NCBI GenBank assembly: GCA_964460065.1
Contig: CAYWPF010000120.1
Location: 151 to 64,150 of the forward strand
Direction of reading: 5' to 3'
Length of the DNA: 64,000 nt
Source of the DNA: an uncultured Enterobacteriaceae bacterium
GTDB lineage: Bacteria > Desulfobacterota > Binatia > Bin18
Shown: positions 1 through 64,000 of the stretch, in pieces
Layout: the number at the start of each line of letters is the position of its first letter
How positions within the stretch are numbered: position 1 is the stretch's first letter
The notes under the pieces: generated by a model
Database searches by the model: none
What the model was told of the DNA's origin: nothing
What the model saw: only the letters and a program-made list of their open reading frames with translations
Position numbers and translations under genes: made by a program

Positions 1-2
1 GT

Positions 3-872
3 GTGAAGCTTGTTTTCCGGGAAGGGACGAAGGTAGGGATAATGTTGGACGTACTAAGTCCTATGGCCGTGAATAACTTTCGACACCAGGGCTACCATTC
101 ACCAATTCGTCTGGTGTCCAAAGAAGACGCCATAGCCATGCGCAAGGCATTGGAGGCCTACGAGGGGCGGAACGGACCTCTGCACGGAGCTTCGAGATTT
201 AAAAGCCATTTGTTGTTCAAGTGGCTCTCGAATTTGATCCGTACGGAGCGAATCTTGGACGCCGTGGAGGCGCTGATCGGACCAAATATACTTGCCTGGT
301 CCACGGATTGGTGGATCAAAGAAGCTGGATCCCAACAGTTTGTGTCGTGGCACCAGGACAGTCAGTATTGGGGCCTCGATACGACCAAATTAGTTACGGT
401 GTGGGTAGCGCTGTCGCCATCAACAATTGAGAGCGGATGCATGCGCGTTCTCCCGGGCAGCCATCTAGGTCCTGATCTCGAGCACGTTGAAACGTTCCAC
501 GAAGATAATATGCTGACGCGCGGACAACAGATCTCCAATATTCAAGAGGAGAAAAGCGTTAACCTCGAAGTAGACACTGGAGAGGCAGCCATTTTTGCCT
601 ACCGTATAGCGCATGCCTCAAGACCGAACCGGAGCGCCGATAGGCGGATCGCGGTGGCGATACGATATATCCCTCCGGATGCGCGGCAGATCAGGTCTGA
701 TAATGACAGCGCGGCCTTAGTGCGCGGCCATGACACGCATGGATTTTTCAATTTAGAGCCAGAACCTGCATTCGATTTCGATCCGGAAACGGTCGCATTC
801 CATAAGGGGGATGCGGAAGAGCGTCGAAAGATCATCTATCATGGTACTGGCCTGACTACACATAGGACCTGA
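3..872 (+). CDS. phytanoyl-CoA dioxygenase (PhyH) family Fe(II)/2-oxoglutarate oxygenase, 5'-truncated at window edge
   Basis: ORF open from window start; WHQDSQYW and His/Asp metal-binding region typical of PhyH family. Confidence 0.7.
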   Translation: MKLVFREGTKVGIMLDVLSPMAVNNFRHQGYHSPIRLVSKEDAIAMRKALEAYEGRNGPLHGASRFKSHLLFKWLSNLIRTERILDAVEALIGPNILAWSTDWWIKEAGSQQFVSWHQDSQYWGLDTTKLVTVWVALSPSTIESGCMRVLPGSHLGPDLEHVETFHEDNMLTRGQQISNIQEEKSVNLEVDTGEAAIFAYRIAHASRPNRSADRRIAVAIRYIPPDARQIRSDNDSAALVRGHDTHGFFNLEPEPAFDFDPETVAFHKGDAEERRKIIYHGTGLTTHRT

Positions 873-975
873 AAGGAAAAAACGGACCCGTTCGGCCGGT
901 CGAGCAAGTGCCGGCATTACAATTTTTAAGCCTCAATGCTTTCTGTAGCGTAAAAATGGTAGGAAACACGGTGAC

Positions 976-1266
976 TTAAGCGCCCCAGAAGTCGAAAAAT
1001 CTCCACGTCGGGTCTTCCCAGAAATCTGAGAGCAAATTAACGTCGCCCCGGTCGGTCCTCCAAGCGAGGTACTTGTCGTAGTCGTCTTTCGACTCCCACA
1101 TTTCCACGATGATGATTTTTGTTGGGTCTTCTTTGTCCCGAACCATGTGTAATGTCAGGCAACCCGGAAAGTCTCGTGTATCTGGTAAGAATTGCTTGAT
1201 AGTTTGTTTGAGCTTTTCCTCGCAGCCGTCCTTTATACGAAACTCGACCAGTACTTGGCACGCCAT
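976..1266 (-). CDS. antibiotic biosynthesis monooxygenase (ABM) / Dabb-type small protein
   Basis: about 97 aa, MACQVLVEFRIKDG... ferredoxin-like ABM pattern; ATG at 1266 preceded by GGAAAGGAAG ribosome-binding site (the track's longer ORF starts on TTG). Confidence 0.6.
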   Translation of the reverse strand: MACQVLVEFRIKDGCEEKLKQTIKQFLPDTRDFPGCLTLHMVRDKEDPTKIIIVEMWESKDDYDKYLAWRTDRGDVNLLSDFWEDPTWRFFDFWGA

Positions 1267-1545
1267 TATAATCTTCCTTTCCCTAAGCAACTTTGTTTCA
1301 GAAACCTCGAATGGTGTGATTCAACGCGGGTATAGTAGCAGTTGTTGGAGGTTGCGTCAGCTGTGTAGTTTAGATCAGTCGGTAGTTGGACCGTGAAGGC
1401 AGGTCAATCTGCAAATCAGGTAACGGGCAGGCGTGTGGTCTTGCACTTTGCCCTCGGGGTACGTACGCTGAATTCCGGATGAGGAAACTGAAGATAGATC
1501 GCCGAAGTGCATACGACTGGCTTTGGCCGGTGTTTTTTTCGATAG

Positions 1546-1619
1546 GCGTCCGTAGCTCAATTGGATAGAGCAACGGGCTTCGAACCCGTAGGGTGGGTGT
1601 TCGAGTCACCCCGGACGCG
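1546..1619 (+). tRNA. tRNA-Arg (anticodon TCG)
   Basis: Hand-folded cloverleaf: acceptor GCGTCCG/CGGACGC, D-arm GCTC/GAGC, anticodon stem ACGGG/CCCGT with loop CTTCGAA, T-arm GGGTG-TTCGAGT-CACCC; 74 nt. Confidence 0.85.
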
Positions 1620-1624
1620 TTGTA

Positions 1625-2614
1625 TTGGAAGCTACCAAGCTTCCCAAGACAAAAAACGATTTGGTGAAACTTTCAAGACTAGTGTGTAGTGTCGGTCTAA
1701 GTATCGGGTGCGGCTATTTAGCATTTCAAGGTGTTGAGTCTTTCCCACCTTGGTCGTCGTTGCTCCGGATCGATATGGGCCTTGCTCTCTTGGCGACTGC
1801 CTGGCTCGGTCTGATCTTCGTTGTCCGCGCGTACCGCTGGCGTGCGCTACTACTTCCGGCGGTGCCTGTCGATTTGTCTTCCTGTTTCTCTGCCACGGTC
1901 ATAGGATTTATGGGGAATAATATTCTGCCGCTACGTGGAGGCGAAATTTTGCGAATATACGCGTTGTCGAGGTTAGGGGCTGTACCTCCAAGCACTGCAA
2001 TTGCGACCGGTATTTTTGATCGGTTGTTCGATGTGTTGGCTGTGACTATGCTGATTTTGATTTGTGTGCCGCTTGCGCCGGTGCTGAAAGAATATCGGAT
2101 CGTCGCTGTTGTGGGGCTGAGTGTTGTCGTTGGAGTGTTCGGGGCAAGCCTGGGTCTAACCTATGCGAGCCGAATAGGCCGGTGGCTGTGGTTACCTCAT
2201 CGGATACGTTTGGCGGTAGACCGCATCTCGAAAGACTTACAAGTCTTTCGAGATGTACGTCTTCTTTTGAAAACGATCGTTTCCACCCTGGTTATCTGGT
2301 TGGGCATGGTCGTCTATTTCTGGATTTTGTTGTGGTCGTACGGTCTCATGTTGCCTGTCGAAGTATCGCTGTTGCTGGTGGTATTTCTTGCAGTCGGAGT
2401 TGCATTGCCATCCGCGCCGGGTTTCGTCGGTGTGTATCACTATGCGGTTGTATTAGCGCTTTCGCTCTTTGCCGTCGAAAAGGGCGATGCCGTTGCATTC
2501 TCGGTCGTTTCCCACTTGCTCCAGTATATCCCCGTTACCGCTGTTGGGCTGGGTTTGCTAATTGGATCGGGTATTTCGTTATGGCCTCAACGACCGCAAG
2601 AAAACGGGTACTAG
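1625..2614 (+). CDS. UPF0104 / lysyl-PG-synthase-TM-like flippase-like polytopic membrane protein
   Basis: multi-TM protein with NILPLRGGEILRIYALSR motif characteristic of flippase-like domain; TTG start 5 nt after tRNA is uncertain; overlaps next gene. Confidence 0.55.
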   Translation: MEATKLPKTKNDLVKLSRLVCSVGLSIGCGYLAFQGVESFPPWSSLLRIDMGLALLATAWLGLIFVVRAYRWRALLLPAVPVDLSSCFSATVIGFMGNNILPLRGGEILRIYALSRLGAVPPSTAIATGIFDRLFDVLAVTMLILICVPLAPVLKEYRIVAVVGLSVVVGVFGASLGLTYASRIGRWLWLPHRIRLAVDRISKDLQVFRDVRLLLKTIVSTLVIWLGMVVYFWILLWSYGLMLPVEVSLLLVVFLAVGVALPSAPGFVGVYHYAVVLALSLFAVEKGDAVAFSVVSHLLQYIPVTAVGLGLLIGSGISLWPQRPQENGY

Positions 2615-4068
2615 GTCTTCGTGGGCACGCTGCAGCGGGTGGCAATTCCATGAAAAATAGGGTGGGTGCGAACGCCGCGAGAAATTTGAGTGCAACGATC
2701 GCGCTGGGCACTATTGCGGCGGGTGTCTATTACGTAATTGCCTATTTAAGTGTGGACTTTACATACGGAATTGAGCATGAGAAAAGACCAATTTTGTGTT
2801 TCATCCTGCTATATACGGCGGCCTTTTTACCTTACATGGTGGCCATCAAGGTGCTGCGACGTTCCGGGGAGGTACGACATGGGGCGGCTATAGTTCTTTT
2901 GTTCGCAATATTATTCCGTGCGATACTGTTAACTTCCGCTCCAATCCAGGAAGATGATTTCTACCGTTATTTGTGGGATGGGGCTGTCGTGGCAAATGGG
3001 TTGAACCCTTACAAGTACGCCCCTGCGGATTTGAAAGACAACGGCGACCGGGATTCGTCCCGGCTACTCTATGTCGTGTTGCGACGTAGTAATGATCAGT
3101 TGGAGTCGGCGTGGAGCCGGGTGAACCACGCAACGGTCCCGAGTATTTATCCGCCCGTCGCACAGGTGGTGTTTGCTGCCGCATCCCTTATTGAGCCCGG
3201 AAGCTTGTTGGCGCTGCGCCTATTGTTGTTGGCGTTTGACCTGGCCGTCTGTTTGGGTGTGATGTTAATTCTGACGCATCTAAGATTTCCCCCTAGCCTT
3301 TGTGTGGTTTATGCCTGGTCTCCTCTGGTCGTTAAAGAGACAGTAAATTCCGCTCATTTCGACGTAGTCCCGACTTTTTTTGTCGTGTGTGCCTTGTTCG
3401 CAACGTTCAAGGCGCGGACCGTGTTAGGGTTTGTCTGTTTGGGGATTGCGATTTGCGCAAAATTGTTTCCTATCGTGTTCGTGCCGTTCTTCGTTTGTCG
3501 GGCGATACGGCAAAATGGCGTCACGGCCGCGTTGCGGGCGGCTGGCCTGATGTGTCTGGTCATTGGCGCCATCTACATGCCGTTTGTGGATGCGGGAAAT
3601 GGTCTGTGGCGCGGTTCAATGACCTTTGCGGAAAAATGGGAAACGAATAGTCTTTTGTTCTCGGTTGTAAGGCTATTTTTTGCCGAGCGATGGTCTGCAA
3701 ATGCGGCAATAGCCATAATTGCAGTAGGGGTGATCTTGGCGCTAGTCCTAAGAATCAAAGACTGGAGCGATCAAAACCTCGCTTGGGCGTGTTTTGTTAC
3801 CCTGGGAGGAGTGTTGTTAATTAGCCCCGTTGCGAACCCGTGGTACTTTGTGTGGATTATGCCGTTTTTGTGTCTATTCCGGAGCGAGGCCTGGGTCTCG
3901 TTAACCGCATTATTGGGCATGTATTACTTGAATTTCTATTTCATGTATTCTGGGCTTTCGGCTTACGTCGACTATGTGAAATGGTTTGTGTTCCTTCCAT
4001 TCTTCTTGTTTTTAGCGCGAGAAGTGTGGCAAGTCAGAAAAGGGGAAACGCTCATTGGACACGGATAA
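2581..4068 (+). CDS. GT-C fold polytopic membrane glycosyltransferase (ArnT/PMT/DUF2029-like)
   Basis: about 12 TM helices; acidic first-loop motif EDDFYRYLWDG; start taken at ATG 2581 (or 2650); the 2062-2580 in-frame extension overlaps the upstream gene and is discounted. Confidence 0.6.
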   Translation: MASTTARKRVLGLRGHAAAGGNSMKNRVGANAARNLSATIALGTIAAGVYYVIAYLSVDFTYGIEHEKRPILCFILLYTAAFLPYMVAIKVLRRSGEVRHGAAIVLLFAILFRAILLTSAPIQEDDFYRYLWDGAVVANGLNPYKYAPADLKDNGDRDSSRLLYVVLRRSNDQLESAWSRVNHATVPSIYPPVAQVVFAAASLIEPGSLLALRLLLLAFDLAVCLGVMLILTHLRFPPSLCVVYAWSPLVVKETVNSAHFDVVPTFFVVCALFATFKARTVLGFVCLGIAICAKLFPIVFVPFFVCRAIRQNGVTAALRAAGLMCLVIGAIYMPFVDAGNGLWRGSMTFAEKWETNSLLFSVVRLFFAERWSANAAIAIIAVGVILALVLRIKDWSDQNLAWACFVTLGGVLLISPVANPWYFVWIMPFLCLFRSEAWVSLTALLGMYYLNFYFMYSGLSAYVDYVKWFVFLPFFLFLAREVWQVRKGETLIGHG

Positions 4069-4816
4069 AAGGTTAATACGGTGTTTAGGCTCGTCGATAA
4101 TCGCCTGTCTTTTTGCGACATTATTAATTTGGGACCTTTCAGGAGCTCCGCAGGCACATGGCGCCGGTACGGAGGGCCGACGCGGTCTGGAATTGGTAGG
4201 CGATGGTGGTCCGGTTCGTATATCAGGTTCAATATATCCGAACCGATTTAACCTTGGCAGGCACGAGGGTGCCCGTTACCACTTAATCACATGGAATGGC
4301 GGGACCTCGGATGGAGCCCTGATCGAGACTGAAGTGGATGACCTGGATTTCCACGATGCCCTGATAGAGCTCGGTGCGTTGCCCGGAAATAACCTTTCGA
4401 TGCAGTCATGGGATCAGCGGCACGATCGCAATAGTATTTCGCCGGAGAAAAGACTGGAAGGTAGTGCTCTTTCTCTGAAGCTGGAATGGGCGGGAGGAGT
4501 GTTATTGCGTATGGAAGACGCGTTTCGAACAGTTAGAGTAACAGAGGAGGCTGCGAGAGAGCAGTCTGAGATAACTTGGACTTTTGGTGGAAATAGGGAC
4601 CGATGGTTCAACAATATACCCTTCTCCCCGCGTCCAGGATGCCTCGTGTGTCTGTACAGTTGTCCTAGTGGTAAAGTGGGAAATGGAGCGCTAAGTGTTG
4701 CAGAGTACGAACGGTTTCCTACCCGATTTGAGGTCGATATAGCAAAATTACCGGCAGACGGTACTGAGGTAACGGTCGTGTTTGAGGTCGTGCGTCAGAG
4801 GCCTGGGAATGAGTGA
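4055..4816 (+). CDS. secreted/periplasmic hypothetical protein
   Basis: N-terminal signal-like hydrophobic segment; start overlaps stop of upstream gene (translational coupling); no recognisable family. Confidence 0.5.
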   Translation: MDTDKRLIRCLGSSIIACLFATLLIWDLSGAPQAHGAGTEGRRGLELVGDGGPVRISGSIYPNRFNLGRHEGARYHLITWNGGTSDGALIETEVDDLDFHDALIELGALPGNNLSMQSWDQRHDRNSISPEKRLEGSALSLKLEWAGGVLLRMEDAFRTVRVTEEAAREQSEITWTFGGNRDRWFNNIPFSPRPGCLVCLYSCPSGKVGNGALSVAEYERFPTRFEVDIAKLPADGTEVTVVFEVVRQRPGNE

Positions 4817-5516
4817 ACAGACCCCGCGTCCCGGCGCTCGAATTGCTGTGATAATTCCGGCACTCAACGAAGAAGCTTCCTTGCCCAAAGTGTTGACCTC
4901 TTTGCCGTGGGAGGCCGTGGACAAGGTGGTTGTGGTTGACAACGGATCGCGTGACAGCACCGCAGACCTGGCGCGTGCCGAGGGTGCGACCGTCCTTCAC
5001 GAGAACCGAAGAGGGTACGGGTGGGCGTGCCTCGCGGGTATAAGATTCCTTGAGGACTCTTCGCCGGATGTGGTGGTTTTTCTCGACGGGGACTTTAGTG
5101 ATTATCCGGAGGACCTCTACGACGTGGTACGCCCGATAGTACACGAGGATTATGACTTCGTGGTGGGTACCCGGACTCAACTGGCAGGGAAGGGCGCGCT
5201 ATTGTGGCATGCTCGTTTTGGAAATGCCTTAACAACGCTGTTGATACGTTGGCTTTATGGGTTTACTTACTCTGACCTCGGCCCTTTCCGGGCAATAAAA
5301 TACCATCGTCTTTTGGAATTGAATATGAGAGACAAGACTTACGGCTGGACGGTAGAAATGCAGGTGAAGGCCGTACGGAAAAGACTAAGGGTTACGGAAG
5401 TTCCAGTACGCTATAGAAAGCGTATTGGTAGATCGAAGGTGAGCGGCACGATCCGTGGTTCGCTTGGCGCCGGCTATAAGATTCTCTGGACGGTCGTAAA
5501 ATGTCTAAGGAATTAA
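4809..5516 (+). CDS. family 2 glycosyltransferase, polyprenyl-phosphate glycosyltransferase (DPM1/GtrB/ArnC-like)
   Basis: IAVIIPALNEE...VVVDNGSRDST...DGDFSDYPED motifs of the GT-A DxD fold; ATGAGTGA stop/start overlap with upstream gene. Confidence 0.8.
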   Translation: MSEQTPRPGARIAVIIPALNEEASLPKVLTSLPWEAVDKVVVVDNGSRDSTADLARAEGATVLHENRRGYGWACLAGIRFLEDSSPDVVVFLDGDFSDYPEDLYDVVRPIVHEDYDFVVGTRTQLAGKGALLWHARFGNALTTLLIRWLYGFTYSDLGPFRAIKYHRLLELNMRDKTYGWTVEMQVKAVRKRLRVTEVPVRYRKRIGRSKVSGTIRGSLGAGYKILWTVVKCLRN

Positions 5517-5836
5517 GTTTGGCAACGCACGAGTTAAAGTGGAATTTGGCGTTTGACTACGCTGACGTTAGATTCAGGCTGGTTCGCCTGTTTGATCAAT
5601 ACGGCTATGGGTATACGCAAACGGAAAGCCGTGAATCTGCGGATTTCGTCGTGGAATCACTAGGAGGTATTATTTTAATCGGGGTGCGCGCACAATTGCC
5701 GACGAGCAGTGCATTTAGCTCAAAGATACTGATACCGCGAACCATCATGCAAGTCTTTTTTTCTGGTGATGACGAAACGGTGAGGGCTACGTTCAAGAAG
5801 CAATTAACCATGGCTTTTCTCCGCGTGGGTGGGTGA
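5501..5836 (+). CDS. hypothetical cytoplasmic protein (111 aa)
   Basis: ORF overlapping both neighbours in a coupled operon; no family recognised. Confidence 0.45.
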   Translation: MSKELSLATHELKWNLAFDYADVRFRLVRLFDQYGYGYTQTESRESADFVVESLGGIILIGVRAQLPTSSAFSSKILIPRTIMQVFFSGDDETVRATFKKQLTMAFLRVGG

Positions 5837-6512
5837 AATGATCACGATAATTGTACCGACGCTCAACGAAGCGCCGAGAATAAAAGAGACGCTTCGTGCT
5901 ATTCGCCGATCGGGAGACTGTGAGTTAATTGTTGTGGATGGGGCTAGTACAGACGGGACGGTCCAACGAGCAAGCGAGATTGCGGACAAGGTAATCCTAT
6001 GCAAGCCGGGGCGGGCGAAACAAATGAATTGCGGCGCGGCGTTGGCGAGAGGTAAGGTCCTATTATTCCTGCATGCGGATACGCTACTACCCTTCAACTT
6101 TGCCTCACTAATAGAGCAACAAATGAAGGATCCGGAGGTAATAGGCGGTTGGTTCGATGTGTCTTTTGACGTATGTGGGTGGCAATTGTCTCTAATAAGC
6201 CGCTGTATGAATATGCGTTCGAGAATGACAGGTATCGCCACAGGCGACCAGGCCATTTTCGTAAGGAGCGAGGCATTCGAAGCAGTCGGTCGCTATCCTG
6301 ACTGGGACCTTATGGAAGATGTTGAGCTGAGTCGTCGTCTGAAGCGATACGGAACAATGGTTTCTCTCCGTGAGCGAGTGACAACGTCGGCGAGACGTTG
6401 GCAGCACGACGGGGTTTGGAAAACGGTATTTCGAATGTGGATCTTGCGCGGCAGCAGTTTTCTGGGGATTTCGTCCTCCGTGCTCCGCCCATTCTACAAG
6501 GACACGCGCTGA
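5829..6512 (+). CDS. family 2 glycosyltransferase (small GT-A; GRAKQMN / GDQAIF / MEDVEL motifs)
   Basis: IIVPTLNEA...IVVDGASTDGT...LFLHADT motifs; start GTG 5829 or ATG 5838. Confidence 0.75.
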   Translation: MGEMITIIVPTLNEAPRIKETLRAIRRSGDCELIVVDGASTDGTVQRASEIADKVILCKPGRAKQMNCGAALARGKVLLFLHADTLLPFNFASLIEQQMKDPEVIGGWFDVSFDVCGWQLSLISRCMNMRSRMTGIATGDQAIFVRSEAFEAVGRYPDWDLMEDVELSRRLKRYGTMVSLRERVTTSARRWQHDGVWKTVFRMWILRGSSFLGISSSVLRPFYKDTR

Positions 6513-6583
6513 CGAGTATGTTTTATTGTGGGGCGAAAGACTGAGGTTATCGCTCTAAAACTAAATTGGTAGACGCGGTTGGG

Positions 6584-6604
6584 CAAAGTCGCTTAACGAC
6601 TTTG
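6584..6604. terminator. hairpin CAAAGTCG-cttaa-CGACTTTG between convergent operons
   Basis: perfect 8-bp stem flanked by G runs; lies between GT2 gene end (+) and fbaB end (-); no clear T-tract. Confidence 0.35.
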
Positions 6605-6656
6605 GGGAGCGCCACTATATGTTGGCGGGGTCTACTAAGTCAGCTGTCGTGATGAA

Positions 6657-7601
6657 TTAGAGCACTGAGCCGTCGTAAATTTGCATAACGGTATTTAGGA
6701 AATCGTGCGCGTGCGGTTTCGTCCGCTGGAAAGCATTTCTGCCGATTATGGACCCGAAACCTCCCCCGTCACGGATCGCGCGGACCTCTTGGAAAAATTC
6801 GTCGTCCCCCTTTGCCGAGCCGCCCGAGAAAATGACTATGCGTTTGTTGTTGAACGCGCTCTGTAGGAGATGACGTACCCTTTCGGCCTGGGTTCCAATT
6901 GGAATGTTTTGTTTTTCATATACTTTCCGGGCTTCTGGCAGTTCAATATGCTCGCTTGGCAGTTTGACTTTGATTACGTGGGCGCCCAACTGTGCAGCTA
7001 TTTGTGCCGCGTAAGATACTACGTCAATTGCCGTTTCTCCGGCTTTGCTTAGGCTTGAACCTCTGGGGTATGACCAAACTACCACGGCCAACCCTTTTGC
7101 CTTTGCTTCGAGCGCAATTTCACGGAGTTGTTGGTACATGGTCTGGGCCATCGTCGATCCCGGGTAGATGGTGAAACCGACGGCGACACATCCCAACCGG
7201 AGGGCATCGTCGACAGAACTAGTTACTGAAGACAATGGATCCGCTTCGTCATTGAGAACATCATGATTATTGAGTTTGAGAATGAGGGGGACACGATCGA
7301 GAAACCGATCGACGGCCGCTTCCATGAAGCCAATCGGCGCGGCGTACGCATTGCATCCTGCATCCATCGCAAGTTGAAAATGGTAGTCCGGATCGTATGC
7401 GTCCGGGTTCGCCGCGAAACTTCGGGCGGGCCCATGTTCAAAACCCTGATCTACAGGGAGAATGACCAATTTTCCGGTCCCCCCCAAACGCCCGTGGTTG
7501 AGTAGTCGCGCTATATTCGTACGTGTGCCGGGGTTGTCCGAAGAATACCAGTTCAAAATCTGACTTACGCGCTTCGTTAATTTTTTTACCCTCGCTGCCA
7601 T
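6657..7601 (-). CDS. fbaB: class I fructose-bisphosphate aldolase (DhnA/archaeal type)
   Basis: GTGKLVILPVDQGFEHGP closely matches the E. coli FbaB active-site region GTGYLSILPVDQGVEH. Confidence 0.85.
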   Translation of the reverse strand: MAARVKKLTKRVSQILNWYSSDNPGTRTNIARLLNHGRLGGTGKLVILPVDQGFEHGPARSFAANPDAYDPDYHFQLAMDAGCNAYAAPIGFMEAAVDRFLDRVPLILKLNNHDVLNDEADPLSSVTSSVDDALRLGCVAVGFTIYPGSTMAQTMYQQLREIALEAKAKGLAVVVWSYPRGSSLSKAGETAIDVVSYAAQIAAQLGAHVIKVKLPSEHIELPEARKVYEKQNIPIGTQAERVRHLLQSAFNNKRIVIFSGGSAKGDDEFFQEVRAIRDGGGFGSIIGRNAFQRTKPHAHDFLNTVMQIYDGSVL

Positions 7602-7673
7602 GTGTACTCTCCTAGCCTTTTTGCTAGGGTGAATTTAGACAGATATGGAGGCAATGGGCAAGGGCACAGGGCC

Positions 7674-8687
7674 TCACTTCTGCGACGGGACTTTAGTATA
7701 GTACGATTCGGCCTTACGAACATCTTCGGGACTGCCAATGAGCAGTGGAGTTCTCTCATGGAGATGGTTCGGCACGAGGTCACGTATAGGAACGACTCCG
7801 TTGCTCGCGTGTCCGCCGGCTTGCTCTATTACCATGGCCATTGGTGCCGCTTCGTACATCAGTCTCAATTTTCCGTTCTTATTTTTGGGATCGGCCGGAT
7901 AAAGAAAAATTCCACCTTTGAGAAGTGTTCTGTGAAAGTCGGCGACAAGTGAGCCAACGTACCGGCCCGAATAGGGTCTATGTGTGACTGAATCGTTTTC
8001 CTGTAGATAGGCTATATAACTAACTGTTTCAGGGAACCAGTTGTTTCGACGCCCTTCGTTTATGCTGTAAGTTTTTCCTAGGGTCGGAATGCGTATATTC
8101 TCCTGTGACAGAAAGAATTCACCAATAGCACGGTCAAGGGTGAAACAGTGGACACCGTCCCCTAGAGTATAAACGAGCGTCGTACTGGGCCCGTAGAGGG
8201 AATAGCCGGCGGCAATTTGTCGTTTCCCTTGTAACCGTAAAGCGTCCTTTAGCCCTGGCTTCGGAACATCTGGACGAAGATGGATTGAGAATATAGACCC
8301 TATGGTTACGTTGACGTCGATATTGGAAGACCCATCTAGTGGATCTACGAAAACGACATATTTCCCTGTCTCCGAATTGCCGGAAATCTCCGCAGGTTCA
8401 TCCATTTCTTCCGAGACCATGTCTGTGACTAATTTGCCGTGGGCGAATGATTCAAGGAATACCGTATTTGAAATATCGTCTAATTTTTGAACGATCTCAC
8501 CCTGTATGTTGGTTTGGTTTGTTGCACCTAATGATCCGGTAAGGCCTGCTATGGTAAGTTGTTGCGAAATAATTTTAGTGGCTGTCGCGATTTGACATAA
8601 CACTTGCGAAAGCTCGTGGCGGGCATCTGCCGTTTTGTCCGCTTGGCCGATAATGTACTGAGCTAGGGTGACTTGTCTTTGTGGCAT
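7674..8687 (-). CDS. fbp: fructose-1,6-bisphosphatase class 1
   Basis: FVDPLDGSSNIDVNVTIGSIFSI and GYSLYGPST motifs; ATG at 8687 with GGAGGAA ribosome-binding site (the longer track ORF is discounted). Confidence 0.85.
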   Translation of the reverse strand: MPQRQVTLAQYIIGQADKTADARHELSQVLCQIATATKIISQQLTIAGLTGSLGATNQTNIQGEIVQKLDDISNTVFLESFAHGKLVTDMVSEEMDEPAEISGNSETGKYVVFVDPLDGSSNIDVNVTIGSIFSIHLRPDVPKPGLKDALRLQGKRQIAAGYSLYGPSTTLVYTLGDGVHCFTLDRAIGEFFLSQENIRIPTLGKTYSINEGRRNNWFPETVSYIAYLQENDSVTHRPYSGRYVGSLVADFHRTLLKGGIFLYPADPKNKNGKLRLMYEAAPMAMVIEQAGGHASNGVVPIRDLVPNHLHERTPLLIGSPEDVRKAESYYTKVPSQK

Positions 8688-9232
8688 CTTCTGTTCCTCC
8701 TCTGCCGGTTCAGGCCCCGGAGCAGGTCGACTCTGCATAGCATACCTGCGAGTTTCGCGCCAAAGTGTCGCATCAGTTCCTCCTGTGCCGATTGCAGGTG
8801 CAAAGTCATTTCGCTAGACCTCCCGCAAGCGCGACTCCCAGCTATTCCCATTTTAACTGTTACGAGGAGAGTGGACTAAGAAATTTAGATTATAGAATCA
8901 TCGGCCTCTGGCGTAGGCGTTTCCTGTGGGACGCTGTCTGTGGGATCCGTGTCAAAAAATCCCGCGGCTGTAATGGTCAAGAGCATGCTTGCACCGACCA
9001 GAAGTGCGAGCGAAAAAAAAGCAGGTTTTATACCCACGGTGATAGTGTAATCGTTTTCATTTTTAAAAACTACTGGTTGCATAGGAGAGCCCGGAACCCC
9101 TAGACACGCGTTTGGAAGAGAAGAGGTGGCCCTGTCGAATACATGTTCTAATGCACCGTGTAGCGGGTAAATAGAAGAAGTCGGCCGTCTATTTGGCTCT
9201 TTGTTTGGTCCGTTAGCAGGAAAGTGAATCGG

Positions 9233-9985
9233 TTAGCGGAATAAGTCAGCGTCTGCGGGCCGCTTAAGCGAATCACTGCCAATATCTGCTTTAGTAAATT
9301 GATACCCGCGTATCAAAATTGCCGGCATCGCAGCGCTTTTTTCCATTAGTAGCCCTGCCGCGGCGGCGAGTTCGTCTGCTACCGCTATTACTGTGTGATG
9401 AAGCTCGCGGCCTTGCAGGTCTTCCTCGCCTCGTTGATCGTCAAGCGGATCAAGTCCGGAGACTCCCAGCGCGAACTCGACAAGCCCGTCCCGCCAGGGG
9501 CGTCCGAAGGTATCCGTAATAATGACCCCTATAGAAATCTTTCTCGCTTGCTCAATGGCCAAGCGTATCTGACGAGCGGATCTATCGGGGTCCTCTGGTA
9601 GCAAAATGACGATGTCCTCGGCGATGGTGTTAGACGCATCAACTCCAGAATTTGCGCACACCCAACCATGCTTTGTCTCTGTTACCACTACTCCATTCTT
9701 CATCCTGACAATACTGTTACTCTCGGTTAATACCACTTCCACCATCCTAGGGTCTTTCTCCCACATCTCTGCAATTTGCACAGCAAATGGAGATGGAGTA
9801 ACGCTGTTCAGGTCCATTACGGCGCCTTCCGCCTTTGAAACAATCTTTTGACACATGACTAACACATCGCCATCTTTTATCCCTACTTTCGCTCGATCGA
9901 TCGCTCCGAGAAGCAACGCGGGTAGATCGTCGCCCGGTTTAATTTGCGGGACATCAGGAATAGGGATAATAGCTATGGTGTTCAT
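9233..9985 (-). CDS. cofE: coenzyme F420-0:L-glutamate ligase
   Basis: 250-aa single-domain CofE-like sequence (KIVSKAEG, GVDASN motifs); 4-nt overlap with cofD. Confidence 0.75.
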   Translation of the reverse strand: MNTIAIIPIPDVPQIKPGDDLPALLLGAIDRAKVGIKDGDVLVMCQKIVSKAEGAVMDLNSVTPSPFAVQIAEMWEKDPRMVEVVLTESNSIVRMKNGVVVTETKHGWVCANSGVDASNTIAEDIVILLPEDPDRSARQIRLAIEQARKISIGVIITDTFGRPWRDGLVEFALGVSGLDPLDDQRGEEDLQGRELHHTVIAVADELAAAAGLLMEKSAAMPAILIRGYQFTKADIGSDSLKRPADADLFR

Positions 9986-10974
9986 ATTCTTTCCTCGCTG
10001 CTCGGTTTCTCGCCCTTTTCGTGGCGAAAATCGATGATCTGTCTTGCCAGCGCTACGGATTTGCTCATGTTCGTCATGATTGTATCGGTGACGATGGTAT
10101 CCATATGCATTTGTTTTATCCGGTGACGCGTTGCGGCGTCCTTTTTTAAATCCTCTTGATCCAAAACGAAGGTATTCACAAAGTCTCTATACAAGTGTGC
10201 AACCCCAACGGACGACGCCTCAAATCCCAGTCCAGACAGCATGCGATCGGCAGGTCCTTTTATTGGTTTTCCAGCGACCAGCGGACTGACCGCTACAACC
10301 GGGGCCTTCGTGACTCGTAGTGCGTCGCGTACGCCGTTTAGTTTCAATATGGGGCCTATGCTGACGATCGGGTTGCTGGGCGGGAGCAGGATGAGATCCG
10401 CGTTGAGAATAGCATCGAGTACGCCGGGTCCAGGTTTTGCCTCATCGACACCTTGGATTTTTATGTCTAGCACTGTGCCTTCGCCTCGCATCTTCACGAA
10501 ATATTCCTGAAATGTCCAGGTTCCTGTATCTGTACTGACCACTGTCCGTACTGGGTCGTTTGTCATGGGAAGAACGGTTGCATGTACGTTCCAACGCGCA
10601 GCTAGGACTGCTGTGATTTGACTCAGAGTTTTGCCCTTGCGAAGTTGTTGACTGCGGTACAAGTGCGTTGCTAAATCGGTATCGCCCAATGCAAACCAAG
10701 TGTCAGAATAGTAGCGGCCGAGGCCTTCCAGGCAGCGATATGTTTCATCGGGGAGTCCCCAACCTTTGGTCGGGTCAACCGCGTCAGCGAGCGTGTAACT
10801 TATCGTATCAAGGTCTGGTGATACGGAGAGACCGAAAAACTCATCATCATCACCTGTGTTTACGATGGCGGTGAGGTTTTCGCTCGGTAGAACCCGTACG
10901 ACACCCCGCAATAGCTTGGCTGCGCCTACGCCTCCAGCTAAAGCTGTTATGCGTAAATTGGAACGGTTAGACAC
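9982..10974 (-). CDS. cofD: 2-phospho-L-lactate transferase (LPPG:FO transferase)
   Basis: ALAGGVGAAKLLRG...VNTGDD CofD/UPF0052 signature. Confidence 0.8.
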   Translation of the reverse strand: MSNRSNLRITALAGGVGAAKLLRGVVRVLPSENLTAIVNTGDDDEFFGLSVSPDLDTISYTLADAVDPTKGWGLPDETYRCLEGLGRYYSDTWFALGDTDLATHLYRSQQLRKGKTLSQITAVLAARWNVHATVLPMTNDPVRTVVSTDTGTWTFQEYFVKMRGEGTVLDIKIQGVDEAKPGPGVLDAILNADLILLPPSNPIVSIGPILKLNGVRDALRVTKAPVVAVSPLVAGKPIKGPADRMLSGLGFEASSVGVAHLYRDFVNTFVLDQEDLKKDAATRHRIKQMHMDTIVTDTIMTNMSKSVALARQIIDFRHEKGEKPSSEERI

Positions 10975-11010
10975 GGTTGCGCACGCATAGAAATTGGAAC
11001 TAGATTCGGG

Positions 11011-12297
11011 CTAATGGACTGAGTCACTCTTCTCGCGTTCGAAGGGGTGCACGTATCGGAATTGCTCTGAGGCCGCCAATTTCTTGTAGGAGCCGAATTG
11101 TTTGTCTGGATCTTCTATAAGATCAAGCGGGCTCATTTCATCATCGGCATGATCAAAAATTTTCCGCAATTTATAAGTTGTGGACCGTTCGGCCGGTGTT
11201 CTGTTTATGTCTCGGATGATCCGACGCAATTCCTTCGGCGGTACCAGTTGGCCGTATTGAGCCCCTGCGGAGGTCGAAATGCTCTCATTTATCAGTGTTC
11301 CTCCGAGGTCATTAGCCCCCACCGTGAGCAAGTGTTGGGACATTTTCAGGCCTTCTTTAACCCAGGAAGCCTGAATGTTTCGGAAGGTTGGACCGAGCAT
11401 GAGCCGGGCTATCGCGTGTACACGGATGACTTCCGCACCCGTCGCTCCCTCACGTACGCCTTTCACAAGTTTCCGCTGGTACATTGGGGCTTCTTGGTGA
11501 ATCAATGATAGGGGCACAAATTCGGTGAAACCGTTGGTCTCTTTCTGAATATCCCGAAGCAGGTTCATGTGCTTTACCCAGTGCTCGGGAGTTTCGATAT
11601 GGCCGTACATGATAGTGGATGTGGTAGGTATGCCGAGGCTGTGTGCCGAGGTGATAACTTCTATCCATTGCTTCGTCGTAATGCGTCCCGGGGCTATGAT
11701 GTCCCGTATCTTTTGATCCAGGATTTCTGCGGAAGTGCCTGGCAGAGTGTCCAACCCAGCATCCTTGAGGCCACGGAGGTACTCTAGGATTGGAATGCCC
11801 GACCGAACGGAGCCGTATAAAACTTCCTCAGGGGAGAATGCGTGAACGTGGAGGTCGGGGAACGCGTTTTTGACTGCGCGAGTTAAGTCGATGTATAAAC
11901 TACCCTTCATCTTCGGGGGCAAACCAGCTTGCAGGCAAACTTCGGTAGCACCCATTTCGATCGCTTCCTGAGCTCGGCGAATTATTTCTCCCTCGGGCAA
12001 AAAGTAGCCTTCTTCCTCCCGAAATTCTCTGCTGAAGGCGCAAAAAGTACAGTGCTTGATGCAGACGTTAGTGAAATTGATATTTCGATTAACCACATAC
12101 GTAGCGACGTCGCCGACCTGTCTTCGGCGCATTTCGTCCGCAACCAGACCTATTGCGTGCAGGTCGAGGCCGGACGCTGTACACAAGCGCAGCGCGTCTT
12201 TCCAAGAGACTTCCTTCTCCTCCATTGCCTGGTGGAGAATAGAGCTGACGTCGTGACTAATGCTGTCAAGTATGCCGTCTAGTGTTTTGGCTGTCAC
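11011..12297 (-). CDS. cofH: FO synthase subunit 2 (radical SAM)
   Basis: NINFTNVCIKHCTFCAF radical-SAM CxxxCxxC cluster in the CofH-type context. Confidence 0.8.
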   Translation of the reverse strand: MTAKTLDGILDSISHDVSSILHQAMEEKEVSWKDALRLCTASGLDLHAIGLVADEMRRRQVGDVATYVVNRNINFTNVCIKHCTFCAFSREFREEEGYFLPEGEIIRRAQEAIEMGATEVCLQAGLPPKMKGSLYIDLTRAVKNAFPDLHVHAFSPEEVLYGSVRSGIPILEYLRGLKDAGLDTLPGTSAEILDQKIRDIIAPGRITTKQWIEVITSAHSLGIPTTSTIMYGHIETPEHWVKHMNLLRDIQKETNGFTEFVPLSLIHQEAPMYQRKLVKGVREGATGAEVIRVHAIARLMLGPTFRNIQASWVKEGLKMSQHLLTVGANDLGGTLINESISTSAGAQYGQLVPPKELRRIIRDINRTPAERSTTYKLRKIFDHADDEMSPLDLIEDPDKQFGSYKKLAASEQFRYVHPFEREKSDSVH

Positions 12298-12358
12298 TGT
12301 ATGATCTCCTTAAATTCGGTCGGATATTGCTTTCTGCCGCGCGCCGAATTTGTTATTG

Positions 12359-13582
12359 CTACGCCGTAACTTCTACGTGAAGTTCTCGAGTGCGCGGCTG
12401 CAAGGCAGGTAGGAGGAACCCTGGTCTTTCAATATATTCCTCGTAAATTGCAAGTCTTTCGCGCAGAGAAAATCCTTCTTGATTGCAGGTTTTTTCCAGA
12501 ATTTCCAGATGAGGCCAAGCGGCCTCGGGATTCACATAATCTTTTGAAACGGGAGAAATTCCTCCCCAGTCATTTATTCCGGATCTGAGGATGAGTTTAT
12601 GATCGTCTGGGCTAAGGTTAGGCGGGGCCTGTAGGTTCATTTGCCCGCCGAGAAGGAGTCGGGCCACCGCTATTGTCCGTGCCAGTTCGAGGTTTTCCGG
12701 CTCCGGTGCATCAGCCATTCTTGTATTGGGCTTCGCTCGAAAATTCTGAACGATAACTTCTTGAATATGGCCGTACTTCTGGTGTAATTTGCGGATTGCC
12801 AGGAGGCTATCCACTACCTCCATTCGGGTCTCGCCAATGCCGATCAAAATTCCGGTTGTAAAGGGAATTTCAAGCTCACCGGCTTCACGAATCATCTTTA
12901 CCCGTACTTCGGGACGCTTGTCTGGAGCGGAAAAGTGCGCCATTCCCCGCTCGCATAGTCTAGGGCTTATGTTTTCCAGCATCAGCCCTAGACTGACGTT
13001 CACGTCCTTCAGTTTCTTCATTTCGGCTAACGACATGACCCCAGCATTTGTATGTGGAAGAATGCCATACTCGAGGGCGATTTCGCAGGCGCGATAAACG
13101 AATTCCGTTGTAGTTTTGTGTCCTAGCTTCGCTAATGCCGCGCGGTAGCTACTAAAAGCGTACTCAGGCTTATCGCCTAAACACATCAGGGCCTCTTTGC
13201 ACCCTTGCTCCTTGGCACGATCCAGCCACTCGCGGAGATCTCCATGGCTCATAGTCCAGGCGTCTGTGTCACGAGGATCTTTTCGGAAAGTGCAATATGA
13301 ACACCGGTCCCGGCAGAGGTTCGTGACAGGCAAAAAAACTTTTCGTGAGTAGGTAACGGTTTTGCCTTTATCGCGATCGCGAAGTAGGGCCGCAGCCTCC
13401 AGCAGTGCCGGTAGTTCCTCGTTAGGGAAATCTAATAGGGTATAGCCTTCCTCGGCGGTTACCGGCTCGTTGTTTAGGGCCTTCTCGAGGATCACTTGTT
13501 TGTGAGCTTTCACACATACCCCCATGCGGAACGGCACTGCCAGACTAGTAGGGCAGATCCAAATTGTCAACGGTTCTTCCAA
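12359..13582 (-). CDS. cofG: FO synthase subunit 1 (7,8-didemethyl-8-hydroxy-5-deazariboflavin synthase, radical SAM)
   Basis: VTYSRKVFLPVTNLCRDRCSYCTF CofG-type motif; start TTG 13582 or ATG 13525 uncertain. Confidence 0.8.
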   Translation of the reverse strand: MEEPLTIWICPTSLAVPFRMGVCVKAHKQVILEKALNNEPVTAEEGYTLLDFPNEELPALLEAAALLRDRDKGKTVTYSRKVFLPVTNLCRDRCSYCTFRKDPRDTDAWTMSHGDLREWLDRAKEQGCKEALMCLGDKPEYAFSSYRAALAKLGHKTTTEFVYRACEIALEYGILPHTNAGVMSLAEMKKLKDVNVSLGLMLENISPRLCERGMAHFSAPDKRPEVRVKMIREAGELEIPFTTGILIGIGETRMEVVDSLLAIRKLHQKYGHIQEVIVQNFRAKPNTRMADAPEPENLELARTIAVARLLLGGQMNLQAPPNLSPDDHKLILRSGINDWGGISPVSKDYVNPEAAWPHLEILEKTCNQEGFSLRERLAIYEEYIERPGFLLPALQPRTRELHVEVTA

Positions 13583-13585
13583 GAA

Positions 13586-13605
13586 ATATCACTTTTCCGT
13601 GATAT
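13586..13605. promoter_or_regulatory. operator-like inverted repeat ATATCAC-N6-GTGATAT immediately upstream of cofG start
   Basis: perfect 7-bp arms with 6-bp spacer, 4 nt upstream of the cofG ORF start. Confidence 0.3.
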
Positions 13606-13693
13606 TGTAAAACTGTTACCTATTGGATTGCGTTTCCGGCGGCTGCCCCTTATAGCAATAGCGCTAGAACCGGGGGAAGAAATGAGCGTCTTC

Positions 13694-14035
13694 TTACGAT
13701 GGCAACCATGGCGATTGGTAATGTTTTTGCCGTCGTATGGCGATCAGGGAAAACAGGAAACCCGTGCCGAGCATCAGCCAGCCTGTTTTACGGAGTACGT
13801 GGTAAAAGTCGAGTTTAGCTTGTGTGAATGCGAGTCGGCTCAATGCGTTGCCGGAGAAGTGGTGAAGTTTGGCCGTCTCTCCAAAAATCAGCACTTTTCC
13901 ATCCAAAGGCTCCAAGGAAGCAAGGTTTGTTTCATATTCTGCTACCTTGAACTGTGCTACCAGAGTGTTTCCGGCACCGAGGCCGAGCAGGGCGACGCCT
14001 ATAAGGAAAATACTACTTCGCCACAGTGATGACAT
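13694..14035 (-). CDS. small membrane protein (2 TM), hypothetical
   Basis: N-terminal hydrophobic helix and C-terminal TM; same strand and 112 nt upstream of cofG. Confidence 0.45.
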   Translation of the reverse strand: MSSLWRSSIFLIGVALLGLGAGNTLVAQFKVAEYETNLASLEPLDGKVLIFGETAKLHHFSGNALSRLAFTQAKLDFYHVLRKTGWLMLGTGFLFSLIAIRRQKHYQSPWLPS

Positions 14036-14282
14036 GCAGACCTCGCGGGGGGAAACACAGCACGGCTAGCACCTTACGAGGCCGTGGTCAACGCGCCTTC
14101 AGGACTGGGAATGCCTTACGTCACAATGGGAGGGGGTTACGGTCACGCCCGTTGGGCGTGTGGTTTAACAAGCGGGCGGTTGATAAAGGAAATTCGAGAG
14201 GTAGAGTGAAGAGAGAGAATAGTGATCGCACGGCAAATTTATGAGAGGCTAATCTTAGGCGAGGCTATAACGAGGAGGCAGG

Positions 14283-15056
14283 ATGGGGGTAGTGCTTGAT
14301 GAAAAACAGGGGTCAGTGCGCTGGTTAACGCTTAATAGGTCCGAGAGAAGGAACGCGTTGGATAGAGAAACGATTTATTCGTTGAAGCAGGCGTTGACCG
14401 CTTGCGGGAGTGACGGCGAGACGCGGGTTGTTGTTCTAACCGGTGTAGGATCCGCTTTTTGTTCCGGGGCTGATCTACGGGCTGGACCAACAGAACCAAT
14501 GGTGCCCGGTGAGGAGCTGACGGAAGACGGCTTTAACGCTGTAATACGAATTATTTGGAATATGAAGAAACCTGTGATTGCCGCCGTGAACGGTTCTGCG
14601 GTCGGTTACGGGTGCTCACTTGCGCTAGCTTCCGACATACGGTTGTTATCTTCGGCAGCGAAATTCTCTTTGGTCTTCGTCAAAAGGGGACTCACTATTG
14701 ATGGCGGTGCCAGTTATTTTTTACCTAGGTTAACGGGCATGCGAGGCATGGCGATGGCAATGACTGGTGATACGATAGACGCTGATGAAGCGGAGAAAAT
14801 GGGCATCGCTGACAAGATTTTTCCGGAGTGTAGTTTCGTGGAACAAACGTCGGAGTACGCACGAAAGCTCTCTCTCAATGCTCCTCTCGCGTTGGGGTTA
14901 ATTAAGTCTTCGATGCATGCTGGCCTCGGTGCGGGTCTCGGTGATGTTTTGACCGACGAAATGGCAGCACAGAGGGGGCTATTGAAGACGGAGGATGTTC
15001 GAGAGGGCATCAAAGCTTTCAGGGAGAAGCGGGAGCCGAAGTATCGCGGCAAATGA
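14283..15056 (+). CDS. enoyl-CoA hydratase/isomerase (crotonase) family protein
   Basis: VVLTGVGSAFCSGADL and AAVNGSAVGYGCSLALASDIR crotonase oxyanion-hole motifs. Confidence 0.8.
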   Translation: MGVVLDEKQGSVRWLTLNRSERRNALDRETIYSLKQALTACGSDGETRVVVLTGVGSAFCSGADLRAGPTEPMVPGEELTEDGFNAVIRIIWNMKKPVIAAVNGSAVGYGCSLALASDIRLLSSAAKFSLVFVKRGLTIDGGASYFLPRLTGMRGMAMAMTGDTIDADEAEKMGIADKIFPECSFVEQTSEYARKLSLNAPLALGLIKSSMHAGLGAGLGDVLTDEMAAQRGLLKTEDVREGIKAFREKREPKYRGK

Positions 15057-15094
15057 TTGCCGCCTCATTTTGTAGGCAGATCTGAGGCATTCAC

Positions 15095-15832
15095 GTGAAG
15101 CAAAATACCGGAAGAACGTTCGTAGTAGGAGACATCCACGGTTGCGCGACAGAGCTTGAACGACTCCTGAGGCGACTGGAGTTGGGACCAAGTGACAGAA
15201 TTGTATTCTTGGGGGACTATATAGATCGTGGTTCTGACACCAGAAGTGTGGTGGACTTGTTGCTCGAGCTAAAGACGAATCGTCGATGCCAGAGCACATT
15301 TTTGAAGGGAAATCACGAGGATATGTTCCTGGATTTTTTGGGGTATGGGGGTTGCCATGGGGATGCATTCCTCTTGAACGGAGGGATCGAAACCCTAAGG
15401 AGTTATGGATTTGAGGATCCTGGGAGTCTTTCCGGAGAGGACGAAATTCTACCCGAAACCCATAGAGAATTTTTCCTGGAATTGGGGTTGACGTGTGAGA
15501 TTGACAGCGTTTTGTGCGTCCATGCCGGAATTAACCCGACACGAGGTTTAAGTTCTCAACTCACCGAGGATCTCCTCTGGATACGAGAGGCCTTTTACAT
15601 GTCGCCTCACGTTCTGGAACGCACCGTAATATTTGGTCATACTCCGCAGCGAGAGGTCTATTTTGATTTACCCTATAAAATAGGCATCGATACTGGTTTG
15701 GTCTACGGTGGAAAGCTCTCCTGTTTGGAAATTACGGAACGAAAACTGTTTCAAATTGGGCTCGGTGCCGAGACCGTCAGTGTTTCTGGGGTAAGTTCAT
15801 TGTGGCGTCCAGATTCCCACACGCTTAAGTAA
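15095..15832 (+). CDS. PPP-family serine/threonine protein phosphatase / metallophosphoesterase
   Basis: GDIHG, GDYIDRG, GNHE metallophosphatase motifs; GTG start. Confidence 0.8.
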   Translation: MKQNTGRTFVVGDIHGCATELERLLRRLELGPSDRIVFLGDYIDRGSDTRSVVDLLLELKTNRRCQSTFLKGNHEDMFLDFLGYGGCHGDAFLLNGGIETLRSYGFEDPGSLSGEDEILPETHREFFLELGLTCEIDSVLCVHAGINPTRGLSSQLTEDLLWIREAFYMSPHVLERTVIFGHTPQREVYFDLPYKIGIDTGLVYGGKLSCLEITERKLFQIGLGAETVSVSGVSSLWRPDSHTLK

Positions 15833-15938
15833 GTTAGGATGTAGCCGTCCGTGCTGACGTTCTGCCTTATAGGGGAGGCGACGGAGACTAAGGCGAACAA
15901 GGAACATAAACATAGTAATACAGCGAAATTTTGAAAGT

Positions 15939-16415
15939 ATGGCGAAACCTACGAAGATGTTAGTTCGAGCCCTCCGCAAAACCGCGCTTCGGTTGAGTAC
16001 CGGCGCACGTTACGAATGGGGTCACCTTGGCTCTTGTAACTGTGGGCATCTAGCGCAAACCGTGACCGACTTCTGTAGAGGTGAAATACATGAGGCGGCT
16101 ATTAGGCGGATAGGAGATTGGTCCTCCATAAGCCGCGAATACTGCGGAACGAGTGGGGAGCGGATAGACGCAATAATTGGGCGTATGTTGGAAATCGGGC
16201 TATCTCTAGAAGATATAGAGTTCCTCGAAAAATTGAGTAGCCCTGCAGTATTGGGCGCTTTACCGTCCTCGGGGCGGAACTTACGATATAATGTCCGTGA
16301 GGACGTTATGGTGTATATGAGGGCGTGGGCAGATGTCCTAGAAAGAGAACTGTCTGCCGTCCGTGAAACTGGTTCAGGAGGGGCAAGCGCGGAGAGACCG
16401 ACGGAGGCCGCGTGA
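15939..16415 (+). CDS. hypothetical protein with HLGSCNCGHL Cys/His cluster
   Basis: 158-aa ORF; no family recognised. Confidence 0.45.
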   Translation: MAKPTKMLVRALRKTALRLSTGARYEWGHLGSCNCGHLAQTVTDFCRGEIHEAAIRRIGDWSSISREYCGTSGERIDAIIGRMLEIGLSLEDIEFLEKLSSPAVLGALPSSGRNLRYNVREDVMVYMRAWADVLERELSAVRETGSGGASAERPTEAA

Positions 16416-16489
16416 AGCTGTTTCATAGAGCCCTAAAACCGTAGATGGACGACTGGGCGATGGCGTTGCCCGGGCAAGTCAGGCCGCTC

Positions 16490-16519
16490 TTGACAATTGA
16501 AGCACCTCCCGGTTTAACA
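16490..16519 (+). promoter_or_regulatory. sigma70-like promoter for tRNA(CAT): TTGACA-17 nt-TTTAAC
   Basis: consensus -35, 17-nt spacer, A/T-rich -10, about 7 nt before tRNA 5' end. Confidence 0.4.
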
Positions 16520-16525
16520 CTTCGT

Positions 16526-16599
16526 GGCGGCGTAGCTCAGGAGGCTAGAGCGAGGGACTCATAAACCCTAGGTCGGCGGTTCAAGTCCGCCCGCCGCTA
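16526..16599 (+). tRNA. tRNA with CAT anticodon (elongator Met or Ile2/lysidine type; not initiator-like)
   Basis: Hand fold: acceptor GGCGGCG/CGCCGCT (G1-U72 wobble), D-arm GCTC/GAGC, anticodon loop CTCATAA, T-arm GGCGG-TTCAAGT-CCGCC. Confidence 0.8.
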
Positions 16600-16754
16600 C
16601 GTGGGGGCCGGTAGGCCCGCGAGAAGCCTAGGAAAAGGGATGGCTCAGTGGATCGGAACGTTGTCCGCGGGCGGCAATTGGGGAGTGGTAGCAAAAGAAA
16701 AAAGGCCGTTATAGTGATGCAACGGGGGAAACAGTGTCCAAAGGAGAGTGACGT

Positions 16755-16859
16755 ATGGATCCATTAGAGATTTTTATGAAAGTAGTAGCTGGAATTGGGG
16801 TGGTTTTTGCTATTGTTGCGACCGTCGCGGTAGTGGTTGCGAACGCAAAAGGAGGTTGA
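16755..16859 (+). CDS. small hydrophobic peptide (34 aa; MDPLEIFMKVVAGIGVVFAIVATVAVVVANAKGG)
   Basis: AAGGAG ribosome-binding site 8 nt upstream of ATG; single predicted TM helix; below ORF-track length cutoff. Confidence 0.35.
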   Translation: MDPLEIFMKVVAGIGVVFAIVATVAVVVANAKGG

Positions 16860-16939
16860 TGACGTTCTAGGGCACCTTCGTTTCTCTAGTGTTAGTGTGG
16901 CAGGGTGTTCAATCTGAAGTCCTTTGTGGCTGAAGTACT

Positions 16940-18322
16940 ATGCGGCACTTAGAACACAAAGTCTTGGAATCGCTGCGATCATTACCTTTCCGCGAAAGAA
17001 GCGGGTACGTAGGGGTTGCTTGCTCTGGGGGGCCGGATTCCATGGCGTTGTTAGCGGCCGTTAGGACTCTGGCACCGTCGTTGCGTCTACGAGTCCACGT
17101 GTTGCATGTGAATCACGGGTTAAGAGCTGAGTCCTTAGACGAAGAGAACCTGGTAAGGTCGGTTTGTTTGGAGTGGAATGTTCCCATTTTCGTAGAACGA
17201 CTCACCCCTCCAGCGGTCAGGATTGGGATCGAGGCGTGGGCTAGGGAGGCCCGCTACAAATATTTTCTGAGAGTGAAGCGCCAAGTCCCGCTTTCTTTTG
17301 TATTTACTGGTCATAACGAAGATGATCAGGCTGAGACGGTGCTATTACACTTGATGCGAGGGGCCGCCCGTCGGGGCTTGGCTGGTATTGCCCCGCTCAG
17401 GAACGGGTGGCTGGCACGTCCATTGCTCCGTTGTTCAAGAGTTCATATCGAAAAATACAACGTAGAAAGACGGATTCCATCGGTGGGAGATCCGAGCAAC
17501 GAAGACACTACCTTCACTAGAAACAGAGTACGTCGTTACTTAATACCAATACTCCGAAAAGAATTCTCACCTCAAATTGCAAAAAGGCTCGCGTCACTGG
17601 CTACAGTCACGAGGGAGGAAGAAGAGCTGTTGGAGGACATGGCGCGCCAATCGGGCCACGATGTAATAACGGATGAAGGGTTCCTTTCCATCCCTAAATT
17701 CCTTTCGCAGCCCGCGGGACTTCAAACGCGAATCTTGCGTTTGTGGGCGGAGGCACGGGCAAAAAATTTACAGAGCGCGCACCTCTTAGCCCTGCGGGAT
17801 TTGACGTTGAGACGTACATCGGGTTCTATACAACTCCCTGGCAAGATGAGGGCCGCACGGGTCGGAGATGCGGTCGTGATCGAATCGGATGAGGATCCTG
17901 TCGCGGTGGAGCCGTACGAGCATAAGTTTGCCGGGAGAAAGAACCTCGAACTCCATTCGAGATGGACTGTCAGTGTGTCGGAACCCGTGAGGTGGAACGG
18001 TGGGCCAGCGGCGGCTCGATCTGGGGACCTGTGGCGTACGTTCTTTGATTACGCAGTGGTTTCTCCCGATCGAGGGTTATCTATAAGAAATCATCGACGT
18101 CAAGATCGGATACGGCCCATGGGAATGGAAGGCCACAAGATGGTAAAGGACGTCCTCGCCCAAAATCGAATACGACCCTCACTGCGAAACGGATTTCCAG
18201 TGGTGCAGGTATACGGTGAAATAGTATGGGTGCCCGGGTGCGCGCGGGCTGCGTTGGCTACCGTAACCGCGGAGTCCGAGTATGTGTACGAAATGCGGGT
18301 AGCCCCGTTGGCGGCCCAGTAA
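16940..18322 (+). CDS. tilS: tRNA(Ile)-lysidine synthetase
   Basis: PP-loop SGGPDS motif and long C-terminal domain, 460 aa. Confidence 0.85.
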   Translation: MRHLEHKVLESLRSLPFRERSGYVGVACSGGPDSMALLAAVRTLAPSLRLRVHVLHVNHGLRAESLDEENLVRSVCLEWNVPIFVERLTPPAVRIGIEAWAREARYKYFLRVKRQVPLSFVFTGHNEDDQAETVLLHLMRGAARRGLAGIAPLRNGWLARPLLRCSRVHIEKYNVERRIPSVGDPSNEDTTFTRNRVRRYLIPILRKEFSPQIAKRLASLATVTREEEELLEDMARQSGHDVITDEGFLSIPKFLSQPAGLQTRILRLWAEARAKNLQSAHLLALRDLTLRRTSGSIQLPGKMRAARVGDAVVIESDEDPVAVEPYEHKFAGRKNLELHSRWTVSVSEPVRWNGGPAAARSGDLWRTFFDYAVVSPDRGLSIRNHRRQDRIRPMGMEGHKMVKDVLAQNRIRPSLRNGFPVVQVYGEIVWVPGCARAALATVTAESEYVYEMRVAPLAAQ

Positions 18323-18363
18323 AAACTGTGATATTTTAACCTGGTAACGTGAAAGGTGATCCA

Positions 18364-20187
18364 GTGAACAAGGTTTCTTCTAATCTCGCATTGTGGTTGG
18401 TCCTTGGGTTGATGTTCCTCCTGATGTTCAACCTTTTTAATCGGCAGGAGCCGAGAGAGCCCGATATCGTCTTTAGTGACTTTTTCACGGCGGTAGAAAA
18501 GGGCGAAGTGTCTGAGGTGCTGATAGAGGGCCAAGTAATACGCGGCAGGTTTCGCAACGACGACCGGTTCAAAACTTACGTACCAACGGACGACCCCGAT
18601 CTTATGAGGGTATTGCGTGAACGCGGCGTGCGTGTGGCGGCGCGACCGGAAACGGGTGACCCATGGTATATTACCGTGCTGATACAGTGGTTTCCGATGC
18701 TGTTGCTAATTGGGGTCTGGGTCTTCTTCATGCGCCAGATGCAAATGGGGGGCGGGAAGGCAATGTCGTTTGGCAAAAGCCGCGCGAAGTTGCTCACAGA
18801 AAACGAACATAGGATCACTTTCAGTGATGTCGCGGGAGTAGAGGAGCCGAAGCAGGAACTCGAAGAGATTATTGCGTTCCTTAAGGACCCAAAGAAATTT
18901 ACGCGTTTAGGGGGTCGGATTCCCAAAGGAGTTCTGCTAGTTGGTTCGCCTGGAACCGGGAAAACTTTGTTAGCACGTGCTATAGCGGGGGAAGCGGGTG
19001 TTCCGTTCTTCTCGATCAGCGGGTCTGATTTTGTGGAGATGTTCGTCGGTGTTGGGGCTTCTCGCGTACGGGATCTTTTTATACAAGGGAAAAAACAGGC
19101 CCCTTGTATTATTTTTATCGATGAGATTGATGCGGTCGGTAGACACCGCGGCGCAGGGCTGGGCGGAGGTCACGACGAACGCGAACAAACCCTTAATCAA
19201 CTACTTGTAGAAATGGACGGATTTGAGGCCAACGAGGGCGTAATTTTGATTGCCGCGACCAATCGCCCTGACGTTTTAGACCCCGCTCTTCTGCGGCCCG
19301 GCCGTTTCGACCGTCGGGTAGTGGTTCCGTCGCCTGACGTACGAGGCCGAGAGGAAATACTGAATGTGCATACGCGCAGGGTGCCGATGGACGACAAAGT
19401 AGACGTTTCTAAAATCGCCCGCGGTACGCCTGGGTTTTCTGGCGCCGACCTGGAAAATTTGGTGAATGAAGCGGCTTTGCTTGCCGCGCGGAGAGACAAA
19501 GAAAAGGTAGAGATGGACGATTTCGAATTGTCCAAGGACAAAGTGCTCATGGGAGCCGAACGTCGAAGCATGATTTTGACGCTAGATGAGCGACGGAACA
19601 CTGCGTACCACGAGGCGGGGCACGCGCTGGTAGCTAAGCTTACGCCAGGTACCGACCCGGTTCATAAAGTGACGATCATTCCGCGCGGTATGGCACTAGG
19701 CGTTACGCAACAGCTCCCCGTTGACGATAAACATACGTTTTCTAAGGACTATATATTAAAACGCTTATCCATAATGTTTGGCGGTCGGGTCGCCGAGGAA
19801 TTGGTGCTGGGCCATACCACCACAGGAGCTGGCGACGATCTGGAAAAGGCGACTGAACTTGCGAGACGTATGGTCTGCGAATGGGGTATGAGTGAGCGCC
19901 TGGGCCCTATGACTTTTGGAAAGAAGGACGAACAGATCTTCTTGGGAAGAGACATAACACAGACAAAAGACTACTCAGAAGAGACCGCCATCGAAATCGA
20001 TACAGAGGTGAGGAATATCATAAAGAACGCGTTCGATAAGGCGAAGGAACTGTTAGAAACTAATATTGCTCTTTTGCATCGGATGGCTGAGGTTCTCCTC
20101 GAAAAAGAATCATTAGATGGCCCGGATATAGATGGAATATTGGCCGAGTTTAGCATAGTCCCGGATGCCGAAACGCCGGGTTCTTAG
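18364..20187 (+). CDS. ftsH: ATP-dependent zinc metalloprotease FtsH
   Basis: N-terminal TM, Walker A GSPGTGKT, second region of homology, HEAGH zinc motif; GTG 18364 preceded by GGTGA (in-frame ORF opens at 18349). Confidence 0.9.
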
Positions 20188-20261
20188 AGCCACAGAGAAA
20201 ACAACAATTCCAGATAAGGTAGAGGCCACTCGCAATACAGATAAGTGAGGACGGGCTGGGG

Positions 20262-20295
20262 GAAAAAGGCAGTACTTTTGCTCGCTGCGTTTTTC
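20262..20295 (+). terminator. possible ftsH terminator hairpin GAAAAAGGCAG...CTGCGTTTTTC followed by TTTGT
   Basis: 11-bp imperfect stem, 12-nt loop, T-rich 3' side. Confidence 0.3.
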
Positions 20296-20353
20296 TTTGT
20301 GGGGGGGTAGTGTGTAGATTGAGGTTCCCGATCCAAAGTGGCAACATCGGAAA

Positions 20354-21721
20354 ATGGAAGATAAAAGGCAATTGCGGAAACTGTTCGGAACCGACGGTAT
20401 ACGGGGAACAGTGAATGTGGAACCCATCACATCAGAGACGACCCTCCGCGTAGGACAGGCACTGACTTGTGTTTTCCAGGGTGAACCCCAACATCACAAA
20501 ATTCTAATTGGGAAAGACACACGTTTGTCGGGATATATGCTGGAGACGGCTATGGCTTCAGGCATTTGCTCAATGGGGGGAGATGTCCTTCTAGTGGGTC
20601 CATTGCCGACGCCGGGCATCGCGTTTCTAACCAGAGATCTAGGGGCGGACGCGGGTGTAATGATCTCTGCGTCACATAACAAGTTTGAGGACAATGGGAT
20701 AAAGATCTTTTCCAACCGCGGGCTTAAACTCCCTGATGAGGTAGAGGACAGGATAACCGAACTAGTACAGGGCAATCGGATGAGTGAGGTACGTCCTACT
20801 ACCGGTTCAATTGGTAAGGCGGTACGGATTGACGATGCCCTCGCCCGATACCGGGATTTTGTGAAAAGTTCGTTTCCTAAGGAACTAAACCTGAGGGGTC
20901 TAAAAGTAGTCATCGATTGCGCGAACGGGGCGGCCTACAAAGTTGCGCCTGAGGTGCTCTCAGAATTGGGCGCCGAGGTGATCGCCGTTAGCACGAAACC
21001 TGATGGCACTAACATCAATGAGGATTGTGGCGCTCTACATCCTCAGCAGGTCTGCGGACTAGTGCGGCTGCACGAAGCTGATCTGGGAATTGCGCTCGAC
21101 GGCGATGCCGATCGTGCGATTTTGGTTGACGACGCAGGAGCCGTGGTGGATGGAGATGTAACTCTCGGCATCTTGGCGAAAGATAGGTTAGAAACGGCCC
21201 GCTTACAGCGGAAAACATTGGTAGCGACGGTAATGAGCAACCTTGGCCTCGAGGTAGCATTGCGTAAAATGGGCGCGAAGTTGGTACGAACACCCGTCGG
21301 AGATCGTTACGTCGTCGAAGAAATGCTCCGAGGGGGATACAATATTGGCGGCGAGCAATCTGGCCATATTATATTGCTCGATGTCAATACGACCGGAGAT
21401 GGGATTGCAACGTTCCTTTCCGTTTTAGCTATTATGGTACAAAACCAGCGCCCGTTGTCAGAAATTAGGCAGATCGTACGCCGGTATCCTCAGGTCTTGA
21501 TCAATGTGACTGTTCGGCAGCGAAAAGACCTAAATAAAGTAGAACCAGTATGCAAAATTATGAAAAATATCTCTGATAAATTGGGAGATAATGGTAGGTT
21601 ATTGGTGCGTTACTCGGGAACGGAACCCCTAGTGCGAGTAATGGTAGAAGGAGAAGAAGAGGGTGTGGTGCGCGCGTACGCGCAGGAAGTGGCCGACGCT
21701 CTCCAGGTTCACATTGGTTGA
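20354..21721 (+). CDS. glmM: phosphoglucosamine mutase
   Basis: GTDGIRG and SASHNKFEDNGIK active-site serine loop. Confidence 0.9.
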   Translation: MEDKRQLRKLFGTDGIRGTVNVEPITSETTLRVGQALTCVFQGEPQHHKILIGKDTRLSGYMLETAMASGICSMGGDVLLVGPLPTPGIAFLTRDLGADAGVMISASHNKFEDNGIKIFSNRGLKLPDEVEDRITELVQGNRMSEVRPTTGSIGKAVRIDDALARYRDFVKSSFPKELNLRGLKVVIDCANGAAYKVAPEVLSELGAEVIAVSTKPDGTNINEDCGALHPQQVCGLVRLHEADLGIALDGDADRAILVDDAGAVVDGDVTLGILAKDRLETARLQRKTLVATVMSNLGLEVALRKMGAKLVRTPVGDRYVVEEMLRGGYNIGGEQSGHIILLDVNTTGDGIATFLSVLAIMVQNQRPLSEIRQIVRRYPQVLINVTVRQRKDLNKVEPVCKIMKNISDKLGDNGRLLVRYSGTEPLVRVMVEGEEEGVVRAYAQEVADALQVHIG

Positions 21722-21747
21722 AGGCTGTTTCGCCTAGAGGAGTAACC

Positions 21748-23343
21748 GTGTTTGTTCTTTCCGCAAGCGAAATGGCTGATATTGAGCGTTTGACCATTGA
21801 ACACGGTAAAACTAGTAGCTACGAACTTATGAAACGTGCCGGTGAGGGTGCTGCGCAGGTGATATTGGATCTGTTTGGATCGGCGACCCTAAAGTCGATT
21901 ATTATTATTGCGGGGAAGGGGAATAACGGTGGCGATGGCTTTGTCGCTGCTCGTGCCCTTAAGGAAAAGGGTTTTGCTCCATGTGTCTTTTTGGTAGCAG
22001 ATAAAAAAACGGTAAGAGGAGACGCCAAACGCGGGATGGAAGGCTACCTTCGGTCGCGTGGACAGATGAGAAAAGTCGTGACGAAGAAGCATGTGAGTGA
22101 GGTTGCCGAGAAAATTAGTGGTAGTGACCTAATAGTCGATGCGATGTTCGGTACCGGTTTGAGGTCTGCTATTTCAGGTTTGCACCTTGCCTTGGTTAGG
22201 GCGATCAACGCGTCTGGAGCACCGGTTGTTGCGGTCGATATCCCTTCAGGAATAGACACGGATACTGGGCGACCAATCAATGAGGCGGTTCGCGCTACCA
22301 CGACGGTAACCTTTGGCTACCCCAAAATAGGCCAGGTTGTTTTTCCAGGTACTGATTATAGCGGTAGGTTGATTTGTGTTGATATTGGTATCACGGCCGA
22401 AGCTGTGTCGTCGATAAATCCAAAAACGGAAGTCCTACTGGAACATGAGATGAGGGAATCAATACCGGTAAGGGTTTCTGATTCTCACAAAGGAGACTAT
22501 GGACATTTACTCGTCGTCGCGGGCTCACGAGGGAAAAGCGGCGCGGCAGTGCTCAGTGCCAGAGCGGCCCTACGCTGCGGTACAGGACTGCTTACGCTAG
22601 CAGGGCCAGCAGGGCTAGGTACGATCTTTGCCTGTTCCATCACGGAGGCAATGACGGATTCTCTACCGGAAACCCGTAACGGAGCTATGAAACACGATGC
22701 CGCGGCGTTGAAAAAAGTCCTCGCAGGAAAGAACGCGGTATGTCTGGGTCCCGGCTTAGGCGTTTCTACGGAAACACGACGGATTACGAAATGGCTTGTT
22801 ACAAACAATACCGTGCCGTTGCTAATAGATGCGGACGGTCTAAATTGTTTGGCATCCGATTTAAGGATCTTGAGGCTCGCTCGGGCTCCCTTGATCTTAA
22901 CCCCACACCCGGGCGAAATGGCGACCTTGGTGCGTTCGACGACGAAAGATGTCCAGGCAAACCGAATTAGCATTGCGAGGAATTTTGCCTCCGAACACCG
23001 CGTTTATTTGGTTTTAAAAGGCGCTCGTACGGTAATAGCGTTTCCAAACGGACGCGTGTTTATCAACCCTACAGGAAACGCGGGGATGGCAACCGCGGGG
23101 ATGGGGGATGTTTTAGCTGGGGTCATAGCTGGCCTCGTTGCCCAAGGCGTTGACCTTGGAAAAGCCTGCTGTTTGGGGGCATTCTTACATGGTTTTACCG
23201 GGAACAGGGTAGCCGCGGCAGGCAACCGAATAGGTATGTTGGCAAGCGACCTGATTGATAATCTTTCGGAAACAATCAGTGAAATGGTGGGTGTCTTACC
23301 CGGAAGGACACCCACGCGTGGTTATTTTGACATCGTCGGCTGA
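21748..23343 (+). CDS. nnr: bifunctional NAD(P)H-hydrate epimerase / ADP-dependent dehydratase
   Basis: YjeF-N motif GKGNNGGDGFVAAR and C-terminal carbohydrate-kinase-like GDVLAGVIAGLVAQG; GTG start after AGGAG. Confidence 0.85.
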   Translation: MFVLSASEMADIERLTIEHGKTSSYELMKRAGEGAAQVILDLFGSATLKSIIIIAGKGNNGGDGFVAARALKEKGFAPCVFLVADKKTVRGDAKRGMEGYLRSRGQMRKVVTKKHVSEVAEKISGSDLIVDAMFGTGLRSAISGLHLALVRAINASGAPVVAVDIPSGIDTDTGRPINEAVRATTTVTFGYPKIGQVVFPGTDYSGRLICVDIGITAEAVSSINPKTEVLLEHEMRESIPVRVSDSHKGDYGHLLVVAGSRGKSGAAVLSARAALRCGTGLLTLAGPAGLGTIFACSITEAMTDSLPETRNGAMKHDAAALKKVLAGKNAVCLGPGLGVSTETRRITKWLVTNNTVPLLIDADGLNCLASDLRILRLARAPLILTPHPGEMATLVRSTTKDVQANRISIARNFASEHRVYLVLKGARTVIAFPNGRVFINPTGNAGMATAGMGDVLAGVIAGLVAQGVDLGKACCLGAFLHGFTGNRVAAAGNRIGMLASDLIDNLSETISEMVGVLPGRTPTRGYFDIVG

Positions 23344-23800
23344 AGAGACGTTGCGCCTCGGGAAAAGGCTCGGGGACGTGTTGATGCCGCAGATGGTCGT
23401 GGGCATTTGCGGGGATTTGGGTGCGGGTAAGACTTGCCTAGTGAAGGGCATCGGCCAGAGTCTGGGAATCAGGGATGATACGATAATCAGCCCGACCTTT
23501 ACTCTGGTCGTGGAACACTATACTGGCAGAGTGCCGCTGTACCACCTGGATCTATTCCGCCTAGAAGAAGGCGGAATAGAGGACATTGGCCTTGAGGACT
23601 ACCTGTTCGGTTCCGGCATCACGGTTATAGAGTGGTTTGAGTACCTGCCGGATATTTTAAAAGACTTGGTGAACGAGCATCTTTTTGTCTCTCTTGAGCT
23701 GCTGCGTGGAGATGAGCGGAAAATTACGATTGAGGCTAACGGTATACGTTACGAGAATGTTATGAGAAATGCGTCGCTCGAGAATCGGAAGGTCGTCTGA
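23318..23800 (+). CDS. tsaE: tRNA threonylcarbamoyladenosine biosynthesis protein TsaE
   Basis: P-loop GDLGAGKT in a TsaE/YjeE-length protein; overlaps the nnr 3' end. Confidence 0.8.
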   Translation: MVILTSSAEETLRLGKRLGDVLMPQMVVGICGDLGAGKTCLVKGIGQSLGIRDDTIISPTFTLVVEHYTGRVPLYHLDLFRLEEGGIEDIGLEDYLFGSGITVIEWFEYLPDILKDLVNEHLFVSLELLRGDERKITIEANGIRYENVMRNASLENRKVV

Positions 23801-23803
23801 AAC

Positions 23804-25018
23804 ATGCTGACGGTAAAAAAGTTTGGTGGAACCTCCGTGGGGTCTATCGCACGCATAAAAAGGGTAGCTGAAAAAGTCGCTGTCAATAATACGCATGCTG
23901 GTGAAACTGCCGTAGTGCTATCGGCCATGAGCGGTGAAACCAACCGCTTGCTCGGTTTGGCGAAAGAATTGGCGGAGATGCCGGACCGCAGGGAAACTGA
24001 CGTTCTTGTTTCCACCGGGGAACAAGTGACTGTGGCATTGTTTACAATTGCGCTGAGAAAATTAGGCGTTGCTGCGGTGTCATTTCTGGGACATCAAATA
24101 CAGATAGAGACCGAGGGTATACATGGCCAGGCCCGAATCAAAAAGATAGAAACGGAGAGAATCAACGAGGCGTTGCGTTCAGGGCAAATTCCCGTAATTG
24201 CCGGCTTTCAGGGCGTGGATGTAAATGGTAACGTGACGACGCTAGGCCGCGGTGGGTCAGATACCACGGCCGTTGCAGTCGCGTCAGCAATCGGAGCTGA
24301 AGTTTGCGAGATATATACCGATGTCGACGGGGTCTATAGTGCGGATCCCAACGTGTGCCCCTCTGCTCATAAGCTCCAGCGGATTTCGTATGATGAGATG
24401 CTGGAACTTTCTAGCCTTGGAGCCAAAGTCCTTCAAATACGCTCGGTAGAGCTCGCGAAAAGGTATCGTGTGCCGGTGCACGTGCGGTCGAGTTTTTCAA
24501 CGACCCAGGGGACTTGGCTAGTCGAGGAGGATGACAAGATGGAAAGTGTCATTGTGTCGGGTGTCACGTCAGATCTAGACCAAGCTAAGATTACTTTACT
24601 GCGTGTTCCGGACCGGCCGGGACTAGCTGCTAAGCTCTTCGGTCCTATTGCCGAAGATGAGATAGTGGTGGATATGATAATCCAAAATGCTGGTGCGGAG
24701 GAGAAGACGGACGTTACGTTTACGGTTCCTCGCAGTGAACTGGGAAAAGCTCTTGCCCGAGTGAGGAAAGCAGCACCGGATATCGGTGCCGGTGATATCG
24801 TCTCCGATTCGAATGTAGCCAAGGTCTCAATCGTAGGGCTGGGTATGCGAAGTCATGCTGGAGTTGCCTCCAGAATGTTCGAAGTGTTAGCCGCCGAAGG
24901 TATCAATATCCAAATGATTTCGACTTCTGAAATTAAAATATCGATTATTATTGATGCCAAATACGCGGAATTAGCGGTTAGGGTCCTGCACGATGCTTTA
25001 ATCTCGAATTACGATTGA
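23804..25018 (+). CDS. lysC: aspartate kinase
   Basis: MLTVKKFGGTSVG N-terminus, two C-terminal ACT domains. Confidence 0.9.
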   Translation: MLTVKKFGGTSVGSIARIKRVAEKVAVNNTHAGETAVVLSAMSGETNRLLGLAKELAEMPDRRETDVLVSTGEQVTVALFTIALRKLGVAAVSFLGHQIQIETEGIHGQARIKKIETERINEALRSGQIPVIAGFQGVDVNGNVTTLGRGGSDTTAVAVASAIGAEVCEIYTDVDGVYSADPNVCPSAHKLQRISYDEMLELSSLGAKVLQIRSVELAKRYRVPVHVRSSFSTTQGTWLVEEDDKMESVIVSGVTSDLDQAKITLLRVPDRPGLAAKLFGPIAEDEIVVDMIIQNAGAEEKTDVTFTVPRSELGKALARVRKAAPDIGAGDIVSDSNVAKVSIVGLGMRSHAGVASRMFEVLAAEGINIQMISTSEIKISIIIDAKYAELAVRVLHDALISNYD

Positions 25019-25050
25019 AACTTTTATAATATGGACACTGCGAGCAGGGT

Positions 25051-26652
25051 ATGAAGAAAATTACTTTATACGACACGACGCTGAGGGACGGTTGTCAGTC
25101 CGAGGATGTGTCCTTTACCCTCGATGATAAGCTTCGTATCGCAGAGCAATTGGATGCGTTTGGCGTGCACTATATCGAAGGCGGTTGGCCCGGATCCAAT
25201 CCACGGGACAAAGAATTCTTCGGGGCGGTACAAAAATTGAAGCTCAAATACGCACGTATTGCGGCTTTTGGCTCGACCCGTCGTGCTAACGTCAAGGCGT
25301 CCGACGATTCGAACATCCGGCTGCTTCTCCAAGCGAACACCCCAGCAGTTACCATCGTTGGGAAAACTTGGGATTTGCATGTGCGTGACGATTTGCGGAT
25401 TTCTAAGACGGCCAATCTCGAGGTCATAGGAGATTCGATTGCGTACCTGAAGAAGCGGGTTGATGAGGTGATCTTCGATGCCGAACATTTTTTCGATGGC
25501 TATTGTGAAAATGCAACCTATGCGCTGGAGTGTTTGAAGGTTGCGGCCGATGCCGGGGCCGACACCATCGTGCTGTGTGATACCCGGGGCGGAAGTATAG
25601 GTATAGCGATTGAGGGGGGAGTGTGTGCTGCTCAAAAGGCCGTCCCAACAGAAATCGGTATTCACTGTCACAATGACTCGGAGCTGGCAGTCGCCAACTC
25701 ATTGGCAGCCGTGCGAGCCGGCGCTCACCATGTACAAGGAACCATTAATGGTTTTGGTGAGCGGTGTGGCAATGCAAATCTCTGTTCAGTCATACCTAAT
25801 TTGCAGGTCAAGATGGGTTACCGATGCGTGAGTCCCAAGCGACTCAAACGACTGCCACAACTCTCCCGGCTCGTGTATGAATTGGCAAATGTGGAGCCTA
25901 ATAAGAGGCAACCTTACGTGGGGGCTAGTGCTTTTGCGCACAAGGGAGGACTTCACGTGGCTGCGGTGCAGAAGAATAGAGAGACTTACGAACATATTGA
26001 TCCTGAACTAGTGGGTAATTCGCAAAGAGTCCTAGTGTCTGACTTGTCAGGTCGTAGTAATGTTGTTTACAAGGCCAAGGAATTCGGTCTGAAGATGAAT
26101 AGTTCGGACCCCGCGGTCAAAGTGATATTGGAGAATGTGAAAGAGCTCGAGTACTCGGGATACCAGTATGAAGGCGCTGAAGCGTCCTTTGAATTATTAA
26201 TGCGGCGCGCGTTGAAGGGAAGGGTCCGAAATTTTCGTCTAATAGGCTTTAGAGTGATAGATGAGAAACGAAATGAAAATGAACCGCCCTTATCTGAAGC
26301 GACGATCATGCTCGAAGGCCCCGACGGACGAGTCGAGCATACGGCAGCTCAAGGGAACGGTCCTGTTAATGCCCTTGACGAGGCGTTAAGGAAGGCCCTA
26401 ATTAAATTTTATCCCCAATTGGGGGACGTGGAATTGCATGATTACAAGGTCAGAGTGTTAGGGGCAGGGCAAGGCACGAGTGCGACGGTCCGGGTGTTGA
26501 TAGAATCCGGTGACGCGCGCGATAGATGGGGTACCGTCGGCGTATCGCACAACGTCATTGAGGCGAGCTGGCAGGCTCTGGTGGACAGTATGGAGTACAA
26601 GTTACAAAAAGATGCCGCGCCACCCCGGCGACGAAAAACGATGATCAAGTGA
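25051..26652 (+). CDS. cimA: (R)-citramalate synthase / 2-isopropylmalate synthase family (long form with regulatory domain)
   Basis: TLRDGCQ DRE-TIM metallolyase motif, [17 protein letters not shown], 533 aa with LeuA-type C-terminal domain. Confidence 0.8.
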
Positions 26653-26747
26653 GAATTTTCTCTTTTGTTTTGAAACCGGCATCTCGCGAGTTAGAAAGGA
26701 AGTCGCTCGGGAGCGGCTGAACCGTGTACCGATGCCAGTGGTTATAG

Positions 26748-27722
26748 ATGACGCACAAGAAGAGCCGAAACCTGCGCGCAGTTGCGGGTGGAATAATGAT
26801 GGGCCTCGCAAACCTCGTTCCGGGGGTCAGTGGAGGTACAATGCTCCTAGCCGTGGGGGTGTATTCTCGTTTTATAGATGCAGTGGCCGATGTGACAACC
26901 CTTCGCGTACGCGGTAAATCGCTTGTGTTTTTGTTGCTGGTTGTGATGAGTGCTGGGCTTACCATATTGTTTTGCGCTGGGCCTATTAAGTCGGCGGTCA
27001 GCGAATATCGTGCCGTCACGTATTCGCTCTTCATAGGATTGACCCTTGGCAGCTTGCCGCTCGTGTGCGCGCAGGCAAAACCCATTTCCGGGGGATTTTT
27101 CTTTTTTGCTGTTCTATTTTTTTCGTTTATGATGGCGCTCACCTTTGGTCTAGGAGGTTCTGGCTCCACTTTAAGTAGTGAAGGGTCAGTGTTGCCGCTT
27201 TTGGTCGCCGGGTTCCTTGGGGCCGGGGCGATGATCCTGCCCGGATTATCCGGCGCTTACATTCTCCTCCTCTTGGGCCAATATCTGCCGATCCTACACG
27301 GAATCGATCAGGTAAAGGCAGGGCTTTTCGGCGACGCTGTGCCTGGCGGGGTAGACGTTTCCGCGTTAATGGAGGGGGTCGGCGTAGTAGGTCCGGTGTG
27401 CGTTGGGGTGCTGCTCGGCGTAGTCTTCGTCGCGAACATTATGCGATGGCTACTAGCTCGTTACCGTTCCAATATTTGCGGAGTATTGGTCGGTCTGGTC
27501 TTTGGTTCGGTTCTTGGGTTGTGGCCGTTCCGAGCGGAGCCGGCCTATAAAGCCGAGGGTTCGGTAGGCGTGCGAGCAGAGTATTCCGGGACCCCAGGAG
27601 CGTCCAGAGATGGAGCGAGACGTTTTTCCCTCAGATGGGAAGAGGTGGCCTCCTCTCTGTTGCTTGTTGGTATCGGCGCTACAATCACAATATCGTCGCA
27701 TAGATTTACGCGAGGCGACTGA
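26748..27722 (+). CDS. DUF368 family polytopic membrane protein
   Basis: duplicated GVSGG / GLSGA motifs of DUF368. Confidence 0.65.
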   Translation: MTHKKSRNLRAVAGGIMMGLANLVPGVSGGTMLLAVGVYSRFIDAVADVTTLRVRGKSLVFLLLVVMSAGLTILFCAGPIKSAVSEYRAVTYSLFIGLTLGSLPLVCAQAKPISGGFFFFAVLFFSFMMALTFGLGGSGSTLSSEGSVLPLLVAGFLGAGAMILPGLSGAYILLLLGQYLPILHGIDQVKAGLFGDAVPGGVDVSALMEGVGVVGPVCVGVLLGVVFVANIMRWLLARYRSNICGVLVGLVFGSVLGLWPFRAEPAYKAEGSVGVRAEYSGTPGASRDGARRFSLRWEEVASSLLLVGIGATITISSHRFTRGD

Positions 27723-27857
27723 TTACCATAGCCGGGCGGGTGAGGTTCTTTTACGGCAGATTGTGGTGGACATTGTTTCTTGACAAAGTGGGGCGTTCGC
27801 CCGAAAATGGTAATTAGCCTTATAGCAGCTTGAGACGATTTTTGGAAAGGGGACGGC

Positions 27858-28598
27858 GTGGTGTGGCGGTGGAGAAGTGGAATCCTGTTGCTGTGTCTTT
27901 TTGCGGTTTCTGCCCTGAATGGCTGCTCACGCGGTCAGAGCCGGTATCATGTGGTAAGGCCGGGGGAGACGCTGACATGGATTGGAGCCGCGTACGGGGT
28001 GTCCTACAAAGAATTAGCATCTCTCAATGATATACGGGATCCGGATAGAATCGAAGTTGGCCAAAGTTTGCTCGTTCCGCAGGGCGCTACGTATGAAGAG
28101 CCCAGAAAACATGCCAGCCCGAGGCGAGCAAAGGCCACGAAAGATAGAGAGCGAAAAGTCGAGGCCGGGCGCGTAAGGCGCGGCGGGGTAGAAAAAGGCC
28201 GGCAGAAATTCACTTGGCCTGTGAAAGGTATCTTGACGTCGGGATTTGGCCCCCGAAACGGTAGCTTCCACGATGGTATAGATATCGCCGCTCCGGTTGG
28301 GACGTTAGTGCGCGCTGCGGGCACCGGACGGGTAATGTTTAGCGATGTTCTCCGCGGGTATGGAAAAGTAGTTATTCTGAAACATAGTGACGGGTTTACA
28401 ACGGTATATGCTCATCACCGACGGAATCTAGTGCAAGCTGGTCAAAGGGTATTGCAAGGAGACATTGTCGGGGAGGTTGGTCAAACAGGGCGAGTGACCG
28501 GCCCAAATCTGCATTTTGAAGTCCGTAGAGGAAAAAGTGCGCGGGATCCTATGCGGTACCTACCGCGTATACGTCAGGCGAAGAAGGTTCCAAGATAG
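27858..28598 (+). CDS. LysM domain + M23 peptidase lipoprotein (NlpD-like murein hydrolase or activator)
   Basis: lipobox LNGCS, LysM YHVVRPGETLTWIGAAYG, M23 HxxxD...H region GIDIAAPVG...YAHH. Confidence 0.85.
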   Translation: MVWRWRSGILLLCLFAVSALNGCSRGQSRYHVVRPGETLTWIGAAYGVSYKELASLNDIRDPDRIEVGQSLLVPQGATYEEPRKHASPRRAKATKDRERKVEAGRVRRGGVEKGRQKFTWPVKGILTSGFGPRNGSFHDGIDIAAPVGTLVRAAGTGRVMFSDVLRGYGKVVILKHSDGFTTVYAHHRRNLVQAGQRVLQGDIVGEVGQTGRVTGPNLHFEVRRGKSARDPMRYLPRIRQAKKVPR

Positions 28599-28649
28599 AG
28601 TATGTATGCTGCTGGAGGGCCAAGCAGAAGAGACTGTCAGGAGATAGAT

Positions 28650-29171
28650 GTGCTAGATATACGCAAGTTAATTCGCGATATTCCCGATTTTCCCAAGGCT
28701 GGTATTGTGTTCAAAGATATTACGCCGTTGCTCGCTGACGGAGAGGCTTGGAGACAAATCGTAGATATTTTTGTGGAGCGTTATAGAAAGAAAATCGATC
28801 TCATTGTAGGTATTGAATCTCGCGGTTTTCTGCTCGGATCGGCCCTTGCGTATGCCTTGGGGTGCGGGCATGCACTGGTACGAAAGCCAGGCAAATTGCC
28901 GTCGGCTACCTTGTCGGAAAGTTATGAGCTCGAGTATGGTTTTGACACGCTTGAGCTACATAGAGATGCTTTTTCCCCGAAGAGCCGCGTTCTAGTAGTG
29001 GATGATTTGTTGGCCACTGGTGGCACCGCGAAAGCTGCAATTCGGCTGGTAGAGGCGCTCGACGGAATCGTCGTTGAGACGGCCTTTCTTATAGAATTGT
29101 CCTTCTTAAAAGGGGCCGATCAGTTGAAGCCCCATGGAGTTTTCTCCCTTGTGCAATACGGCGACGAGTGA
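28650..29171 (+). CDS. apt: adenine phosphoribosyltransferase
   Basis: PRPP-binding [11 protein letters not shown]; GTG start after AGGAGA. Confidence 0.85.
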
Positions 29172-29408
29172 ACGAATAGCTTCGACGGCTCAGCGTTAGT
29201 ATCGGTCTGCCATTCAGGGGCGGGCTTTGAGCCATCGTTCTGACTTGTGATTGCTCCTGATGTGCGAAAGCGTGAGATGCATATTTGCATGGGGATAGCC
29301 TAGTTAGTGAGTCAGTTCGCGGGGTCCGCGTACCACACATCGCCTTTCCTTACTGCGAGGGGAACCCGCGTTTGCGTGTCATAAACCCGGCATAGAGGGC
29401 AAAATAAT

Positions 29409-30314
29409 TTGGCGTCTTATTTTCTCTTATTCGGTGTCGTGTGCTTGTGGGCAACAAATTTTCCTGCGGGGAAATTTATGCTCGATAGTCTAGGCCCCTT
29501 GACACTTATCGCTGTGAGAACGGTAGTTGGCGCGATATTACTGACGCTAATGGGTTGGAGAACTCAGGACAGGTGGTGGTCAGAGCTGCTTAAAGATAAA
29601 AGGAGTACGGTGGTAATGGCGCTCACGGGAGTGATAGGTGCCGGCACTCTATTTTATCTGGGACTGCAGTCTACCTCCGCTTCGAACGCCGGAATTATTG
29701 CGGCGTCGACCCCTATGTGGGTGGCTCTATTTTCTTGGTTTTGGAACAAGGAGCAGCTTACGAGTGTGAGCGTGTTTGGGATGTTTCTTTCTTTCGTCGG
29801 GTTGGTTTGGATCATATGTCGAGGTTCCCTGGAATACTTACTTCAGCTGTCTTTTAATGAGGGTGATCTTTATATATTGCTGGGGCAGCTCAGCTGGGCA
29901 ACGTATACCGTGTACAGTCGTGTGGCGTTGTCTAACCGTTCCGCGGCCGCCGCAACTGCGAGCTCGTACATCGCTGGAATGATTGTGTTAGTACCGTTGA
30001 GCCTCCTTGAGGCGCCCGATATTGGAGAAATGAATTTCTCGCCGATGCTACTAATGGCATTGGCATATTTGTCTATACTTTCCCCAATGACCAATCTGCT
30101 TTACTACCAAGCCCTTGTGAAAGTGAGCCCCGCGCGGGCGGCGGTGTTTATGAATTTGATTCCAATTATTGTTATTGCTAGTTCTGCCGTCTTTCTCAAG
30201 GAAGAGATTACTCAAGTCCAAGTACTCGGTACGGCCTGTGTTATAGTAGGGGTGCTGCTTACGACGAGATCCGGCCGTTGCGGTACTCTTCAGGAGGCAA
30301 GGAATACGCATTGA
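29409..30314 (+). CDS. EamA/DMT superfamily transporter
   Basis: 10-TM duplicated EamA architecture; start codon uncertain (TTG 29409). Confidence 0.7.
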   Translation: MASYFLLFGVVCLWATNFPAGKFMLDSLGPLTLIAVRTVVGAILLTLMGWRTQDRWWSELLKDKRSTVVMALTGVIGAGTLFYLGLQSTSASNAGIIAASTPMWVALFSWFWNKEQLTSVSVFGMFLSFVGLVWIICRGSLEYLLQLSFNEGDLYILLGQLSWATYTVYSRVALSNRSAAAATASSYIAGMIVLVPLSLLEAPDIGEMNFSPMLLMALAYLSILSPMTNLLYYQALVKVSPARAAVFMNLIPIIVIASSAVFLKEEITQVQVLGTACVIVGVLLTTRSGRCGTLQEARNTH

Positions 30315-30456
30315 AATTGCTTTATTTTTATTTGGTGGGCCCCGCTTTGGGCACGATGGATAGCGGAAAGGCAGGCAGTTCTTGGCCAAGCATCCAGTAA
30401 AATTAAGGGTGGTTGCTATAGCGGATCGTAGACGTCGCGGGAGGCAGTCCAAGCGG

Positions 30457-31044
30457 ACGATGCTGATTGTTGTCATGCTGTCAGGGATCGCAGGAATTTT
30501 GGGATACTACTTCGCATACGATTTTGTATTATCGTTCCTCGGCATTACGGGCCTCTTTATCGTCGCGAGAGAAGTCGCGGCGCATCGGGCTAGACGATCT
30601 CTTGCAAATGCTGAAAACGCTCCCAGCGTACCGGCACGTAAGCAGGAGTCGGAACAGTTTCGGCGCATGGGAGAACATGAACTCCTTCAGAGTGTTGTCT
30701 CGATTCTTGTTGCCCACGGATACCAAGAGGTATTAAAAAAGGTTGATAATACGGGTTCTAGCCGTGTCATGAGTCGGGGAGGTAGAATATGTTATGTGAC
30801 CGCGTGGCACCACTCGATTGACGAGGAATTTATCCGTACCCTTTTGGCCACAGAGCCAAAAAGGGATCCTTCCCAAATGGTTGTTGTCACGGCCCAAAAC
30901 GTCTCACCTGGGGCAAACCGCATGGCATTGGACCGTAAAATTAACTTGATAGATGGGGAAGAATTATTTAGACTCTGGTCCTTGCAAGCGAAAGGGCACC
31001 GAGTTCACGCGTTAGATTTAAGCGGAAGTCGCTCCCATGAGTAA
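30457..31044 (+). CDS. membrane-anchored restriction-endonuclease-like (Mrr_cat) domain protein
   Basis: two N-terminal TM helices then Mrr-like catalytic core (ICYVTAWHH, INLIDGEELFRL); in-frame ORF opens at 30382. Confidence 0.55.
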   Translation, partial: TMLIVVMLSGIAGILGYYFAYDFVLSFLGITGLFIVAREVAAHRARRSLANAENAPSVPARKQESEQFRRMGEHELLQSVVSILVAHGYQEVLKKVDNTGSSRVMSRGGRICYVTAWHHSIDEEFIRTLLATEPKRDPSQMVVVTAQNVSPGANRMALDRKINLIDGEELFRLWSLQAKGHRVHALDLSGSRSHE

Positions 31045-31089
31045 GAGAGTACTTCTTTAGGTTTTTGATCCGACAACGCCAAAGGAATC

Positions 31090-31632
31090 ATGCTAACCTT
31101 CGTGACAGGGAACCGTCAAAAAGTACGTGAATTTGAGCGTATTTTGGGTATTTCACTCGCGTATAAACAAATGGAGTTCGAGGAAGTCCAGTCGGTTGAG
31201 TTTGGTCCGGTCGTGGCGAAGAAGGTTACATTAGCGCAACAGGTAATCGATGGTCCGGTTTTGGTAGAGGATACAGGAATCAGTATTGCGGCCTGGAATG
31301 GCTTGCCTGGAGCGCTTACAAAGTGGTTCGTTAGTACAGTTGGCGTCGACGGTTTGTGCAGAATGATGAGCGCCGAGCCGAATCGGAGGGCGACCGCCGT
31401 GACCATGCTTGGGTACAGTAACGGTAAGAAACCTAGGCTGTTTGTGGGCGAAGTGCTAGGGACTGTTCTAAGTCATGCCAAAGGTAATGCGGGTTTTGGA
31501 TGGGACCCGATCTTTCGACCTTTAGGAAGCCAGAGAACATTCGCAGAGATGTCGGGCGAAGAAAAAGATAAGTTTTCGATGCGGAAGAAGGCATTAGATG
31601 CCTTCCGCGCTTCTGGTCTGGCGACCTTTTAG
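31090..31632 (+). CDS. rdgB: non-canonical purine NTP pyrophosphatase (RdgB/HAM1)
   Basis: FVTGNRQKVREF N-terminus and GFGWDPIF motif. Confidence 0.85.
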   Translation: MLTFVTGNRQKVREFERILGISLAYKQMEFEEVQSVEFGPVVAKKVTLAQQVIDGPVLVEDTGISIAAWNGLPGALTKWFVSTVGVDGLCRMMSAEPNRRATAVTMLGYSNGKKPRLFVGEVLGTVLSHAKGNAGFGWDPIFRPLGSQRTFAEMSGEEKDKFSMRKKALDAFRASGLATF

Positions 31633-31672
31633 GCGCGTCAGGGCCTGTGAGTTTAGACAGTAACGTGGCGTT

Positions 31673-32713
31673 ATGTTTGATTCCTTGAAATATTTGCGTG
31701 AAGTCGAGAAAGAGCTGTTGTGCAAGATCCTCCCGGCGGTGAGCAGGTCCTTCTATCTTAGTCTACGTGTGACACCAGCAAGAGTGAGACGTTCATTGGG
31801 ACTAGGCTACCTGTTCTGCCGTGCGGCTGACACAATTGCAGATACGGAACTCCTTCCACCGGAGCTTCGAGCGCAATATCTGACCAGGTTTAGAGCCGCA
31901 TTTGATCAGGGGAGTGCGGATATATGTAATGGGCTCAGGCAGGATATGATCAGCGAAAATTCTGCCGCCGCGGAATATGAATTGCTTCAAAAATTAGATG
32001 CCTGTTTTAGCTATTATGATTGTCTGGAAACGGACGAACGTAAACATATTAGAAATCTAATTCTAACCCTGACGCAAGGTATGGATATGGACTTAAGGCT
32101 GTTCACGTCGCCCTCCGACGGACAGATTACTGCTCTCGAGACGATCGAGGAACTTGAAAGATATATGTACCTTGTTGCGGGGTGCGTGGGGGAGTTCTGG
32201 ACAAATGTGACTTTTGAGTATCTGCCAGCACTAGGTAAGTGTGACACCGAGGAAATGGTTGCTCGATCGGTGCGGTTTGGGAAGGGTCTCCAATTGACCA
32301 ACATCTTGCGGGATATTCCTGAGGATCTCCGGATAGGGCGTTGCTACCTTCCCCGAGAAGAATTGGCAAGATTTGGCATTGAACCGGAGGCGCTGCTCCG
32401 GCGAGACACTATTTCGATGTTGCGGCCGCTCTTACAGGAGTTGCAACAGCGTGCCCGCAACTATTTCAAAGACGCCTGGCTGTATACTGCAGCAATTCCC
32501 GTTCGGGAATGGAGAATGCGATTGTCCTGTGCTTGGCCATTGCTGATTGGGGCAGGCACGTTGCGGCTTGTAGAAAGCTCGCCAAATCTCCTAGAGCCTC
32601 AGACAAAATTAAAAATACCCCGTACGAGAATCTACGCTATACTTTTAGGGTCGCTCGCAGCAGTCTGGAGCAATAGAGGCCTAGCGCTGCAGTATAAATG
32701 GTTCTCTTCGTGA
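31673..32713 (+). CDS. squalene/phytoene synthase family prenyltransferase (HpnC/HpnD/CrtB-like)
   Basis: YMYLVAGCVGEFW and the RDIPEDLRIGRCYLPREEL Asp-rich region. Confidence 0.7.
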   Translation: MFDSLKYLREVEKELLCKILPAVSRSFYLSLRVTPARVRRSLGLGYLFCRAADTIADTELLPPELRAQYLTRFRAAFDQGSADICNGLRQDMISENSAAAEYELLQKLDACFSYYDCLETDERKHIRNLILTLTQGMDMDLRLFTSPSDGQITALETIEELERYMYLVAGCVGEFWTNVTFEYLPALGKCDTEEMVARSVRFGKGLQLTNILRDIPEDLRIGRCYLPREELARFGIEPEALLRRDTISMLRPLLQELQQRARNYFKDAWLYTAAIPVREWRMRLSCAWPLLIGAGTLRLVESSPNLLEPQTKLKIPRTRIYAILLGSLAAVWSNRGLALQYKWFSS

Positions 32714-32745
32714 AATGACTTAGGAACGAGTTAATCGGGTCAGGA

Positions 32746-33318
32746 ATGATGAAGAGCACAGGCACAGATAAAACAAACCGCGGGACAGAGAGACTCTCCC
32801 GGACGTTACCCGATTATTTAATCAATAATCTTGAAATAGTTTTTGTCGGTTTGAATCCGGGACTATATTCTGCACAGATAGGGCATTATTACGCTAATAA
32901 AGTAAACCGCTTCTGGAATGCTTTGTCCGCCTCTGGACTGATCCCTGACCCGATGGAAGCAAAAGACGACTGGCGACTAACGTCCTGGGGCATCGGACTT
33001 ACTGATATTGTTAAGAGGCCCACATCGGGCATCCATGAGGTGTCGAAACGTGAATTTCGCGATGGGGCGAAGAAATTACGTGACAAAGTCGTCCGCTATT
33101 CCCCAAGGGTCGTATGTTTCAACGGTCTAACGGGCTACCGCGTTTGTTGCGGAAAGGCGGCTAGTGTAGGTTACGGTGAAACCCGTTTCGGGGGTGCTCG
33201 AGTGTTTGTTATTCCTTCCACGAGCCCGCGGAACGCCCGTTACTCTCTGGGAGACATCACGGCCGCACTTTCCGACCTTAAGGAGTTTAACGAGGCCCTT
33301 CGGGGGAGCGTCAAGTAG
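32746..33318 (+). CDS. mug: G/U mismatch-specific uracil-DNA glycosylase (family 2 UDG)
   Basis: FVGLNPG motif and TDG/Mug fold signature. Confidence 0.75.
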   Translation: MMKSTGTDKTNRGTERLSRTLPDYLINNLEIVFVGLNPGLYSAQIGHYYANKVNRFWNALSASGLIPDPMEAKDDWRLTSWGIGLTDIVKRPTSGIHEVSKREFRDGAKKLRDKVVRYSPRVVCFNGLTGYRVCCGKAASVGYGETRFGGARVFVIPSTSPRNARYSLGDITAALSDLKEFNEALRGSVK

Positions 33319-33445
33319 CCCGCCTGGCGATCGCCTTGTCGGCGATTCCTTGCGGTACAGATAATTAGCAGCGGCGAGCGCGGCTACGGGAGATAATGCG
33401 CGCGCTCCTTGGCGTTAGTTGGTTGAATTAGTAAATCCGGGATCA

Positions 33446-33470
33446 AACCCCTAGTGGCCACTAGGGGGTT
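33446..33470. terminator. near-perfect 12-bp palindrome AACCCCTAGTGG|CCACTAGGGGGTT, candidate bidirectional terminator
   Basis: lies between convergent mug (+) and the 33493-33837 (-) gene; flanking T runs are weak. Confidence 0.4.
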
Positions 33471-33492
33471 TGGACGCATCCGGAGACGGAAT

Positions 33493-33837
33493 TTATAATA
33501 GCGGGCTCGTTTGCAAGAGAATTCCATTGTGTATGAGAAAGCTTCGTATGTAATTTCCTTTTTGACGCCTATTCCCCGGACCACCTTCTACAGTTTCTTC
33601 GAATTCTGTAATTTTTCCCGCATAGAAGCGCCTTCCTTTCGCACGGATTTTTTTTCCACCGTCGACTTCTCGCAAACACTCTTCAATGATTTGGTTCGGG
33701 TCTTTTTGCACGAGTTCGCAAAAGGCGTCTAATGCGGAGACTCTCTCTAAGCCTTCTTTTCGAGGAATACCTGATTGCTCTTCCAGGCCCATCAACCAGG
33801 CCTCTACGGTTCTGGGGAGTGATTTGTCATTAAGCAT
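33493..33837 (-). CDS. hypothetical protein (114 aa)
   Basis: ORF directly downstream of the nitroreductase gene on the same strand; no family recognised. Confidence 0.4.
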   Translation of the reverse strand: MLNDKSLPRTVEAWLMGLEEQSGIPRKEGLERVSALDAFCELVQKDPNQIIEECLREVDGGKKIRAKGRRFYAGKITEFEETVEGGPGNRRQKGNYIRSFLIHNGILLQTSPLL

Positions 33838-33882
33838 ACGGTGCTACTTCCTTCCTCTCCGACCGCTTGCTGATCGGCAGTG

Positions 33883-34695
33883 TCAGTCATGGGGTAAACC
33901 TAGCATACGGCTAACCGCTCGAACCTCTTTGCCTCTCCAGGGGAGAGGCGCGGACGATTGTATCATTTTGTCTCGCATGAGCTGTGCGGCGCCTTCCTCT
34001 GTTCCCCGAAACGGGCGACCGTAACTGCCCTCGTGATATAGTTCTCCGAGGGGGGGACGTGGGCGCTGGCCCCCTGCCTCGGGACTCTCTGCCGGGTAGC
34101 CAACGAACTGTACCCACATAGGTGTCCAGGTGTCGGGCACTCTGAGGAACTGTCGCGCGGCAGCTTCGGGGAACGCGCTTAGAGTGGTACCTAAGCCTTC
34201 GTCAACAGCTGCTAGGAGGGCTTGGCAAATAGCCAAGCCTGTCTCACATCCCGTAATTTTGGCTTCAAGGGCTGAATCCGCTTCCATTGCCCGAACCGTT
34301 TTAGGGTAGGCTATCTCGTCCACAAACTCATGCGTCCAACCATGGCTAACATTCAAGATCTGCATATCGATTTGCTTTTTGGTTCGATCTTTCATGTCGC
34401 GAGCTAGTGCTTTTGTATCGCCCCACCAATAGATGTGGACTGGCGCCAAATTTATAATTCCCTCATTTTCCGGAATAGTGAGAGATTTTATGTCTGCTGG
34501 CGATAAGGTCTCCCTTTCGATCACAACGGCCCGTGCGAAATCCGCATTTCCGGCACGGCTGGCAAGCCGTGCCGCTTCCAAAATTGTCTGTAACTTTAGA
34601 CGTTCGACTGGACGCCAAGGTAGGAAATAGCGAATAGAACGTCTGCGACCGACAACTTCTTTGAAATCCACCTGTACATCCTCCGAGAAACTCAA
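33883..34695 (-). CDS. nitroreductase family protein
   Basis: RRSIRYF FMN-binding motif. Confidence 0.75.
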   Translation of the reverse strand: MSFSEDVQVDFKEVVGRRRSIRYFLPWRPVERLKLQTILEAARLASRAGNADFARAVVIERETLSPADIKSLTIPENEGIINLAPVHIYWWGDTKALARDMKDRTKKQIDMQILNVSHGWTHEFVDEIAYPKTVRAMEADSALEAKITGCETGLAICQALLAAVDEGLGTTLSAFPEAAARQFLRVPDTWTPMWVQFVGYPAESPEAGGQRPRPPLGELYHEGSYGRPFRGTEEGAAQLMRDKMIQSSAPLPWRGKEVRAVSRMLGLPHD

Positions 34696-34860
34696 GCTAA
34701 GGACTTCGAGATAGCGTGCGTCGGCAAAGTATATGGTTTTGTTTTCTACCGGAAGGGAGCCCCTTTACATAACCTAAAAACGCTTGGGGTTGAATCGATT
34801 GATTCTGGTTGCTGTGTTAGAACTAAGCGGGTGGGTAGCCGTAGGACAAGGAGTAGAGTT

Positions 34861-35637
34861 ATGAGAATCGTTGCGACGAGGTATTTTGCAGGGCTATTGG
34901 TGTTGTACTTGGTACAAGGTTGTGGCGCGCCTAAGACGCCGCCAAGAGTGATAGTGGAGAAACCTAAGTTGACAGCAAAGTCATGTGAGGACGCAAATCG
35001 ACTGGTATATAAAGCGGTTCAAACGATGGGATATGTAGTTGCCGACTATACATTGGCTAGTCCAGGCCAACCAGGGAGGATTTCGGCAACAAAATCGGGA
35101 GCTACGGATGGAGTAGTCACTATCTCATGCACAGAAAATGGAGCAACGATAGAAGGCCGGAATGCGGTACAAGTCCCGTCACTGTTTGGGGCGGCGGAGA
35201 GGCCTCACCATTTTGTGAATAGTTTTCCAATGACATACCAGATGGTTCAAAGGCGAGAAGCATACCAAATCGCGAATCCGGAAGAAGGAGCGCTGCAGCT
35301 GACAATTGTTCGATTGAACGAATACGAAGCGAAAAATGTGCTTGGTTCGGATGTGCATGGAAGCGGACTTTTGCCGGTTCGTGTTACGGTTAGTAACAAC
35401 ACTCCGCGTCCGTATGAGATCGAAGCTGACAAGATATTCCTGGTGCCACAAGCAGGTGGGAGAGTGGGTCCCGTTTCGTCTCCGGATGGGGATGGGACTT
35501 TACAAAGTAGGATCGTAGAACCCGGCGAGACGGTTTCGGGCTACCTCTATTACCCGGCGGGAAGTTATAGCTCCGCGCGAACGTCTGTGGTTGACAAGGA
35601 AAATAACGAGAGGGAAGGGTTCTCCGTTAGGTTTTAG
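34861..35637 (+). CDS. lipoprotein of unknown function
   Basis: AAGGAG ribosome-binding site before ATG 34861; lipobox LVQGCG; no family recognised. Confidence 0.5.
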   Translation: MRIVATRYFAGLLVLYLVQGCGAPKTPPRVIVEKPKLTAKSCEDANRLVYKAVQTMGYVVADYTLASPGQPGRISATKSGATDGVVTISCTENGATIEGRNAVQVPSLFGAAERPHHFVNSFPMTYQMVQRREAYQIANPEEGALQLTIVRLNEYEAKNVLGSDVHGSGLLPVRVTVSNNTPRPYEIEADKIFLVPQAGGRVGPVSSPDGDGTLQSRIVEPGETVSGYLYYPAGSYSSARTSVVDKENNEREGFSVRF

Positions 35638-35788
35638 TAATACGCTGTTCTTTGTGTTTCGCGAAGGCGGAGGGGTTGATGAATTGAAAGGAATCTTCGT
35701 AAAACAGGACAGCAGCCTCGTACATTTTGAGCGAAGTGCGTGAGACAATGACGGTCGGCAGTGTAGATGTGTGCCTAAAAATTATTTT

Positions 35789-36394
35789 TTAATGAACAGG
35801 GGTGTTTTGGGACTTGTGAATATACCGTGTAAGTAACAACTGCATGGTATCGGCGGGTTGTATACCTATCAAAGGGAAGTCTCCCAGGAGGAAAGTGGGG
35901 TACCCTAATATCCCAAACGAGGCAGCTTCACGCTCAGTTGCTAGGACACGATGTGTCAGCGCGCCAGATTGAAGAAGAGGACGTAGTTCGGAGCTTGGTA
36001 GCCCTACCGAGCGTGCTATATCGAGTACCACGTCCAGGTCTGCGATATCGCGCTCGTCTTCAAATGCTGCTCTGAATACGGCGTTGTGGAAGAGTAAGAA
36101 TCCCTGTTGGTCTTTAGCGAATTCTGCCGCTTCTAATGCGTAAGTTGAATCCAACCACGTAGGGGGGATTCGGAGCGGAATGCCCGTCTCTCTGGATACG
36201 CGAATTATTTTTCCTTTCGAGTCGGTGTCAATTACTTCTCCGTTCTTCCACCCTTGGTGACGCCGGACTATTTGGACCCCTTTCCAGAGAAGTGTGGCAT
36301 CTATTTGTGCGTCCAACCGTTCCATCACCCGCGCAGCAATGTAGCTGAGCGAAGAGGCATAGTCGTAATAGACCGGTATGCGCACTTTTAACAT
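35789..36394 (-). CDS. DsbA-like thioredoxin-fold protein lacking the CxxC pair (HCCA-isomerase / kappa-GST-like)
   Basis: MLKVRIPVYYDYASSLSY N-terminus fits the DsbA/FrnE family but with Ser replacing the Cys pair; the longer ORF to 36457 starts on TTG. Confidence 0.55.
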   Translation of the reverse strand: MLKVRIPVYYDYASSLSYIAARVMERLDAQIDATLLWKGVQIVRRHQGWKNGEVIDTDSKGKIIRVSRETGIPLRIPPTWLDSTYALEAAEFAKDQQGFLLFHNAVFRAAFEDERDIADLDVVLDIARSVGLPSSELRPLLQSGALTHRVLATEREAASFGILGYPTFLLGDFPLIGIQPADTMQLLLTRYIHKSQNTPVH

Positions 36395-36483
36395 AAGCGT
36401 GTGTCCCGTTTTCCCGAGTGTACAGGTTTCCTGATTGCAAGGACAACCGGGTTGCAATATAGAAGTATCAGGAGGCGGGAATT

Positions 36484-37083
36484 ATGGGCACAATTGTTGT
36501 ACTTAGTCCTATTGGGGATGTTCGGAGTGATGAGTGGCCTTTAGCAGCGAGGGTTAGCGACCTAGCGCATAGAAGAATCGGATTTCTTAACAACCGCAAA
36601 GCAAATGTGGGTGGTTTGCTTGGATCTCTGGAGTCGTTGCTCCGTGAGCGCCACGGGGAATTCGTCGTTATAAAAGCGGAAAAGAACGCGGCTCTAGCTG
36701 CGCCGAAGGAAGTGATGAACCGGTTGTCAACCTGCGACGCGGTTATCGCAGCTATTGGAGATTGAGGCTCATGTACTTCGTGGGGTATCCACGACGTAGT
36801 TGAACTGGAGAAAAGAGGAATACCGACCGTAATGATTTGTAGCGACGAATTCGCGCCTCTCGGGCGTGCGGAGTCTCAAACACTAGGCATGCCTGGAATC
36901 CCCATCGCGACACTTCGGCACCCACTGGCCGGCAACAAGCCAGCGACTGTCCGAGAAAAGGCCCACAACCTTCTTGAGGAAGTAGTGCGCCTACTCACGG
37001 AGTCGAGTGAAGCGTTGGATAAAGAGTATCGACAGGAACAGGTCGGAACAGGAACGTCTAAGGTGAGAAGTGAAATGGCCTAA
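36484..37083 (+). CDS. candidate selenoprotein, UGSC-motif protein (in-frame TGA at 36763-36765 read as selenocysteine)
   Basis: two same-frame ORFs (36484-36765, 36832-37083) joined with no other stop; TGA codon yields ...AAIGD-U-GSCTSWGIHD...; hairpin 36774-36798 downstream; AGGAGG ribosome-binding site before ATG 36484. Confidence 0.65.
36774..36798 (+). promoter_or_regulatory. bacterial SECIS-like hairpin (stem TACTTCGTGG/CCACGACGTA, apical loop GGUAU)
   Basis: begins 9 nt after the in-frame TGA; 9-10 bp stem with one mismatch and a GGU-containing apical loop about 20 nt from the UGA. Confidence 0.55.
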
Positions 37084-38170
37084 GACCATGCCCAATGAAT
37101 CAATAAAGATAACCTTGGAGGATTCGCTGGAAGTGGTGAACGAGTGGTTCTACGATAAAGGGTGGACGGACGGATTGCCTATCATACCACCTACAGAGGT
37201 TCGTGTTCAAAAGCTAATGGACTGGACAGATCGTAGCCGATCGGAGTCTGTGGGGAGGATGCCGCCGAAATACGGCTCTGCAACGATAGAAAAATTAGCG
37301 ATCAATGCGGTAATGGCTGGATGTACGGGAGAATATTTCCCGATAGTGATTGCTTCCGTGGAAGCTTTGCTGCAGGGCCCGTTCAATCTTTACGGCGTGC
37401 AAAGTACGACGCATCCTTGTGCTCCGTTGGTCGTCGTCAGTGGGCCAATTGCCTCCGAAGTGGGAATTAATGGAAAATATAATGCATTTGGACAGGGGTG
37501 GCGGCCGAATGCCACCATAGGCCGTGCCATTCGGTTGGCGTTATTGAACATAGGTGGAGCTACACCGGGGGGGTTGGATAGAGCTACACAGGGCCAACCG
37601 GGGAAATTTAGCTTTTGTGTCGCGGAAAATGAAACGGCCAATCCGTGGGAACCCCTGCATGTCGAGAAGGGTTACCCGTCGACAACGAGTGTAGTTACGG
37701 TGTGCGGCGCAGAAGGGCCGCATAATATTAACGATCACATTAGTAATTCGGCGCAGGGTATCTTGAAGACGATCGCGAGTACGATGGCGGGGATGGGCTC
37801 TAATAACGCCTATGCTTTTGGTGAGCCTATCCTCGCGCTAGGACCCGAGCACGCTTCGATTTTGGCCAGGGACGGTTTGAGCAAAAACGACATTCGTTAT
37901 TACGTATTTGAAAATGCGCGCGTGCCGAGAAATATGTGGGAGGCTGGCGGGATGGCGGGGATGGGGTTTACGCCGGAAGGTGCTTTTACGGAGGATGCAG
38001 CCATTCCGCTAATACGAGAGCCGCAGTCCCTAATGGTTTTAGTAATAGGCGGCCCAGGGCGGCATTCATGCTGGCTGCCTACCTTTGGCGCTATGACCCG
38101 GACAGTCACACGTCCGATAGCCCTCAAAGACGGGACAGCGGCAAAATCTGTGCACGACTTCAGAAAATAA
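37070..38170 (+). CDS. hypothetical protein (366 aa), translationally coupled to the candidate selenoprotein gene
   Basis: start overlaps the selenoprotein stop by 14 nt; no family recognised. Confidence 0.5.
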   Translation: MKWPKTMPNESIKITLEDSLEVVNEWFYDKGWTDGLPIIPPTEVRVQKLMDWTDRSRSESVGRMPPKYGSATIEKLAINAVMAGCTGEYFPIVIASVEALLQGPFNLYGVQSTTHPCAPLVVVSGPIASEVGINGKYNAFGQGWRPNATIGRAIRLALLNIGGATPGGLDRATQGQPGKFSFCVAENETANPWEPLHVEKGYPSTTSVVTVCGAEGPHNINDHISNSAQGILKTIASTMAGMGSNNAYAFGEPILALGPEHASILARDGLSKNDIRYYVFENARVPRNMWEAGGMAGMGFTPEGAFTEDAAIPLIREPQSLMVLVIGGPGRHSCWLPTFGAMTRTVTRPIALKDGTAAKSVHDFRK

Positions 38171-38259
38171 TATAGGAGTGTAACAGGAAGACGCCATGTT
38201 TTGTCCAATCGGTCGCAAGGGTCGGTGATCACTAGGCGCGAAAGTGTTATTAAAACGTC

Positions 38260-39306
38260 ATGAGAGTAGGGCTAGTCGGGTTCGCACGGTCGGGAAAGAC
38301 CACTGTGTTTAACACGTTAACGGGTATGAGTGCGGCCGTTGGAAGTTTTGAACAGAAACGTGACGCGTCCATTGCAGTAATTAAAGTCCCTGATGCCCGG
38401 GTAGACGCGCTAGCCGATATAGTTGAACCGAGCCAGAAGAAATATGCAGAGGTGACGTTTCTGGACTTTCCTCCTTCTGACGAGCGGAAAGCTGCATTGG
38501 ACAAGCGGTCGCTTACTCAGATGAGAGAAGTGGACGCACTGACACAAGTGGTTCGCGCTTTTGACGACCCCGTAGCGGAGTCGGATATTGACCCGCTGAG
38601 GGACTTGCGGGGCTTTCAATCTGAATTGATCCTCGCGGACATGGAAATCATAGAAAAACGGCTGGGTAGAATAAAAAGGGAGAAAGGACACGAGCGAGAG
38701 GAAAAACTATTGCGTCGATGTTATACGGTGCTTGAAGAGGAAAAGCCTCTTCGGTCAGAGGGATTTCTTCCTGAAGAAGAGATGGCGCTAGCCGGCTTTG
38801 ACTTTCTGAGCAAAAAACCGCTTTTGGTGGTCTACAATGTCGAAGAGAACGAGGTGAATACGAGTTTGCCGGCGGACGTTCTTCGGTATAATGAAGAGCA
38901 GCAACTCGAGACAGTTCTAATTTGCGGAAAAGTGGAAATGGAGATTGCTCAGTTGGAGGAAGAGGAAAGAGGATTGTTTCTTGCTGATTTAGGACTTCAG
39001 GAAGCCGCCCGAGACCGATTTGTGCGGTACGCCTATAACATTTTGAACCTGATGAGCTTTTTTACGGCGGGTCCGATGGAGGCCCGTGCCTGGACGATCG
39101 AGCGTGGTACCGTGGCGCTAAAGGCTGCGGGAAAAATTCATTCGGATATCGAGCGGGGTTTCATAAGAGCAGAGGTGATTTCGTATGACGCCTATATCGA
39201 ACATCGGGGCGAGGCCGGATGTCGTGAGGTTGGGCAAATGCGTCTAGAAGGGAAGGGCTATGTGATGGAAGACGGTGACGTGGTTCATTTCCGTTTTAAG
39301 GTCTGA
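38260..39306 (+). CDS. YchF/Ola1-like P-loop NTPase with C-terminal TGS domain (divergent G motifs)
   Basis: GLVGFARSGKTTVFNTLTG G1 motif; C-terminal DGDVVHFRFKV TGS signature; G3 region not canonical. Confidence 0.6.
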   Translation: MRVGLVGFARSGKTTVFNTLTGMSAAVGSFEQKRDASIAVIKVPDARVDALADIVEPSQKKYAEVTFLDFPPSDERKAALDKRSLTQMREVDALTQVVRAFDDPVAESDIDPLRDLRGFQSELILADMEIIEKRLGRIKREKGHEREEKLLRRCYTVLEEEKPLRSEGFLPEEEMALAGFDFLSKKPLLVVYNVEENEVNTSLPADVLRYNEEQQLETVLICGKVEMEIAQLEEEERGLFLADLGLQEAARDRFVRYAYNILNLMSFFTAGPMEARAWTIERGTVALKAAGKIHSDIERGFIRAEVISYDAYIEHRGEAGCREVGQMRLEGKGYVMEDGDVVHFRFKV

Positions 39307-39462
39307 CGGCAGAGCCTGCTCCACTTGAGAGAATATACTCATAAATGCCACGGTACATCGGTAACTTATTGTATAGTCCCGGATCTCCCGGTAGGTCTTC
39401 TCCCTCCATTGGAACCCACACCGGAAATTGCCAGCGTATGTCTTAGGCCTGAAGGTTCATGC

Positions 39463-39876
39463 TTAAGAAAATAAGTGAGGCCATTCGCCGTTGACGAGCA
39501 GTGTAATGAATTCGTGGTCTCCCTCGAGGAAGGAATACTCGCATAATTCTCCGACGCGTGCCCACGTAATTCGTTGAAATACATTGTTCTGGAGTTTACC
39601 TTCGTAACTAGATACTCGGAAAAACATTAAGTCAAAAGAAGAGCCACCCAAGTAATCATGTTTCGTGTGGTGAATCTGCTCTTGTATTTCGGCACGTATC
39701 CCGAGTTCTTCCTGAAGTTCACGTTTCAGGCAGGCTCTCCCGTCTTCGCCCGCCTCTACTTTTCCGCCGGGGAATTCCCACTGGAGCGGCCATTTCTTGT
39801 CCATTCGCCGTTGGCAAATGAGGAGGTGCTCCGGCCGAGTGATCAGCCCAATAGCGACCTTTACCAATTCGGTCAT
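39463..39876 (-). CDS. NUDIX hydrolase (MutT-like)
   Basis: Nudix box GGKVEAGEDGRACLKRELQEELG. Confidence 0.8.
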   Translation of the reverse strand: MTELVKVAIGLITRPEHLLICQRRMDKKWPLQWEFPGGKVEAGEDGRACLKRELQEELGIRAEIQEQIHHTKHDYLGGSSFDLMFFRVSSYEGKLQNNVFQRITWARVGELCEYSFLEGDHEFITLLVNGEWPHLFS

Positions 39877-39891
39877 TGAGAATTCTCAGCG

Positions 39892-40725
39892 TCAATTCAA
39901 TTGTGCCAGTGACCGTTGAACGAGGGTCCGGATCTGGCCGGCATCTTTAGCATCAGGCGCGAGTTCTATATATTTCTTGTAATCCTGAACGGCCCCTTGT
40001 ATCTGTCCCAAACGTTGACGAACTGAGCCTCGATCTCGGAACTCGGAAGCTAGATCTGGGGTTACGAGAATTATTCGATCGATAGCGCTAAGGGCTCTTT
40101 GAAAATCACCCTTATGAAGATATACGCCCTTTAAGTTTCGTAGCATCCGGGCCAAAATTTCCTTTTTGCCGGCTGGTTGTAATAGTTCCGGTACCCTTGC
40201 TACGAGGGGGTTGCCTTCACCGTACATGGTCTTCAGTTTCGCAGCCAATTGATCGAACGTGAGAGTGACGCCGCCCATGAATGGGTCAAGTACCGTCTCG
40301 ACTTCATCTCCAACATGTTTTACTAAAAAATGTCCGGGAAATCCGACTCCCACTAGGGATAGTCCTATTAGACGTCCCACTTCGAGATAAATGACGCATA
40401 GGGTAATAGGGATTCCCGTTTTGCGGTCTAAAACCTCGTTTAGAAAGCTATTTTTTGGATCGTAGTAATCTTTGGCGTTGCCGTGCAATCGTTCCTCGAA
40501 AAAGAGTTGGTTATTGAGTGCCTCAATCGTCTCTTCTGGGCTTGCCCCGGCAGGGGTCTTAGAGCGGACGGCGTCGGCGAGCATGGCTAACCGATTCAAG
40601 TAGAAGGAGACATTGAGTTCGGGTTGCTCTTCCTGAGCGATAAGAAGGGCCGCCTCACCTAGATTTAGTTCGTCCTCAGGCCCGGAAACGAGGGTGGTAA
40701 AATGGTCGCGTGCCTTTAAGCTCAT
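39892..40725 (-). CDS. transglutaminase-like + TPR domain protein (SirB1 family)
   Basis: SirB1-like composition; ATG at 40725 preceded by GGGAGG. Confidence 0.6.
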   Translation of the reverse strand: MSLKARDHFTTLVSGPEDELNLGEAALLIAQEEQPELNVSFYLNRLAMLADAVRSKTPAGASPEETIEALNNQLFFEERLHGNAKDYYDPKNSFLNEVLDRKTGIPITLCVIYLEVGRLIGLSLVGVGFPGHFLVKHVGDEVETVLDPFMGGVTLTFDQLAAKLKTMYGEGNPLVARVPELLQPAGKKEILARMLRNLKGVYLHKGDFQRALSAIDRIILVTPDLASEFRDRGSVRQRLGQIQGAVQDYKKYIELAPDAKDAGQIRTLVQRSLAQLN

Positions 40726-40908
40726 GAGAAGACCTCCCTTGTAGAGATTTATAGTGCTAGGAAAAGCCGTGTAGCGCAAGAGCCGACCGAGCGTATGGAA
40801 CCCTGAAAGCGACGTGCGGAAATGCCCGATATTTTGACTTAAAGCCGTTAGTGGCTTATGTGCATATTTCGGAATGTTTCAACGCCAAGGGGATATGGAG
40901 GCCCTTCA

Positions 40909-42189
40909 ATGGAGACAGTGCGCATACCTCGTTATAAGTCCGGCGGTGCTAGTCTGATTTCTTTCAAAACTATCGAATCTGCACACGAGGAAGAGATCAT
41001 TCCTCTTACTGCTGAAGACGGCGGAGAATCGAAAGGAGTACTTTACACCAAGGGCGCCGAGAAGACTGTGGTGTGCCTTATGCACCCACGGGCCGACATG
41101 TCTCGCCATTATGCGGTACCGTACCTTTTGGATGCTGGATATGCAGTCTTTGGCCAGGAGGGACGTTGGCCGGGAAATGACATAGCCTGCATACATGAAA
41201 TGCTGTTAGCCGACGTGGCAGCGGGATTAAAATATCTCCGGGAACACCGTGGGTATCAATCGGTGGTCGTTCTGGGCAACAGTGGCGGTGGGTCGCTGTA
41301 TGCGTTCTATTTGGCGCAAGCGTTTCGGAGTCCACCCGCGCGCTTAAGCACCACGGCGGCTGGCGATGCCTACGATTTAAATCAGATAGCATTGCCAATG
41401 GCGGACGGGATTGTCCTCTTGGCCGCGCACCTAGGCGAAGGCAAGTTTCTTGAAAGGGCGATCGATCCATCCGTGACGGATGAGGGTGATCCCTTGTCGT
41501 GCGATCCCACGTTGGATATGTACAATTCAAAAAACGGCTTTCGAGAGCCGCCCACGCCAAGCGTTTACTCAGCGGCGTTTGGGAAGGAATATAGGGCAGC
41601 ACAGAAGGCACGCGTTGCGCGGATAGACGCGAATGCGCGCGCGTTCGTTGAGGAACAGAATTACTTCCGAGAGATCGCTCGCAGCGAGGAATTGGAGAAT
41701 GCTGCATCTGAGAGGCAAGCATTTATTAGGCGGAGGGCTCTGGTTGGCCGGTACATGGAAATACATCGGACCGAAGCGAACCTTGCGTACACGGACAGTA
41801 CTTTGTCCATGTCCAAACGAGATTACGGTTCCCTGTGGTCCCCACGTCCCGATCTGTTTAATTATACGGAAGCCGGATTTGGGAAATACCAAACGCCGCG
41901 TGCATGGTTAAGTACCTGGTCAGGAATGTCCTCGCGTGCAGCGTTACTAGAGAATATACAGGAGGTTCACCTACCGACACTAGTGCTAAACCACACCGGA
42001 GATCATGCTATTTATCCGGAGGAGGCAGCGGCCGTGTATGCGCAGTCGCCAGCATCGGATAAAGAGGCGGCTAGTGTCGATGCTGATCACTTTGGCTTTT
42101 CCATTGCCGGTGGCACTCGGGCTGGTGGCCGTGACGAGACGATGAGGATTATCGTGGCATGGCTGCAAGCGCGTTATCCCTCGGGTTAG
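40909..42189 (+). CDS. alpha/beta-hydrolase fold protein
   Basis: nucleophile elbow VLGNSGGGSLYA; GGAGG before ATG 40909. Confidence 0.6.
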   Translation: METVRIPRYKSGGASLISFKTIESAHEEEIIPLTAEDGGESKGVLYTKGAEKTVVCLMHPRADMSRHYAVPYLLDAGYAVFGQEGRWPGNDIACIHEMLLADVAAGLKYLREHRGYQSVVVLGNSGGGSLYAFYLAQAFRSPPARLSTTAAGDAYDLNQIALPMADGIVLLAAHLGEGKFLERAIDPSVTDEGDPLSCDPTLDMYNSKNGFREPPTPSVYSAAFGKEYRAAQKARVARIDANARAFVEEQNYFREIARSEELENAASERQAFIRRRALVGRYMEIHRTEANLAYTDSTLSMSKRDYGSLWSPRPDLFNYTEAGFGKYQTPRAWLSTWSGMSSRAALLENIQEVHLPTLVLNHTGDHAIYPEEAAAVYAQSPASDKEAASVDADHFGFSIAGGTRAGGRDETMRIIVAWLQARYPSG

Positions 42190-42269
42190 TATCCACCGGC
42201 CTTTGTTATTGGAGAACGACGGTGGAGTACATGGTCTTTTGATGTGGGTTGAGGTTGTAGTTTGGAGTA

Positions 42270-42734
42270 ATGGGAGTGAGCGTAGATAGAACAAATTTGG
42301 TTGGTAGGGATCTCAAGGTGGTGACCTATACGGTCCGGCGCGACGACGTCGAAGACTTTCTGCCATTGGTACGCTATGGGTCGGTACCCGGAGTTATTGA
42401 GAAGATGGAGGAAAGTGAAACGGCGAGCGAGTTCGTAATACCGCCCTCTTTCGTTCCTTTTGTAGTATGCCTTACTCTCCTCCGTGCCTTCGACTGGGAA
42501 AGGGATTTTTTGTTCCAATACGATACCGGTACCGCCCTGTTTGGCGAACAGGAATTACAATATGGACGACCCTTGGCAATTGGAGACCTGCTCATTGTTC
42601 GGTCCCATATTTCCGATGTATTTCAGAAGCGGGGTAAGAGTCTGTTTGACGTAATTGAAGTACATTTCTCTGGGTCAGACGCAACGAGCCTGCCCGTGTT
42701 TTCTGGCGCTCAGTCGTACCTTTTGTTCGACTAA
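42270..42734 (+). CDS. hotdog-fold protein, HadA-like (non-catalytic dehydratase partner)
   Basis: MaoC N-terminal-like hotdog; paired with the downstream MaoC dehydratase as in HadAB. Confidence 0.55.
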   Translation: MGVSVDRTNLVGRDLKVVTYTVRRDDVEDFLPLVRYGSVPGVIEKMEESETASEFVIPPSFVPFVVCLTLLRAFDWERDFLFQYDTGTALFGEQELQYGRPLAIGDLLIVRSHISDVFQKRGKSLFDVIEVHFSGSDATSLPVFSGAQSYLLFD

Positions 42735-42738
42735 GATT

Positions 42739-43197
42739 ATGGACAGGCGCAACAAAGTTTGGTTCGAAGAAGTTCGTGTGGGCATGGAGATACCGGAAAT
42801 AAGTTACGGGCCAATGGACCGCTCATCTTACGTACGGGTAGCGATCATTCTTAGAGATGTGAACCCGTTGCATTTGGACAGGGAGTATGCCCGGCAGCGT
42901 GGCTTTAACGATGTCGTGCAACAGGGCCCGTTGAATGAAGCGTTCCTTCATCGGTACCTCACGGACTGGTTACACGAACCGTGGGATTTGCGTCGTATCA
43001 AAGTCCGTTTTGTGAATAACGTATTTCCGGGAGATACCTTGAAGTGTAGAGGTACCGTGGTCGGAATCGATAATGTGGCGGGTGAGGGGATTGTGGACTG
43101 CAAATTGTGGCAAGGAAACCAAAAGGACGAAACAATTTTAAGTGGCGACGCGACGTTCATGTTGCCGAAACGAGCAAGACAAGCCGGCGTCTCCTGA
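42739..43197 (+). CDS. MaoC-like (R)-specific enoyl-CoA hydratase / HadB-like dehydratase
   Basis: NPLHLDREYARQRGF...VQQGPL MaoC catalytic motif. Confidence 0.7.
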   Translation: MDRRNKVWFEEVRVGMEIPEISYGPMDRSSYVRVAIILRDVNPLHLDREYARQRGFNDVVQQGPLNEAFLHRYLTDWLHEPWDLRRIKVRFVNNVFPGDTLKCRGTVVGIDNVAGEGIVDCKLWQGNQKDETILSGDATFMLPKRARQAGVS

Positions 43198-43216
43198 GCC
43201 GGTGGTTGATGATCCG

Positions 43217-43810
43217 ATGCGGACAAAGAACGAGTTACGTACGTGTCTGAAAGCGGCTAGGAATAGGCTTCCTAGTAAGGAGGTTCGAAGACGGAGCGTA
43301 GCGCTCGCGACCATATTTTACGGAACGGTAGCCTTTCTATTTACCAGGCGGATAGCCTTATACTACTCAGAGGGTAGTGAGGTACAGACGGATTCAATTT
43401 GGCGGCATTCCACGGGTTGTGGTAAACGGGTCTATTACCCAAAGATTGATACCAGGTCGGATCATATAAATTTCGTTCGCCGTGAGGAAGCTGAATTGCT
43501 TGAGAATGGTCGTTTTGGTATTCCAACGCCACGAGGCACTGAATTGCTTGGCAACGCTAATGAGGCTGACGTTGTGCTAGTACCGGGTCTTGGTTTTGAC
43601 CGAGAGGGCAATAGGCTCGGGAGAGGGCGCGGGTACTATGATCGGGCCCTTTCGGGATCTCTAGAAAAGGCCCTGAAGTTCGGGATAGCCTTCGATGTCC
43701 AGTTAGTCGATAGAATACCGTGTTCCCCCACGGATCAAAAAGTTGATTTTTTGATCACGGAATCGCGGCTGATTTCCTGCAGTCCAAATAAAATTTCTCT
43801 TCGGACCTAA
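43217..43810 (+). CDS. 5-formyltetrahydrofolate cyclo-ligase
   Basis: VLVPGLGFDREGNRLGRGRGYYDR signature. Confidence 0.8.
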   Translation: MRTKNELRTCLKAARNRLPSKEVRRRSVALATIFYGTVAFLFTRRIALYYSEGSEVQTDSIWRHSTGCGKRVYYPKIDTRSDHINFVRREEAELLENGRFGIPTPRGTELLGNANEADVVLVPGLGFDREGNRLGRGRGYYDRALSGSLEKALKFGIAFDVQLVDRIPCSPTDQKVDFLITESRLISCSPNKISLRT

Positions 43811-43871
43811 TGGGCTAGATTTGCCGGTAGGAGTTTGCAGAAACCGGAATATTCAAGAAAGATAAGTAGAT

Positions 43872-45662
43872 ATGAAACCCCTTCGTATAGCTGTTCTCGT
43901 AAAGCAGGTTCCCAAGTTCGAAAAGATGCAACTAGGTCCCGATGGGCGTCTCTTGCGTGAGGGAGTGGAACTCTCGCTAAACCCTTATTGCCAGCGTGCT
44001 GTGAGTAAAGGCGTTGAACTCGCAAAAGTGAGCGGGGGAGTGTGTACTGTCCTGTCTCTTGGGCCACCCGTAGCTGAAGATGTCATCCGCTGGGGAATTG
44101 CGTGGGGGGCGGAAAATGGGATTTTGATTTCAGACCCTTTGTTTGCGGGCTCTGATACCCTTGCCACGGCACGTGCGCTCGCGGCTGCTTTGACAAAAGA
44201 GGGCCCTTTTGACCTAATTCTCGTTGGGAAAAATTCAGTTGATGCGGACACAGGACAGGTCGGTCCTGAGGTCGCCCAAATTTTGGGGTACCCTTTCGCG
44301 TGTGCTGTTCGCACACTTGAAGTTTGTGAGAACTTCTTGAAACTAGGGTGCGAACACGACGATTCTTGGGTTGATGTTGAGGTGACATTGCCTGTTGTTA
44401 TTTCGACTGCAGAACGGCTGTGTGATCCGGCAAAAGTATCCCCAGAAGCTCGAGCAGAGGTGGACGGCTCGAAGGTGCGCGTCCTAAAGGCGCAGGATCT
44501 GGGCAAGGTCGCATTGGGATCCTGGGGTGAGGCCGGAAGTCCGACTTGGGTGGGAGAGACTAAATCGCTGGGTGTAGAACGGACTAATGTGATGCTTGAG
44601 GGCGGGCTACAAAGGCAGGCCGCTGAGGCCGTTTCCCTGATAAACTTGCGGGGTGCTTTGCGCAGATCTGAAAACAGCGGCGAGAATAATGTCGTCGGAG
44701 ACGCTATCACTGACGCTTCTCGGACAATCGTTGTCGTGATGGAGCCCGGCAGGCCAGGAAGCAGTCGAGAATTGCTAGGCGCTGGTGCCCGTATGGCCCG
44801 CACAATCGGGGGAAGGGTGGTAGGCGTAGAAGTTGGGGATACCGATTTGCAACCTTCCAGCGATCTATATTCGTGGGGTGCGGGGGAAGTGATCCGGTTA
44901 GAGGGGTCGGGAGTCGAGGAAGATGTCGCTTGGGCCCTGGCATCGTATTGCGAGGAATTGTGCCCTTGGTGCGTCCTTGCACCTAGCACTTCGTGGGGTA
45001 GGGAAGTCGCATCCCGGGTCGCGGCCGCGTTGGGGGCTGGGTTGACGGGAGATGCGGTGCGCCTAGAAGTTGAGGCTGACAAACTGGTGAGTTGGAAGCC
45101 TGCATTTGGAGGGAGTTTGGTCGCCGCTATACGGACTAAATCGAAAATCCAGATGGCAACGGTCCGTCCTGGCGTTTTGCCCAGATTAATACCGCGGGCA
45201 AAGAGAGTGCCGCGCACCGAGACAATAGAGGTGGAAAACCGCTCGCGCCTCCGAGTTGTGTCGCGCAGGCAGGACGATGAACTTGACGCGTTGGCATTAG
45301 CGAATCGCGTCGTTGGCATCGGCCAGGGAGTTCGGCCAGATTGTTACGAAGAATTAGAACCGCTTTTGCAAGTGTTAGGGGCGGAGTTGGCAGTTACACG
45401 CAAAGTAACGGACAAAGGTTGGATGCCGCACGCACGCCAGGTGGGCATAACAGGAAGGACGATTTCACCGAATCTATACATTGCACTAGCTGTGGGTGGG
45501 AAATTTAACCATTCCTGCGGGATACAATCCTCGGGTACCATATTGGCAATTAACGTCGACAAAGACGCTCCTATTTTCCGTTTTTCTGATATAGGAATAG
45601 TGGCAGACTGGCGGGAGTGCGTGCCCTTGCTTGTAGAGGAATTTAAGCGCATCGCCGAATAG
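43872..45662 (+). CDS. electron transfer flavoprotein, EtfB-EtfA fused single polypeptide
   Basis: N-terminal EtfB-like (IAVLVKQVP...) and C-terminal EtfA FAD-binding region (LYIALAVGGKFNHSCGIQSSGTILAINVDKDAPIF) in one 596-aa ORF. Confidence 0.8.
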   Translation: MKPLRIAVLVKQVPKFEKMQLGPDGRLLREGVELSLNPYCQRAVSKGVELAKVSGGVCTVLSLGPPVAEDVIRWGIAWGAENGILISDPLFAGSDTLATARALAAALTKEGPFDLILVGKNSVDADTGQVGPEVAQILGYPFACAVRTLEVCENFLKLGCEHDDSWVDVEVTLPVVISTAERLCDPAKVSPEARAEVDGSKVRVLKAQDLGKVALGSWGEAGSPTWVGETKSLGVERTNVMLEGGLQRQAAEAVSLINLRGALRRSENSGENNVVGDAITDASRTIVVVMEPGRPGSSRELLGAGARMARTIGGRVVGVEVGDTDLQPSSDLYSWGAGEVIRLEGSGVEEDVAWALASYCEELCPWCVLAPSTSWGREVASRVAAALGAGLTGDAVRLEVEADKLVSWKPAFGGSLVAAIRTKSKIQMATVRPGVLPRLIPRAKRVPRTETIEVENRSRLRVVSRRQDDELDALALANRVVGIGQGVRPDCYEELEPLLQVLGAELAVTRKVTDKGWMPHARQVGITGRTISPNLYIALAVGGKFNHSCGIQSSGTILAINVDKDAPIFRFSDIGIVADWRECVPLLVEEFKRIAE

Positions 45663-45724
45663 CCGGTGAGCCGGAAGCATCTTTCCGTAGGTAGCGGGAC
45701 ATTAACATATCTGGCGAGGAACAA

Positions 45725-46747
45725 ATGGTTGCAAAACCTAAACGTTCACCCTTTATTTCCCCGAATGAGATCTTTGCGGCACTGGATAAAGATCGTCTGC
45801 ATCCTCTGTATTTGTTTCACGGGGATGAACCCTATTTTATAGATAGGGCGGTGACGATCGTTGTAGGGCGCTTCGGGGCGAGTGCGAAGCCTAGGACCTT
45901 TTATGCCGGCGAAGACTCGATCGACGAATTGATGGATTCCTGGAGTACGGAGTCCCTTTTTGCGGAGAAACTCGTGGTCGTCCTAAAGAATGCGACCTTG
46001 TTGAGCGCTAACGAGCGGGAAAGGCTAGTTGCCGCGTCACAATTTCGGGACGGCGACAGACCGCTTGTGGTGTGCGCTTCAGGGAAAGTGAGTCTGGTAC
46101 AGAAGTTTTTCTCAACCTGTCGGGAGCTAGGGTTCGTAGGAGAGTTCCGCAAGCCGTTCCATGCTCATATGAAGGGCTGGGCTCAGCGTATGGCGAAAGA
46201 AAAAGGATTTCGCCTTCAGGGCGAAGCAGCAGCGCTTCTAGCCGACCAGATGGGTGCCGACTTACTAGCCCTGTCAATGGAAATAGATAAAATCGGGGCC
46301 TATGTATTTCCGAACAAAGATATAAGTACCGAAGACGTAGGGGCTGCGGCCGATGACCTCTCCACTTACACGGTTTTTGACCTCGCGGACGCGCTGGGGG
46401 ACCGCAATGCGTCCAAGGCTTTAGCAATTGCACAGAATGTCCATTCAGCCCGAAATTCCGCTATAGGGACGCTTCATGCATTTGTTGCGCATATTCGTAG
46501 GGTATGGCGCGTAAAAGAAATGACGAATGAGAAGGTTCCTAGGGAAAGAATTGAGACGGCGATCGGTGCGCGAGGGCAAAGAGCCAGCTCATTGTTCAGA
46601 CAAAGTCAAAACTTTTCGTTTTCCGAGCTAAGTGGAGTTATTACGGCTGCGCTTGAATTGGACATATCGCTAAAATCTAAGCCCACGCCTCCACGGTTAT
46701 TGTTCGATGAATTCCTTCTCCGTGTGTGTCAGGGACAGGAACGATAA
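45725..46747 (+). CDS. holA: DNA polymerase III subunit delta
   Basis: LYLFHGDEPYFIDRAV N-terminal clamp-loader delta pattern; 340 aa. Confidence 0.65.
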   Translation: MVAKPKRSPFISPNEIFAALDKDRLHPLYLFHGDEPYFIDRAVTIVVGRFGASAKPRTFYAGEDSIDELMDSWSTESLFAEKLVVVLKNATLLSANERERLVAASQFRDGDRPLVVCASGKVSLVQKFFSTCRELGFVGEFRKPFHAHMKGWAQRMAKEKGFRLQGEAAALLADQMGADLLALSMEIDKIGAYVFPNKDISTEDVGAAADDLSTYTVFDLADALGDRNASKALAIAQNVHSARNSAIGTLHAFVAHIRRVWRVKEMTNEKVPRERIETAIGARGQRASSLFRQSQNFSFSELSGVITAALELDISLKSKPTPPRLLFDEFLLRVCQGQER

Positions 46748-46832
46748 TAAAATTAATGCGTTCCAATCGCGTTTCCTATGATGCCACAGGTAACGAAAAA
46801 AATGTTGGTGTTTTGTGCCTGAAAGGCTTAGG

Positions 46833-47582
46833 TCACGTAATGCCCGCTACAACTTGGCCGATGGTATTACCTAGAGCGGGAGTTTTTCGTAGACTAGTAA
46901 TGCTTTCTTTGATGGCTCTTAAGCCGTGCGCAATAACGACCGGGTTGTCTGGGCAGTCGAGTGCCTCGGCGAGACGTATTGCCGCTAGGGTCAAAAAAGG
47001 CTCACTACTTTGCTGGGGGGTATTCTGATCAGTGGGAAAGCTGCCGTATTGTGTAGCCCGTGTATTGTACAGTTGTAGTAGGTCGTGCTGGGTTTCCCTC
47101 TCGTCGTATTCCTCGTTTACCGGACCTTGGTCGTATAGGGTTTCGACGAACACGACCGCAGCTTGCGCTATTAGGGCACTCATAAATGAACGGCGTAGCG
47201 TTTCAGATGCCTCTTGATCCAATCGTTTTGAAAAGGCATCCTGCGCAACCCGATCACTGGTGTGCAAGTACAGCAAGAGAAGTTCCGCGTTAACGGCTTG
47301 GCGTTTGAGATCGGCTGTAAACGGCTCTTTTCCGCTTGCGCTCTCTATTTGCTGGTCCTCGTTCAATCGTGTCCAAGTGTCTCCAGCCAATGTTACGAGC
47401 GTTGAACTGAGGCTCTGTATTGCTCCGGCAATACTAGTATGGGGTCGTTCGGTATTCACTCGAGGATTGTGTTGCTCCGTGGGATCTATAAACCCCGACA
47501 GGCTTACGCCCGAGGACGTCCCGCTGGTGATAGGTGCGGGCTGTCGGGGTTGCGGCGGTGCCTGGTCCTCCCAAGCGACCAC
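46833..47582 (-). CDS. hypothetical protein (249 aa)
   Basis: long ORF with coding-like composition; no family recognised. Confidence 0.45.
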   Translation of the reverse strand: MVAWEDQAPPQPRQPAPITSGTSSGVSLSGFIDPTEQHNPRVNTERPHTSIAGAIQSLSSTLVTLAGDTWTRLNEDQQIESASGKEPFTADLKRQAVNAELLLLYLHTSDRVAQDAFSKRLDQEASETLRRSFMSALIAQAAVVFVETLYDQGPVNEEYDERETQHDLLQLYNTRATQYGSFPTDQNTPQQSSEPFLTLAAIRLAEALDCPDNPVVIAHGLRAIKESITSLRKTPALGNTIGQVVAGIT

Positions 47583-47896
47583 ACGAAACTGCGGTTTAAC
47601 GGCCTAAGAGGCCACCACCTCACTGATCACCAAATTTATTAAAGCCACCAGACCACCCCCTTTCTCGGCGCACCCACTGCGGGTCCAGAATCCGCTTTGC
47701 CAGGAACCGATCGCCGTTACCGGCCCGAGGCTCGGTTCGTTTTGCCCAGCCGTATTGCATAGGCAAAAGCGATGCGGGCGGTGTTAGCCCAACCGAAATA
47801 CTATATTGACTGTACGCTTAAATACCGGGTTCGTCTACATTGTGTTCGATAGGTCTTGCGGAGTTCTCAGCCACAATATATAGACATCTATGGAAC

Positions 47897-48757
47897 ATGC
47901 CGAATTTTCACGCTTTAGCTGTATTTGAAGCAACTGGCCCGTCCACGGAAGAGGTCCAGGAGAACGTTTCCTCCCGTGTCGGTTCAATCAGTCATCAACG
48001 CGTCCGCTATTATGAACATGAGATTAGCGAGGGAGCGGATAATTCCCTCGCTACGAGAGCGGAACTCCACTGCATGGTCTTCGTGGACTGCGATGTTGAC
48101 GCGTATACGGAAGAGAAAGCGCTCGATTTTGCAGGGGATGTTTTCGATAGGATTTCTACCCCTAACTATCAGCACTTGGCCGTGGGTATAATTCCGGGGA
48201 GACCGCGCGTCCGACGCGAGCACCAGGAAGCGAAGAGCGAAGAAAGGTCGTCGGAAACGAGTGCCCGCAAGCCACAAAGAAGGTCACGCGAACTTACTAG
48301 GAAGGAAAGGCCAAGACGGGCCGAGGGAAAGACACCAGAGTCTCGGAACGTTCGGAATGAACCCGATGCTCGGGTAGCCCGGCCTACGAGAAAGACTAGC
48401 AGTAGTAAAAGCGCGGACACGCCCTCATCAACTGATGCGATCGAAGAAATAGGTGTGCCCACTGAACTAGAGGTGGACATGGAGGCATTGACTGTGCAGA
48501 CACCGCCTGCTCGAAGCTCTACTGCCATGCTCGTGACAGTAACGGCGAAACTCAAGGCTTCGGAACTGGATGGATCCGCAGTTCCCGAAGGCCCCTCCAG
48601 CCTCGTTGATCGCGCCATAGAGGAAGCGAGACAGCGTCACCCTGAGGTTCCGCGGGAGATAATGCCTGACGTCAAATCGGATTCTTTGCCGGCGGGGGAA
48701 ACCCTTTTCTCCATCACGTGGAAGTACCCAGCGCCTGTTCCGTCCTCAGAAAACTGA
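47897..48757 (+). CDS. hypothetical protein with N-terminal globular domain and long basic Ser/Arg/Lys-rich disordered region
   Basis: ORF 47840-48757; start uncertain (47840 or 47897); no family recognised. Confidence 0.45.
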   Translation: MPNFHALAVFEATGPSTEEVQENVSSRVGSISHQRVRYYEHEISEGADNSLATRAELHCMVFVDCDVDAYTEEKALDFAGDVFDRISTPNYQHLAVGIIPGRPRVRREHQEAKSEERSSETSARKPQRRSRELTRKERPRRAEGKTPESRNVRNEPDARVARPTRKTSSSKSADTPSSTDAIEEIGVPTELEVDMEALTVQTPPARSSTAMLVTVTAKLKASELDGSAVPEGPSSLVDRAIEEARQRHPEVPREIMPDVKSDSLPAGETLFSITWKYPAPVPSSEN

Positions 48758-48886
48758 ATGTAAGCATCCGCCTGCATCACATAATTTCCGCGTAATACCG
48801 ATCCTATTAGCGGGTTTTGGCTCGCTTTTTTTCTGTTGTCGTGTTACAGGACTCGTCTAACCTGATTCTGAATACGGAGGTCAAGC

Positions 48887-50113
48887 ATGCAAGATCAGGA
48901 CCGGCAACAGTATATGCTTTCTGGCGTCAACGTGTTGGACTTTACTCAGTACCTGGCAGGTCCGACTGTAACGCGACTCATGGCCGAGATGGGGGCCAAC
49001 ATCATTAAGGTGGAACAAGCGCCAATGGGTGATCCGTCGCGGCTTCTTCCTTTTATAAAAAATGACCGCAGTGCTTATTTTGTTCAACAAAATCGAGGCA
49101 AGAAAAGTTTGTGTCTTGACTTTGACAAGACGGAGTCGCTGGATATTTTGCATGCGCTTATACCGACGGTGGATGTTGTTGTCGAAAACTTCGGCCCGGG
49201 TGTTATGGAAAAGCGGCATTTGGACTACGCTTCGCTTACGGAGTTGAACGCGCAGGTGATTATGGTCTCCATTTCTGCGTTCGGAAGGAAGAGTCCCTTG
49301 TCGCACAAGGTTGGGTACGACTTCATAGCGCAGGCATTTTCTGGGATTATGCATATGACCGGGAGTCCGGACGGGCCCCCACAGTTTGTGGGCCTTGGTA
49401 TCGCCGATGTAAGCAGCGGGGTGCACGCTTTTGGCGCGCTAGGATATGCGCTGTATCATAGGGAGAGAACTGGTGTCGGCCAACATATCGATATGTCGAT
49501 GATAGATGCTATGTTTCACATGCATGAAGTGAATGTTCAAGGACACACTCTGAGCCAGGGCGAATTTGTGCCCATACGTATGGGGTCGCATCATCCACTC
49601 GTATGCCCGTGCGGAGTATATAAAGGCCCAAAAGGGTGGATTGTTGTATTGGTTTTAGACAGGCAGTGGGAAAACTGTTGTAAGGCTATGGGGATGCCTC
49701 AACTGGTAAAAGATCCGCGCTTCGCCACGAACGCGGACCGGGCAAAAAATCAGGGTGAACTAATCCCCATGATCGACGCCTGGATGCAGACTAAAAAAGA
49801 TGACGAGGAAGTCCTCGCGGCATTCGAAGAACACCGCGTACCGGCGGCACCCGTGATGTCTATTACCGATATTCTCAAACATCCTTATTTCGAAGCGAGA
49901 CAAATGGTGCGCACCGTACCCGATCCTATTCTTGGTGAGGTGACGATACCTGGTTTCCCTCTTAAGTATTCCGCATTTCCGGAACTTCTGGAGATTCAGG
50001 CACCCTTACTCGGCCAGCACGGAGCGGACGTGTTACGCGAAAAATTGAATTACAATGAGGAAACGCTCACATCGTTGAAGACTAGGGGGGTTTTGTATTC
50101 TGAGGATCGCTGA
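48887..50113 (+). CDS. family III CoA-transferase (CaiB/BaiF)
   Basis: VLDFTQYLAGPTVTRLMAEMGANIIKVE N-terminal signature; GGAGG ribosome-binding site. Confidence 0.85.
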   Translation: MQDQDRQQYMLSGVNVLDFTQYLAGPTVTRLMAEMGANIIKVEQAPMGDPSRLLPFIKNDRSAYFVQQNRGKKSLCLDFDKTESLDILHALIPTVDVVVENFGPGVMEKRHLDYASLTELNAQVIMVSISAFGRKSPLSHKVGYDFIAQAFSGIMHMTGSPDGPPQFVGLGIADVSSGVHAFGALGYALYHRERTGVGQHIDMSMIDAMFHMHEVNVQGHTLSQGEFVPIRMGSHHPLVCPCGVYKGPKGWIVVLVLDRQWENCCKAMGMPQLVKDPRFATNADRAKNQGELIPMIDAWMQTKKDDEEVLAAFEEHRVPAAPVMSITDILKHPYFEARQMVRTVPDPILGEVTIPGFPLKYSAFPELLEIQAPLLGQHGADVLREKLNYNEETLTSLKTRGVLYSEDR

Positions 50114-50196
50114 GCTAGTGAAGGAACAGAATGCTTTCGGTCGGTTCCATCCGGCGCTAGAAGTACGGGCTTGGAGAAGAAAGGTTTGATCGTCAA

Positions 50197-51102
50197 ATGG
50201 TTCTTGCAAAGTTAGAGACAGTCGAGAAGTTCGGAGAAGGTGTCAAGCGGGCAGAAGGTGTGGTGGTAGATAAGGACGGTTGTGTGTGGGGCGGCGGTAG
50301 AAAGGGAATAGTCTACAAAGTTAACCCGGACGGAGTGGTAGAGGAAGTAGCGCAACTTCCGGATCGTGCAATCCCAAACGGCGTCACGATGGATGGAGAG
50401 GGTAACTTTATTTATTGTGACCTGCGCCGCGGGGCTGTTATGCGTCTGTCACGTGACGGCAAAGTTTCGCTCGTGGCCGATCGAGCAGGAACGGTGGCAC
50501 TTTCCATACCAAATTTCGCGAGTTATGACGCGGATGGCAACTTGTATGTGTCTCTATCGAGTTCACGACCGGGCCGTGAGGTATTTGGAGAATTTACAAA
50601 TCCGGAACCGAATGGAGCAGTAGCACGCATAAGACCTAATGGGAAAGCCGAAATTGTTGCAACGGGTATTTATTTTGCGAATGGAACAGCAGTAGATCCC
50701 GATGAGGATGCGCTATATGTGCTGGAAAGCACGCGGAATGACTGCGTGCGTATACAAATCAAAAAGGATGGCTCATGCGGTAAGCCGGAGATCTATGCGA
50801 GGGGGTTCCCCGCGCTGCCCGACGGGATGGCGTTCGATGTGGAGCGAAACTTGTACGTTACGTTACCCGGCGTGCCAGAGGAAGGTAAGCTGGTTCCCGT
50901 CAATAAGATCATTAGAATTGGACCAGACGGGCAATGGGAGGTTCTTGTGGACGACCCTGATGGAACCGCGTTGGATTTCCCGACCAATTGTGCGTTTGGG
51001 GGGTCCGATATGAAGGATCTGTATATCGCAAACCTGGAAGGCGATCACTTGAACAAAATGCGTGCGCCGATTGCCGGTCATTTGTTGTATCATCAGCGGT
51101 GA
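50197..51102 (+). CDS. SMP-30/gluconolactonase/LRE-like beta-propeller protein
   Basis: repeated blade motifs, GPDG and DG-NLYV patterns. Confidence 0.65.
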   Translation: MVLAKLETVEKFGEGVKRAEGVVVDKDGCVWGGGRKGIVYKVNPDGVVEEVAQLPDRAIPNGVTMDGEGNFIYCDLRRGAVMRLSRDGKVSLVADRAGTVALSIPNFASYDADGNLYVSLSSSRPGREVFGEFTNPEPNGAVARIRPNGKAEIVATGIYFANGTAVDPDEDALYVLESTRNDCVRIQIKKDGSCGKPEIYARGFPALPDGMAFDVERNLYVTLPGVPEEGKLVPVNKIIRIGPDGQWEVLVDDPDGTALDFPTNCAFGGSDMKDLYIANLEGDHLNKMRAPIAGHLLYHQR

Positions 51103-51119
51103 AGGGAAAAGGCGGCAAA

Positions 51120-52280
51120 ATGAACAAGAGCGAGGCTCGAATTCTGACAACACATGTCGGCAGCCTGCCGCGGGCGCCAAAACTCACCGATCTGCTAATA
51201 AGTCAAGAACAGGGCAACGATATAGACGAGGAAGAACTGGAAAATTTGTGTGCGGCTGCGGTCGAGCATGTGGTTGAAGCGCAACTACGTTCTGGTGTCG
51301 ACGTCATTAATGATGGTGAGCAGCCGCGGGTTGGATTCCAGACGTACGTGCCACAGCGTATGAGTGGTTTTGGGGGCGAGAGTGCGCGTGCATTGCCCGA
51401 GGACATGATCGAATTCCCTGGTTATTTGGAATTGATGCAGAGCCGGAACATGATGCGGGCGAAGGTTAGCAATGCCCCGCAAGCGATAAAAGAAGTGGAA
51501 TATACGAACCTATCCGCCGTAAGAGCGGAGTGTGACTGGTTCCGGGCCTGCATTGAGAAAAGATCGGATCGAGATCTCGATTACTTTATGACTGCAGCGT
51601 CGCCGGGCATAATAGCGACGACCATGCTTAACGCCTTTTATGATTCGCACGAAGCATATGTGCTGGCACTGGCGGAACAGATGCGCCGCGAATATGAGTA
51701 TATTCATTCGCGAGGGTTTTTATTGCAACTGGACGCTCCGGATCTGGCGATGGAAAGGACTTGGCTATTTAAGGATCAGACGAAGGCCGAGTTTAATAGA
51801 ACTTTGGAGCTGCATATCCAGGCGATAAACCAGGCCATTCGAAATATTCCGTCGGAGCGTATAAGGCTACATATCTGCTGGGGTAATTATGACGGGCCAC
51901 ATAATCATGACGTGCCTCTAGCCGACATACTGCCTGTCCTGTACGAGGCTAAGGTTGGGGCACTGTCCGTCGAGTTGGCCAATCCTCGACACCAACACGA
52001 GTACAAAGTGTTTCGAAAATATCCTCTGCCCGAATCTATGCTTTTGATACCAGGTGTTATCGATTCCACTACTAGCTATATCGAGCACCCAGAAATTGTG
52101 GCGGATCGGCTATGCCAAGTAATTGGTGCGGTAGGTGACAGAACGCGTGTCCTTGCTGGTAGCGATTGCGGTTTTGGCACCTTCGCCGGGTGGGAAATGG
52201 TTCCTGAGGCGGTCGTTTGGGCCAAACTTAAGGCCTGTGCCGAAGGGGCGCAGCTCGCTTCCAAACGACTTTGGAATTGA
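51120..52280 (+). CDS. cobalamin-independent methionine synthase (MetE C-terminal domain)-like protein
   Basis: THVGSLPR N-terminus and LHICWGNYDG, GSDCGFG zinc-ligand regions; ATG 51120 after GAAGGGAAAAGG. Confidence 0.65.
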   Translation: MNKSEARILTTHVGSLPRAPKLTDLLISQEQGNDIDEEELENLCAAAVEHVVEAQLRSGVDVINDGEQPRVGFQTYVPQRMSGFGGESARALPEDMIEFPGYLELMQSRNMMRAKVSNAPQAIKEVEYTNLSAVRAECDWFRACIEKRSDRDLDYFMTAASPGIIATTMLNAFYDSHEAYVLALAEQMRREYEYIHSRGFLLQLDAPDLAMERTWLFKDQTKAEFNRTLELHIQAINQAIRNIPSERIRLHICWGNYDGPHNHDVPLADILPVLYEAKVGALSVELANPRHQHEYKVFRKYPLPESMLLIPGVIDSTTSYIEHPEIVADRLCQVIGAVGDRTRVLAGSDCGFGTFAGWEMVPEAVVWAKLKACAEGAQLASKRLWN

Positions 52281-52414
52281 GACGTATTGTGGCAGTCTAA
52301 AGAAACGTATTTAGAGTTGGGTTAGAGTACCCGCGAACTCGACGGGGAGTGTGGTAGACCTGAGTTTTTGGCCTATAGCGTTAGTCCACCATGCAAGAAA
52401 ATTAGGATGGGTCG

Positions 52415-52936
52415 TTGAAAAGAACTCCAGTAATGTCGGTTTTAGGTTCGCTTGGTGCACAGCTTCGCAAGATGCCAACGACCTTCGTGTTGGTCCTCAT
52501 AGGTCTATTCATTTATTTTAGGGGCACGGAGACGGTTACCGGTCCGGAGGAGAATGAAGACTTAGAGCCCCCGATAGTGACGGCTACGCCACCTGGCGAC
52601 CTCCCAGCAAATATTAGTCCTCAGTTTTGGAAGTGTGTGTATGAGACCGACAGGCAGCTCTCAGACGGGATGTGGTCCGATGTTTATTACGGATTGCAGG
52701 CCAGTGAGGCAGGAAGGGTCTTATTACTTTCTGTCTCCGAGCGATGGCAAGAATTAGACGATTCGCAGCGAGCGACAGTCGTCGAGGTTGTCGTTAAAAC
52801 GTGGAATAAGAATAGTCTAGAGTTGAGTCTGTTAGAAGATGGCGTCGGTTTGGAAAAATTAACGGTAGAAAACGCGATGGACAATCGTAAAGTCGCCACT
52901 TGGAATGCTTCCTCGGGGACAAAAATTATAGAATAG
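52415..52936 (+). CDS. membrane-anchored hypothetical protein
   Basis: single N-terminal TM helix; no family recognised. Confidence 0.45.
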   Translation: MKRTPVMSVLGSLGAQLRKMPTTFVLVLIGLFIYFRGTETVTGPEENEDLEPPIVTATPPGDLPANISPQFWKCVYETDRQLSDGMWSDVYYGLQASEAGRVLLLSVSERWQELDDSQRATVVEVVVKTWNKNSLELSLLEDGVGLEKLTVENAMDNRKVATWNASSGTKIIE

Positions 52937-52983
52937 TGGTAGTAGGTTGAGCTCTTGATCCGGAACATAGTCGGATAACACAA

Positions 52984-54027
52984 ATGGCTAGATCAAAATT
53001 TTTCACCATAGATTGGCAAAACGGTAAGGTGGTTATGCTTGATCAGCGGCTTCTACCCCAGCGTAAATATTATAGAAAGTACAAAGACTACCGCGGTGTA
53101 GCAAAAGCAATAAAAGACATGGTCATTAGAGGGGCGCCCGCTATCGGTGTCGCCGCAGCTATGGGAATAGTTCTTGGCGTGAGGCAATTGAAGCGCGGAG
53201 CAGAATCAGGAGAATTTGACCGTCTGTGCAAAGTGTTTGAAGGAACACGCCCGACCGCCGTGAACCTTTTCTGGGCCGTTAATCGCATGCGTGCGAGTTT
53301 CGAAAAAGCCCGGCCGCGGGGGCGGGAGTTTGTGTTGAGTGCGCTGGAAAGAGAGGCTCTCAAGATCTACAAAGAGGACCTTCGCACGAATAGATCCTTG
53401 GGGCGCTACGGGGAGACTTTGATACCGGAGGGTGCAAGGATTTTAACCCATTGCAATGCAGGTGCGTTGGCTACGGCAGGATACGGAACAGCTCTGGGTA
53501 TTATCAGGGCCGCGGCGAGAAGGCGTAACCGCGTGTCTGTTTGGGTGCCGGAAACACGTCCATACCTGCAAGGGTCTCGTTTGACAGCTTGGGAGCTGAA
53601 ACAGGAACAAATTCCCATGACGTTGATTACGGACAATATGATCGGGTATTTTATGCAGAAAGGTGAGGTTGACTGCGTCGTTGTTGGGACGGATAGGACC
53701 GCGGCGAATGGCGATGTCGCGAACAAGATTGGGACATACACCTCCGCCGTACTAGCCGCGCGGCATGGCGTGCCGTTTTATGTTGCGGCGCCTACGACGT
53801 CGATAGACATGGACTGTGCCTCGGGTGAAGAGATAGCAATCGAACAACGCGCTGCCGAAGAAATTACGCATCTCGCGGGGCATAGGATTGCCCCCTCGGA
53901 TGTTTGTGTCGAGCATCCAGCATTCGATGTGACGCCGAGTAACCTTGTCACGGCGATCATTACAGAAAATGGAATTGCGAGGGCACCTTTTTCGAAATCC
54001 CTACCGCGTATAATGGGACTCTCCTAG
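52984..54027 (+). CDS. mtnA: methylthioribose-1-phosphate isomerase / eIF-2B-like family
   Basis: RGAPAIGVAAA and THCNAGALAT...VVGTDRTAANGDVANKIGTY signatures. Confidence 0.8.
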   Translation: MARSKFFTIDWQNGKVVMLDQRLLPQRKYYRKYKDYRGVAKAIKDMVIRGAPAIGVAAAMGIVLGVRQLKRGAESGEFDRLCKVFEGTRPTAVNLFWAVNRMRASFEKARPRGREFVLSALEREALKIYKEDLRTNRSLGRYGETLIPEGARILTHCNAGALATAGYGTALGIIRAAARRRNRVSVWVPETRPYLQGSRLTAWELKQEQIPMTLITDNMIGYFMQKGEVDCVVVGTDRTAANGDVANKIGTYTSAVLAARHGVPFYVAAPTTSIDMDCASGEEIAIEQRAAEEITHLAGHRIAPSDVCVEHPAFDVTPSNLVTAIITENGIARAPFSKSLPRIMGLS

Positions 54028-55109
54028 CCGCCGGGAGGCGGAGGAATGAAACGGCGCTCCACATCCTGAGCGAGTCTCTTATGGTCTGTGTTTCCGGGTT
54101 CCCAGTCTGTTTCCACCTTGCGGCGTTTATTCTTGATACGGTAAATTCGTTCTTGCGAGGTACGAAGGCCGCTGAGTGGTATCACGTTTCGGTTGACAGC
54201 CTCGTGGCAGGCGTTTCGAACGCTTATGGCCTGGTCTAAGTTCTGACATACAAGAAGCATATCGGCGCCTGAGACAAGTGCTTCAACCGCGGCCTGTTCT
54301 GGCGAGGAGTAGTTGATGATTGCTCCCATCTCCAGGTCGTCGGATATGATCACACCGGTGTAACCTAATTCGCGCCGGAGCAGATTGTTCATAATTGACG
54401 AAGAAAGAGACGCGGGACGATTAGCGTCTAGAGAAGTGTATTCCACGTGCGCCGTCATGAGTAACTCGATTCCCTCGTCGATCGCTGCTTTGAATGGTGG
54501 AATATCAGTCTTCATGAGGACGTCTCTCTCTCTATGATCGTGAGGCAAGTCGAGGTGTGAGTCGACATTTGTTGCACCGTGGCCGGGAAAGTGCTTTCCA
54601 CAGGGCAGTAAACCGGCGTCGTGTAGGCCCATAGCCACTGCGACCCCGAAGGCCGCTACTTTAGCCGGATCAGTGCCGAATGCGCGGTCGCCTATAACGG
54701 TATTGTGTGCGCCAGTTAGCACGTCGAGGACAGGTGCGAAATCTATGTCTATTCCGGCCCAATGTAGTTCTTTTCCAAGGGCTTTACCGACGCTGTATGC
54801 CAATTGGACATCTTCTGTACGCCCGACAGCGCGCGCAGCGGGGAAATGGGTAAACGGAGTAGAGAGCCGATCGACTCGGCCGCCCTCATGGTCAATCGCG
54901 ATCCACAAGGAATCTTCCGCACGAAGTCCGCGAAGGTCCGCACAGAGAGCTCGGAGGGCGTCGGGATCCTTGTAATTCCTTTCGAACAAAATAACTCCGC
55001 CGGGTCGCAGGTCGAGAAGTTTTTCCTTAGTCGTACTATCTAGTTGGGGCTGCGGGATGCCGACAAATAAGTACTGGCCGATTTGGCCCGGCGGACGCTG
55101 ACGTGTCAT
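54024..55109 (-). CDS. nagZ: beta-N-acetylhexosaminidase (GH3)
   Basis: GH3 region KHFPGHG and catalytic Asp in VIISDDLEMGA. Confidence 0.8.
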   Translation of the reverse strand: MTRQRPPGQIGQYLFVGIPQPQLDSTTKEKLLDLRPGGVILFERNYKDPDALRALCADLRGLRAEDSLWIAIDHEGGRVDRLSTPFTHFPAARAVGRTEDVQLAYSVGKALGKELHWAGIDIDFAPVLDVLTGAHNTVIGDRAFGTDPAKVAAFGVAVAMGLHDAGLLPCGKHFPGHGATNVDSHLDLPHDHRERDVLMKTDIPPFKAAIDEGIELLMTAHVEYTSLDANRPASLSSSIMNNLLRRELGYTGVIISDDLEMGAIINYSSPEQAAVEALVSGADMLLVCQNLDQAISVRNACHEAVNRNVIPLSGLRTSQERIYRIKNKRRKVETDWEPGNTDHKRLAQDVERRFIPPPPGG

Positions 55110-55443
55110 GCTTTAAGTGTAGCAAGAAGATAGGTCGGTTGAAAGAAAAATACCGAAGATACTAGACAATATTCGAACTTATGTGCTATCAGCACGCCCA
55201 TGGTCTGACGCTCTGTAAAGCAGTTCCGTTGCTAAAGACTTGGGCGGTTAAACTGCCGACCCGAAATGTGCGCTCTCTGCTTTATAGAATGAGATAAACC
55301 GCTTGGATCTGATGTTTAGGACCAAGACGGAGCATTGATGGGGCAATGTTGAGAAATAGACGACCGTGCCCCTGTCCCCGCTGACTGCGCTCCGCGTCCA
55401 GAGCATCCTCCGAGCATTTGTAGTTATAGTGAGGGGGGAAGAT

Positions 55444-56268
55444 ATGCGCGATCGTACGAAGAAGGTGTCCGTTCTGGAGCTGCAAAAGCTCAAGAATTCA
55501 GGGCAAAAAATTACAGCGCTTACCGCCTACGACTATCCGTTCGCACGCATTCTAGATCAGTGCGGCATCGATTTCCTGTTGGTGGGAGATTCTTTAGGTA
55601 CGACGGTCCAGGGAGCGGAGACCACATTGCCCGTGTCGATGGATGAAATGGTGTACCACACCAGACTAGTTTCGAGGGCGGGACCGAGAGCGCTTGTCGT
55701 TGGTGATATGCCTTTCTTGTCGTATCAAGCGGGAATTTGTGACGCAATTTCCAACGCTGGTCGCCTGTTGAAAGAGGGCGGAGCCCAGGCGGTAAAGCTG
55801 GAAGGTGGTGTCAACATTGCGCGTGTGATTAGGGCCATAGTAAACGTGGATATTCCCGTCATGGCACATATAGGATTGACACCGCAGTCCGTACACCGAA
55901 TGGGCGGTTTTAAAGTGCAAGGTAAGAAGGCAGGACATGAACCAGGAGCGCGTGACAGGCTGATCGAGGATGCGGAGGCCGTCACGAATGCAGGAGCCTT
56001 TGCCGTAGTATTAGAGGGTGTTCCTTTGGACTTAGCGGGGGAGATTACTGAATTGTTACCTATACCCACAATCGGCATAGGCGCCGGCCGACACTGTGAT
56101 GGTCAAATTTTGGTGATGCATGATCTGTTGGGGCTGTCTGATGAGTTCTCTCCGAAATTTGTGAAGCGATATGCCGATCTTAAGGCGATAATCTCTGATG
56201 CGGTCAGTGCTTACATTAAGGATGTGCAGGGAGAAGTGTTCCCGGCGGAGGAACACTCTTTTCATTGA
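55444..56268 (+). CDS. panB: 3-methyl-2-oxobutanoate hydroxymethyltransferase
   Basis: [31 protein letters not shown]-terminal signature; in-frame ORF opens at 55366. Confidence 0.9.
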
Positions 56269-56296
56269 AGGTACGGAAGGCTGAGGGATAAATTTA

Positions 56297-57139
56297 GTGA
56301 AGACGATAGAGACGGTGGCCGAGATGCAGCGGTGGTCGGATGAGCGGAGGCGCGCGGGCCAAACAGTGGCGTTTGTGCCGACTATGGGATTCCTGCACGA
56401 AGGGCATTTGAGTTTAGTGCGGCGGGCTCGTGAAGTTGGCACACATGTCGTCGTTTCGATTTTCGTCAATCCGATGCAGTTCAATCAGTCGTCGGACTAC
56501 GACGGGTATCCACACGATAAGGAAAAAGATATTCGCTTATTGAAAGACCTAGGGACACAGGTCCTGTTCATGCCTAGCGCAAAAGATATCTACCCTATCG
56601 GGTTCGAATCCAGCGTAGAGGTCTCCGAAACAGCAAAACCGTTATGCGGTGCGGTACGGCCCGGCCACTTCAAAGGAGTGACGACAGTTGTCGCGAAGTT
56701 GTTCAATATGGTCAAACCGCACTATGCTGTTTTTGGGGAGAAGGACTTTCAGCAATGTACGGTTATTCGCCGGATGGTCGAAGACTTGAATTTCGACGTT
56801 GAGATTGTGGTTATGCCGACCGTGCGGGAACAGGACGGACTAGCAATGAGTTCAAGGAACGCACGTCTGAGCGAAGCGCAAAGACAATCGAGTCTCCGTA
56901 TTTTCGCAGCTCTGTCAGCGGCACAGCAGCTCGCCGCTCAGGGGCAGCGGGAGGCCGGGGCCTTGCTCGCTTGTGTTCGGCATACATTAGAAGCTGATAA
57001 GCTTCTAAAGATTGAATATGTATCCCTCTGCGACCCTAGGACGCTACTGGACGTTGACCAAGTGTCCAGTCCGACTCGCTTAGCAATCGCAGTTTGGATC
57101 GGAGATGTTCGCCTGATAGACAACTGTTTGGTAACGTAA
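56297..57139 (+). CDS. panC: pantoate--beta-alanine ligase
   Basis: PTMGFLHEGHLSL HIGH-like motif; GTG start. Confidence 0.9.
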   Translation: MKTIETVAEMQRWSDERRRAGQTVAFVPTMGFLHEGHLSLVRRAREVGTHVVVSIFVNPMQFNQSSDYDGYPHDKEKDIRLLKDLGTQVLFMPSAKDIYPIGFESSVEVSETAKPLCGAVRPGHFKGVTTVVAKLFNMVKPHYAVFGEKDFQQCTVIRRMVEDLNFDVEIVVMPTVREQDGLAMSSRNARLSEAQRQSSLRIFAALSAAQQLAAQGQREAGALLACVRHTLEADKLLKIEYVSLCDPRTLLDVDQVSSPTRLAIAVWIGDVRLIDNCLVT

Positions 57140-57219
57140 AATACCGAGGCAAAGGCGTCACGTGTAGAGTGCAAAAGGGCCTGTTCTTTGGCAGGCCCGT
57201 CCGTGTAGGGTGTTCTCGT

Positions 57220-57690
57220 ATGTCTAAGCAAAAAGTTGGCGAAAGGATTATCTGTACCAACAAAAAAGCACGCTATAACTATGTCATAAACGAGACAATA
57301 GAAGCTGGGATAGTCTTGAAGGGTAGTGAGGTTAAGTCCTTACGGGACGGTAGGGCGAATCTGAAAGATAGTTACGGCCGAATCGACCACGGTGAGGCGT
57401 ATCTGGTGAATGCCCACATAAGCGACTACAAACCGGCCTATTATTTCAAACCGGACCCTAACCGTAGAAGGAAGCTCTTGTTACATAAGCGGGAAGTCAT
57501 GCGGCTAATGGGCAAGACCCGGGAACAAGGGTTGACCCTTGTTCCTTTGCAGTTATACTTTAGGAAAGGTCGCGTTAAGGTTGAGCTGGCTTTAGCCAAG
57601 GGTAAACGCACGTACGACAAAAGAGCGGCAATTCGTGAACGCGAAATGAAGCGCGATGTGGAACGGGCGATGAACCAACGACGCGGTTAG
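57220..57690 (+). CDS. smpB: SsrA-binding protein
   Basis: ARYNYVINETIEAGIVLKGSEVKSLR signature; in-frame ORF opens at 57094. Confidence 0.9.
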   Translation: MSKQKVGERIICTNKKARYNYVINETIEAGIVLKGSEVKSLRDGRANLKDSYGRIDHGEAYLVNAHISDYKPAYYFKPDPNRRRKLLLHKREVMRLMGKTREQGLTLVPLQLYFRKGRVKVELALAKGKRTYDKRAAIREREMKRDVERAMNQRRG

Positions 57691-57706
57691 CGTAGTATTG
57701 ATGAAA

Positions 57707-58058
57707 GGGGGCGATCTGGTTTCGACGTGGGCTAGAAAGCCAGGGTTGCATGCCGGGGTGCTGTCCCGCCCGTTAAACGGACAGGCTGCTATTTAACTGC
57801 AGATGATTTTGATTACGCTCTAGCTGCCTAGTGCAGCTTGCGTCTTATCGGTCCGAGCCCGTAGGATCGAATAAGGCGATATAAATCGGGATAGGCTTGG
57901 CGTCGTGCTGAGGGGCCACTGGCCGAAACTTTTCCTTAGCTGGTCCGTTGGAATCTTGCTCGTAGGAGTCCATAGGACGAGATTAAATTATGAGCTACGC
58001 AATGTAGACGCCTTGAGTAGACTACTCTCGGACGCGGGTTCAATTCCCGCCGCCTCCA
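57707..58058 (+). ncRNA. ssrA: tmRNA (transfer-messenger RNA)
   Basis: 5' GGGGGCGATCTGGTTTCGAC and 3' GGACGCGGGTTCAATTCCCGCCGCCTCCA tRNA-like ends pairing as an acceptor stem; internal tag ORF ...GCA GAT GAT TTT GAT TAC GCT CTA GCT GCC TAG (A)DDFDYALAA; 16 nt after smpB. Confidence 0.85.
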
Positions 58059-58133
58059 TACCCATAAAGAATGTTTCGAACGTAGGTACGTGTAATCTAT
58101 TGCTGGAGATAAAGTAAAATCGAGAGCAGAAGA

Positions 58134-59375
58134 TTATTCCAACACCTCCGCGACAACCAGCTGCGTTATCTTCTCTTCGTTGTAGCCCAAGATATTTTCC
58201 AATACATTCTGGTTTTCTCTCCCGAGGGTTGGCGCTGACCCAGTAATCTGTGCCGGCGTCCGAGAAAATTTGAAACGGGACCCTTCGACGGTCGTCTTTC
58301 CGAAATCCGGGTGATCGAGCTCAACAAAATGATCGCGGTGTTTCAGTTGCCGGTCCTCATAAAGTTCGTTCATTGTTTCAACGGCGCTTGCTGGGACACT
58401 CTGTGATTGTAACCGTTCCTCGGCCTCGTGCGGGTCGTGTTGGCGAGTCCAGGCGCTGATTGCATCGTCGAGTTCGTCCTGGTGCACTCGTCGCCCCTCC
58501 ACTTTGGCGAAACGCTCGTCTTTACCCAAATCAGGCCTGGCAATCGCTTCGCAGAGGTGCCGCCATTGGTCATCCGTCTCGATCCCGATGGCTATCCAAC
58601 GGTCTTCACCGCTCGACTGATAGACGCCATGTGGCGCGTAGTTGAGATCACGGTTCCCGTTCCTACTTTGTGTCCTCCCGTTCACTGTTTGGTCGAGAAG
58701 GAACGGCGCCAAAAAATGTAAGGAAGCTTCGGCCTGGGCAAGGTCAATGTGTTGGCCATCTCCGGTTTGGTGCTTATGTTCTAGTGCTGCGAGAATCGCT
58801 GCGGCGTTATACCAAGGGGCGATGTAGTCAGTGTACGCTCCGAACGGGCCGGCCGGTTCCCGGTCAGGCCATCCCGTGGGGTCGAAAAATCCGGAGACTG
58901 CAGCCGCGAGATTGCCGAAGCCTGCAAAATGAGAGTGAGGGCCAGTCTGACCCATCAGGCACGTACTCAGCATGATTATTTCTGGCTTAATCTGTTTCAA
59001 CGAATCGTAGTCAAAGCCCCACTCGCGCATAGCTTTTGGGGAAAAGGACTCGGTCACGACGTCCGCCCATTTCACTAGGTCAAGAATCACATCTCTGGCA
59101 TCACCCTTAGAAAGGTTCAGGGTTATCGGCAACTTCCCTGTGTTCATGTTGTTGAAGAGCCCTGAATTATTAGGACCGGGCTGGGTATTCTGGAAAGGCC
59201 CGACCATACGAACCGCATCGAACCTGGTAGTGGATTCGACTCGAACGACAGTAGCCCCGTAGTCGGCGAGTATGCGCGTGGAACCGGGGCCAGCCATAGC
59301 CCACATGAAGTCTAAGACTTTTACCCCGGAAAGTGGCAGTGTGTTATCTTCGGGCTCGTGAGTATTGCTGCTCAT
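58134..59375 (-). CDS. family III CoA-transferase (CaiB/BaiF)
   Basis: VLDFMWAMAGPGSTRILADYGATVVRVE signature. Confidence 0.85.
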   Translation of the reverse strand: MSSNTHEPEDNTLPLSGVKVLDFMWAMAGPGSTRILADYGATVVRVESTTRFDAVRMVGPFQNTQPGPNNSGLFNNMNTGKLPITLNLSKGDARDVILDLVKWADVVTESFSPKAMREWGFDYDSLKQIKPEIIMLSTCLMGQTGPHSHFAGFGNLAAAVSGFFDPTGWPDREPAGPFGAYTDYIAPWYNAAAILAALEHKHQTGDGQHIDLAQAEASLHFLAPFLLDQTVNGRTQSRNGNRDLNYAPHGVYQSSGEDRWIAIGIETDDQWRHLCEAIARPDLGKDERFAKVEGRRVHQDELDDAISAWTRQHDPHEAEERLQSQSVPASAVETMNELYEDRQLKHRDHFVELDHPDFGKTTVEGSRFKFSRTPAQITGSAPTLGRENQNVLENILGYNEEKITQLVVAEVLE

Positions 59376-59401
59376 ACATAACCTCCCTCGATTGCACTCA
59401 T

Positions 59402-60643
59402 TTATATGACTTGTTGTTTTCGAAGTTCCAAAAGCTCTCCTGATACCAGGCCCAGTTCTTTGTAGACTTCAGCGTTGTGTTCTCCTATCTGGGGAGAGGC
59501 GCGCTTGTAGGCTATTGGGGCCGCGCTAAACTTGGCAAACGGGCCCGGGTACGAAAAAGATTTGCCGGTCTGCGTGTGTTGGACAGGCGTCCAATATTCA
59601 CGAGATTCCAACTGTTCGCTCTGCACGACTTCACTGATAGTTGTTACCGGAGCCACCAGAAGACCTCGGTCGAGAGCCTCTTGAAACAGTTCTTCTTTGG
59701 TCTTTGTAAGAGTAAAACGCTCAACTATCTCTTTGAGCTGTTCATAGTCGGCGAGTGTCTTTTTGTCACCGGAAAACAAAAGGCCGCCCATTCCGATCCA
59801 GTCCATCTGTTGTACATCTTTCCCGCAGAAACCTTCTTCGTAGATCCAGTCCATCAGACGTTTAGTAAAGTGGGCGAACGCCGAGCCGAACAGATATGCG
59901 ATGGAGACATTTCCATCCTTCGCCGGCCACAACAAGCGGATGTTTAGCGGGCCCATCTTGGCGCCGCCGGCCATACGTCTTGTTTCTGCGTCGTTGAGCG
60001 GGGAGGAAAGAATGGTCGACTGTGTCGCCTGCGCGGCGGCTTGTTGGGCAGAGATATCGATATGCTGCCCTTTCCTGGAACGATGAGATTCGTGTAGGGC
60101 AATCAGTGCCGCTGGAGCAGCAGCTGCGCTCGCGTGAAGATACCCTTGCGGCACGCTAAGGCGAACGGGTGGCCGGTCTTCGTCGCCCGTGATAACCAGA
60201 GGCCCGCTGCATGCTAAAATAACTAAATCACTGTCCGCATATGATGCCTTGGGCCCGTCTTGACCGAATGGGGTAATGGATATGTAGATTAGCTCTGGGT
60301 TTATGGTTGCGAGTTCTTCATAGCTGAGTCCGTATTTTTCTAAAGTACCTGGATTATCTGATTCGATGAAGAATTTGGAGGTTTTCACCAACTCACGGAG
60401 TACCTGCTGGCCTTTAGCCTGTTCCAGGTCTAACGTAATGCCGCGTTTGTTCCTGTTGTATGCCCACCAATATAGCGAATTCTCTGGGCTCGGTTTGTCT
60501 TGGTAGAATGGCCCGAGTTTTCGTGCCGAAGCACCACCCGGAGGTTCTACTTTTATGACATCTGCGCCTAGATCAGCTAGAATTTGGCCACACAAAAGAC
60601 CCCTCTCTGTCGTGAGGTCTAGCACTCGGTACGGTTCTAACAT
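59402..60643 (-). CDS. family III CoA-transferase (CaiB/BaiF)
   Basis: VLDLTTERGLLCGQILADLGADVIKVE signature. Confidence 0.85.
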   Translation of the reverse strand: MLEPYRVLDLTTERGLLCGQILADLGADVIKVEPPGGASARKLGPFYQDKPSPENSLYWWAYNRNKRGITLDLEQAKGQQVLRELVKTSKFFIESDNPGTLEKYGLSYEELATINPELIYISITPFGQDGPKASYADSDLVILACSGPLVITGDEDRPPVRLSVPQGYLHASAAAAPAALIALHESHRSRKGQHIDISAQQAAAQATQSTILSSPLNDAETRRMAGGAKMGPLNIRLLWPAKDGNVSIAYLFGSAFAHFTKRLMDWIYEEGFCGKDVQQMDWIGMGGLLFSGDKKTLADYEQLKEIVERFTLTKTKEELFQEALDRGLLVAPVTTISEVVQSEQLESREYWTPVQHTQTGKSFSYPGPFAKFSAAPIAYKRASPQIGEHNAEVYKELGLVSGELLELRKQQVI

Positions 60644-60806
60644 TGGTGTCTGCTCCTCAAGCGAGGTTTTACCCTCGTCCCTCTCCTTACACGTATAGGA
60701 TTTCCCTTACCGCTGTTCGTCTCAACAGGCAAGCCCTGGTCTTGAGTAGAATGTATAAGCTGCTAAACGCTATGTTGATATGTTCTGTAAGAAATGCAGG
60801 ATTAAA

Positions 60807-60926
60807 ATGAGGGTGTCATCACATCGACCACACAAAAAGGAGAAATGGCAGTGTCAGCGTTGCGGTCGAGTTCGTATGAAACCGGCGGCGTACACGCGTA
60901 AAAGAAGGGATAGGCGTCCGGCGTGA
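60807..60926 (+). CDS. possible small basic zinc-knuckle-like peptide (39 aa: MRVSSHRPHKKEKWQCQRCGRVRMKPAAYTRKRRDRRPA)
   Basis: ATG with AGGA 7 nt upstream in a 320-nt intergenic gap; HxxH...CxxC spacing; very basic; speculative. Confidence 0.2.
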   Translation: MRVSSHRPHKKEKWQCQRCGRVRMKPAAYTRKRRDRRPA

Positions 60927-60965
60927 TGGTTCACCTACGGGGTAGCGCCCACGCGACCAGGAACA

Positions 60966-61430
60966 CTATTGGGTCACGAGCCCGTTAGATTCGTTCCGAT
61001 TCTCAATAAACGCGGACATAAGGCCGGGAAGGTCAATAGGAGATATGGTCTCCCGTAGTGTGCCCTCGGGACCAACCAGCTGATCGGAGCCGCCAAGAGA
61101 AATGAGAAGGTAGGGTCCTCCTAGAAGGCCTTTTGTCTGAATTGATGCTATAGCGTCCTCTTGAATTTGAACATTATCGCGTATGGTAAGTGTAACTCGC
61201 GCACGCTTTCCCTCTAGATCGATGGAATCAACTCTACCTACCCGAACCCCTGCTATCTCTACTGGAGCTCCGGGCGTCAAACCCGCAGCACTCTCAAAGC
61301 CGGCGTACACCCTGTATCCCCAGTTGTTGTACAAGGACAATTCTCCAATAGAAGAGAAGAGGTAGAGACTGGCGGAAATTCCCAGGACAAGAAATCCACA
61401 AATACTAACGCTGAGGCCGAGTGGGCGCAT
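60966..61430 (-). CDS. mlaD: MCE-domain protein (MlaD-like)
   Basis: N-terminal TM anchor plus MCE domain; no adjacent mlaE/mlaF. Confidence 0.65.
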   Translation of the reverse strand: MRPLGLSVSICGFLVLGISASLYLFSSIGELSLYNNWGYRVYAGFESAAGLTPGAPVEIAGVRVGRVDSIDLEGKRARVTLTIRDNVQIQEDAIASIQTKGLLGGPYLLISLGGSDQLVGPEGTLRETISPIDLPGLMSAFIENRNESNGLVTQ

Positions 61431-61564
61431 TTGCGGAGATTACCAGACTGGGCGGACCCGTCAAAGGGGAAGCGGGTGGGCTAGGTTCCCGGAAACGCGT
61501 AGGCTTGGATGTCGGACGAAGGATTGGGCATACCGACAACGAGCATTGGCGCCTGTTGCTACAA

Positions 61565-62533
61565 ATGCTCTTTTCGTTTGTGATTGACGAAATGCAGTTT
61601 GCCATCGCTACACAGGTAATATTACGCATCCTTTCAGTCGTGAGTATAACTATTCTTCTTCTGTTCTGGCGAGACACCTTTTCACACGCCGCAGATGAGG
61701 AATTGATCGCCAAAGGAGAGTACCTTTTTGCGTCCGCGGGCGGATGCGGGTGTCATACCAGTACCGGAGGCGAACTGAACGCCGGTGGCCGTCCGTTGAC
61801 GACGGCATTCGGTACATTCTACGGGACTAACATCACGCCTGACCCGGTGCACGGAATAGGAGATTGGACCGACAGACAAATTGTCGATGCTTTGCGATCG
61901 GGTGTTGGACCTGGTGGGAGAGCGTTAAGTCCTGCTATGCCGTACCCGGCATTTAGCGGAATGACAGACGCCGATGCTGAAGCCCTAGTTGCCTACCTCC
62001 GTAGCGTCCCGGCAGTAGCTCAGAAGAACGTACCGCATGAAGTGGGTATCCCTTTTCAGGACACAATTATGTGGTTGTGGCGATGGGTCTTCTTTCGTCC
62101 GGCAAATAGCGAGGATCGCGAGGATAGTTACAGTTCAAATACTCAGTGGTCTAGGGGCCGGTACCTGACCGATCATGTCGCTCACTGTACGGAGTGTCAT
62201 ACACCGCGCACATTGTGGGGGAGTCTGCGCGTTGCTGAGTATCTGAAAGGTAATAGAGACGGGATAGATGGAGAACCGACAGGGGACATTACAGCCGATG
62301 AGATTGCCGGAATAGGTCGTTGGACACTCGGTGAGATAGTGGAGCTGTTGCGGACCGGGTACTTGCCCAATTTCGACAATGTTCAGGGCCTGATGGCTCT
62401 CGTAATAGACGGCGCTCACGGCAGAGGGTACAACCGAATGAACGACAGGGACTTATATGCTATTGCAGGTTACCTCAAGTCGTTGAACGGCGATGATAAG
62501 GTGAGAAGGGACCAGACACTGCCTCTCGATTGA
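61565..62533 (+). CDS. diheme c-type cytochrome
   Basis: two CxxCH motifs (CGCHT, CTECHT) after a signal/anchor helix; start ATG 61565 or 61592 (the track ORF opens at 61421). Confidence 0.75.
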   Translation: MLFSFVIDEMQFAIATQVILRILSVVSITILLLFWRDTFSHAADEELIAKGEYLFASAGGCGCHTSTGGELNAGGRPLTTAFGTFYGTNITPDPVHGIGDWTDRQIVDALRSGVGPGGRALSPAMPYPAFSGMTDADAEALVAYLRSVPAVAQKNVPHEVGIPFQDTIMWLWRWVFFRPANSEDREDSYSSNTQWSRGRYLTDHVAHCTECHTPRTLWGSLRVAEYLKGNRDGIDGEPTGDITADEIAGIGRWTLGEIVELLRTGYLPNFDNVQGLMALVIDGAHGRGYNRMNDRDLYAIAGYLKSLNGDDKVRRDQTLPLD

Positions 62534-62590
62534 GGGGGAGGGGAGAATTTGGTGTGTACAAACTGGTGCTAGGACACGGGGAGAAATTTT

Positions 62591-63067
62591 ATGCGAGCGA
62601 AGACTGTTTTTTTGTCCTTTTTTTCGGGGGCCGTCCTGGTCACCTCTCCGATGGTTTTCGCACATGAAAATCATCCCGCTCATATTCCAGATATAGAGGA
62701 CGTTGTATCCTTTCGGAATTATCTGATGGAAAATGTGGGGGCGAATACCAAAGAGTTAAAAAGTAAGATAGATGCGGGAGACTTATCTGCTGCCCGGGTT
62801 AATGCTGCGGCTATAGCGATACATGGAGTACACGCCGGGCGACTTTTTAAAACTGAAGGTAACCTAGAATCATCGCGGGCGAAGGCCGCGATATGGAACA
62901 ATTGGGACGAATTTTCAGCTTCGCTTGAAGCATTAATCCAACATGCGGACGGTGTGGCCGTGGCTGCTCAAGCGTCAGATGCCGGATTGGTTGGGGCACA
63001 TGCGAAAAAGCTCTTTGCGACCTGCAAGAACTGTCATGACAAATTTCGAAAGCCCAAGAACGATTAG
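62591..63067 (+). CDS. class II cytochrome c (cytochrome c'/c556-like)
   Basis: signal peptide plus four-helix-bundle-length protein with C-terminal CKNCH heme-binding motif. Confidence 0.7.
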   Translation: MRAKTVFLSFFSGAVLVTSPMVFAHENHPAHIPDIEDVVSFRNYLMENVGANTKELKSKIDAGDLSAARVNAAAIAIHGVHAGRLFKTEGNLESSRAKAAIWNNWDEFSASLEALIQHADGVAVAAQASDAGLVGAHAKKLFATCKNCHDKFRKPKND

Positions 63068-63158
63068 CGTACAATAGTTGTTTCTTTCATTGTATTGCCC
63101 CTAAAAGGAAAACGTGAGATAAAATTTTACTATTTCCTGATTAACAAAGGAGTCCCGT

Positions 63159-64000
63159 GTGTCAGGTGCCGTAGGTTTTCAAGCCTTAACTAGCCGTAGT
63201 GCCGTGCTCAGCAGTGCGGAGAATTTTATCCTATATTTGCTGCTCGAAACGAAACCGCAGGGTGGCGGGGCCCGGTTGCCCTTGAACCTTGGCATAGTGT
63301 TGGATCGAAGTGGTTCAATGTATGACGAACAGCGACTAGATTACGTCATAGAGGCTGTAAAGTACTTAGTTGATAATTTAGGTCCCGACGACAAAGCCGC
63401 GGTGATCGCTTTTGCAGATTCTGCCGAGGTAGCCGCTACGGCGGATCGCGTTGCGGCAGATAAATCCGGTGTCAAGCGTTCGATCGACGATTTAGATCTT
63501 CTCGAAATTGGGGGAGGAACACAGATGGCCCTCGGCATGGAGGCCGGAATTGCCGAGGTCGAGAAGCATTATTCGCCTGATCGGTTGAATAGGTTGCTGT
63601 TATTGACAGATGGACAGACCTACGAAGAACGAAGATGCCTTGACTTGGCACGGAAGCACGGGGATAGAATCTCTTTCAGCACATTGGGTGTTGGCTTGGA
63701 ATTCAATGAAAAACTCTTAATGGAAGTTGCTGAAACAAGTGGTGCCAATTATCACTTCATTGACGCTCCAGCATCGATACCCGGACTGTTTTCGAGCGAA
63801 TTGGAAGGGTTACGAAACGTTGCCCTGACCAATGCGAGGATCGATGTACAACTAAGCGCCGGAGTTCAGGTAAAAGAGGCGTTTCGCGCCAGTCCACAAA
63901 TTTATGAATTAAAGGACGTTCAGCCTGCGGCCGACCGGCTCCTTTCGTTGCCGTTGGGAGATATTGAGGCCGGGACCCCCAGTTCGGCCCTCTCTGTCTT
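63159..64000 (+). CDS. von Willebrand factor type A (VWA) domain protein, 3'-truncated at window edge
   Basis: AAGGAG then GTG 63159; MIDAS-type LDRSGSM motif; ORF runs off the window end. Confidence 0.65.
   Translation, partial: MSGAVGFQALTSRSAVLSSAENFILYLLLETKPQGGGARLPLNLGIVLDRSGSMYDEQRLDYVIEAVKYLVDNLGPDDKAAVIAFADSAEVAATADRVAADKSGVKRSIDDLDLLEIGGGTQMALGMEAGIAEVEKHYSPDRLNRLLLLTDGQTYEERRCLDLARKHGDRISFSTLGVGLEFNEKLLMEVAETSGANYHFIDAPASIPGLFSSELEGLRNVALTNARIDVQLSAGVQVKEAFRASPQIYELKDVQPAADRLLSLPLGDIEAGTPSSALSV

Follow-up and report, generated by a model that had tools for sequence, protein, structure and literature searches.

Several described systems transfer a sugar from a lipid carrier by means of a polytopic enzyme. 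In mycobacteria, the Ppm1/PimE system (with MptA/MptB) relies on a GT-C enzyme, PimE, in which D58 is catalytic and Y62 is its partner (PMC12041525). In archaea, a UPF0104 protein (the AglD C-terminal domain, "AglD2") forms a triad with a GT-C-like protein (arCOG00563) and an AglD-like GT2, and the UPF0104 members are viewed as flippases that partner the other two (Makarova et al., 2015, PMC5898192). In ArnC/ArnT and GtrABC, a GT2 loads the sugar onto undecaprenyl phosphate, the product is flipped and a polytopic transferase follows. Enzymes that glycosylate lipids also have UPF0104 flippases as partners, for example in gpgSDF and MprF (PMC12713373; bioRxiv 10.1101/2022.03.11.483950); gpgSDF (Pseudomonas aeruginosa), hexSDF (Clostridioides difficile) and MprF all combine an enzyme that modifies a lipid head group with such a flippase.

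The window analysed here, a stretch of 64,000 nucleotides, comes from an uncultured Binatia-related lineage rather than from an actinobacterium. It contains six + strand open reading frames downstream of a tRNA-Arg(TCG) gene (ORF list and sequence), followed by two genes that serve as synteny anchors:

1546-1619, + strand: tRNA-Arg, anticodon TCG (ARAGORN; Rfam RF00005 at 71.3 bits)
1625-2614, + strand: g1, UPF0104/LPG_synthase_TM (PplT, YbhN, AglD2) membrane protein (PF03706, TIGR00374)
2581-4068, + strand: g2, polytopic GT-C of the GT87/MptA_B family (PF09594, PF26314)
4055-4816, + strand: g3, YdjY-domain protein, secreted or membrane-anchored (NF040466, PF27149)
4809-5516, + strand: g4, polyprenyl-phosphate-type GT2 (AglJ, Dpm1, ArnC, PpgS-like; PF00535)
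5501-5836, + strand: g5, cytoplasmic orphan of 111 aa, no Pfam or NCBIfam match
5838-6512, + strand: g6, small soluble GT2 (TIGR04283, PF00535)
6657-7601, - strand: convergent DeoC/LacD-type class I aldolase (Pfam; synteny anchor)
7674-8738, - strand: FBPase (Pfam; synteny anchor)

The six genes are a genuine, densely packed operon, and the genes, the tRNA and the family guesses of the initial annotation are all borne out by ARAGORN, Rfam, Pfam and NCBIfam. Its placement of the operon start 5 nt after the tRNA does not hold. Position 1625 is simply the first TTG of the longest frame, g1 orthologues begin 23-48 nt past their tRNA, and when the N-terminus is aligned with that of the L004 protein the likely start is 1661 (TTG) or 1664 (GTG), 42-45 nt downstream. 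A search of the interval between tRNA and g1 found no sigma-70-like site, and the tRNA is possibly co-transcribed with the module. The proposed chain of overlapping stops and starts stands at three junctions: g3 begins at a TTG with the Shine-Dalgarno sequence AAAGGGGAA and overlaps the g2 stop at 4068, g3 and g4 share 8 nt (ATGAGTGA), and the g5 start (5501) overlaps the g4 stop (5516). The other two are less certain. The public call for g2 is 2581-4068 (495 aa, P0001), but an in-frame ATG at 2650, with GGGTGG upstream, fits orthologue N-termini better and is used in a 472-aa cluster member; since g2 may start there, the 2581/2614 overlap with g1 may be a 35-nt gap. For g6, GTG 5829 is the longest-frame start, whereas the public call is ATG 5838, 2 nt past the g5 stop. 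Orthologous operons keep similarly tight junctions, with overlaps or gaps of 1-4 nt.

How did this operon come to lie beside a tRNA gene? The initial annotation read it as inserted right after tRNA-Arg, that is, as a horizontally gained island sitting at the tRNA 3' end, and named a conserved core-genome context as evidence against itself. Just such a context emerges from 41 Candidatus Binatia-type loci, 36 of which carry the whole g2-g6 block. The convergent aldolase follows the module in 32, and a tRNA-Arg(TCG) on the same strand lies upstream in 27, giving a conserved order of tRNA-Arg(TCG), (g1), g2-g6, convergent aldolase and FBPase. The module proteins of these relatives are 40-67% identical to those of the window (the aldolase reaches a median identity of 82%, FBPase one of 69%), and the island reading fails because the order from tRNA to FBPase is kept in most loci despite this divergence. 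GC content stays level near 0.50, the tRNA 3' end has no second copy or att-like repeat anywhere in the window, and the two upstream genes and larger downstream ORFs scanned are all of the housekeeping kind and include neither an integrase nor a transposase family. What speaks for an island is that the longest g1 frame begins 5 nt past the tRNA, that the short stretch between tRNA and g2 is variable in relatives and can carry MazEF or other toxin-antitoxin genes, and that OZ220487.1 has a 5,870-bp g2-g6 segment twice, at 100% identity and away from the tRNA. Weighed against conserved synteny, this leaves horizontal insertion hardly credible: the operon is ancient in Binatia genomes, has been passed down vertically and occupies a core-genome position.

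The conserved unit is smaller than the six-gene module first described. All six genes are present here, but the core is the five genes g2-g6; g1 orthologues lie between tRNA and g2 in 17 of the 41 loci and are absent from 24, and inserted toxin-antitoxin or other genes sometimes part g1 from g2. This optional status of g1 is a new finding. As more than half of the related genomes have no g1 at the locus, the gene appears dispensable or replaceable, and flipping by g1 therefore cannot be essential to the pathway. Its family is clear (136.3 bits on PF03706, cut-off 33.4; 64.4 bits on TIGR00374, cut-off 43.2), and the protein has multiple hydrophobic segments.

The GT-C enzyme g2 scores 46.7 bits on PF09594 (cut-off 25), and PF26314 is precomputed for it; it falls below the equivalog cut-off of MptA (23.8 vs 439) and below that of MptB (22.1 vs 40). 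Its motif PIQEDDFYRYLWDG spans residues 121-134 and includes EDDFYRYLWDG (residues 124-134), of which E124, D126, F127, Y128, R129, Y130, W132, D133 and G134 are invariant in 31 homologues of 38-47% identity. From its position after the third hydrophobic segment, and from the K/R-rich N-terminus, this loop is predicted to be periplasmic, where the initial annotation had wished to place it. A search of PDB sequences gave no match to g2 at the sequence level. In an AlphaFold2 model of a fused orthologue, residues 1-460, the GT-C part, have a pLDDT of 70-97. Its fold matches are GPI mannosyltransferase I with Dol-P-Man bound (9wno), PimE (9dm5, 9dm7) and ALG3 (9s6r); target TM-scores are 0.52-0.67 and E-values modest, about 1e-3. 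PimE and g2 share a juxtamembrane acidic motif with an Asp...Tyr pair at +4 spacing; by analogy with D58/Y62, D126 is the probable catalytic base of g2 and Y130 its probable hydrogen-bond partner.

The product of g3, listed earlier as a secreted unknown, is indeed exported but has a family: it is a YdjY-domain protein (67.6 bits on NF040466, cut-off 50; PF27149 on record), with an N-terminal hydrophobic segment at residues 6-32 and an invariant motif, GCLxCLxSCPxGxxxN. In some genomes the GT-C and YdjY domains form one polypeptide (proteins P0052 and P0046, where YdjY is at the GT-C C-terminus, and loci L005, L032 and L042). This fusion is a new finding, and it shows g3 to be a partner of g2; in the model of the fused protein the YdjY part, with a pLDDT below 50, is of too low quality for use. 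Escherichia coli YdjY (b1751), a lipoprotein 27% identical to g3, shares the invariant GCLVCLxSCPxGxxxN. Both proteins are exported and both genes adjoin membrane proteins implicated in lipid translocation (ydjY lies between the DedA-family genes ydjX and ydjZ), but only g3 has a GT-C and a GT2 beside it. RefSeq labels E. coli YdjY a "4Fe-4S ferredoxin-type domain" protein.

For the two GT2 enzymes, searches for a hydrophobic segment found none in g4, which has no transmembrane helix, and none in g6. The former scores 73.7 bits on PF00535 and far under every NCBIfam equivalog cut-off, its best match there being AglJ (TIGR04182, 123 bits, cut-off 325); among solved structures its closest relative is ArnC, aligned across the whole catalytic domain (residues 8-212, E = 4e-9). 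The latter scores 71.5 bits on PF00535 and 255.2 bits on TIGR04283 (cut-off 182), which agrees with the likeness, suggested in the initial annotation, to small GT2s near radical SAM and selenoprotein loci, and has orthologues in all complete Binatia loci. The NCBI name of TIGR04283 is "arsenosugar biosynthesis", pointing to a different chemistry. Between these genes lies g5, a lineage-restricted protein and a new finding: searches of Pfam and NCBIfam gave no match, and its family counts 140 proteins at 90% clustering, in no more than 31 clusters among 1.84 billion representatives. The C-terminal tail FLRVGG is invariant. An AlphaFold2 model (pLDDT 83) has a beta-alpha-beta4-alpha fold with a disordered tail and weak matches to KA1, START and the spermine synthase N-terminal domain. 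One locus, L041, has no g5.

What might the operon do? It is fairly probable that it serves envelope glycosylation on the polyprenyl-phosphate-sugar principle in this Binatia-like bacterium. The best model resembles Ppm1/PimE: a polyprenyl-phosphate-hexose would donate its sugar, on the periplasmic side, to an acceptor anchored in the membrane. Judging from family and fold, g4 would work at the cytoplasmic face, charging polyprenyl phosphate with a hexose taken from a nucleotide sugar; the lipid-linked sugar would reach the periplasmic leaflet, and g2, of the PimE/GPI-mannosyltransferase/ALG3 structural type, would use its acidic loop to transfer the sugar to the acceptor. The order of events first proposed (synthesis in the cytoplasm, flipping, transfer by GT-C) is supported. 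From context, g3 would be the periplasmic partner of g2 and may bind the acceptor, while g6 and the translationally coupled g5 would act in the cytoplasm, where g6 most probably synthesises the lipid acceptor or primes it. What the MprF-flippase-like g1 carries across the membrane may be the glycolipid made by g6 or else the polyprenyl-phosphate sugar; the pairing of UPF0104 proteins with lipid-modifying enzymes in gpgSDF, hexSDF and MprF supports the former. The whole would follow mycobacterial PIM/lipomannan logic, with cytoplasmic priming, flipping and periplasmic extension by Ppm1 and PimE. This model is supported by the family assignments, by the ArnC likeness of g4, by the invariance, predicted location and fold of the g2 motif and enzyme, by the conserved five-gene order with its tight junctions, by the GT-C/YdjY and GT2 fusions, by the pairing of GT-C with a g4-like GT2 in other phyla and by the UPF0104 flippase precedents. 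Two further genes of the window fit it as well, one for a phosphogluco/phosphomannomutase and one for a polyprenyl-phosphate translocase-like protein of the DUF368 type. Against it count the low equivalog scores of g4 and g2, the lack of a PDB sequence match for g2 and its modest fold E-values, the 24 loci without g1, the one without g5, and the family name of g6.

With the PIM system the operon shares the GT-C family (Pfam GT87/MptA_B_family), a separate polyprenyl-phosphate-sugar-synthase-like GT2 that has no membrane anchor, like the Ppm1 catalytic domain, and further cytoplasmic glycosyltransferases encoded alongside; these are GT-B enzymes in mycobacteria (PimA and PimB) and a GT2 here, and PimE has no YdjY domain, whereas g2 is partnered or fused with one. 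As in the archaeal triad, a UPF0104 flippase-like protein, a polytopic GT-C-like transferase and a Dpm1-like GT2 occur together, but the archaeal UPF0104 is often fused to the GT2 while g1 is a separate, optional gene, and the triad has no YdjY, g5 or TIGR04283 component. In gpgSDF, hexSDF and MprF, as here, the gene for a UPF0104 protein accompanies one for a cytoplasmic, membrane-lipid-modifying glycosyltransferase. Their enzyme, however, is a GT4 or an aminoacyl transferase, a deacetylase belongs to the set, and a GT-C step is lacking.

Could the operon instead modify LPS, adding a single sugar to lipid A, core or O-antigen as ArnC/ArnT or GtrABC do? The three-part logic is identical, g4 has ArnC as its closest solved relative and ArnT (5f15) is among the weaker fold matches of the GT-C model. 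Yet g2 belongs to GT87/MptA_B and not to the ArnT/PMT_2 or GtrC families, its nearest folds all use lipid-anchored mannosides and not LPS, and the operon has no GtrA, ArnE/F, ArnA, ArnB or ArnD and no sugar-tailoring enzymes; the initial annotation was right that the gene set matches neither system. Moreover, two GT2s with g3 and g5 exceed the needs of single-sugar decoration, g3, g5 and g6 being conserved extras, and this is a conserved chromosomal operon rather than a phage-borne or stress-regulated resistance locus. LPS modification is thus unlikely. The same fold neighbours bear on glycosylation of a periplasmic or surface protein, in which g2 would add a final sugar as in archaeal AglD/AglS and g3 would be the substrate or a substrate-presenting domain: PIG-M, PimE and ALG3 use lipid-linked acceptors, and OST/STT3 enzymes have far poorer fold scores. 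The relatives' flanks share neither a conserved S-layer gene nor any obvious target gene. Although the archaeal triad is tied to S-layer N-glycosylation (PMC5898192) and AglJ is the best NCBIfam match of g4, a protein acceptor is quite unlikely.

A further reading takes the family name of g6 literally, with g6 transferring a 5-deoxy-5-dimethylarsinoyl-ribosyl unit from ArsS and ArsM in an arsenosugar or arsenolipid pathway. The score of g6 on TIGR04283 and the presence of the other "arsenosugar" family, TIGR04282, in the same neighbourhood in other phyla favour it, but the Binatia operon has no TIGR04282 member, neither the window ORFs scanned nor the relatives' annotated flanks yielded a gene like ArsS or ArsM, and CofG and CofH are the only radical SAM genes recorded next to the module. 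The literature searched held no experiment on either family, and both are tied by fusion to polyprenyl-phosphate-type GT2, and to GT-C. Arsenosugar chemistry is accordingly very improbable, and transfer to a membrane-anchored acceptor is preferred.

That tie is itself new. Outside Binatia the most frequent neighbour of this GT-C is a g4-like GT2, the two being paired in Nitrospirota, Omnitrophota, Planctomycetota, Acidobacteriota and others, and the GT2 is sometimes fused to TIGR04282 and TIGR04283 in one protein (L057, L070 and L073), which adjoins the GT-C in the first two loci and lies about 4 kb away in the third.

Six open reading frames (ORFs) follow tRNA-Arg(TCG) on the forward strand without a real gap and extend to position 6512:

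1546-1619, forward strand: tRNA-Arg(TCG), called by ARAGORN and Rfam
1625-2614, forward strand: g1, UPF0104 protein
2581-4068, forward strand: g2, GT-C glycosyltransferase
4055-4816, forward strand: g3, YdjY-domain protein
4809-5516, forward strand: g4, GT2 of the polyprenyl-phosphate type
5501-5836, forward strand: g5, orphan protein of 111 aa
5838-6512, forward strand: g6, TIGR04283 GT2

The initial annotation chained these genes through overlapping stops and starts, and the ORF calls bear this out for g2/g3 (stop 4068, start 4055), g3/g4 (4816, 4809) and g4/g5 (5516, 5501). The end of g5 at 5836 is followed by two possible starts for g6, 5829 (GTG) or 5838 (ATG), the latter being used in the public gene call on the same contig. 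The overlap claimed for g1 and g2 holds if g2 starts at 2581 and becomes a 35-nt gap if it starts at 2650, which may be the true start: GGGTGG lies upstream, orthologue N-termini agree with it better, and a cluster member of 472 aa begins there. For g1, 1625 is where the longest ORF has its first possible start and is probably not the true one, as judged from orthologues: these begin 23-48 nt past their tRNA, and their N-termini match a start at 1661 or 1664 in alignment. Orthologous operons again show junctions of 1-4 nt, and the operon organisation is therefore well supported. Co-transcription of tRNA-Arg with the module is plausible, since only about 40 nt separate the tRNA from g1 and this interval shows no promoter-like site. 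A terminator-like hairpin with a T-run (1516-1540, forward strand; ACTGGCTTTGGCCGGT then GTTTTTTT) ends 6 nt before the 5' end of tRNA-Arg, with no forward-strand gene immediately upstream.

Is the module an island inserted at the tRNA gene, as was initially proposed? Binatia are an uncultured, widespread class known from metagenomes of soil and other environments. Scanning a single genome for each species yielded at least 593 stretches encoding relatives, the closest of which are nearly all from Candidatus Binatia, and even the closest GT-C homologues are only 46-48% identical to g2. Window proteins were mapped onto the fetched loci alongside a tRNA scan, and 41 Binatia-type loci were counted. 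The complete g2-g6 block is present in 36 of the 41 (g2 and g3 being fused in three of these), a convergent class I aldolase lies directly downstream in 32, joined by FBPase in 30, and a same-strand tRNA-Arg(TCG) lies upstream in 27. The aldolase has a median identity of 82% to its counterpart in the window, FBPase 69%, g4 67% and g6 55%, falling to 48% for g1, 46% for g3, 45% for g2 and 40% for g5. This pattern indicates an old vertical descent of the module, with faster evolution of the membrane and periplasmic parts. The GC content is flat throughout the window (0.48-0.54), and the 20-nt 3' end of the tRNA occurs only once in the 64 kb with up to three mismatches allowed. No integrase or recombinase was found next to the tRNA, where the flanking genes are PhyH, ABM, aldolase and FBPase. 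A tRNA-linked genomic island was therefore rejected, given the conserved gene order, the even composition and the lack of an att-like repeat. Comparison with relatives, which the initial annotation had named as a check, finds the block in the same context in most of the 41 loci, and the supposed insertion gives way to a conserved core-genome setting, which the initial annotation itself had listed among the grounds for refutation. The case is a caution that a gene block abutting a tRNA need not be an island.

The remaining scanned window is of a housekeeping nature (TilS, FtsH, F420 biosynthesis, aspartokinase, tmRNA and others) and includes:

9233-13582, reverse strand: F420 biosynthesis cluster CofE, CofD, CofH, CofG, next after the aldolase and FBPase; CofC is not apparent within it
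31673-32713, forward strand: squalene/phytoene synthase
52984-54027, forward strand: IF-2B-family protein, from a family that includes the methylthioribose-1-phosphate isomerase MtnA
57707-58058, forward strand: tmRNA with the tag peptide ADDFDYALAA

The variable stretch among the Binatia-type loci is the one between the tRNA and g2. It contains g1 in 17 of the 41; other contents are g1 together with MazEF, other toxin-antitoxin genes, an unrelated gene (about 300 aa), or no gene at all. The conserved unit therefore comprises five genes (g2-g6) with g1 as an optional sixth, so that the six-gene module described initially is accurate for the ORFs present here and too broad for the lineage. The small variable spot, from tRNA-Arg (or g1) to g2, can be seen in the relatives' loci L004 (7102-7673), L007, L023 (8975-9965), L036, L038 and L030, where the cargo is a MazE/PemK-type or other toxin-antitoxin pair, or the gene of about 300 aa, which carries an "...ILDSCRYD..." motif. 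A single genome shows signs that the block has recently moved or been duplicated: OZ220487.1, a 6.04-Mb Binatia genome that holds g2-g6 twice (L025 and L026, at about 3.21 Mb and 4.88 Mb). The copies lie on a 5,870-bp segment, are 100% identical to each other and are both without the tRNA-Arg or aldolase context, one of them being near a squalene-hopene cyclase.

The assignment of g2 to the GT-C enzymes is upheld by Pfam GT87 (PF09594, 46.7 bits, cut-off 25), and the public database also places it in PF26314 (MptA_B_family). Against the MptA/MptB equivalogs it scores far lower (TIGR03459, 23.8 bits, cut-off 439.4; NF038066, 22.1, cut-off 40), and as far as its sequence goes g2 can be assigned no more closely than to Pfam GT87 / MptA_B, the broader family. 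The acidic motif stands in a loop predicted to be periplasmic from hydropathy and the positive-inside rule, as the initial annotation anticipated: the invariant PIQEDDFYRYLWDG follows the third membrane segment, and E124 and D126 are invariant in the homologue alignment. In a structural model of a natural GT-C-YdjY fusion, the GT-C part has a pLDDT of 70-97. The YdjY domain of this model is unusable (pLDDT below 50), because the alignment is only 3-4 sequences deep. The best solved matches of the GT-C model are Candida GPI mannosyltransferase I with Dol-P-Man, PIG-U, mycobacterial PimE and yeast ALG3, with target TM-scores of 0.52-0.67, and a PDB sequence search with the GT-C profile gave no match at E <= 1. 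PIG-U is one of the subunits that make up the GPI transamidase complex; GPI mannosyltransferase I, PimE and ALG3 use a polyprenyl- or dolichyl-phosphate mannose donor and a lipid-anchored acceptor. The catalytic base of PimE is D58, located where the first juxtamembrane helix has its tip, and Y62 keeps this residue in place (PMC12041525); the invariant D126 and Y130 of g2 have the same spacing, a suggestive parallel.

The product of g3, initially described as a secreted unknown, does have an N-terminal hydrophobic segment, and its family is resolved as the YdjY domain (NF040466, 67.6 bits, cut-off 50; PF27149 in Pfam). The motif GCLxCLxSCPxGxxxN does not vary when the family is aligned together with E. 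coli YdjY, to which g3 is 27% identical. The E. coli protein is a lipoprotein whose gene lies between the DedA genes ydjX and ydjZ. Two relatives, P0052 (707 aa) and P0046 (730 aa), carry GT-C and YdjY in one polypeptide, with a hydrophobic segment separating the two parts, and the fused YdjY domain is thus expected to be periplasmic. By virtue of these fusions, g3 is shown to be the partner of g2.

Both cytoplasmic glycosyltransferases fall where the initial annotation placed them. The g4 protein is a GT2 of the polyprenyl-phosphate glycosyltransferase type (PF00535, 73.7 bits), with ArnC as its best solved relative, the alignment spanning residues 8-212 and hence the whole catalytic domain (E = 4e-9). 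Its top NCBIfam matches (AglJ, dolichyl-phosphate hexose transferase and PpgS) all score below the equivalog cut-offs, so that the assignment is at the family level only, and hydropathy reveals no transmembrane helix. The resemblance of g6 to small GT2s annotated near radical SAM/selenoprotein loci, suggested in the initial annotation, is confirmed by a full-length match to TIGR04283 (model positions 1-221, 255.2 bits, cut-off 182); an orthologue from Binatia reaches 269 bits. Outside Binatia, this GT-C most often has a g4-like GT2 next to it. In three loci of relatives (L057, L070 and L073) a single protein combines a g4-like GT2 with TIGR04282 (DUF2064, CofC-like) and TIGR04283, and in two others (L067 and L071) the g4-like GT2 is fused to TIGR04282, followed in L067 by a separate TIGR04283 gene. 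Such fusions and neighbourhoods indicate that the cytoplasmic enzymes and the GT-C are parts of a single pathway.

The fifth gene is an orphan, with no family in Pfam or NCBIfam. It belongs to a small family of its own with a restricted lineage distribution: clustering at 90% gives 140 proteins, and 1.84 billion representatives include no more than 31 clusters. All Binatia-type members terminate exactly in ...AFLRVGG or ...AFLRLGG, and distant ones have FLRV-x-G ends (TG, MG or AG). The distant homologues (proteins P0263-P0278, and loci L088-L090 with P0273) are Ala/Arg-rich, of about 100 aa, with FLRV[TMA]G ends. They are stand-alone, which indicates that the small domain predates its recruitment into the operon, and they lie beside ParB and ATP synthase genes instead of glycosyltransferases, in unrelated and uninformative neighbourhoods. 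An AlphaFold2 model of g5 (mean pLDDT 83) has the order beta, alpha, four beta strands, alpha and ends in six disordered residues; its Foldseek analogues are weak (TM about 0.5) and comprise KA1, the spermine synthase N-terminal domain and START/Bet v 1. The C-terminal LRVGG might recall a ubiquitin-like or ThiS-MoaD beta-grasp carrier. The modelled fold is not a beta-grasp, no ThiF/MoeB (E1)-type gene is present in the operon or its flanks, and the distant members lack the terminal GG; such a role is therefore unsupported. The position of g5 in Binatia and in the window is that of TIGR04282 in other phyla; an origin as a degenerate TIGR04282/DUF2064 remnant was rejected, given an hhalign probability of 0.2%. 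Apparent g5 matches inside the g4-TIGR04282 fusions of L067 and L071 were discounted as alternate-frame artefacts, as the g5 model was built from longest ORFs overlapping the 3' end of g4. From the conserved flexible tail, and from a stop codon that overlaps the start of g6, we infer that g5 could serve g6 as an accessory subunit, with the tail engaging a partner. In one Binatia locus (L041, 12777-14249) g4 and g6 are 88 nt apart with no g5 detected, and there g5 may be dispensable or encoded elsewhere.

As initially annotated, g1 belongs to the UPF0104 / LPG_synthase_TM family (PF03706, 136 bits; TIGR00374, "flippase-like", 64 bits; both above their cut-offs). As a dedicated flippase for a lipid-linked sugar it is a flippase-like candidate, yet it is missing at the locus in 24 of the 41 related genomes; no GtrA or ArnE/F homologue is present. 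UPF0104 is the flippase domain of MprF, and the flippases predicted for gpgSDF and hexSDF are UPF0104 proteins as well; modified glycerolipids are the substrates known for this family (PMC12713373; bioRxiv 10.1101/2022.03.11.483950). UPF0104 also forms the C-terminal domain of archaeal AglD, and an archaeal neighbourhood groups UPF0104 with a GT-C-like protein and an AglD-like GT2 (Makarova et al., PMC5898192). Inside g1, at 2223-2256 of the forward strand, there is a perfect 15-bp stem with a 4-nt loop and a T-rich stretch after it (-27.3 kcal/mol; z = -6.8 relative to shuffled sequence). In 4 of 12 g1 orthologues the 54-nt segment of greatest stability lies at a similar gene offset (about 470-550 nt); these genomes appear more GC-rich, and the energies of the orthologous segments are unremarkable. 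The stem could be an internal attenuator, a processing site or a product of chance.

How might these proteins work together? Judging by family and fold, g4 would make a polyprenyl-phosphate hexose and g2 would transfer the hexose on the periplasmic face, working with g3, as the gene fusions show. Context and precedent suggest that g6, together with g5, may build or prime the acceptor in the cytoplasm, and that g1 may translocate one of two substrates, this glycolipid or the sugar in its lipid-linked form. Mycobacterial PIM/lipomannan synthesis offers the closest working analogy; from the fold neighbours, mannose would be our guess for the transferred sugar. Decoration of LPS, of the Arn or Gtr type, and protein glycosylation are both possible outcomes of such a gene set, and both fit the fold neighbours of the GT-C and the gene content less well. 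A role of g6 in arsenosugar synthesis has its sole basis in the NCBIfam name of TIGR04283 ("arsenosugar biosynthesis glycosyltransferase"), and we consider it highly improbable. No ArsS-like or ArsM-like family occurs among the scanned window ORFs or the annotated flanks of relatives, the radical SAM genes on record beside the module are CofG and CofH only, and TIGR04282 is absent from the Binatia operons. Moreover, no experimental paper was found on the TIGR04282/TIGR04283 families, and searches covering TIGR04283, DUF2064, YdjY function and arsenosugar glycosyltransferases returned no experimental literature.

Taken jointly, g2-g6 would constitute an undescribed, class-wide Binatia route to a lipid-anchored envelope glycan, in which YdjY is an obligate periplasmic accessory of the GT-C, TIGR04282/TIGR04283 are cytoplasmic components of a polyprenyl-phosphate-linked glycolipid route, and g5 is a new adaptor or carrier whose invariant flexible FLRVGG tail is inserted into, or modified by, the translationally coupled g6. 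We offer this reading tentatively and consider it rather unlikely. The conserved five-gene architecture, the GT-C-YdjY partnership and the link of TIGR04282/TIGR04283 to a polyprenyl-phosphate and GT-C pathway appear to be undescribed. All the proteins but g5 fall into families already described, and the overall logic follows a familiar pattern, without any surprising mechanism.

To our knowledge, nothing is known of the Binatia cell envelope, and the module offers leads to it as well as to the function of three orphan families. If the joint reading is true, it provides the first functional context for three function-less families (YdjY, TIGR04282/TIGR04283 and g5) and bears on E. coli YdjY, with its location between two DedA genes. 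A conserved PimE-like pathway outside Actinobacteria would mean that lipid-anchored glycans are extended in the periplasm, with polyprenyl-phosphate sugars as the source, more widely than is documented at present. The fusions (GT-C with YdjY; Dpm1-like GT2 with TIGR04282 and TIGR04283) are testable functional links for three orphan families, the product of an E. coli y-gene and two families that NCBI names after arsenosugar synthesis, a name that may mislead annotation across hundreds of genomes.

Two further genes, 14-20 kb from the module, could both serve a polyprenyl-phosphate sugar pathway:

20354-21721, forward strand: phosphogluco/phosphomannomutase, which could supply the sugar-1-phosphate
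26748-27722, forward strand: DUF368 / VCA0040-like "undecaprenyl phosphate translocase-like" protein, which could serve carrier recycling

Follow-up and report, generated by a model that had tools for sequence, protein, structure and literature searches.

A predicted UGSC-family selenoprotein gene with an in-frame UGA, a SECIS-type hairpin and a coupled partner gene

The region from 36484 to 37083 on the plus strand of the DNA analysed here, a stretch of 64 kb that is referred to as the window, is very probably a single gene encoding a selenoprotein of the known, uncharacterised UGSC family, and this best explanation also gives the product a role in a two-part enzyme. That it is a UGSC gene and that its in-frame UGA is recoded, selenocysteine (Sec) insertion being judged from comparison with related genes, seems close to certain. 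The window gene belongs to an already known and curated selenoprotein family.

The gene comprises 199 codons, starting with the ATG at 36484 and ending with the TAA at 37081-37083, and was identified from its translation and from the family models NF041046 and PF24696. The only other stop codon in this frame is the TGA at 36763-36765, which is codon 94 and the putative Sec codon (U94); relatives have either a cysteine (Cys) codon or TGA in the same column. The earlier note had proposed that two ORFs, 36484-36765 and 36832-37083, make up one gene, and this is borne out both by their layout and by the family HMMs, which span the TGA. The ATG at 36832 is internal and lies in the same frame as the ATG at 36484. 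Inspection of the sequence places the strong ribosome-binding site described in that note, AGGAGG, at 36470-36475 on the plus strand, 8 nt 5' of the first ATG, while no such site is found in front of ATG 36832. The read-through peptide is MGTIVV...CDAVIAAIGD-U-GSCTSWGIHDVVELEKRGIPTVMICSDEF..., and the UxxC motif expected from reading the TGA as Sec is present in the translation as D-U-G-S-C. The codons for the U-G-S-C redox motif occupy 36763-36774 on the plus strand, U94 and C97 being the redox residues, and D93, G95, S96 and C97 are invariant. Public gene callers report two ORFs of 93 and 83 amino acids at the UGSC locus, and each of them matches PF24696. There are 36 same-frame ORF pairs split by a single TGA in the 64-kb window, so the ORF geometry alone is not beyond chance; in a check made at the level of motifs the other 35 pairs had no redox-motif context.

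The assignment to the UGSC family made in the earlier note holds for the read-through protein, which was scored with C in place of U. Both curated cut-offs are exceeded, with 139.9 bits against NF041046 ('UGSC family (seleno)protein'; cut-off 125) and 165.4 bits against PF24696 ('UGSC'; cut-off 25), and the PF24696 match, over residues 6-172, extends to either side of the UGA. Among 5.8 billion proteins searched there were 22 full-length relatives with 36-54% identity, all of which (22/22) contain DCGSCTSW with Cys at the UGA column. The comparison was extended to about 200 related loci, comprising 80 genome loci from a scan of one genome per species and at least 120 metagenome contigs. The UGA column is TGA in 37 of the genome loci and TGC or TGT in 42, and the last one, L069, gave no match in the motif search. 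The TGA loci are mostly from Candidatus Binatia, where complete chromosomes such as OZ241351.1, OY763426.1 and OX638322.1 carry the TGA form, but are also found in metagenome-assembled genomes of Methylomirabilota, Nitrospinota and Thermodesulfobacteriota. The Cys loci include members from Sphingomonas/Sphingobium, haloarchaea, Acidimicrobiia, Embleya/Streptomycetaceae, Conexibacter, Phytohabitans, Methanobacterium and Dehalococcoidia. The metagenome contigs, at least 120 with an in-frame TGA at the motif, were collected with a pattern in which D-TGA-G-S-C-T-S-(W/R) was fixed and the 3' arm of the hairpin was left free. An alignment of homologues, as had been suggested, hence shows Cys or Sec at the TGA position; homologues ending there were also looked for, and those found continue with Cys, or with TGA followed by conserved 3' coding sequence.

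The name 'UGSC-containing protein' was given by Zhang and Gladyshev, and their survey lists 255 Sec forms and 21 Cys forms in the GOS data (PMC2398784). The family is described as uncharacterised (PMC13188914). It comprises both Sec and Cys forms and is frequent in non-marine metagenomes. The window copy comes from a Binatia-like lineage and is at most 66% identical to any of the genome loci; it has the D-U-G-S-C-T-S-W motif in common with the family, and nothing was found that excludes membership. A literature search for selenocysteine in Binatia retrieved no report. The only universal cysteine positions in the family are U/C94 and C97. C84 is present in 67 and C119 in 44 of the 80 loci, and on these counts a four-Cys metal or Fe-S site formed by C84, U94, C97 and C119 was rejected.

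The TGA could alternatively be a genuine stop, caused by a nonsense mutation or a sequencing error or separating two small genes, with a second protein being made from ATG 36832. Automatic gene callers do annotate the UGSC locus as two ORFs, TGA is the commonest stop codon in the window, and at a Sec UGA insertion is always in competition with some degree of termination. Still, this alternative is extremely improbable given the related genes. The in-frame TGA, with coding sequence conserved on both sides of it and including the 66 nt that precede the second ATG, recurs in 37 species genomes and at least 120 metagenome contigs. The Cys forms are contiguous single proteins, family HMMs run across the junction, and the internal ATG is the one that has no ribosome-binding site. 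TGA terminates ten of the 23 window genes whose products match family profiles from end to end. It is therefore an ordinary terminator here, the code is not reassigned, and the UGA at 36763 would be a local recoding site. No selA, selB, selD or tRNA-Sec gene was found in the window when its 23 ORFs were compared with NCBIfam and the DNA was scanned with ARAGORN and Rfam, a result from 64 kb that says little about the genome as a whole.

The putative bacterial SECIS element, recognised by its fold and its conservation, is a hairpin at 36774-36798 on the plus strand, in which the stem is formed by 36774-36783 and 36789-36798 and the loop, GGUAU, by 36784-36788. The earlier note had described it as starting 9 nt past the TGA and having a GGU apical loop, and it is found exactly there. 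The sequence is UAC-U-UCGUGG / GGUAU / CCACGA-C-GUA, which gives a 6-bp upper stem, a 1x1 internal loop and three more pairs. When the U of UGA is counted as nucleotide 1, nt 12-14 pair with nt 34-36, U15 lies opposite C33, nt 16-21 (UCGUGG) pair with nt 27-32 (CCACGA), and the apical loop is G22-G23-U24-A25-U26. An outer helix of 3 bp can form between nt 7-9 and nt 39-41 (36769-71 with 36801-03).

The geometry was compared with the bSECIS consensus model of Zhang and Gladyshev as summarised in PMC13188914. The model has an apical loop of 3-9 nt on an upper stem of 4-16 bp, a G in the first two loop positions that is usually followed by G or U, a distance of 16-37 nt from the UGA to the apical loop, and a minimum free energy of -7.5 kcal/mol or lower (PMC13188914). 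The window hairpin agrees with it on all four counts, as had been claimed: the loop of 5 nt sits on a stem of 6 + 3 bp and opens with G-G-U, the spacing from the UGA (nt 1-3) to the loop (nt 22-26) is 18 nt, and the free energy is -10.8 kcal/mol for a 29-nt piece and -14.3 kcal/mol for a 43-nt piece. Compared with shuffled sequences these two pieces have z-scores of -2.7 and -2.4, respectively, while a stretch of 76 nt folds no better than its shuffles (z 0.05), and in some homologues the stability of the hairpin is by itself unremarkable. Since neither the ORF geometry nor the hairpin stability is exceptional when taken alone, the case rests on comparison with other sequences. No SECIS-type match was obtained from Rfam, either with the whole window at gathering thresholds or with 36700-36900 at E-values up to 10, and Rfam appears to have no model for the UGSC SECIS element.

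The E. coli fdhF SECIS element is likewise situated inside the coding region directly 3' of the UGA. In fdhF the G and U of the loop that contact SelB occupy nt 23 and 24 when counted from the UGA, and the window hairpin has its G23-U24 at the identical distance. The 42-nt fdhF element used here agrees to 100% with fdhF in the genomes listed, and 5,413 E. coli records contain it with at least 99% identity. As to the loops, fdhF has GGUC(U), the window has GGUAU, and most of the Sec genome loci, which are mainly from Binatia, have GGUCU. The window hairpin differs from that of fdhF in having no bulged U17/U18 and in the sequence of the stem.

The hairpin stem consists of codons for T-S-W and (x)-H-D, and the SECIS element overlaps codons 98-105. 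Because the codons for T-S-W-G-I-H-D make up the hairpin, constraints on RNA and on protein overlap. The complementarity of the stem is partly set by the peptide, and synonymous sites were therefore examined. Among 38 Sec forms the codon entropy is only 0-0.3 bits at ACG, TCG, GGT, CTC, CAC and GAC (codons +4 to +10) and 0.18 bits at the GAT in front of the UGA, as against 0.6-1.9 bits at flanking codons for equally conserved residues. In the 42 Cys forms the same codons are much freer, with 1.31 bits for Thr, 1.73 for Ser, 0.64 for His and 0.59 for Asp. All seven stem pairs can form in 35 of the 37 Sec genome loci and in nine of the 42 Cys loci, while G23U24 is present in every one of the former (37/37) and in two of the latter. 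In a set of 126 distinct Sec sequences, 117 keep all seven pairs and 114 keep G23U24. With a stem that hardly varies, double-sided covariation is seldom seen. One such case is L082, where U19-A29 is replaced by C-G together with W-to-R and H-to-R changes at otherwise invariant residues, and in L174 and L193 the pair G15-C33 is changed to A-U, with G-U intermediates in other sequences. Four divergent sequences (SWLVVDQ, SWLVRNH) do not have the common stem, but form a hairpin of their own a few nucleotides further 3'.

It was also asked of the homologues whether the hairpin and the residues flanking the TGA are poorly conserved, and both turned out to be conserved. The synonymous freeze that is seen in Sec forms only, taken together with the compensatory changes, indicates that the hairpin is under selection at the RNA level, specifically in those forms where the UGA needs to be decoded. 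What gives the single-gene reading its significance is accordingly a combination of four things, namely HMMs that extend across the TGA, the Cys column, the conserved TGA, and the synonymous suppression over the hairpin.

The same data bear on the possibility that the UGA is read without selenium, with Cys or Trp being inserted through near-cognate suppression or a variant code, and that the hairpin is a by-product of the S-W-x-x-H-D peptide. Five of the seven stem pairs do follow from the S(TCG)-W...H-D codons, and several Cys forms fold similarly. We nevertheless regard such a reading as highly unlikely. A reading without selenium fits poorly with the ten well-matched window genes that end in TGA, and only genes that carry the TGA have ACG, TCG, GGT/AGT and NNC as fixed synonymous choices. 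A by-product of the peptide would not be expected to show the difference in G23U24 between Sec and Cys loci, nor compensatory changes that override the otherwise invariant W and H, nor separate, shifted hairpins in the four outlying members with other peptides.

The structure was approached through an AF2 model of the Cys homologue P0020, which is 47% identical to the window protein. In this model P0020 forms a Rossmann/flavodoxin-like alpha/beta domain, a parallel five-stranded beta-alpha sandwich, with the U-G-S-C motif at the N-terminus of helix 3. Going by the model, the UGSC fold is thus Rossmann-like, contrary to the thioredoxin-like view of the literature, where the 2008 survey speaks of a 'likely Trx-like fold' (PMC2398784). 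Selenoproteins with a thioredoxin fold and a UxxC or CxxU motif (Trx-like, Prx-like and SelW-like) have in common with UGSC a Sec/Cys pair, spaced by two residues, at the N-terminus of a helix. They differ from it in that the modelled UGSC domain does not have their fold and in that UGSC has an obligate partner or fusion.

UGSC might, as selenoproteome surveys assume, be a free-standing thioredoxin-like oxidoreductase for general redox homeostasis, in which case the downstream gene described below is a mere neighbour. Besides the fold assignment quoted above, the UxxC motif itself would fit with this, as would the lack of an obvious catabolic operon around the gene pair in the window. We find this improbable.

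A more distant relationship was found to PrdB and GrdB (PF07355, TIGR01917, TIGR01918), the selenoprotein B subunits of the D-proline and the glycine/betaine/sarcosine reductases. Residues 41-160 match TIGR01917 with an E-value of 5e-7 at profile positions 296-407 of 431, that is, in the Sec-bearing C-terminal part of GrdB, and related 'selenoprotein B' models of NCBIfam were likewise matched, weakly but specifically. A profile comparison by hhalign of UGSC with a PrdB-like profile, built from twelve GOS PrdB-like selenoproteins, gave an E-value of 1.2e-4 and a probability of 55%, with U placed on U and C on C. UGSC falls outside the PrdB/GrdB family itself, with 29 bits where 602.2 are required and 25.3 bits where 65.45 are required, and PF07355 was not matched. 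Both groups have a U-x-x-C that follows a beta-strand and opens a helix, and then a ...GIPTV... strand. They differ in that UGSC does not have the N-terminal domain of 150-290 residues, and it occurs largely in aerobic heterotrophs and haloarchaea, unlike PrdB/GrdB with their Stickland fermenters. These alignments, weak but in register, suggest that UGSC is related to the U-x-x-C unit of PrdB/GrdB as a free-standing protein outside their family.

Five nucleotides past the UGSC stop codon, at 37088-38170 on the plus strand, starts a gene for a protein of 360 amino acids, here called the partner; its ATG at 37088 is also the start called in the public record. Invariant residues in the partner are C85, H261, K179, E186, R152, R155, D34 and D170. 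It has no match in Pfam or NCBIfam, 38 of its members likewise had none in Pfam at E-values up to 10, and its fold has no neighbour in the PDB. Relatives are numerous, with more than 7,300 found by a word-indexed search and 5,561 cluster representatives by exhaustive phmmer, of which 1,422 had E-values of 1e-30 or lower. Two candidate identities were considered and rejected. The N-terminal domain of PrdB gave an hhalign E-value of 0.25, and the absence of Pfam matches in the 38 members at E-values up to 10 does not favour an analogue of PrdA/GrdE, the pyruvoyl-type subunit.

The partner adjoins UGSC in 78 of the 80 genome loci, in Bacteria as well as Archaea, and in the remaining two the contig ends just past UGSC. 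Most lineages have it downstream of UGSC; in Acidimicrobiia and Embleya it directly precedes UGSC. Among the metagenome matches listed (at least 120), all 90 Sec loci that could be assessed have the partner, which is fused in frame downstream of UGSC in 43, separate downstream in 42, upstream in three and on the opposite strand in two. L082 is one such fusion, a single uninterrupted frame of 548 codons with the order UGSC(TGA)-partner. A reverse look-up that started from the partner homologues P0130 and P0107 led to a split UGSC gene directly upstream. Judged by gene order and fusion, UGSC is always coupled to the partner wherever this can be assessed, and the partner may be regarded as obligate. 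A 'UGSC/Unknown_1 fusion' is mentioned in the 2008 GOS paper (PMC2398784), and Unknown_1 is probably the partner domain. The link to the partner gene, its in-frame fusions, which make up about half of the metagenome loci listed, and its fusion to thioredoxin reductase are new here, and so are the Rossmann-like model of UGSC and the alignment of its U-x-x-C unit with that of PrdB/GrdB.

No third conserved gene was found; in a Pfam census of 112 dereplicated same-strand neighbours no family occurred in more than four loci. The families encountered include amidohydrolases, SDRs, DAO, MFS, NMT1, TctC and DUF6282, TctA and CoA-transferases also being among the neighbours, and this suggests a varied organic-acid or amide catabolism, although not consistently. 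Genes for DsbA-like, YchF and Nudix proteins are syntenic with UGSC only within Binatia. A third operon member was consequently rejected for want of a dominant Pfam family; single-linkage clustering of ORFs was confounded by spurious ORFs in high-GC loci.

A redox connection is suggested by the protein P0196, in which the partner domain is followed by a complete domain of thioredoxin-disulfide reductase (matching TIGR01292 over positions 2-300 of 300, with 331 bits and E 3.6e-99) that carries a CAVC motif. This fusion constitutes a single protein cluster from two contigs, and on both of them a Sec-form UGSC gene (FD-TGA-GSCSSW, with the same hairpin) ends where the fusion gene starts. The grd operons carry trxB and trxA, so that a link to thioredoxin reductase would be common to these operons and, by way of P0196, to UGSC. 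By analogy the P0196 fusion ties the UGSC-partner pair to a disulfide relay driven by NAD(P)H, in what is a single case. Other architectures among the partner relatives are a full fusion with a Cys-form UGSC (P0162, motif CGNC), tandem duplications of the partner (P0231, P0266), and a fused UGSC domain where both motif Cys residues are lost (P0145, IGGSLFG).

A mechanism can be proposed from these observations. The UGA at 36763-65 would be recoded to Sec during translation, with the hairpin 9 nt downstream acting as the SECIS element that recruits SelB-GTP-Sec-tRNASec to the ribosome. The product would be a Rossmann/flavodoxin-like protein of approximately 21 kDa, in which U/C94-G-S-C97, at the N-terminal end of a helix, is the one redox feature shared by all members. 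As to function, we give about an even chance to the following picture. The product would form one half of a two-part enzyme, with the 360-residue partner as the other half, and the chemistry would take place on the partner. The U94 selenolate may be the attacking nucleophile or the electron donor at the active site of the partner, where Cys85, Cys183 and His261 are conserved. C97 would resolve the adduct to give a selenenylsulfide, which an NAD(P)H flavoprotein of the thioredoxin reductase type could reduce again, re-reduction being envisaged as of the TrxR/Trx type.

The UGSC domain might instead be a structural, regulatory or metal-handling subunit, in which the U/C-x-x-C binds a metal or senses the redox state and does not serve as a catalytic nucleophile. 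Some fused homologues, such as P0145, keep the domain after both Cys residues are gone, so it may also have a non-redox, structural role. The tandem-partner proteins P0231 and P0266 occur without UGSC, and the partner has its own invariant Cys/His set. On the other hand, Sec is costly and almost always catalytic in redox enzymes, and the GOS data are strongly dominated by Sec forms (PMC2398784). The alignment of the motif with the catalytic U-x-x-C of PrdB/GrdB and the link to thioredoxin reductase also go against a subunit of this kind, and we consider it unlikely. A two-part redox enzyme is the reading retained.

In its widest form, which we put forward tentatively and think somewhat more likely to be wrong than right, this reading makes UGSC and the partner an undescribed but widespread oxidoreductase of Bacteria and Archaea, present as two subunits or as a fusion. 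Its selenol/thiol centre would be related to that of PrdB/GrdB and be recharged by a system of the thioredoxin reductase type, and it would either deliver electrons to, or attack a substrate on, a catalytic subunit that has no relative with a solved fold.

In public assemblies, all Sec-form loci that were inspected have the UGSC gene mis-called as a pair of hypothetical ORFs, and recognition of the UGA and of the SECIS element restores one protein. Since 2008 UGSC has counted as one of the most abundant selenoprotein families of prokaryotes, and it has remained an orphan with regard to function. The coupling and fusion to the partner, the one fusion with thioredoxin reductase and a fold that is predicted not to be that of thioredoxin turn the orphan family into a testable system. 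Cys-form pairs are found in the cultured strains Sphingobium wenxiniae CGMCC 1.7748, Natrialba asiatica DSM 12278 and Embleya scabrispora DSM 41855, and such pairs can be expressed without the Sec machinery. If the proposal is true, one of the most abundant 'orphan' selenoprotein families of aquatic metagenomes would be the redox half of a new class of enzymes.

The partner, a family of proteins encoded next to or fused with UGSC and represented in the window by a 360-residue member, occurs in several domain architectures. Directly 3' of the Sec-form UGSC gene, a 695-residue protein in which the partner is fused to a thioredoxin-disulfide reductase is encoded in two loci (L206, 4435-7088; L207, 487-3140), and the reductase domain of this fusion is complete (TIGR01292, 331 bits). 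The partner homologue search showed that architectures differ among the relatives P0145, P0162, P0231, P0266, and P0147. Among the partner relatives are full UGSC-partner fusions with CGNC, other fusions where the UGSC domain has lost both Cys (IGGSLFG), proteins that lack UGSC but carry the partner domain as a tandem duplication, and fusions in reverse order. Some loci also carry a second, divergent partner copy directly 3' of the first, or of the UGSC-partner fusion (L125, 3419-4453; L079, 5528-6604).

The SECIS stem is built from the codons of the TSWxxHD peptide. In the fused selenoprotein of locus L082 (2602-4248) the W and H of this peptide, elsewhere invariant, are both Arg. The underlying codon changes are UGG to CGG and CAC to CGU, and the pairing of the stem is kept, as U-A becomes C-G and G-C becomes G-U. 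The standard stem is absent from the divergent Sec-form subfamilies L084, L104, and L191, with the peptide SWLVVDQ, and L186, with SWLVRNH. These subfamilies have a different hairpin, located a few nucleotides further 3', for instance CUGGUC-GUU-GACCAG.

In the window, a gene encoding a DsbA-like protein (PF01323; 35789-36457, minus strand) is transcribed divergently from the UGSC gene. Near its N-terminus the protein reads YASSLSY, without any Cys; a CxxC motif is usual at the matching stretch of DsbA-type proteins. It also displays a weak match to the Rcas_1661 (seleno)lipoprotein family. Conservation of a DsbA-like gene adjoining UGSC is limited to Binatia-type loci.

Elsewhere in the window, a single ORF of 596 aa (43872-45662, plus strand) looks like an EtfB-EtfA fusion, its N-terminal half matching the beta subunit of electron-transfer flavoprotein and its C-terminal half the alpha subunit. 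CofH and CofG, for FO synthase in F420 biosynthesis, are encoded side by side at 11011-13582 on the minus strand, and three family III CoA-transferase paralogues are located at 48887-50113, 58134-59375, and 59402-60643. A tmRNA gene with the tag peptide ADDFDYALAA is found at 57707-58061 (plus strand). The long plus-strand ORFs at 2062-4068 (668 aa), 40858-42189 (443 aa), and 61421-62533 (370 aa) gave no NCBIfam match.

In public assemblies the Sec-form UGSC gene is consistently split into two hypothetical ORFs that each match PF24696, as in L081 (2397-2996), L203 (3348-4004), L205 (3354-4004), and L206 (4435-5001). For fused forms the called start is placed 3' of the TGA. Both the two-ORF and the late-start calls of Sec-form UGSC are a systematic annotation artefact.

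Follow-up and report, generated by a model that had tools for sequence, protein, structure and literature searches.

The unnamed protein encoded at positions 37070..38170 (+ strand) of the window, as we call the whole 64,000-nucleotide stretch of DNA analysed, would be the large subunit of a putative thioredoxin-fed, selenol/thiol-dependent two-part reductase, with the UGSC family selenoprotein encoded just upstream as its small subunit, a reading to which we give a probability of about 0.7. This protein, here called X, is almost always encoded beside UGSC or fused to it, and hence the two probably form one reductase. Comparison of sequences and gene order, set out below, shows that the two genes descend and duplicate together and have often been fused.

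The X and UGSC genes

By sequence, the gene at 36484..37083 (+; 199 codons plus stop) is that of a UGSC family selenoprotein. It matches PF24696 in Pfam (E 1.7e-48, 165.4 bits against a cut-off of 25) and NF041046 in NCBIfam (139.9 bits against a cut-off of 125), and contains the U94-G-S-C97 motif (Sec94-Gly-Ser-Cys97), with an in-frame TGA at 36763..36765 (+) read as selenocysteine. Of 70 related loci, 62 have TGA at this motif position and one has TGC. SelB is encoded in the genome (387.8 bits against a cut-off of 242); a SelA gene (TIGR00474) was not located in the draft assembly, which at 97.7% completeness is no evidence of its absence. A SECIS-like hairpin starting at the Sec codon (36762..36809, +) has modest support: the fold of 36760-36815 has an MFE of -16.3 kcal/mol (z -2.1), a stability equalled or exceeded by 8 of 200 shuffled sequences.

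The X ORF, which has a GTG start and contains both peptides quoted in the original prediction, is by sequence a genuine gene and not a chance ORF, since 7315 of the 8000 candidates scored in the homology search reached E <= 0.001, as did the 5574 representatives of 50%-identity clusters that make up the family. Its start codon can be placed in two ways. GTG 37070, the product of a longest-ORF rule, yields 366 aa and, with the UGSC stop TAA at 37081-37083, a 14-nt overlap; it is favoured by a Shine-Dalgarno-like AAGGTGAG at 37060-37067. ATG 37088 (Met7, 37088..37090, +), 4 nt past the UGSC stop, yields 360 aa, the length of many close homologs, and is the start of the closest one, the 95%-identical P0002 (360 aa), whose N-terminus MPKESMKITL aligns with Met7 of the window protein. 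Residues 1-6 show no conservation among homologs. Spacing to UGSC is tight with either start (-14 or +4 nt), and a promoter and terminator scan, on the whole uninformative, showed no terminator-like site in 36250-38450. The ORF underlying the predicted 14-nt overlap thus exists, but its start is uncertain given that of P0002, and the overlap is not conserved: in the nearest relative, locus L012, the UGSC and X genes are ~100 nt apart, and hence the overlap is no feature of the family.

Pairing, fusions and neighbours of X

The 3.0-Mb genome from which the window derives has five X copies and five UGSC genes, all paired and every UGSC with an in-frame TGA; the paralogs are 36-43% identical in X and 29-32% in UGSC. 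Around X in other species, UGSC occurs on the same strand within 3 kb in 70 of 80 loci and is directly adjacent in 67 of those 70 (upstream in 48, downstream in 19), these 80 being the closest of at least 610 loci and not mutually independent. Centring on UGSC instead, X was found on the same strand within 1.5 kb in 27 of 27 loci, drawn from 17 further genomes in the phylum sample, where UGSC matches reach 14 in one genome. No UGSC occurs within 3 kb of X in ten of the 80 X-centred loci (the closest of at least 610), and two of the ten end at a contig edge; UGSC was present elsewhere in all five tested genomes with such a locus, and so these loci do not show X to be independent of UGSC. In 59 of 95 pairs, X and UGSC have their closest relatives at one and the same locus, gene order is the same as in the nearest relative in 92 of 95, and the gene-order label changes three times on a quick ML tree, compared to a shuffled mean of 27, with none of 500 shuffles as low.

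In-frame fusions of UGSC and X through a stop-free linker were present in 14 of the best 80 of at least 610 loci, 13 in the order UGSC-X and one in the order X-UGSC, and of the top 150 representatives at 50% identity, 63 have UGSC in the same chain as X (Pfam check on 20). Among the 120 long X forms listed, PF24696 is found in 87 and Pyr_redox_2 in 29. The thioredoxin-reductase-like flavoprotein fused to X retains CxxC (CAVCDA, CADCDG), the FTR-like catalytic domain fused to X retains CPC...CPC...CHC, and in three loci (L027, L033 and L034) the gene immediately upstream of UGSC encodes a thioredoxin-reductase-like protein.

Beyond the pair we found no conserved third gene, the commonest neighbour clusters (TctC) occurring in at most 11 of 85 loci, with the proviso that clustering was naive on ORFs and that antisense ORFs of GC-rich loci polluted the clusters. 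The neighbours are variable (TctC, CoA-transferase III, luciferase-like, PrpD, SDR, amidohydrolases) and indicate no single pathway. The DsbA-like gene (35789..36457, -; PF01323, E 7.4e-21) that the original prediction placed in the module does exist and is divergent, but falls outside the unit: its homolog stands beside the pair in one of 80 other loci, that of the closest relative L012, and we rejected it as a third member. DsbA-family proteins carry a CxxC motif, and the A-S-S-L-S in the translated sequence presumably stands in its place. The core of that prediction has fared well. The proposed neighbourhood analysis found the pairing conserved (5/5, 70/80 and 27/27 above), and a fixed selenoprotein-plus-partner pair forming an uncharacterised redox module is strongly supported by two-way adjacency, fusions in both orders, co-divergence, the joining of thioredoxin-reductase-like and FTR-like domains to X, and the complex prediction described below.

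As far as the accessible part of the literature goes, the link between the two domains is not wholly new. A 'UGSC/Unknown_1' fusion was published with an alignment containing the motif AxNxVMAGCxPEYxP...TT... (Zhang & Gladyshev, 2008; PMC2398784, Fig. S1A), and the Unknown_1 block accessible there (AVNGVMAGCRPEYMPIL...TT...VNGP) matches residues ~78-125 of window X (AINAVMAGCTGEYFPIV...VQSTTHPCAPLVVVSGP). Both window X and the family consensus have the block A-x-N-x-V-M-A-G-C-x-P-E-Y-x-P ... T-T ... V-N-G-P, and window X also lies, as an adjacent gene, where Unknown_1 is expected, fused to or beside UGSC; by this comparison the X family is the Unknown_1 domain. The accessible text of that paper describes the fusion from ocean reads only, with one conserved Cys and no function assigned, and contains no neighbourhood rule, reverse-order fusions, thioredoxin-reductase or FTR fusions, structure or complex model. 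A 2026 review (PMC13188914) counts UGSC among selenoproteins whose functions 'remain largely uncharacterized'.

Conserved residues, structure model and predicted complex

The original statement that X fits no family was borne out: scans of Pfam and NCBIfam gave no family at E <= 0.1, and 72 aligned members searched against Pfam at E <= 1 gave no recurrent match (best E 0.026, at most two members per family). PDB sequence searches with X and UGSC returned chance-level rows only (E 0.15 or worse), and an ESM Atlas search returned unnamed or 'hypothetical' clusters but no named one.

The alignment points to a polar core of Asp34, Cys85, Thr113/114, Asn147, Arg152 and Glu186, in which Arg152 (codon 37523..37525, +) and Glu186 (37625..37627, +) are invariant (72/72 homologs each) and the others nearly so. 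Cys85 (37322..37324, +), a candidate catalytic or redox cysteine in the motif A-V-M-A-G-C, is Cys in 70 of 72 aligned homologs, and each of the 85 loci examined keeps it in its main X copy; Gly84 is invariant. Cys85, Arg152 and Glu186 are, on our best reading of the alignment, the core residues of X. Cys183 (37616..37618, +) is conserved (68/72) yet dispensable, since 6 of the 80 loci have L, V, A or T in its place with UGSC still adjacent, and so an essential C85-C183 disulfide was rejected. No CxxC or UxxC motif is conserved within X, C85 and C183 being single residues 98 positions apart.

The structure prediction proposed for X gave a highly confident AlphaFold2 model (mean pLDDT 95.6, pTM 0.94) for which no solved structural relative was found; a solved X structure would therefore probably define a new enzyme fold. 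No thioredoxin-fold chain was among the matches listed for the whole model or its N-domain. In the model, Cys85 lies in a three-residue loop joining helices 73-83 and 87-100.

The complex was modelled on a natural Cys-type pair, that of locus L026 (X 49% identical to window X), in place of the window pair. This pair passed with an ipSAE of 0.84, compared to 0.00 for the best of three controls; among solved complexes 116 of 157 attain that mark, among mismatched pairs 2 of 215. The ipSAE is the model's own confidence, here for a homologous pair. Runs agreed in at least 84% of contacts, with a partner pLDDT of at least 86, and PDB sequence searches found no similar solved complex. The predicted interface, of 166-181 contacts, includes residues 94-96 and 98-100 of UGSC and residues 77, 101 and 107-110 of X (82, 106 and 112-115 in window X, offset +5); Cys85 (Cys80 in L026) is not itself among the low-error contact residues, only its neighbours are. 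X and UGSC are thus predicted to form a tight complex with the Sec-position residues in the interface, beside conserved X loops.

Proposed reaction and competing explanations

We propose that X and UGSC make up a two-part enzyme, produced as one chain in many lineages, whose active site would form at the X-UGSC interface. X would bind a small substrate, the invariance of Arg152 hinting at a carboxylate; Cys85 of X and U94-x-x-C97 of UGSC would effect a two-electron reduction via a mixed selenosulfide relay, and the thioredoxin system would re-reduce the oxidised U-C pair. In some lineages the electron donors would be thioredoxin-reductase-like flavoproteins that depend on NAD(P)H and are either fused to X or encoded by a gene immediately upstream; in another lineage the donor would be the FTR-type catalytic domain joined to X. 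The five diverged pairs in the genome under study suggest, from the 36-43% identity of their X proteins, several substrate specificities.

Weak similarities suggest that UGSC may be distantly related to the part of glycine/sarcosine/betaine reductase selenoprotein B that bears Sec. UGSC matches the NCBIfam selenoprotein B families TIGR01917 (E 5e-7; residues 41-160 of the window protein against profile positions 296-407 of 431) and TIGR01918 (E 6.8e-6), and when 67 Cys-type UGSC proteins were searched, GrdB-type families were the only ones matched outside UGSC, by 6, 3 and 1 of these proteins. These matches score 20-29 bits, far under curated cut-offs, and a UGSC profile gave nothing significant against the three GRDB-family proteins of its own genome (by hhalign, E 0.1 with a probability of 0.57; by hmmsearch, no better than E 0.04 for one target), nor did an X profile find any of these three selenoproteins. 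The Protein B systems (GrdB/F/H with GrdE/G/I; PrdB with PrdA) resemble X-UGSC in that each combines a UxxC selenoprotein with an obligate, larger partner. Electrons are supplied to Grd by the thioredoxin system, as the gene fusions indicate for X-UGSC. They differ in that X is not homologous to GrdE/PrdA, UGSC has only ~200 aa and scores far below the selenoprotein B family cut-offs, no GrdA-like or GrdC/D-like genes were seen adjoining the X-UGSC pair, and its hosts are mostly aerobic or environmental lineages, not Stickland fermenters. On the proposed kinship between UGSC and selenoprotein B, the reactions may be alike, with Sec attacking a substrate held by a partner that is here non-homologous.

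Taken further, the resemblance would make X the counterpart of GrdE/PrdA, cleaving itself (e.g. at Gly84|Cys85) to give a pyruvoyl group that binds an amine, whose C-N bond the Sec of UGSC would then cleave reductively. Selenoprotein B families are the only outside-family matches of UGSC, and selenoprotein B is not known to work without a GrdE/PrdA-type partner; several pyruvoyl enzymes use Gly-Ser/Cys junctions, and in X Gly84 is invariant and Cys85 nearly so. We nevertheless consider this quite improbable: X had no match to PF09338 (GrdE/PrdA) at E <= 0.1, nor had any of the 72 members at E <= 1, nothing else suggests a pyruvoyl group in X, and Cys85 is modelled in a short loop between helices, not strands. 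A PF09338 gene was likewise not found in the genome itself, in a search that is uninformative as to its sensitivity because control genomes were equally silent.

X could instead turn over through Cys85 alone, in the manner of Msr, 1-Cys peroxiredoxin or ArsC, with UGSC as a dedicated recycler that never contacts the substrate. With these enzymes, which depend on thioredoxin and thioredoxin reductase, X has in common a single nearly universal Cys, a partner with a dithiol-type motif, in UGSC a selenol-thiol, and a tie to NAD(P)H disulfide reductases, here as fused domains that retain CxxC. A Cys just before a helix is a common setting for reactive cysteines, and Cys85 is modelled just ahead of helix 87-100; moreover, UGSC was never seen without X (27/27), yet X lacked an adjacent UGSC in 10 of 80 loci, and the fusions join thioredoxin-reductase-like and FTR-like domains directly to X. 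X, however, shows no relation to any of the three in sequence or, among the matches listed, in fold, the tested genomes with seemingly orphan X carry UGSC elsewhere (5/5), and its partner is a dedicated selenoprotein with a large predicted interface, unlike a freely diffusing thioredoxin. The size of that interface, which sets the UxxC loop against conserved X loops, makes a shared active site look likelier than a transient reductant, and we regard turnover by Cys85 alone as unlikely. It differs from the shared-site reductase solely in which residue attacks the substrate. Obligate pairing would equally fit a chaperone or regulator, and a catalytic function is known for neither protein, so that X could be no enzyme but might help UGSC to mature, serve it as a scaffold or regulate it, or might itself be redox-switched by UGSC. 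This appears very unlikely, since X exceeds UGSC in size and in conservation (paralogs 36-43% against 29-32% identical), its Arg and Glu never vary and its Asp, Cys, Thr and Asn hardly do, and the pair is found among catabolic genes, with up to 14 UGSC matches in one genome. A faint resemblance of the modelled X fold to those of class I fumarate hydratase and CyuA suggests an iron-sulfur hydro-lyase-like enzyme whose cluster UGSC repairs or supplies with ligands, an alternative to which we give hardly any credence. Only C85 and C183 are conserved in X, and three conserved Cys ligands for a [4Fe-4S] cluster were not found.

UGSC, until now an orphan selenoprotein, has an obligate, larger and better-conserved partner with candidate catalytic residues, candidate electron donors and a confidently predicted complex, and so becomes half of a two-protein system open to expression and assay. 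The partner family is very large (5574 clusters at 50% identity) and yet is in neither Pfam nor NCBIfam. More speculatively, and with a small chance of being right, X and UGSC may constitute a widespread Se-dependent reductase of previously unseen fold, driven by NAD(P)H via thioredoxin-reductase-like proteins and performing Grd/Prd-like reductive cleavage of C-N, C-S or C-O bonds beside a carboxylate; its substrates would be organic acids, amines or osmolytes, with many substrate-specific paralogs. If that were true, a selenoprotein that ranks among the most abundant in the environment would mark an unrecognised catabolism of dissolved organic matter in non-fermenting bacteria.

Layout of the UGSC gene, X and their neighbours

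The gene for a UGSC family selenoprotein lies at 36484-37083 on the plus strand (PF24696, E 1.7e-48; NF041046, 139.9 bits against a cut-off of 125) and, with TGA read as Sec, encodes 199 residues bearing the motif U94-G-S-C97. A hairpin fold from the Sec codon onward (MFE -16.3 kcal/mol, z -2.1) gives modest support to a SECIS element at this codon. The same genome encodes SelB (C25:78975-80867, 387.8 bits) and, despite SelA (TIGR00474) not being found in the 97.7%-complete, 169-contig draft, holds at least eight TGA-containing selenoprotein candidates.

The gene for the unnamed partner, here called X, follows on the plus strand as an ORF of 366 aa from a GTG start (37070-38170), and the original prediction had it overlap the UGSC gene by 14 nt. 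Tight packing holds from either candidate start (-14 nt from GTG 37070, +4 nt from ATG 37088), with no terminator-like site found within 36250-38450, whereas the overlap itself hinges on GTG 37070. The string AAGGTGAG at 37060-37067 suits this codon better than ATG 37088; on the other side, the six extra N-terminal residues it brings are not conserved among homologues, and P0002, a protein 95% identical to X, begins at the equivalent of Met7, that is ATG 37088, 4 nt past the TAA at 37081-37083. Either codon may be the true start. Overlap is not a family trait, since the gap is ~100 nt in the locus of the nearest relative.

The DsbA-like gene on the minus strand (35789-36457, PF01323), which had been counted into a redox module with the pair, does not belong there: it recurs beside the pair only in L012, the locus of the closest relative, and its product reads A-S-S-L-S, without cysteines, at what we take to be the CxxC position of the DsbA family, and is therefore probably not a thiol-disulfide oxidoreductase. 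It matches the Rcas_1661 (seleno)lipoprotein family weakly (34.7 bits, cut-off 190). Other neighbours of UGSC and X vary (TctC receptors, CoA-transferase III, luciferase-like monooxygenases, PrpD, SDR, amidohydrolases, DHDPS-like, RidA, MaoC, MFS), and no conserved third gene was found across the loci examined. A DUF6282 gene (PF19799), which may be a lineage-specific third component, lies between UGSC and X in three loci (L021, L023, L027) and nearby in another (L032:5950-6849).

Pairing, fusion and co-divergence of X and UGSC

An X-centred scan with one genome per species yielded at least 610 relatives, and we examined the best 80 loci. UGSC lay on the same strand within 3 kb of X in 70 of these, directly adjacent in 67 (48 upstream and 19 downstream of X), and the U position of the 70 neighbours was TGA in 62, TGC in one and unmatched by the motif pattern in seven. 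Ten loci were without UGSC, two of them truncated where the contig stops; the five genomes with such a locus that were checked all encode UGSC elsewhere. A sample of 151 genomes from the phylum contained UGSC in 18, with as many as 14 matches in a single genome; starting from UGSC, X was found no more than 1.5 kb away and in the same orientation at all 27 new loci (17 genomes). The genome of the window itself has five X and five UGSC places, always adjacent and with an in-frame TGA in every UGSC, in the order UGSC then X in the window and X then UGSC in the other four. The proposed selenoprotein-partner pairing is thus conserved. Paralogue identities in this genome are 36-43% for X and 29-32% for UGSC (four pairs with intact X), and by sequence these paralogues are old. 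The remaining X copy (C47:35129-36147, minus strand; L005/L006) is split across two frames, covering profile positions 7-253 and 255-351, beside an intact UGSC, and represents either a pseudogene with a frameshift or a fault in the assembly. The pair on L063, a contig labelled Candidatus Nitrosocosmicus sp. (an archaeal-labelled MAG), whose X groups with a Rokuibacteriota sequence (SH-aLRT 100), reflects either horizontal transfer or a binning artefact.

The two genes are also joined in frame, by a linker without a stop, in 14 of the 80 loci (13 UGSC-X, one X-UGSC). Of the 150 top-ranking cluster representatives, 77 consist of X alone and 63 have UGSC in one chain with X (Pfam check of 20); 41 of these 63 start just past the Sec codon and are Sec-type fusions clipped by gene callers, another 19 are complete, and three are X-UGSC chains whose end falls at the Sec codon. 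For 59 of 95 adjacent pairs, X and UGSC had their nearest relatives in one and the same other locus; gene order agreed with that of the nearest relative in 92 of 95, and the gene-order label required three changes on a quick ML tree, compared with a mean of 27 for shuffled labels. Because the loci are related to each other, these counts describe inheritance of UGSC and X as a unit, not independent events.

Further arrangements were observed. A second, diverged X-like paralogue (X') directly follows X in L028, L033, L034, L040, L062 and L067, the alphaproteobacterial operon form being thioredoxin-reductase-like, UGSC, X, X'; it retains most of the conserved D/C/T/N/R/C/E core, with Ala at the Cys85 position in the L040 copy. 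Five proteins of about 720-740 aa are without a Pfam domain (P0210, P0247, P0419-P0421), and P0210 and P0247, which match X in two to three stretches, look from sequence like tandem X-X fusions. Rare long forms join X and UGSC to FGE-sulfatase (PF03781) or copper amine oxidase N-terminal-like (PF07833) domains (P0464, 922 aa; P0423-P0425, about 1210-1250 aa). An open frame of 1066 codons (L087:823-4023) has X as its last third and no Pfam match in its first 725 or so residues; it may be a genuine fusion or, the DNA being GC-rich, an ORF that is called too long.

The X family and the predicted complex

X had no Pfam or NCBIfam match, its 72 aligned members showed no recurring Pfam match even at E ≤ 1, and the ESM Atlas returned unnamed clusters only; in line with the original prediction, X stands outside the named families. 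'Hypothetical protein' was every source name among the 120 relatives listed. At E ≤ 0.001, X matched 7315 of 8000 scored candidates. When all representatives clustered at 50% identity were searched, 5574 passed this threshold and 1425 passed E ≤ 1e-30. The gene for X is real, and its family is huge and uncharacterised.

The AlphaFold2 model of X (72-sequence alignment A1) was very confident (pLDDT 95.6, pTM 0.94). Foldseek ranked class I fumarate hydratases highest, with a TM of 0.25-0.30 in spite of an E of about 1e-3, and none of the solved structures was convincingly similar; this means that X has no solved relative to draw on, and does not by itself prove a new fold. The cysteines picked out in the original prediction, in HPCAP (C117) and HSCW, are not conserved in the 72-sequence alignment. 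Invariant in 72/72 are G84, P91, G151, R152, E186 and G327, and kept in at least 90% are D34-G-L-P, P41-T42, N79, the A-V-M-A-G-C85 block, T114, N147, C183 and W193. Cys85, which the main X copy keeps in each of the 85 loci examined, lies in the model in a three-residue loop joining helices 73-83 and 87-100. In six of 80 loci Cys183 gives way to L, V, A or T with UGSC still adjoining, so an obligatory C85-C183 disulfide is unlikely.

For complex prediction we used the natural Cys-type pair of locus L026, whose X is 49% identical to that of the window, in place of the window's Sec pair (alignments A4 and A3). The pair scored 0.84, against 0.00 for the best of three controls, and passed a mark that 116 of 157 solved complexes and two of 215 mismatched pairs attain, with at least 84% of contacts in agreement between runs and partner pLDDT of at least 86. 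No similar solved complex was found, so memorisation by the predictor is an unlikely source of this pass. The predicted interface comprises, in UGSC, the N-terminal 14 residues, 94-96 (Sec-position Cys, Gly, Ser), 98-100 and Phe123, and in X (window numbering) 40-43 (P-P-T motif), 65-72, 78-79, 82, 106, 112-115 (S/T-T-T-H loop) and 156-171; residue 82 is inside this confident set and Cys85 outside it. For the family as a whole the model supports, and does not show, that the two proteins bind and share an active site.

Relation to known enzymes and probable electron supply

Outside its own family, the window UGSC matched selenoprotein B families only (TIGR01917, TIGR01918, GrdH, GrdF), all far below cut-offs (TIGR01917: E 5e-7, residues 41-160 on profile positions 296-407 of 431); among 67 Cys-type UGSC proteins, 6, 3 and 1 matched these same families and none matched anything else. 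UGSC may therefore be remotely related to the Sec-bearing portion of GrdB, the selenoprotein B of glycine/sarcosine/betaine reductase, a relationship that is suggestive, not established: direct profile tests against the three GRDB-family proteins of the same genome were not significant, and in a non-significant alignment hhalign placed the UGSC C-G-S-C against the GRDB U-P-L-C. X differs from the partner of GrdB in being unrelated by Pfam comparison to the GrdE/PrdA family, with no match in X or among its 72 members.

The three GRDB-family proteins are themselves selenoprotein candidates (L092:1408-2334, L093:1423-2637 and L094:1430-2590, on contigs C10, C47 and C87; PF07355, E 6.8e-18 to 5e-7). 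Their table-11 ORFs end in L-L-(T/V)-P-V before a TGA, past which the frame runs on as U-P-(L/V)-C, giving 309, 405 and 387 aa with read-through; the post-Sec halves are without a Pfam match. Their neighbours are a NuoG-like protein, a luciferase-like protein, and Amidohydro_2 with GST.

The passages available of four papers (PMC1976440, PMC2398784, PMC9312934, PMC13188914) treat UGSC as a selenoprotein whose function is not known, and on X say nothing beyond an X-related domain, the 'UGSC/Unknown_1 fusion' of 2008 (PMC2398784, supplementary Fig. S1); other or subscription literature may add to this.

Long relatives of X (at least 642 aa; 208 at E ≤ 1e-10) carry, among the best 120 of the 208, PF24696 in 87, Pyr_redox_2 in 29, TctC in one and no Pfam domain in three. 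Several of the Pyr_redox_2 fusions are named thioredoxin reductase by JGI, CxxC is retained in two X-fused flavoproteins (CAVCDA, CADCDG), and one X relative has an N-terminal ferredoxin:thioredoxin-reductase (FTR) catalytic domain with the CPC...CPC...CHC pattern present. In L027, L033 and L034, operons that also contain a second X-like paralogue, UGSC is directly preceded by a thioredoxin-reductase-like gene. Together, these fusions and upstream genes point to a thiol/selenol relay that draws its electrons from NAD(P)H or ferredoxin.

What the substrate is, and which residue attacks it, we can only infer. The selenoprotein-plus-partner redox module put forward originally is strongly supported by conserved adjacency, in-frame fusions, co-divergence, the predicted complex (0.84 against 0.00) and the thioredoxin-reductase-like and FTR fusions. 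Almost certainly, X works with UGSC as its partner in a reductase linked to the thioredoxin system.
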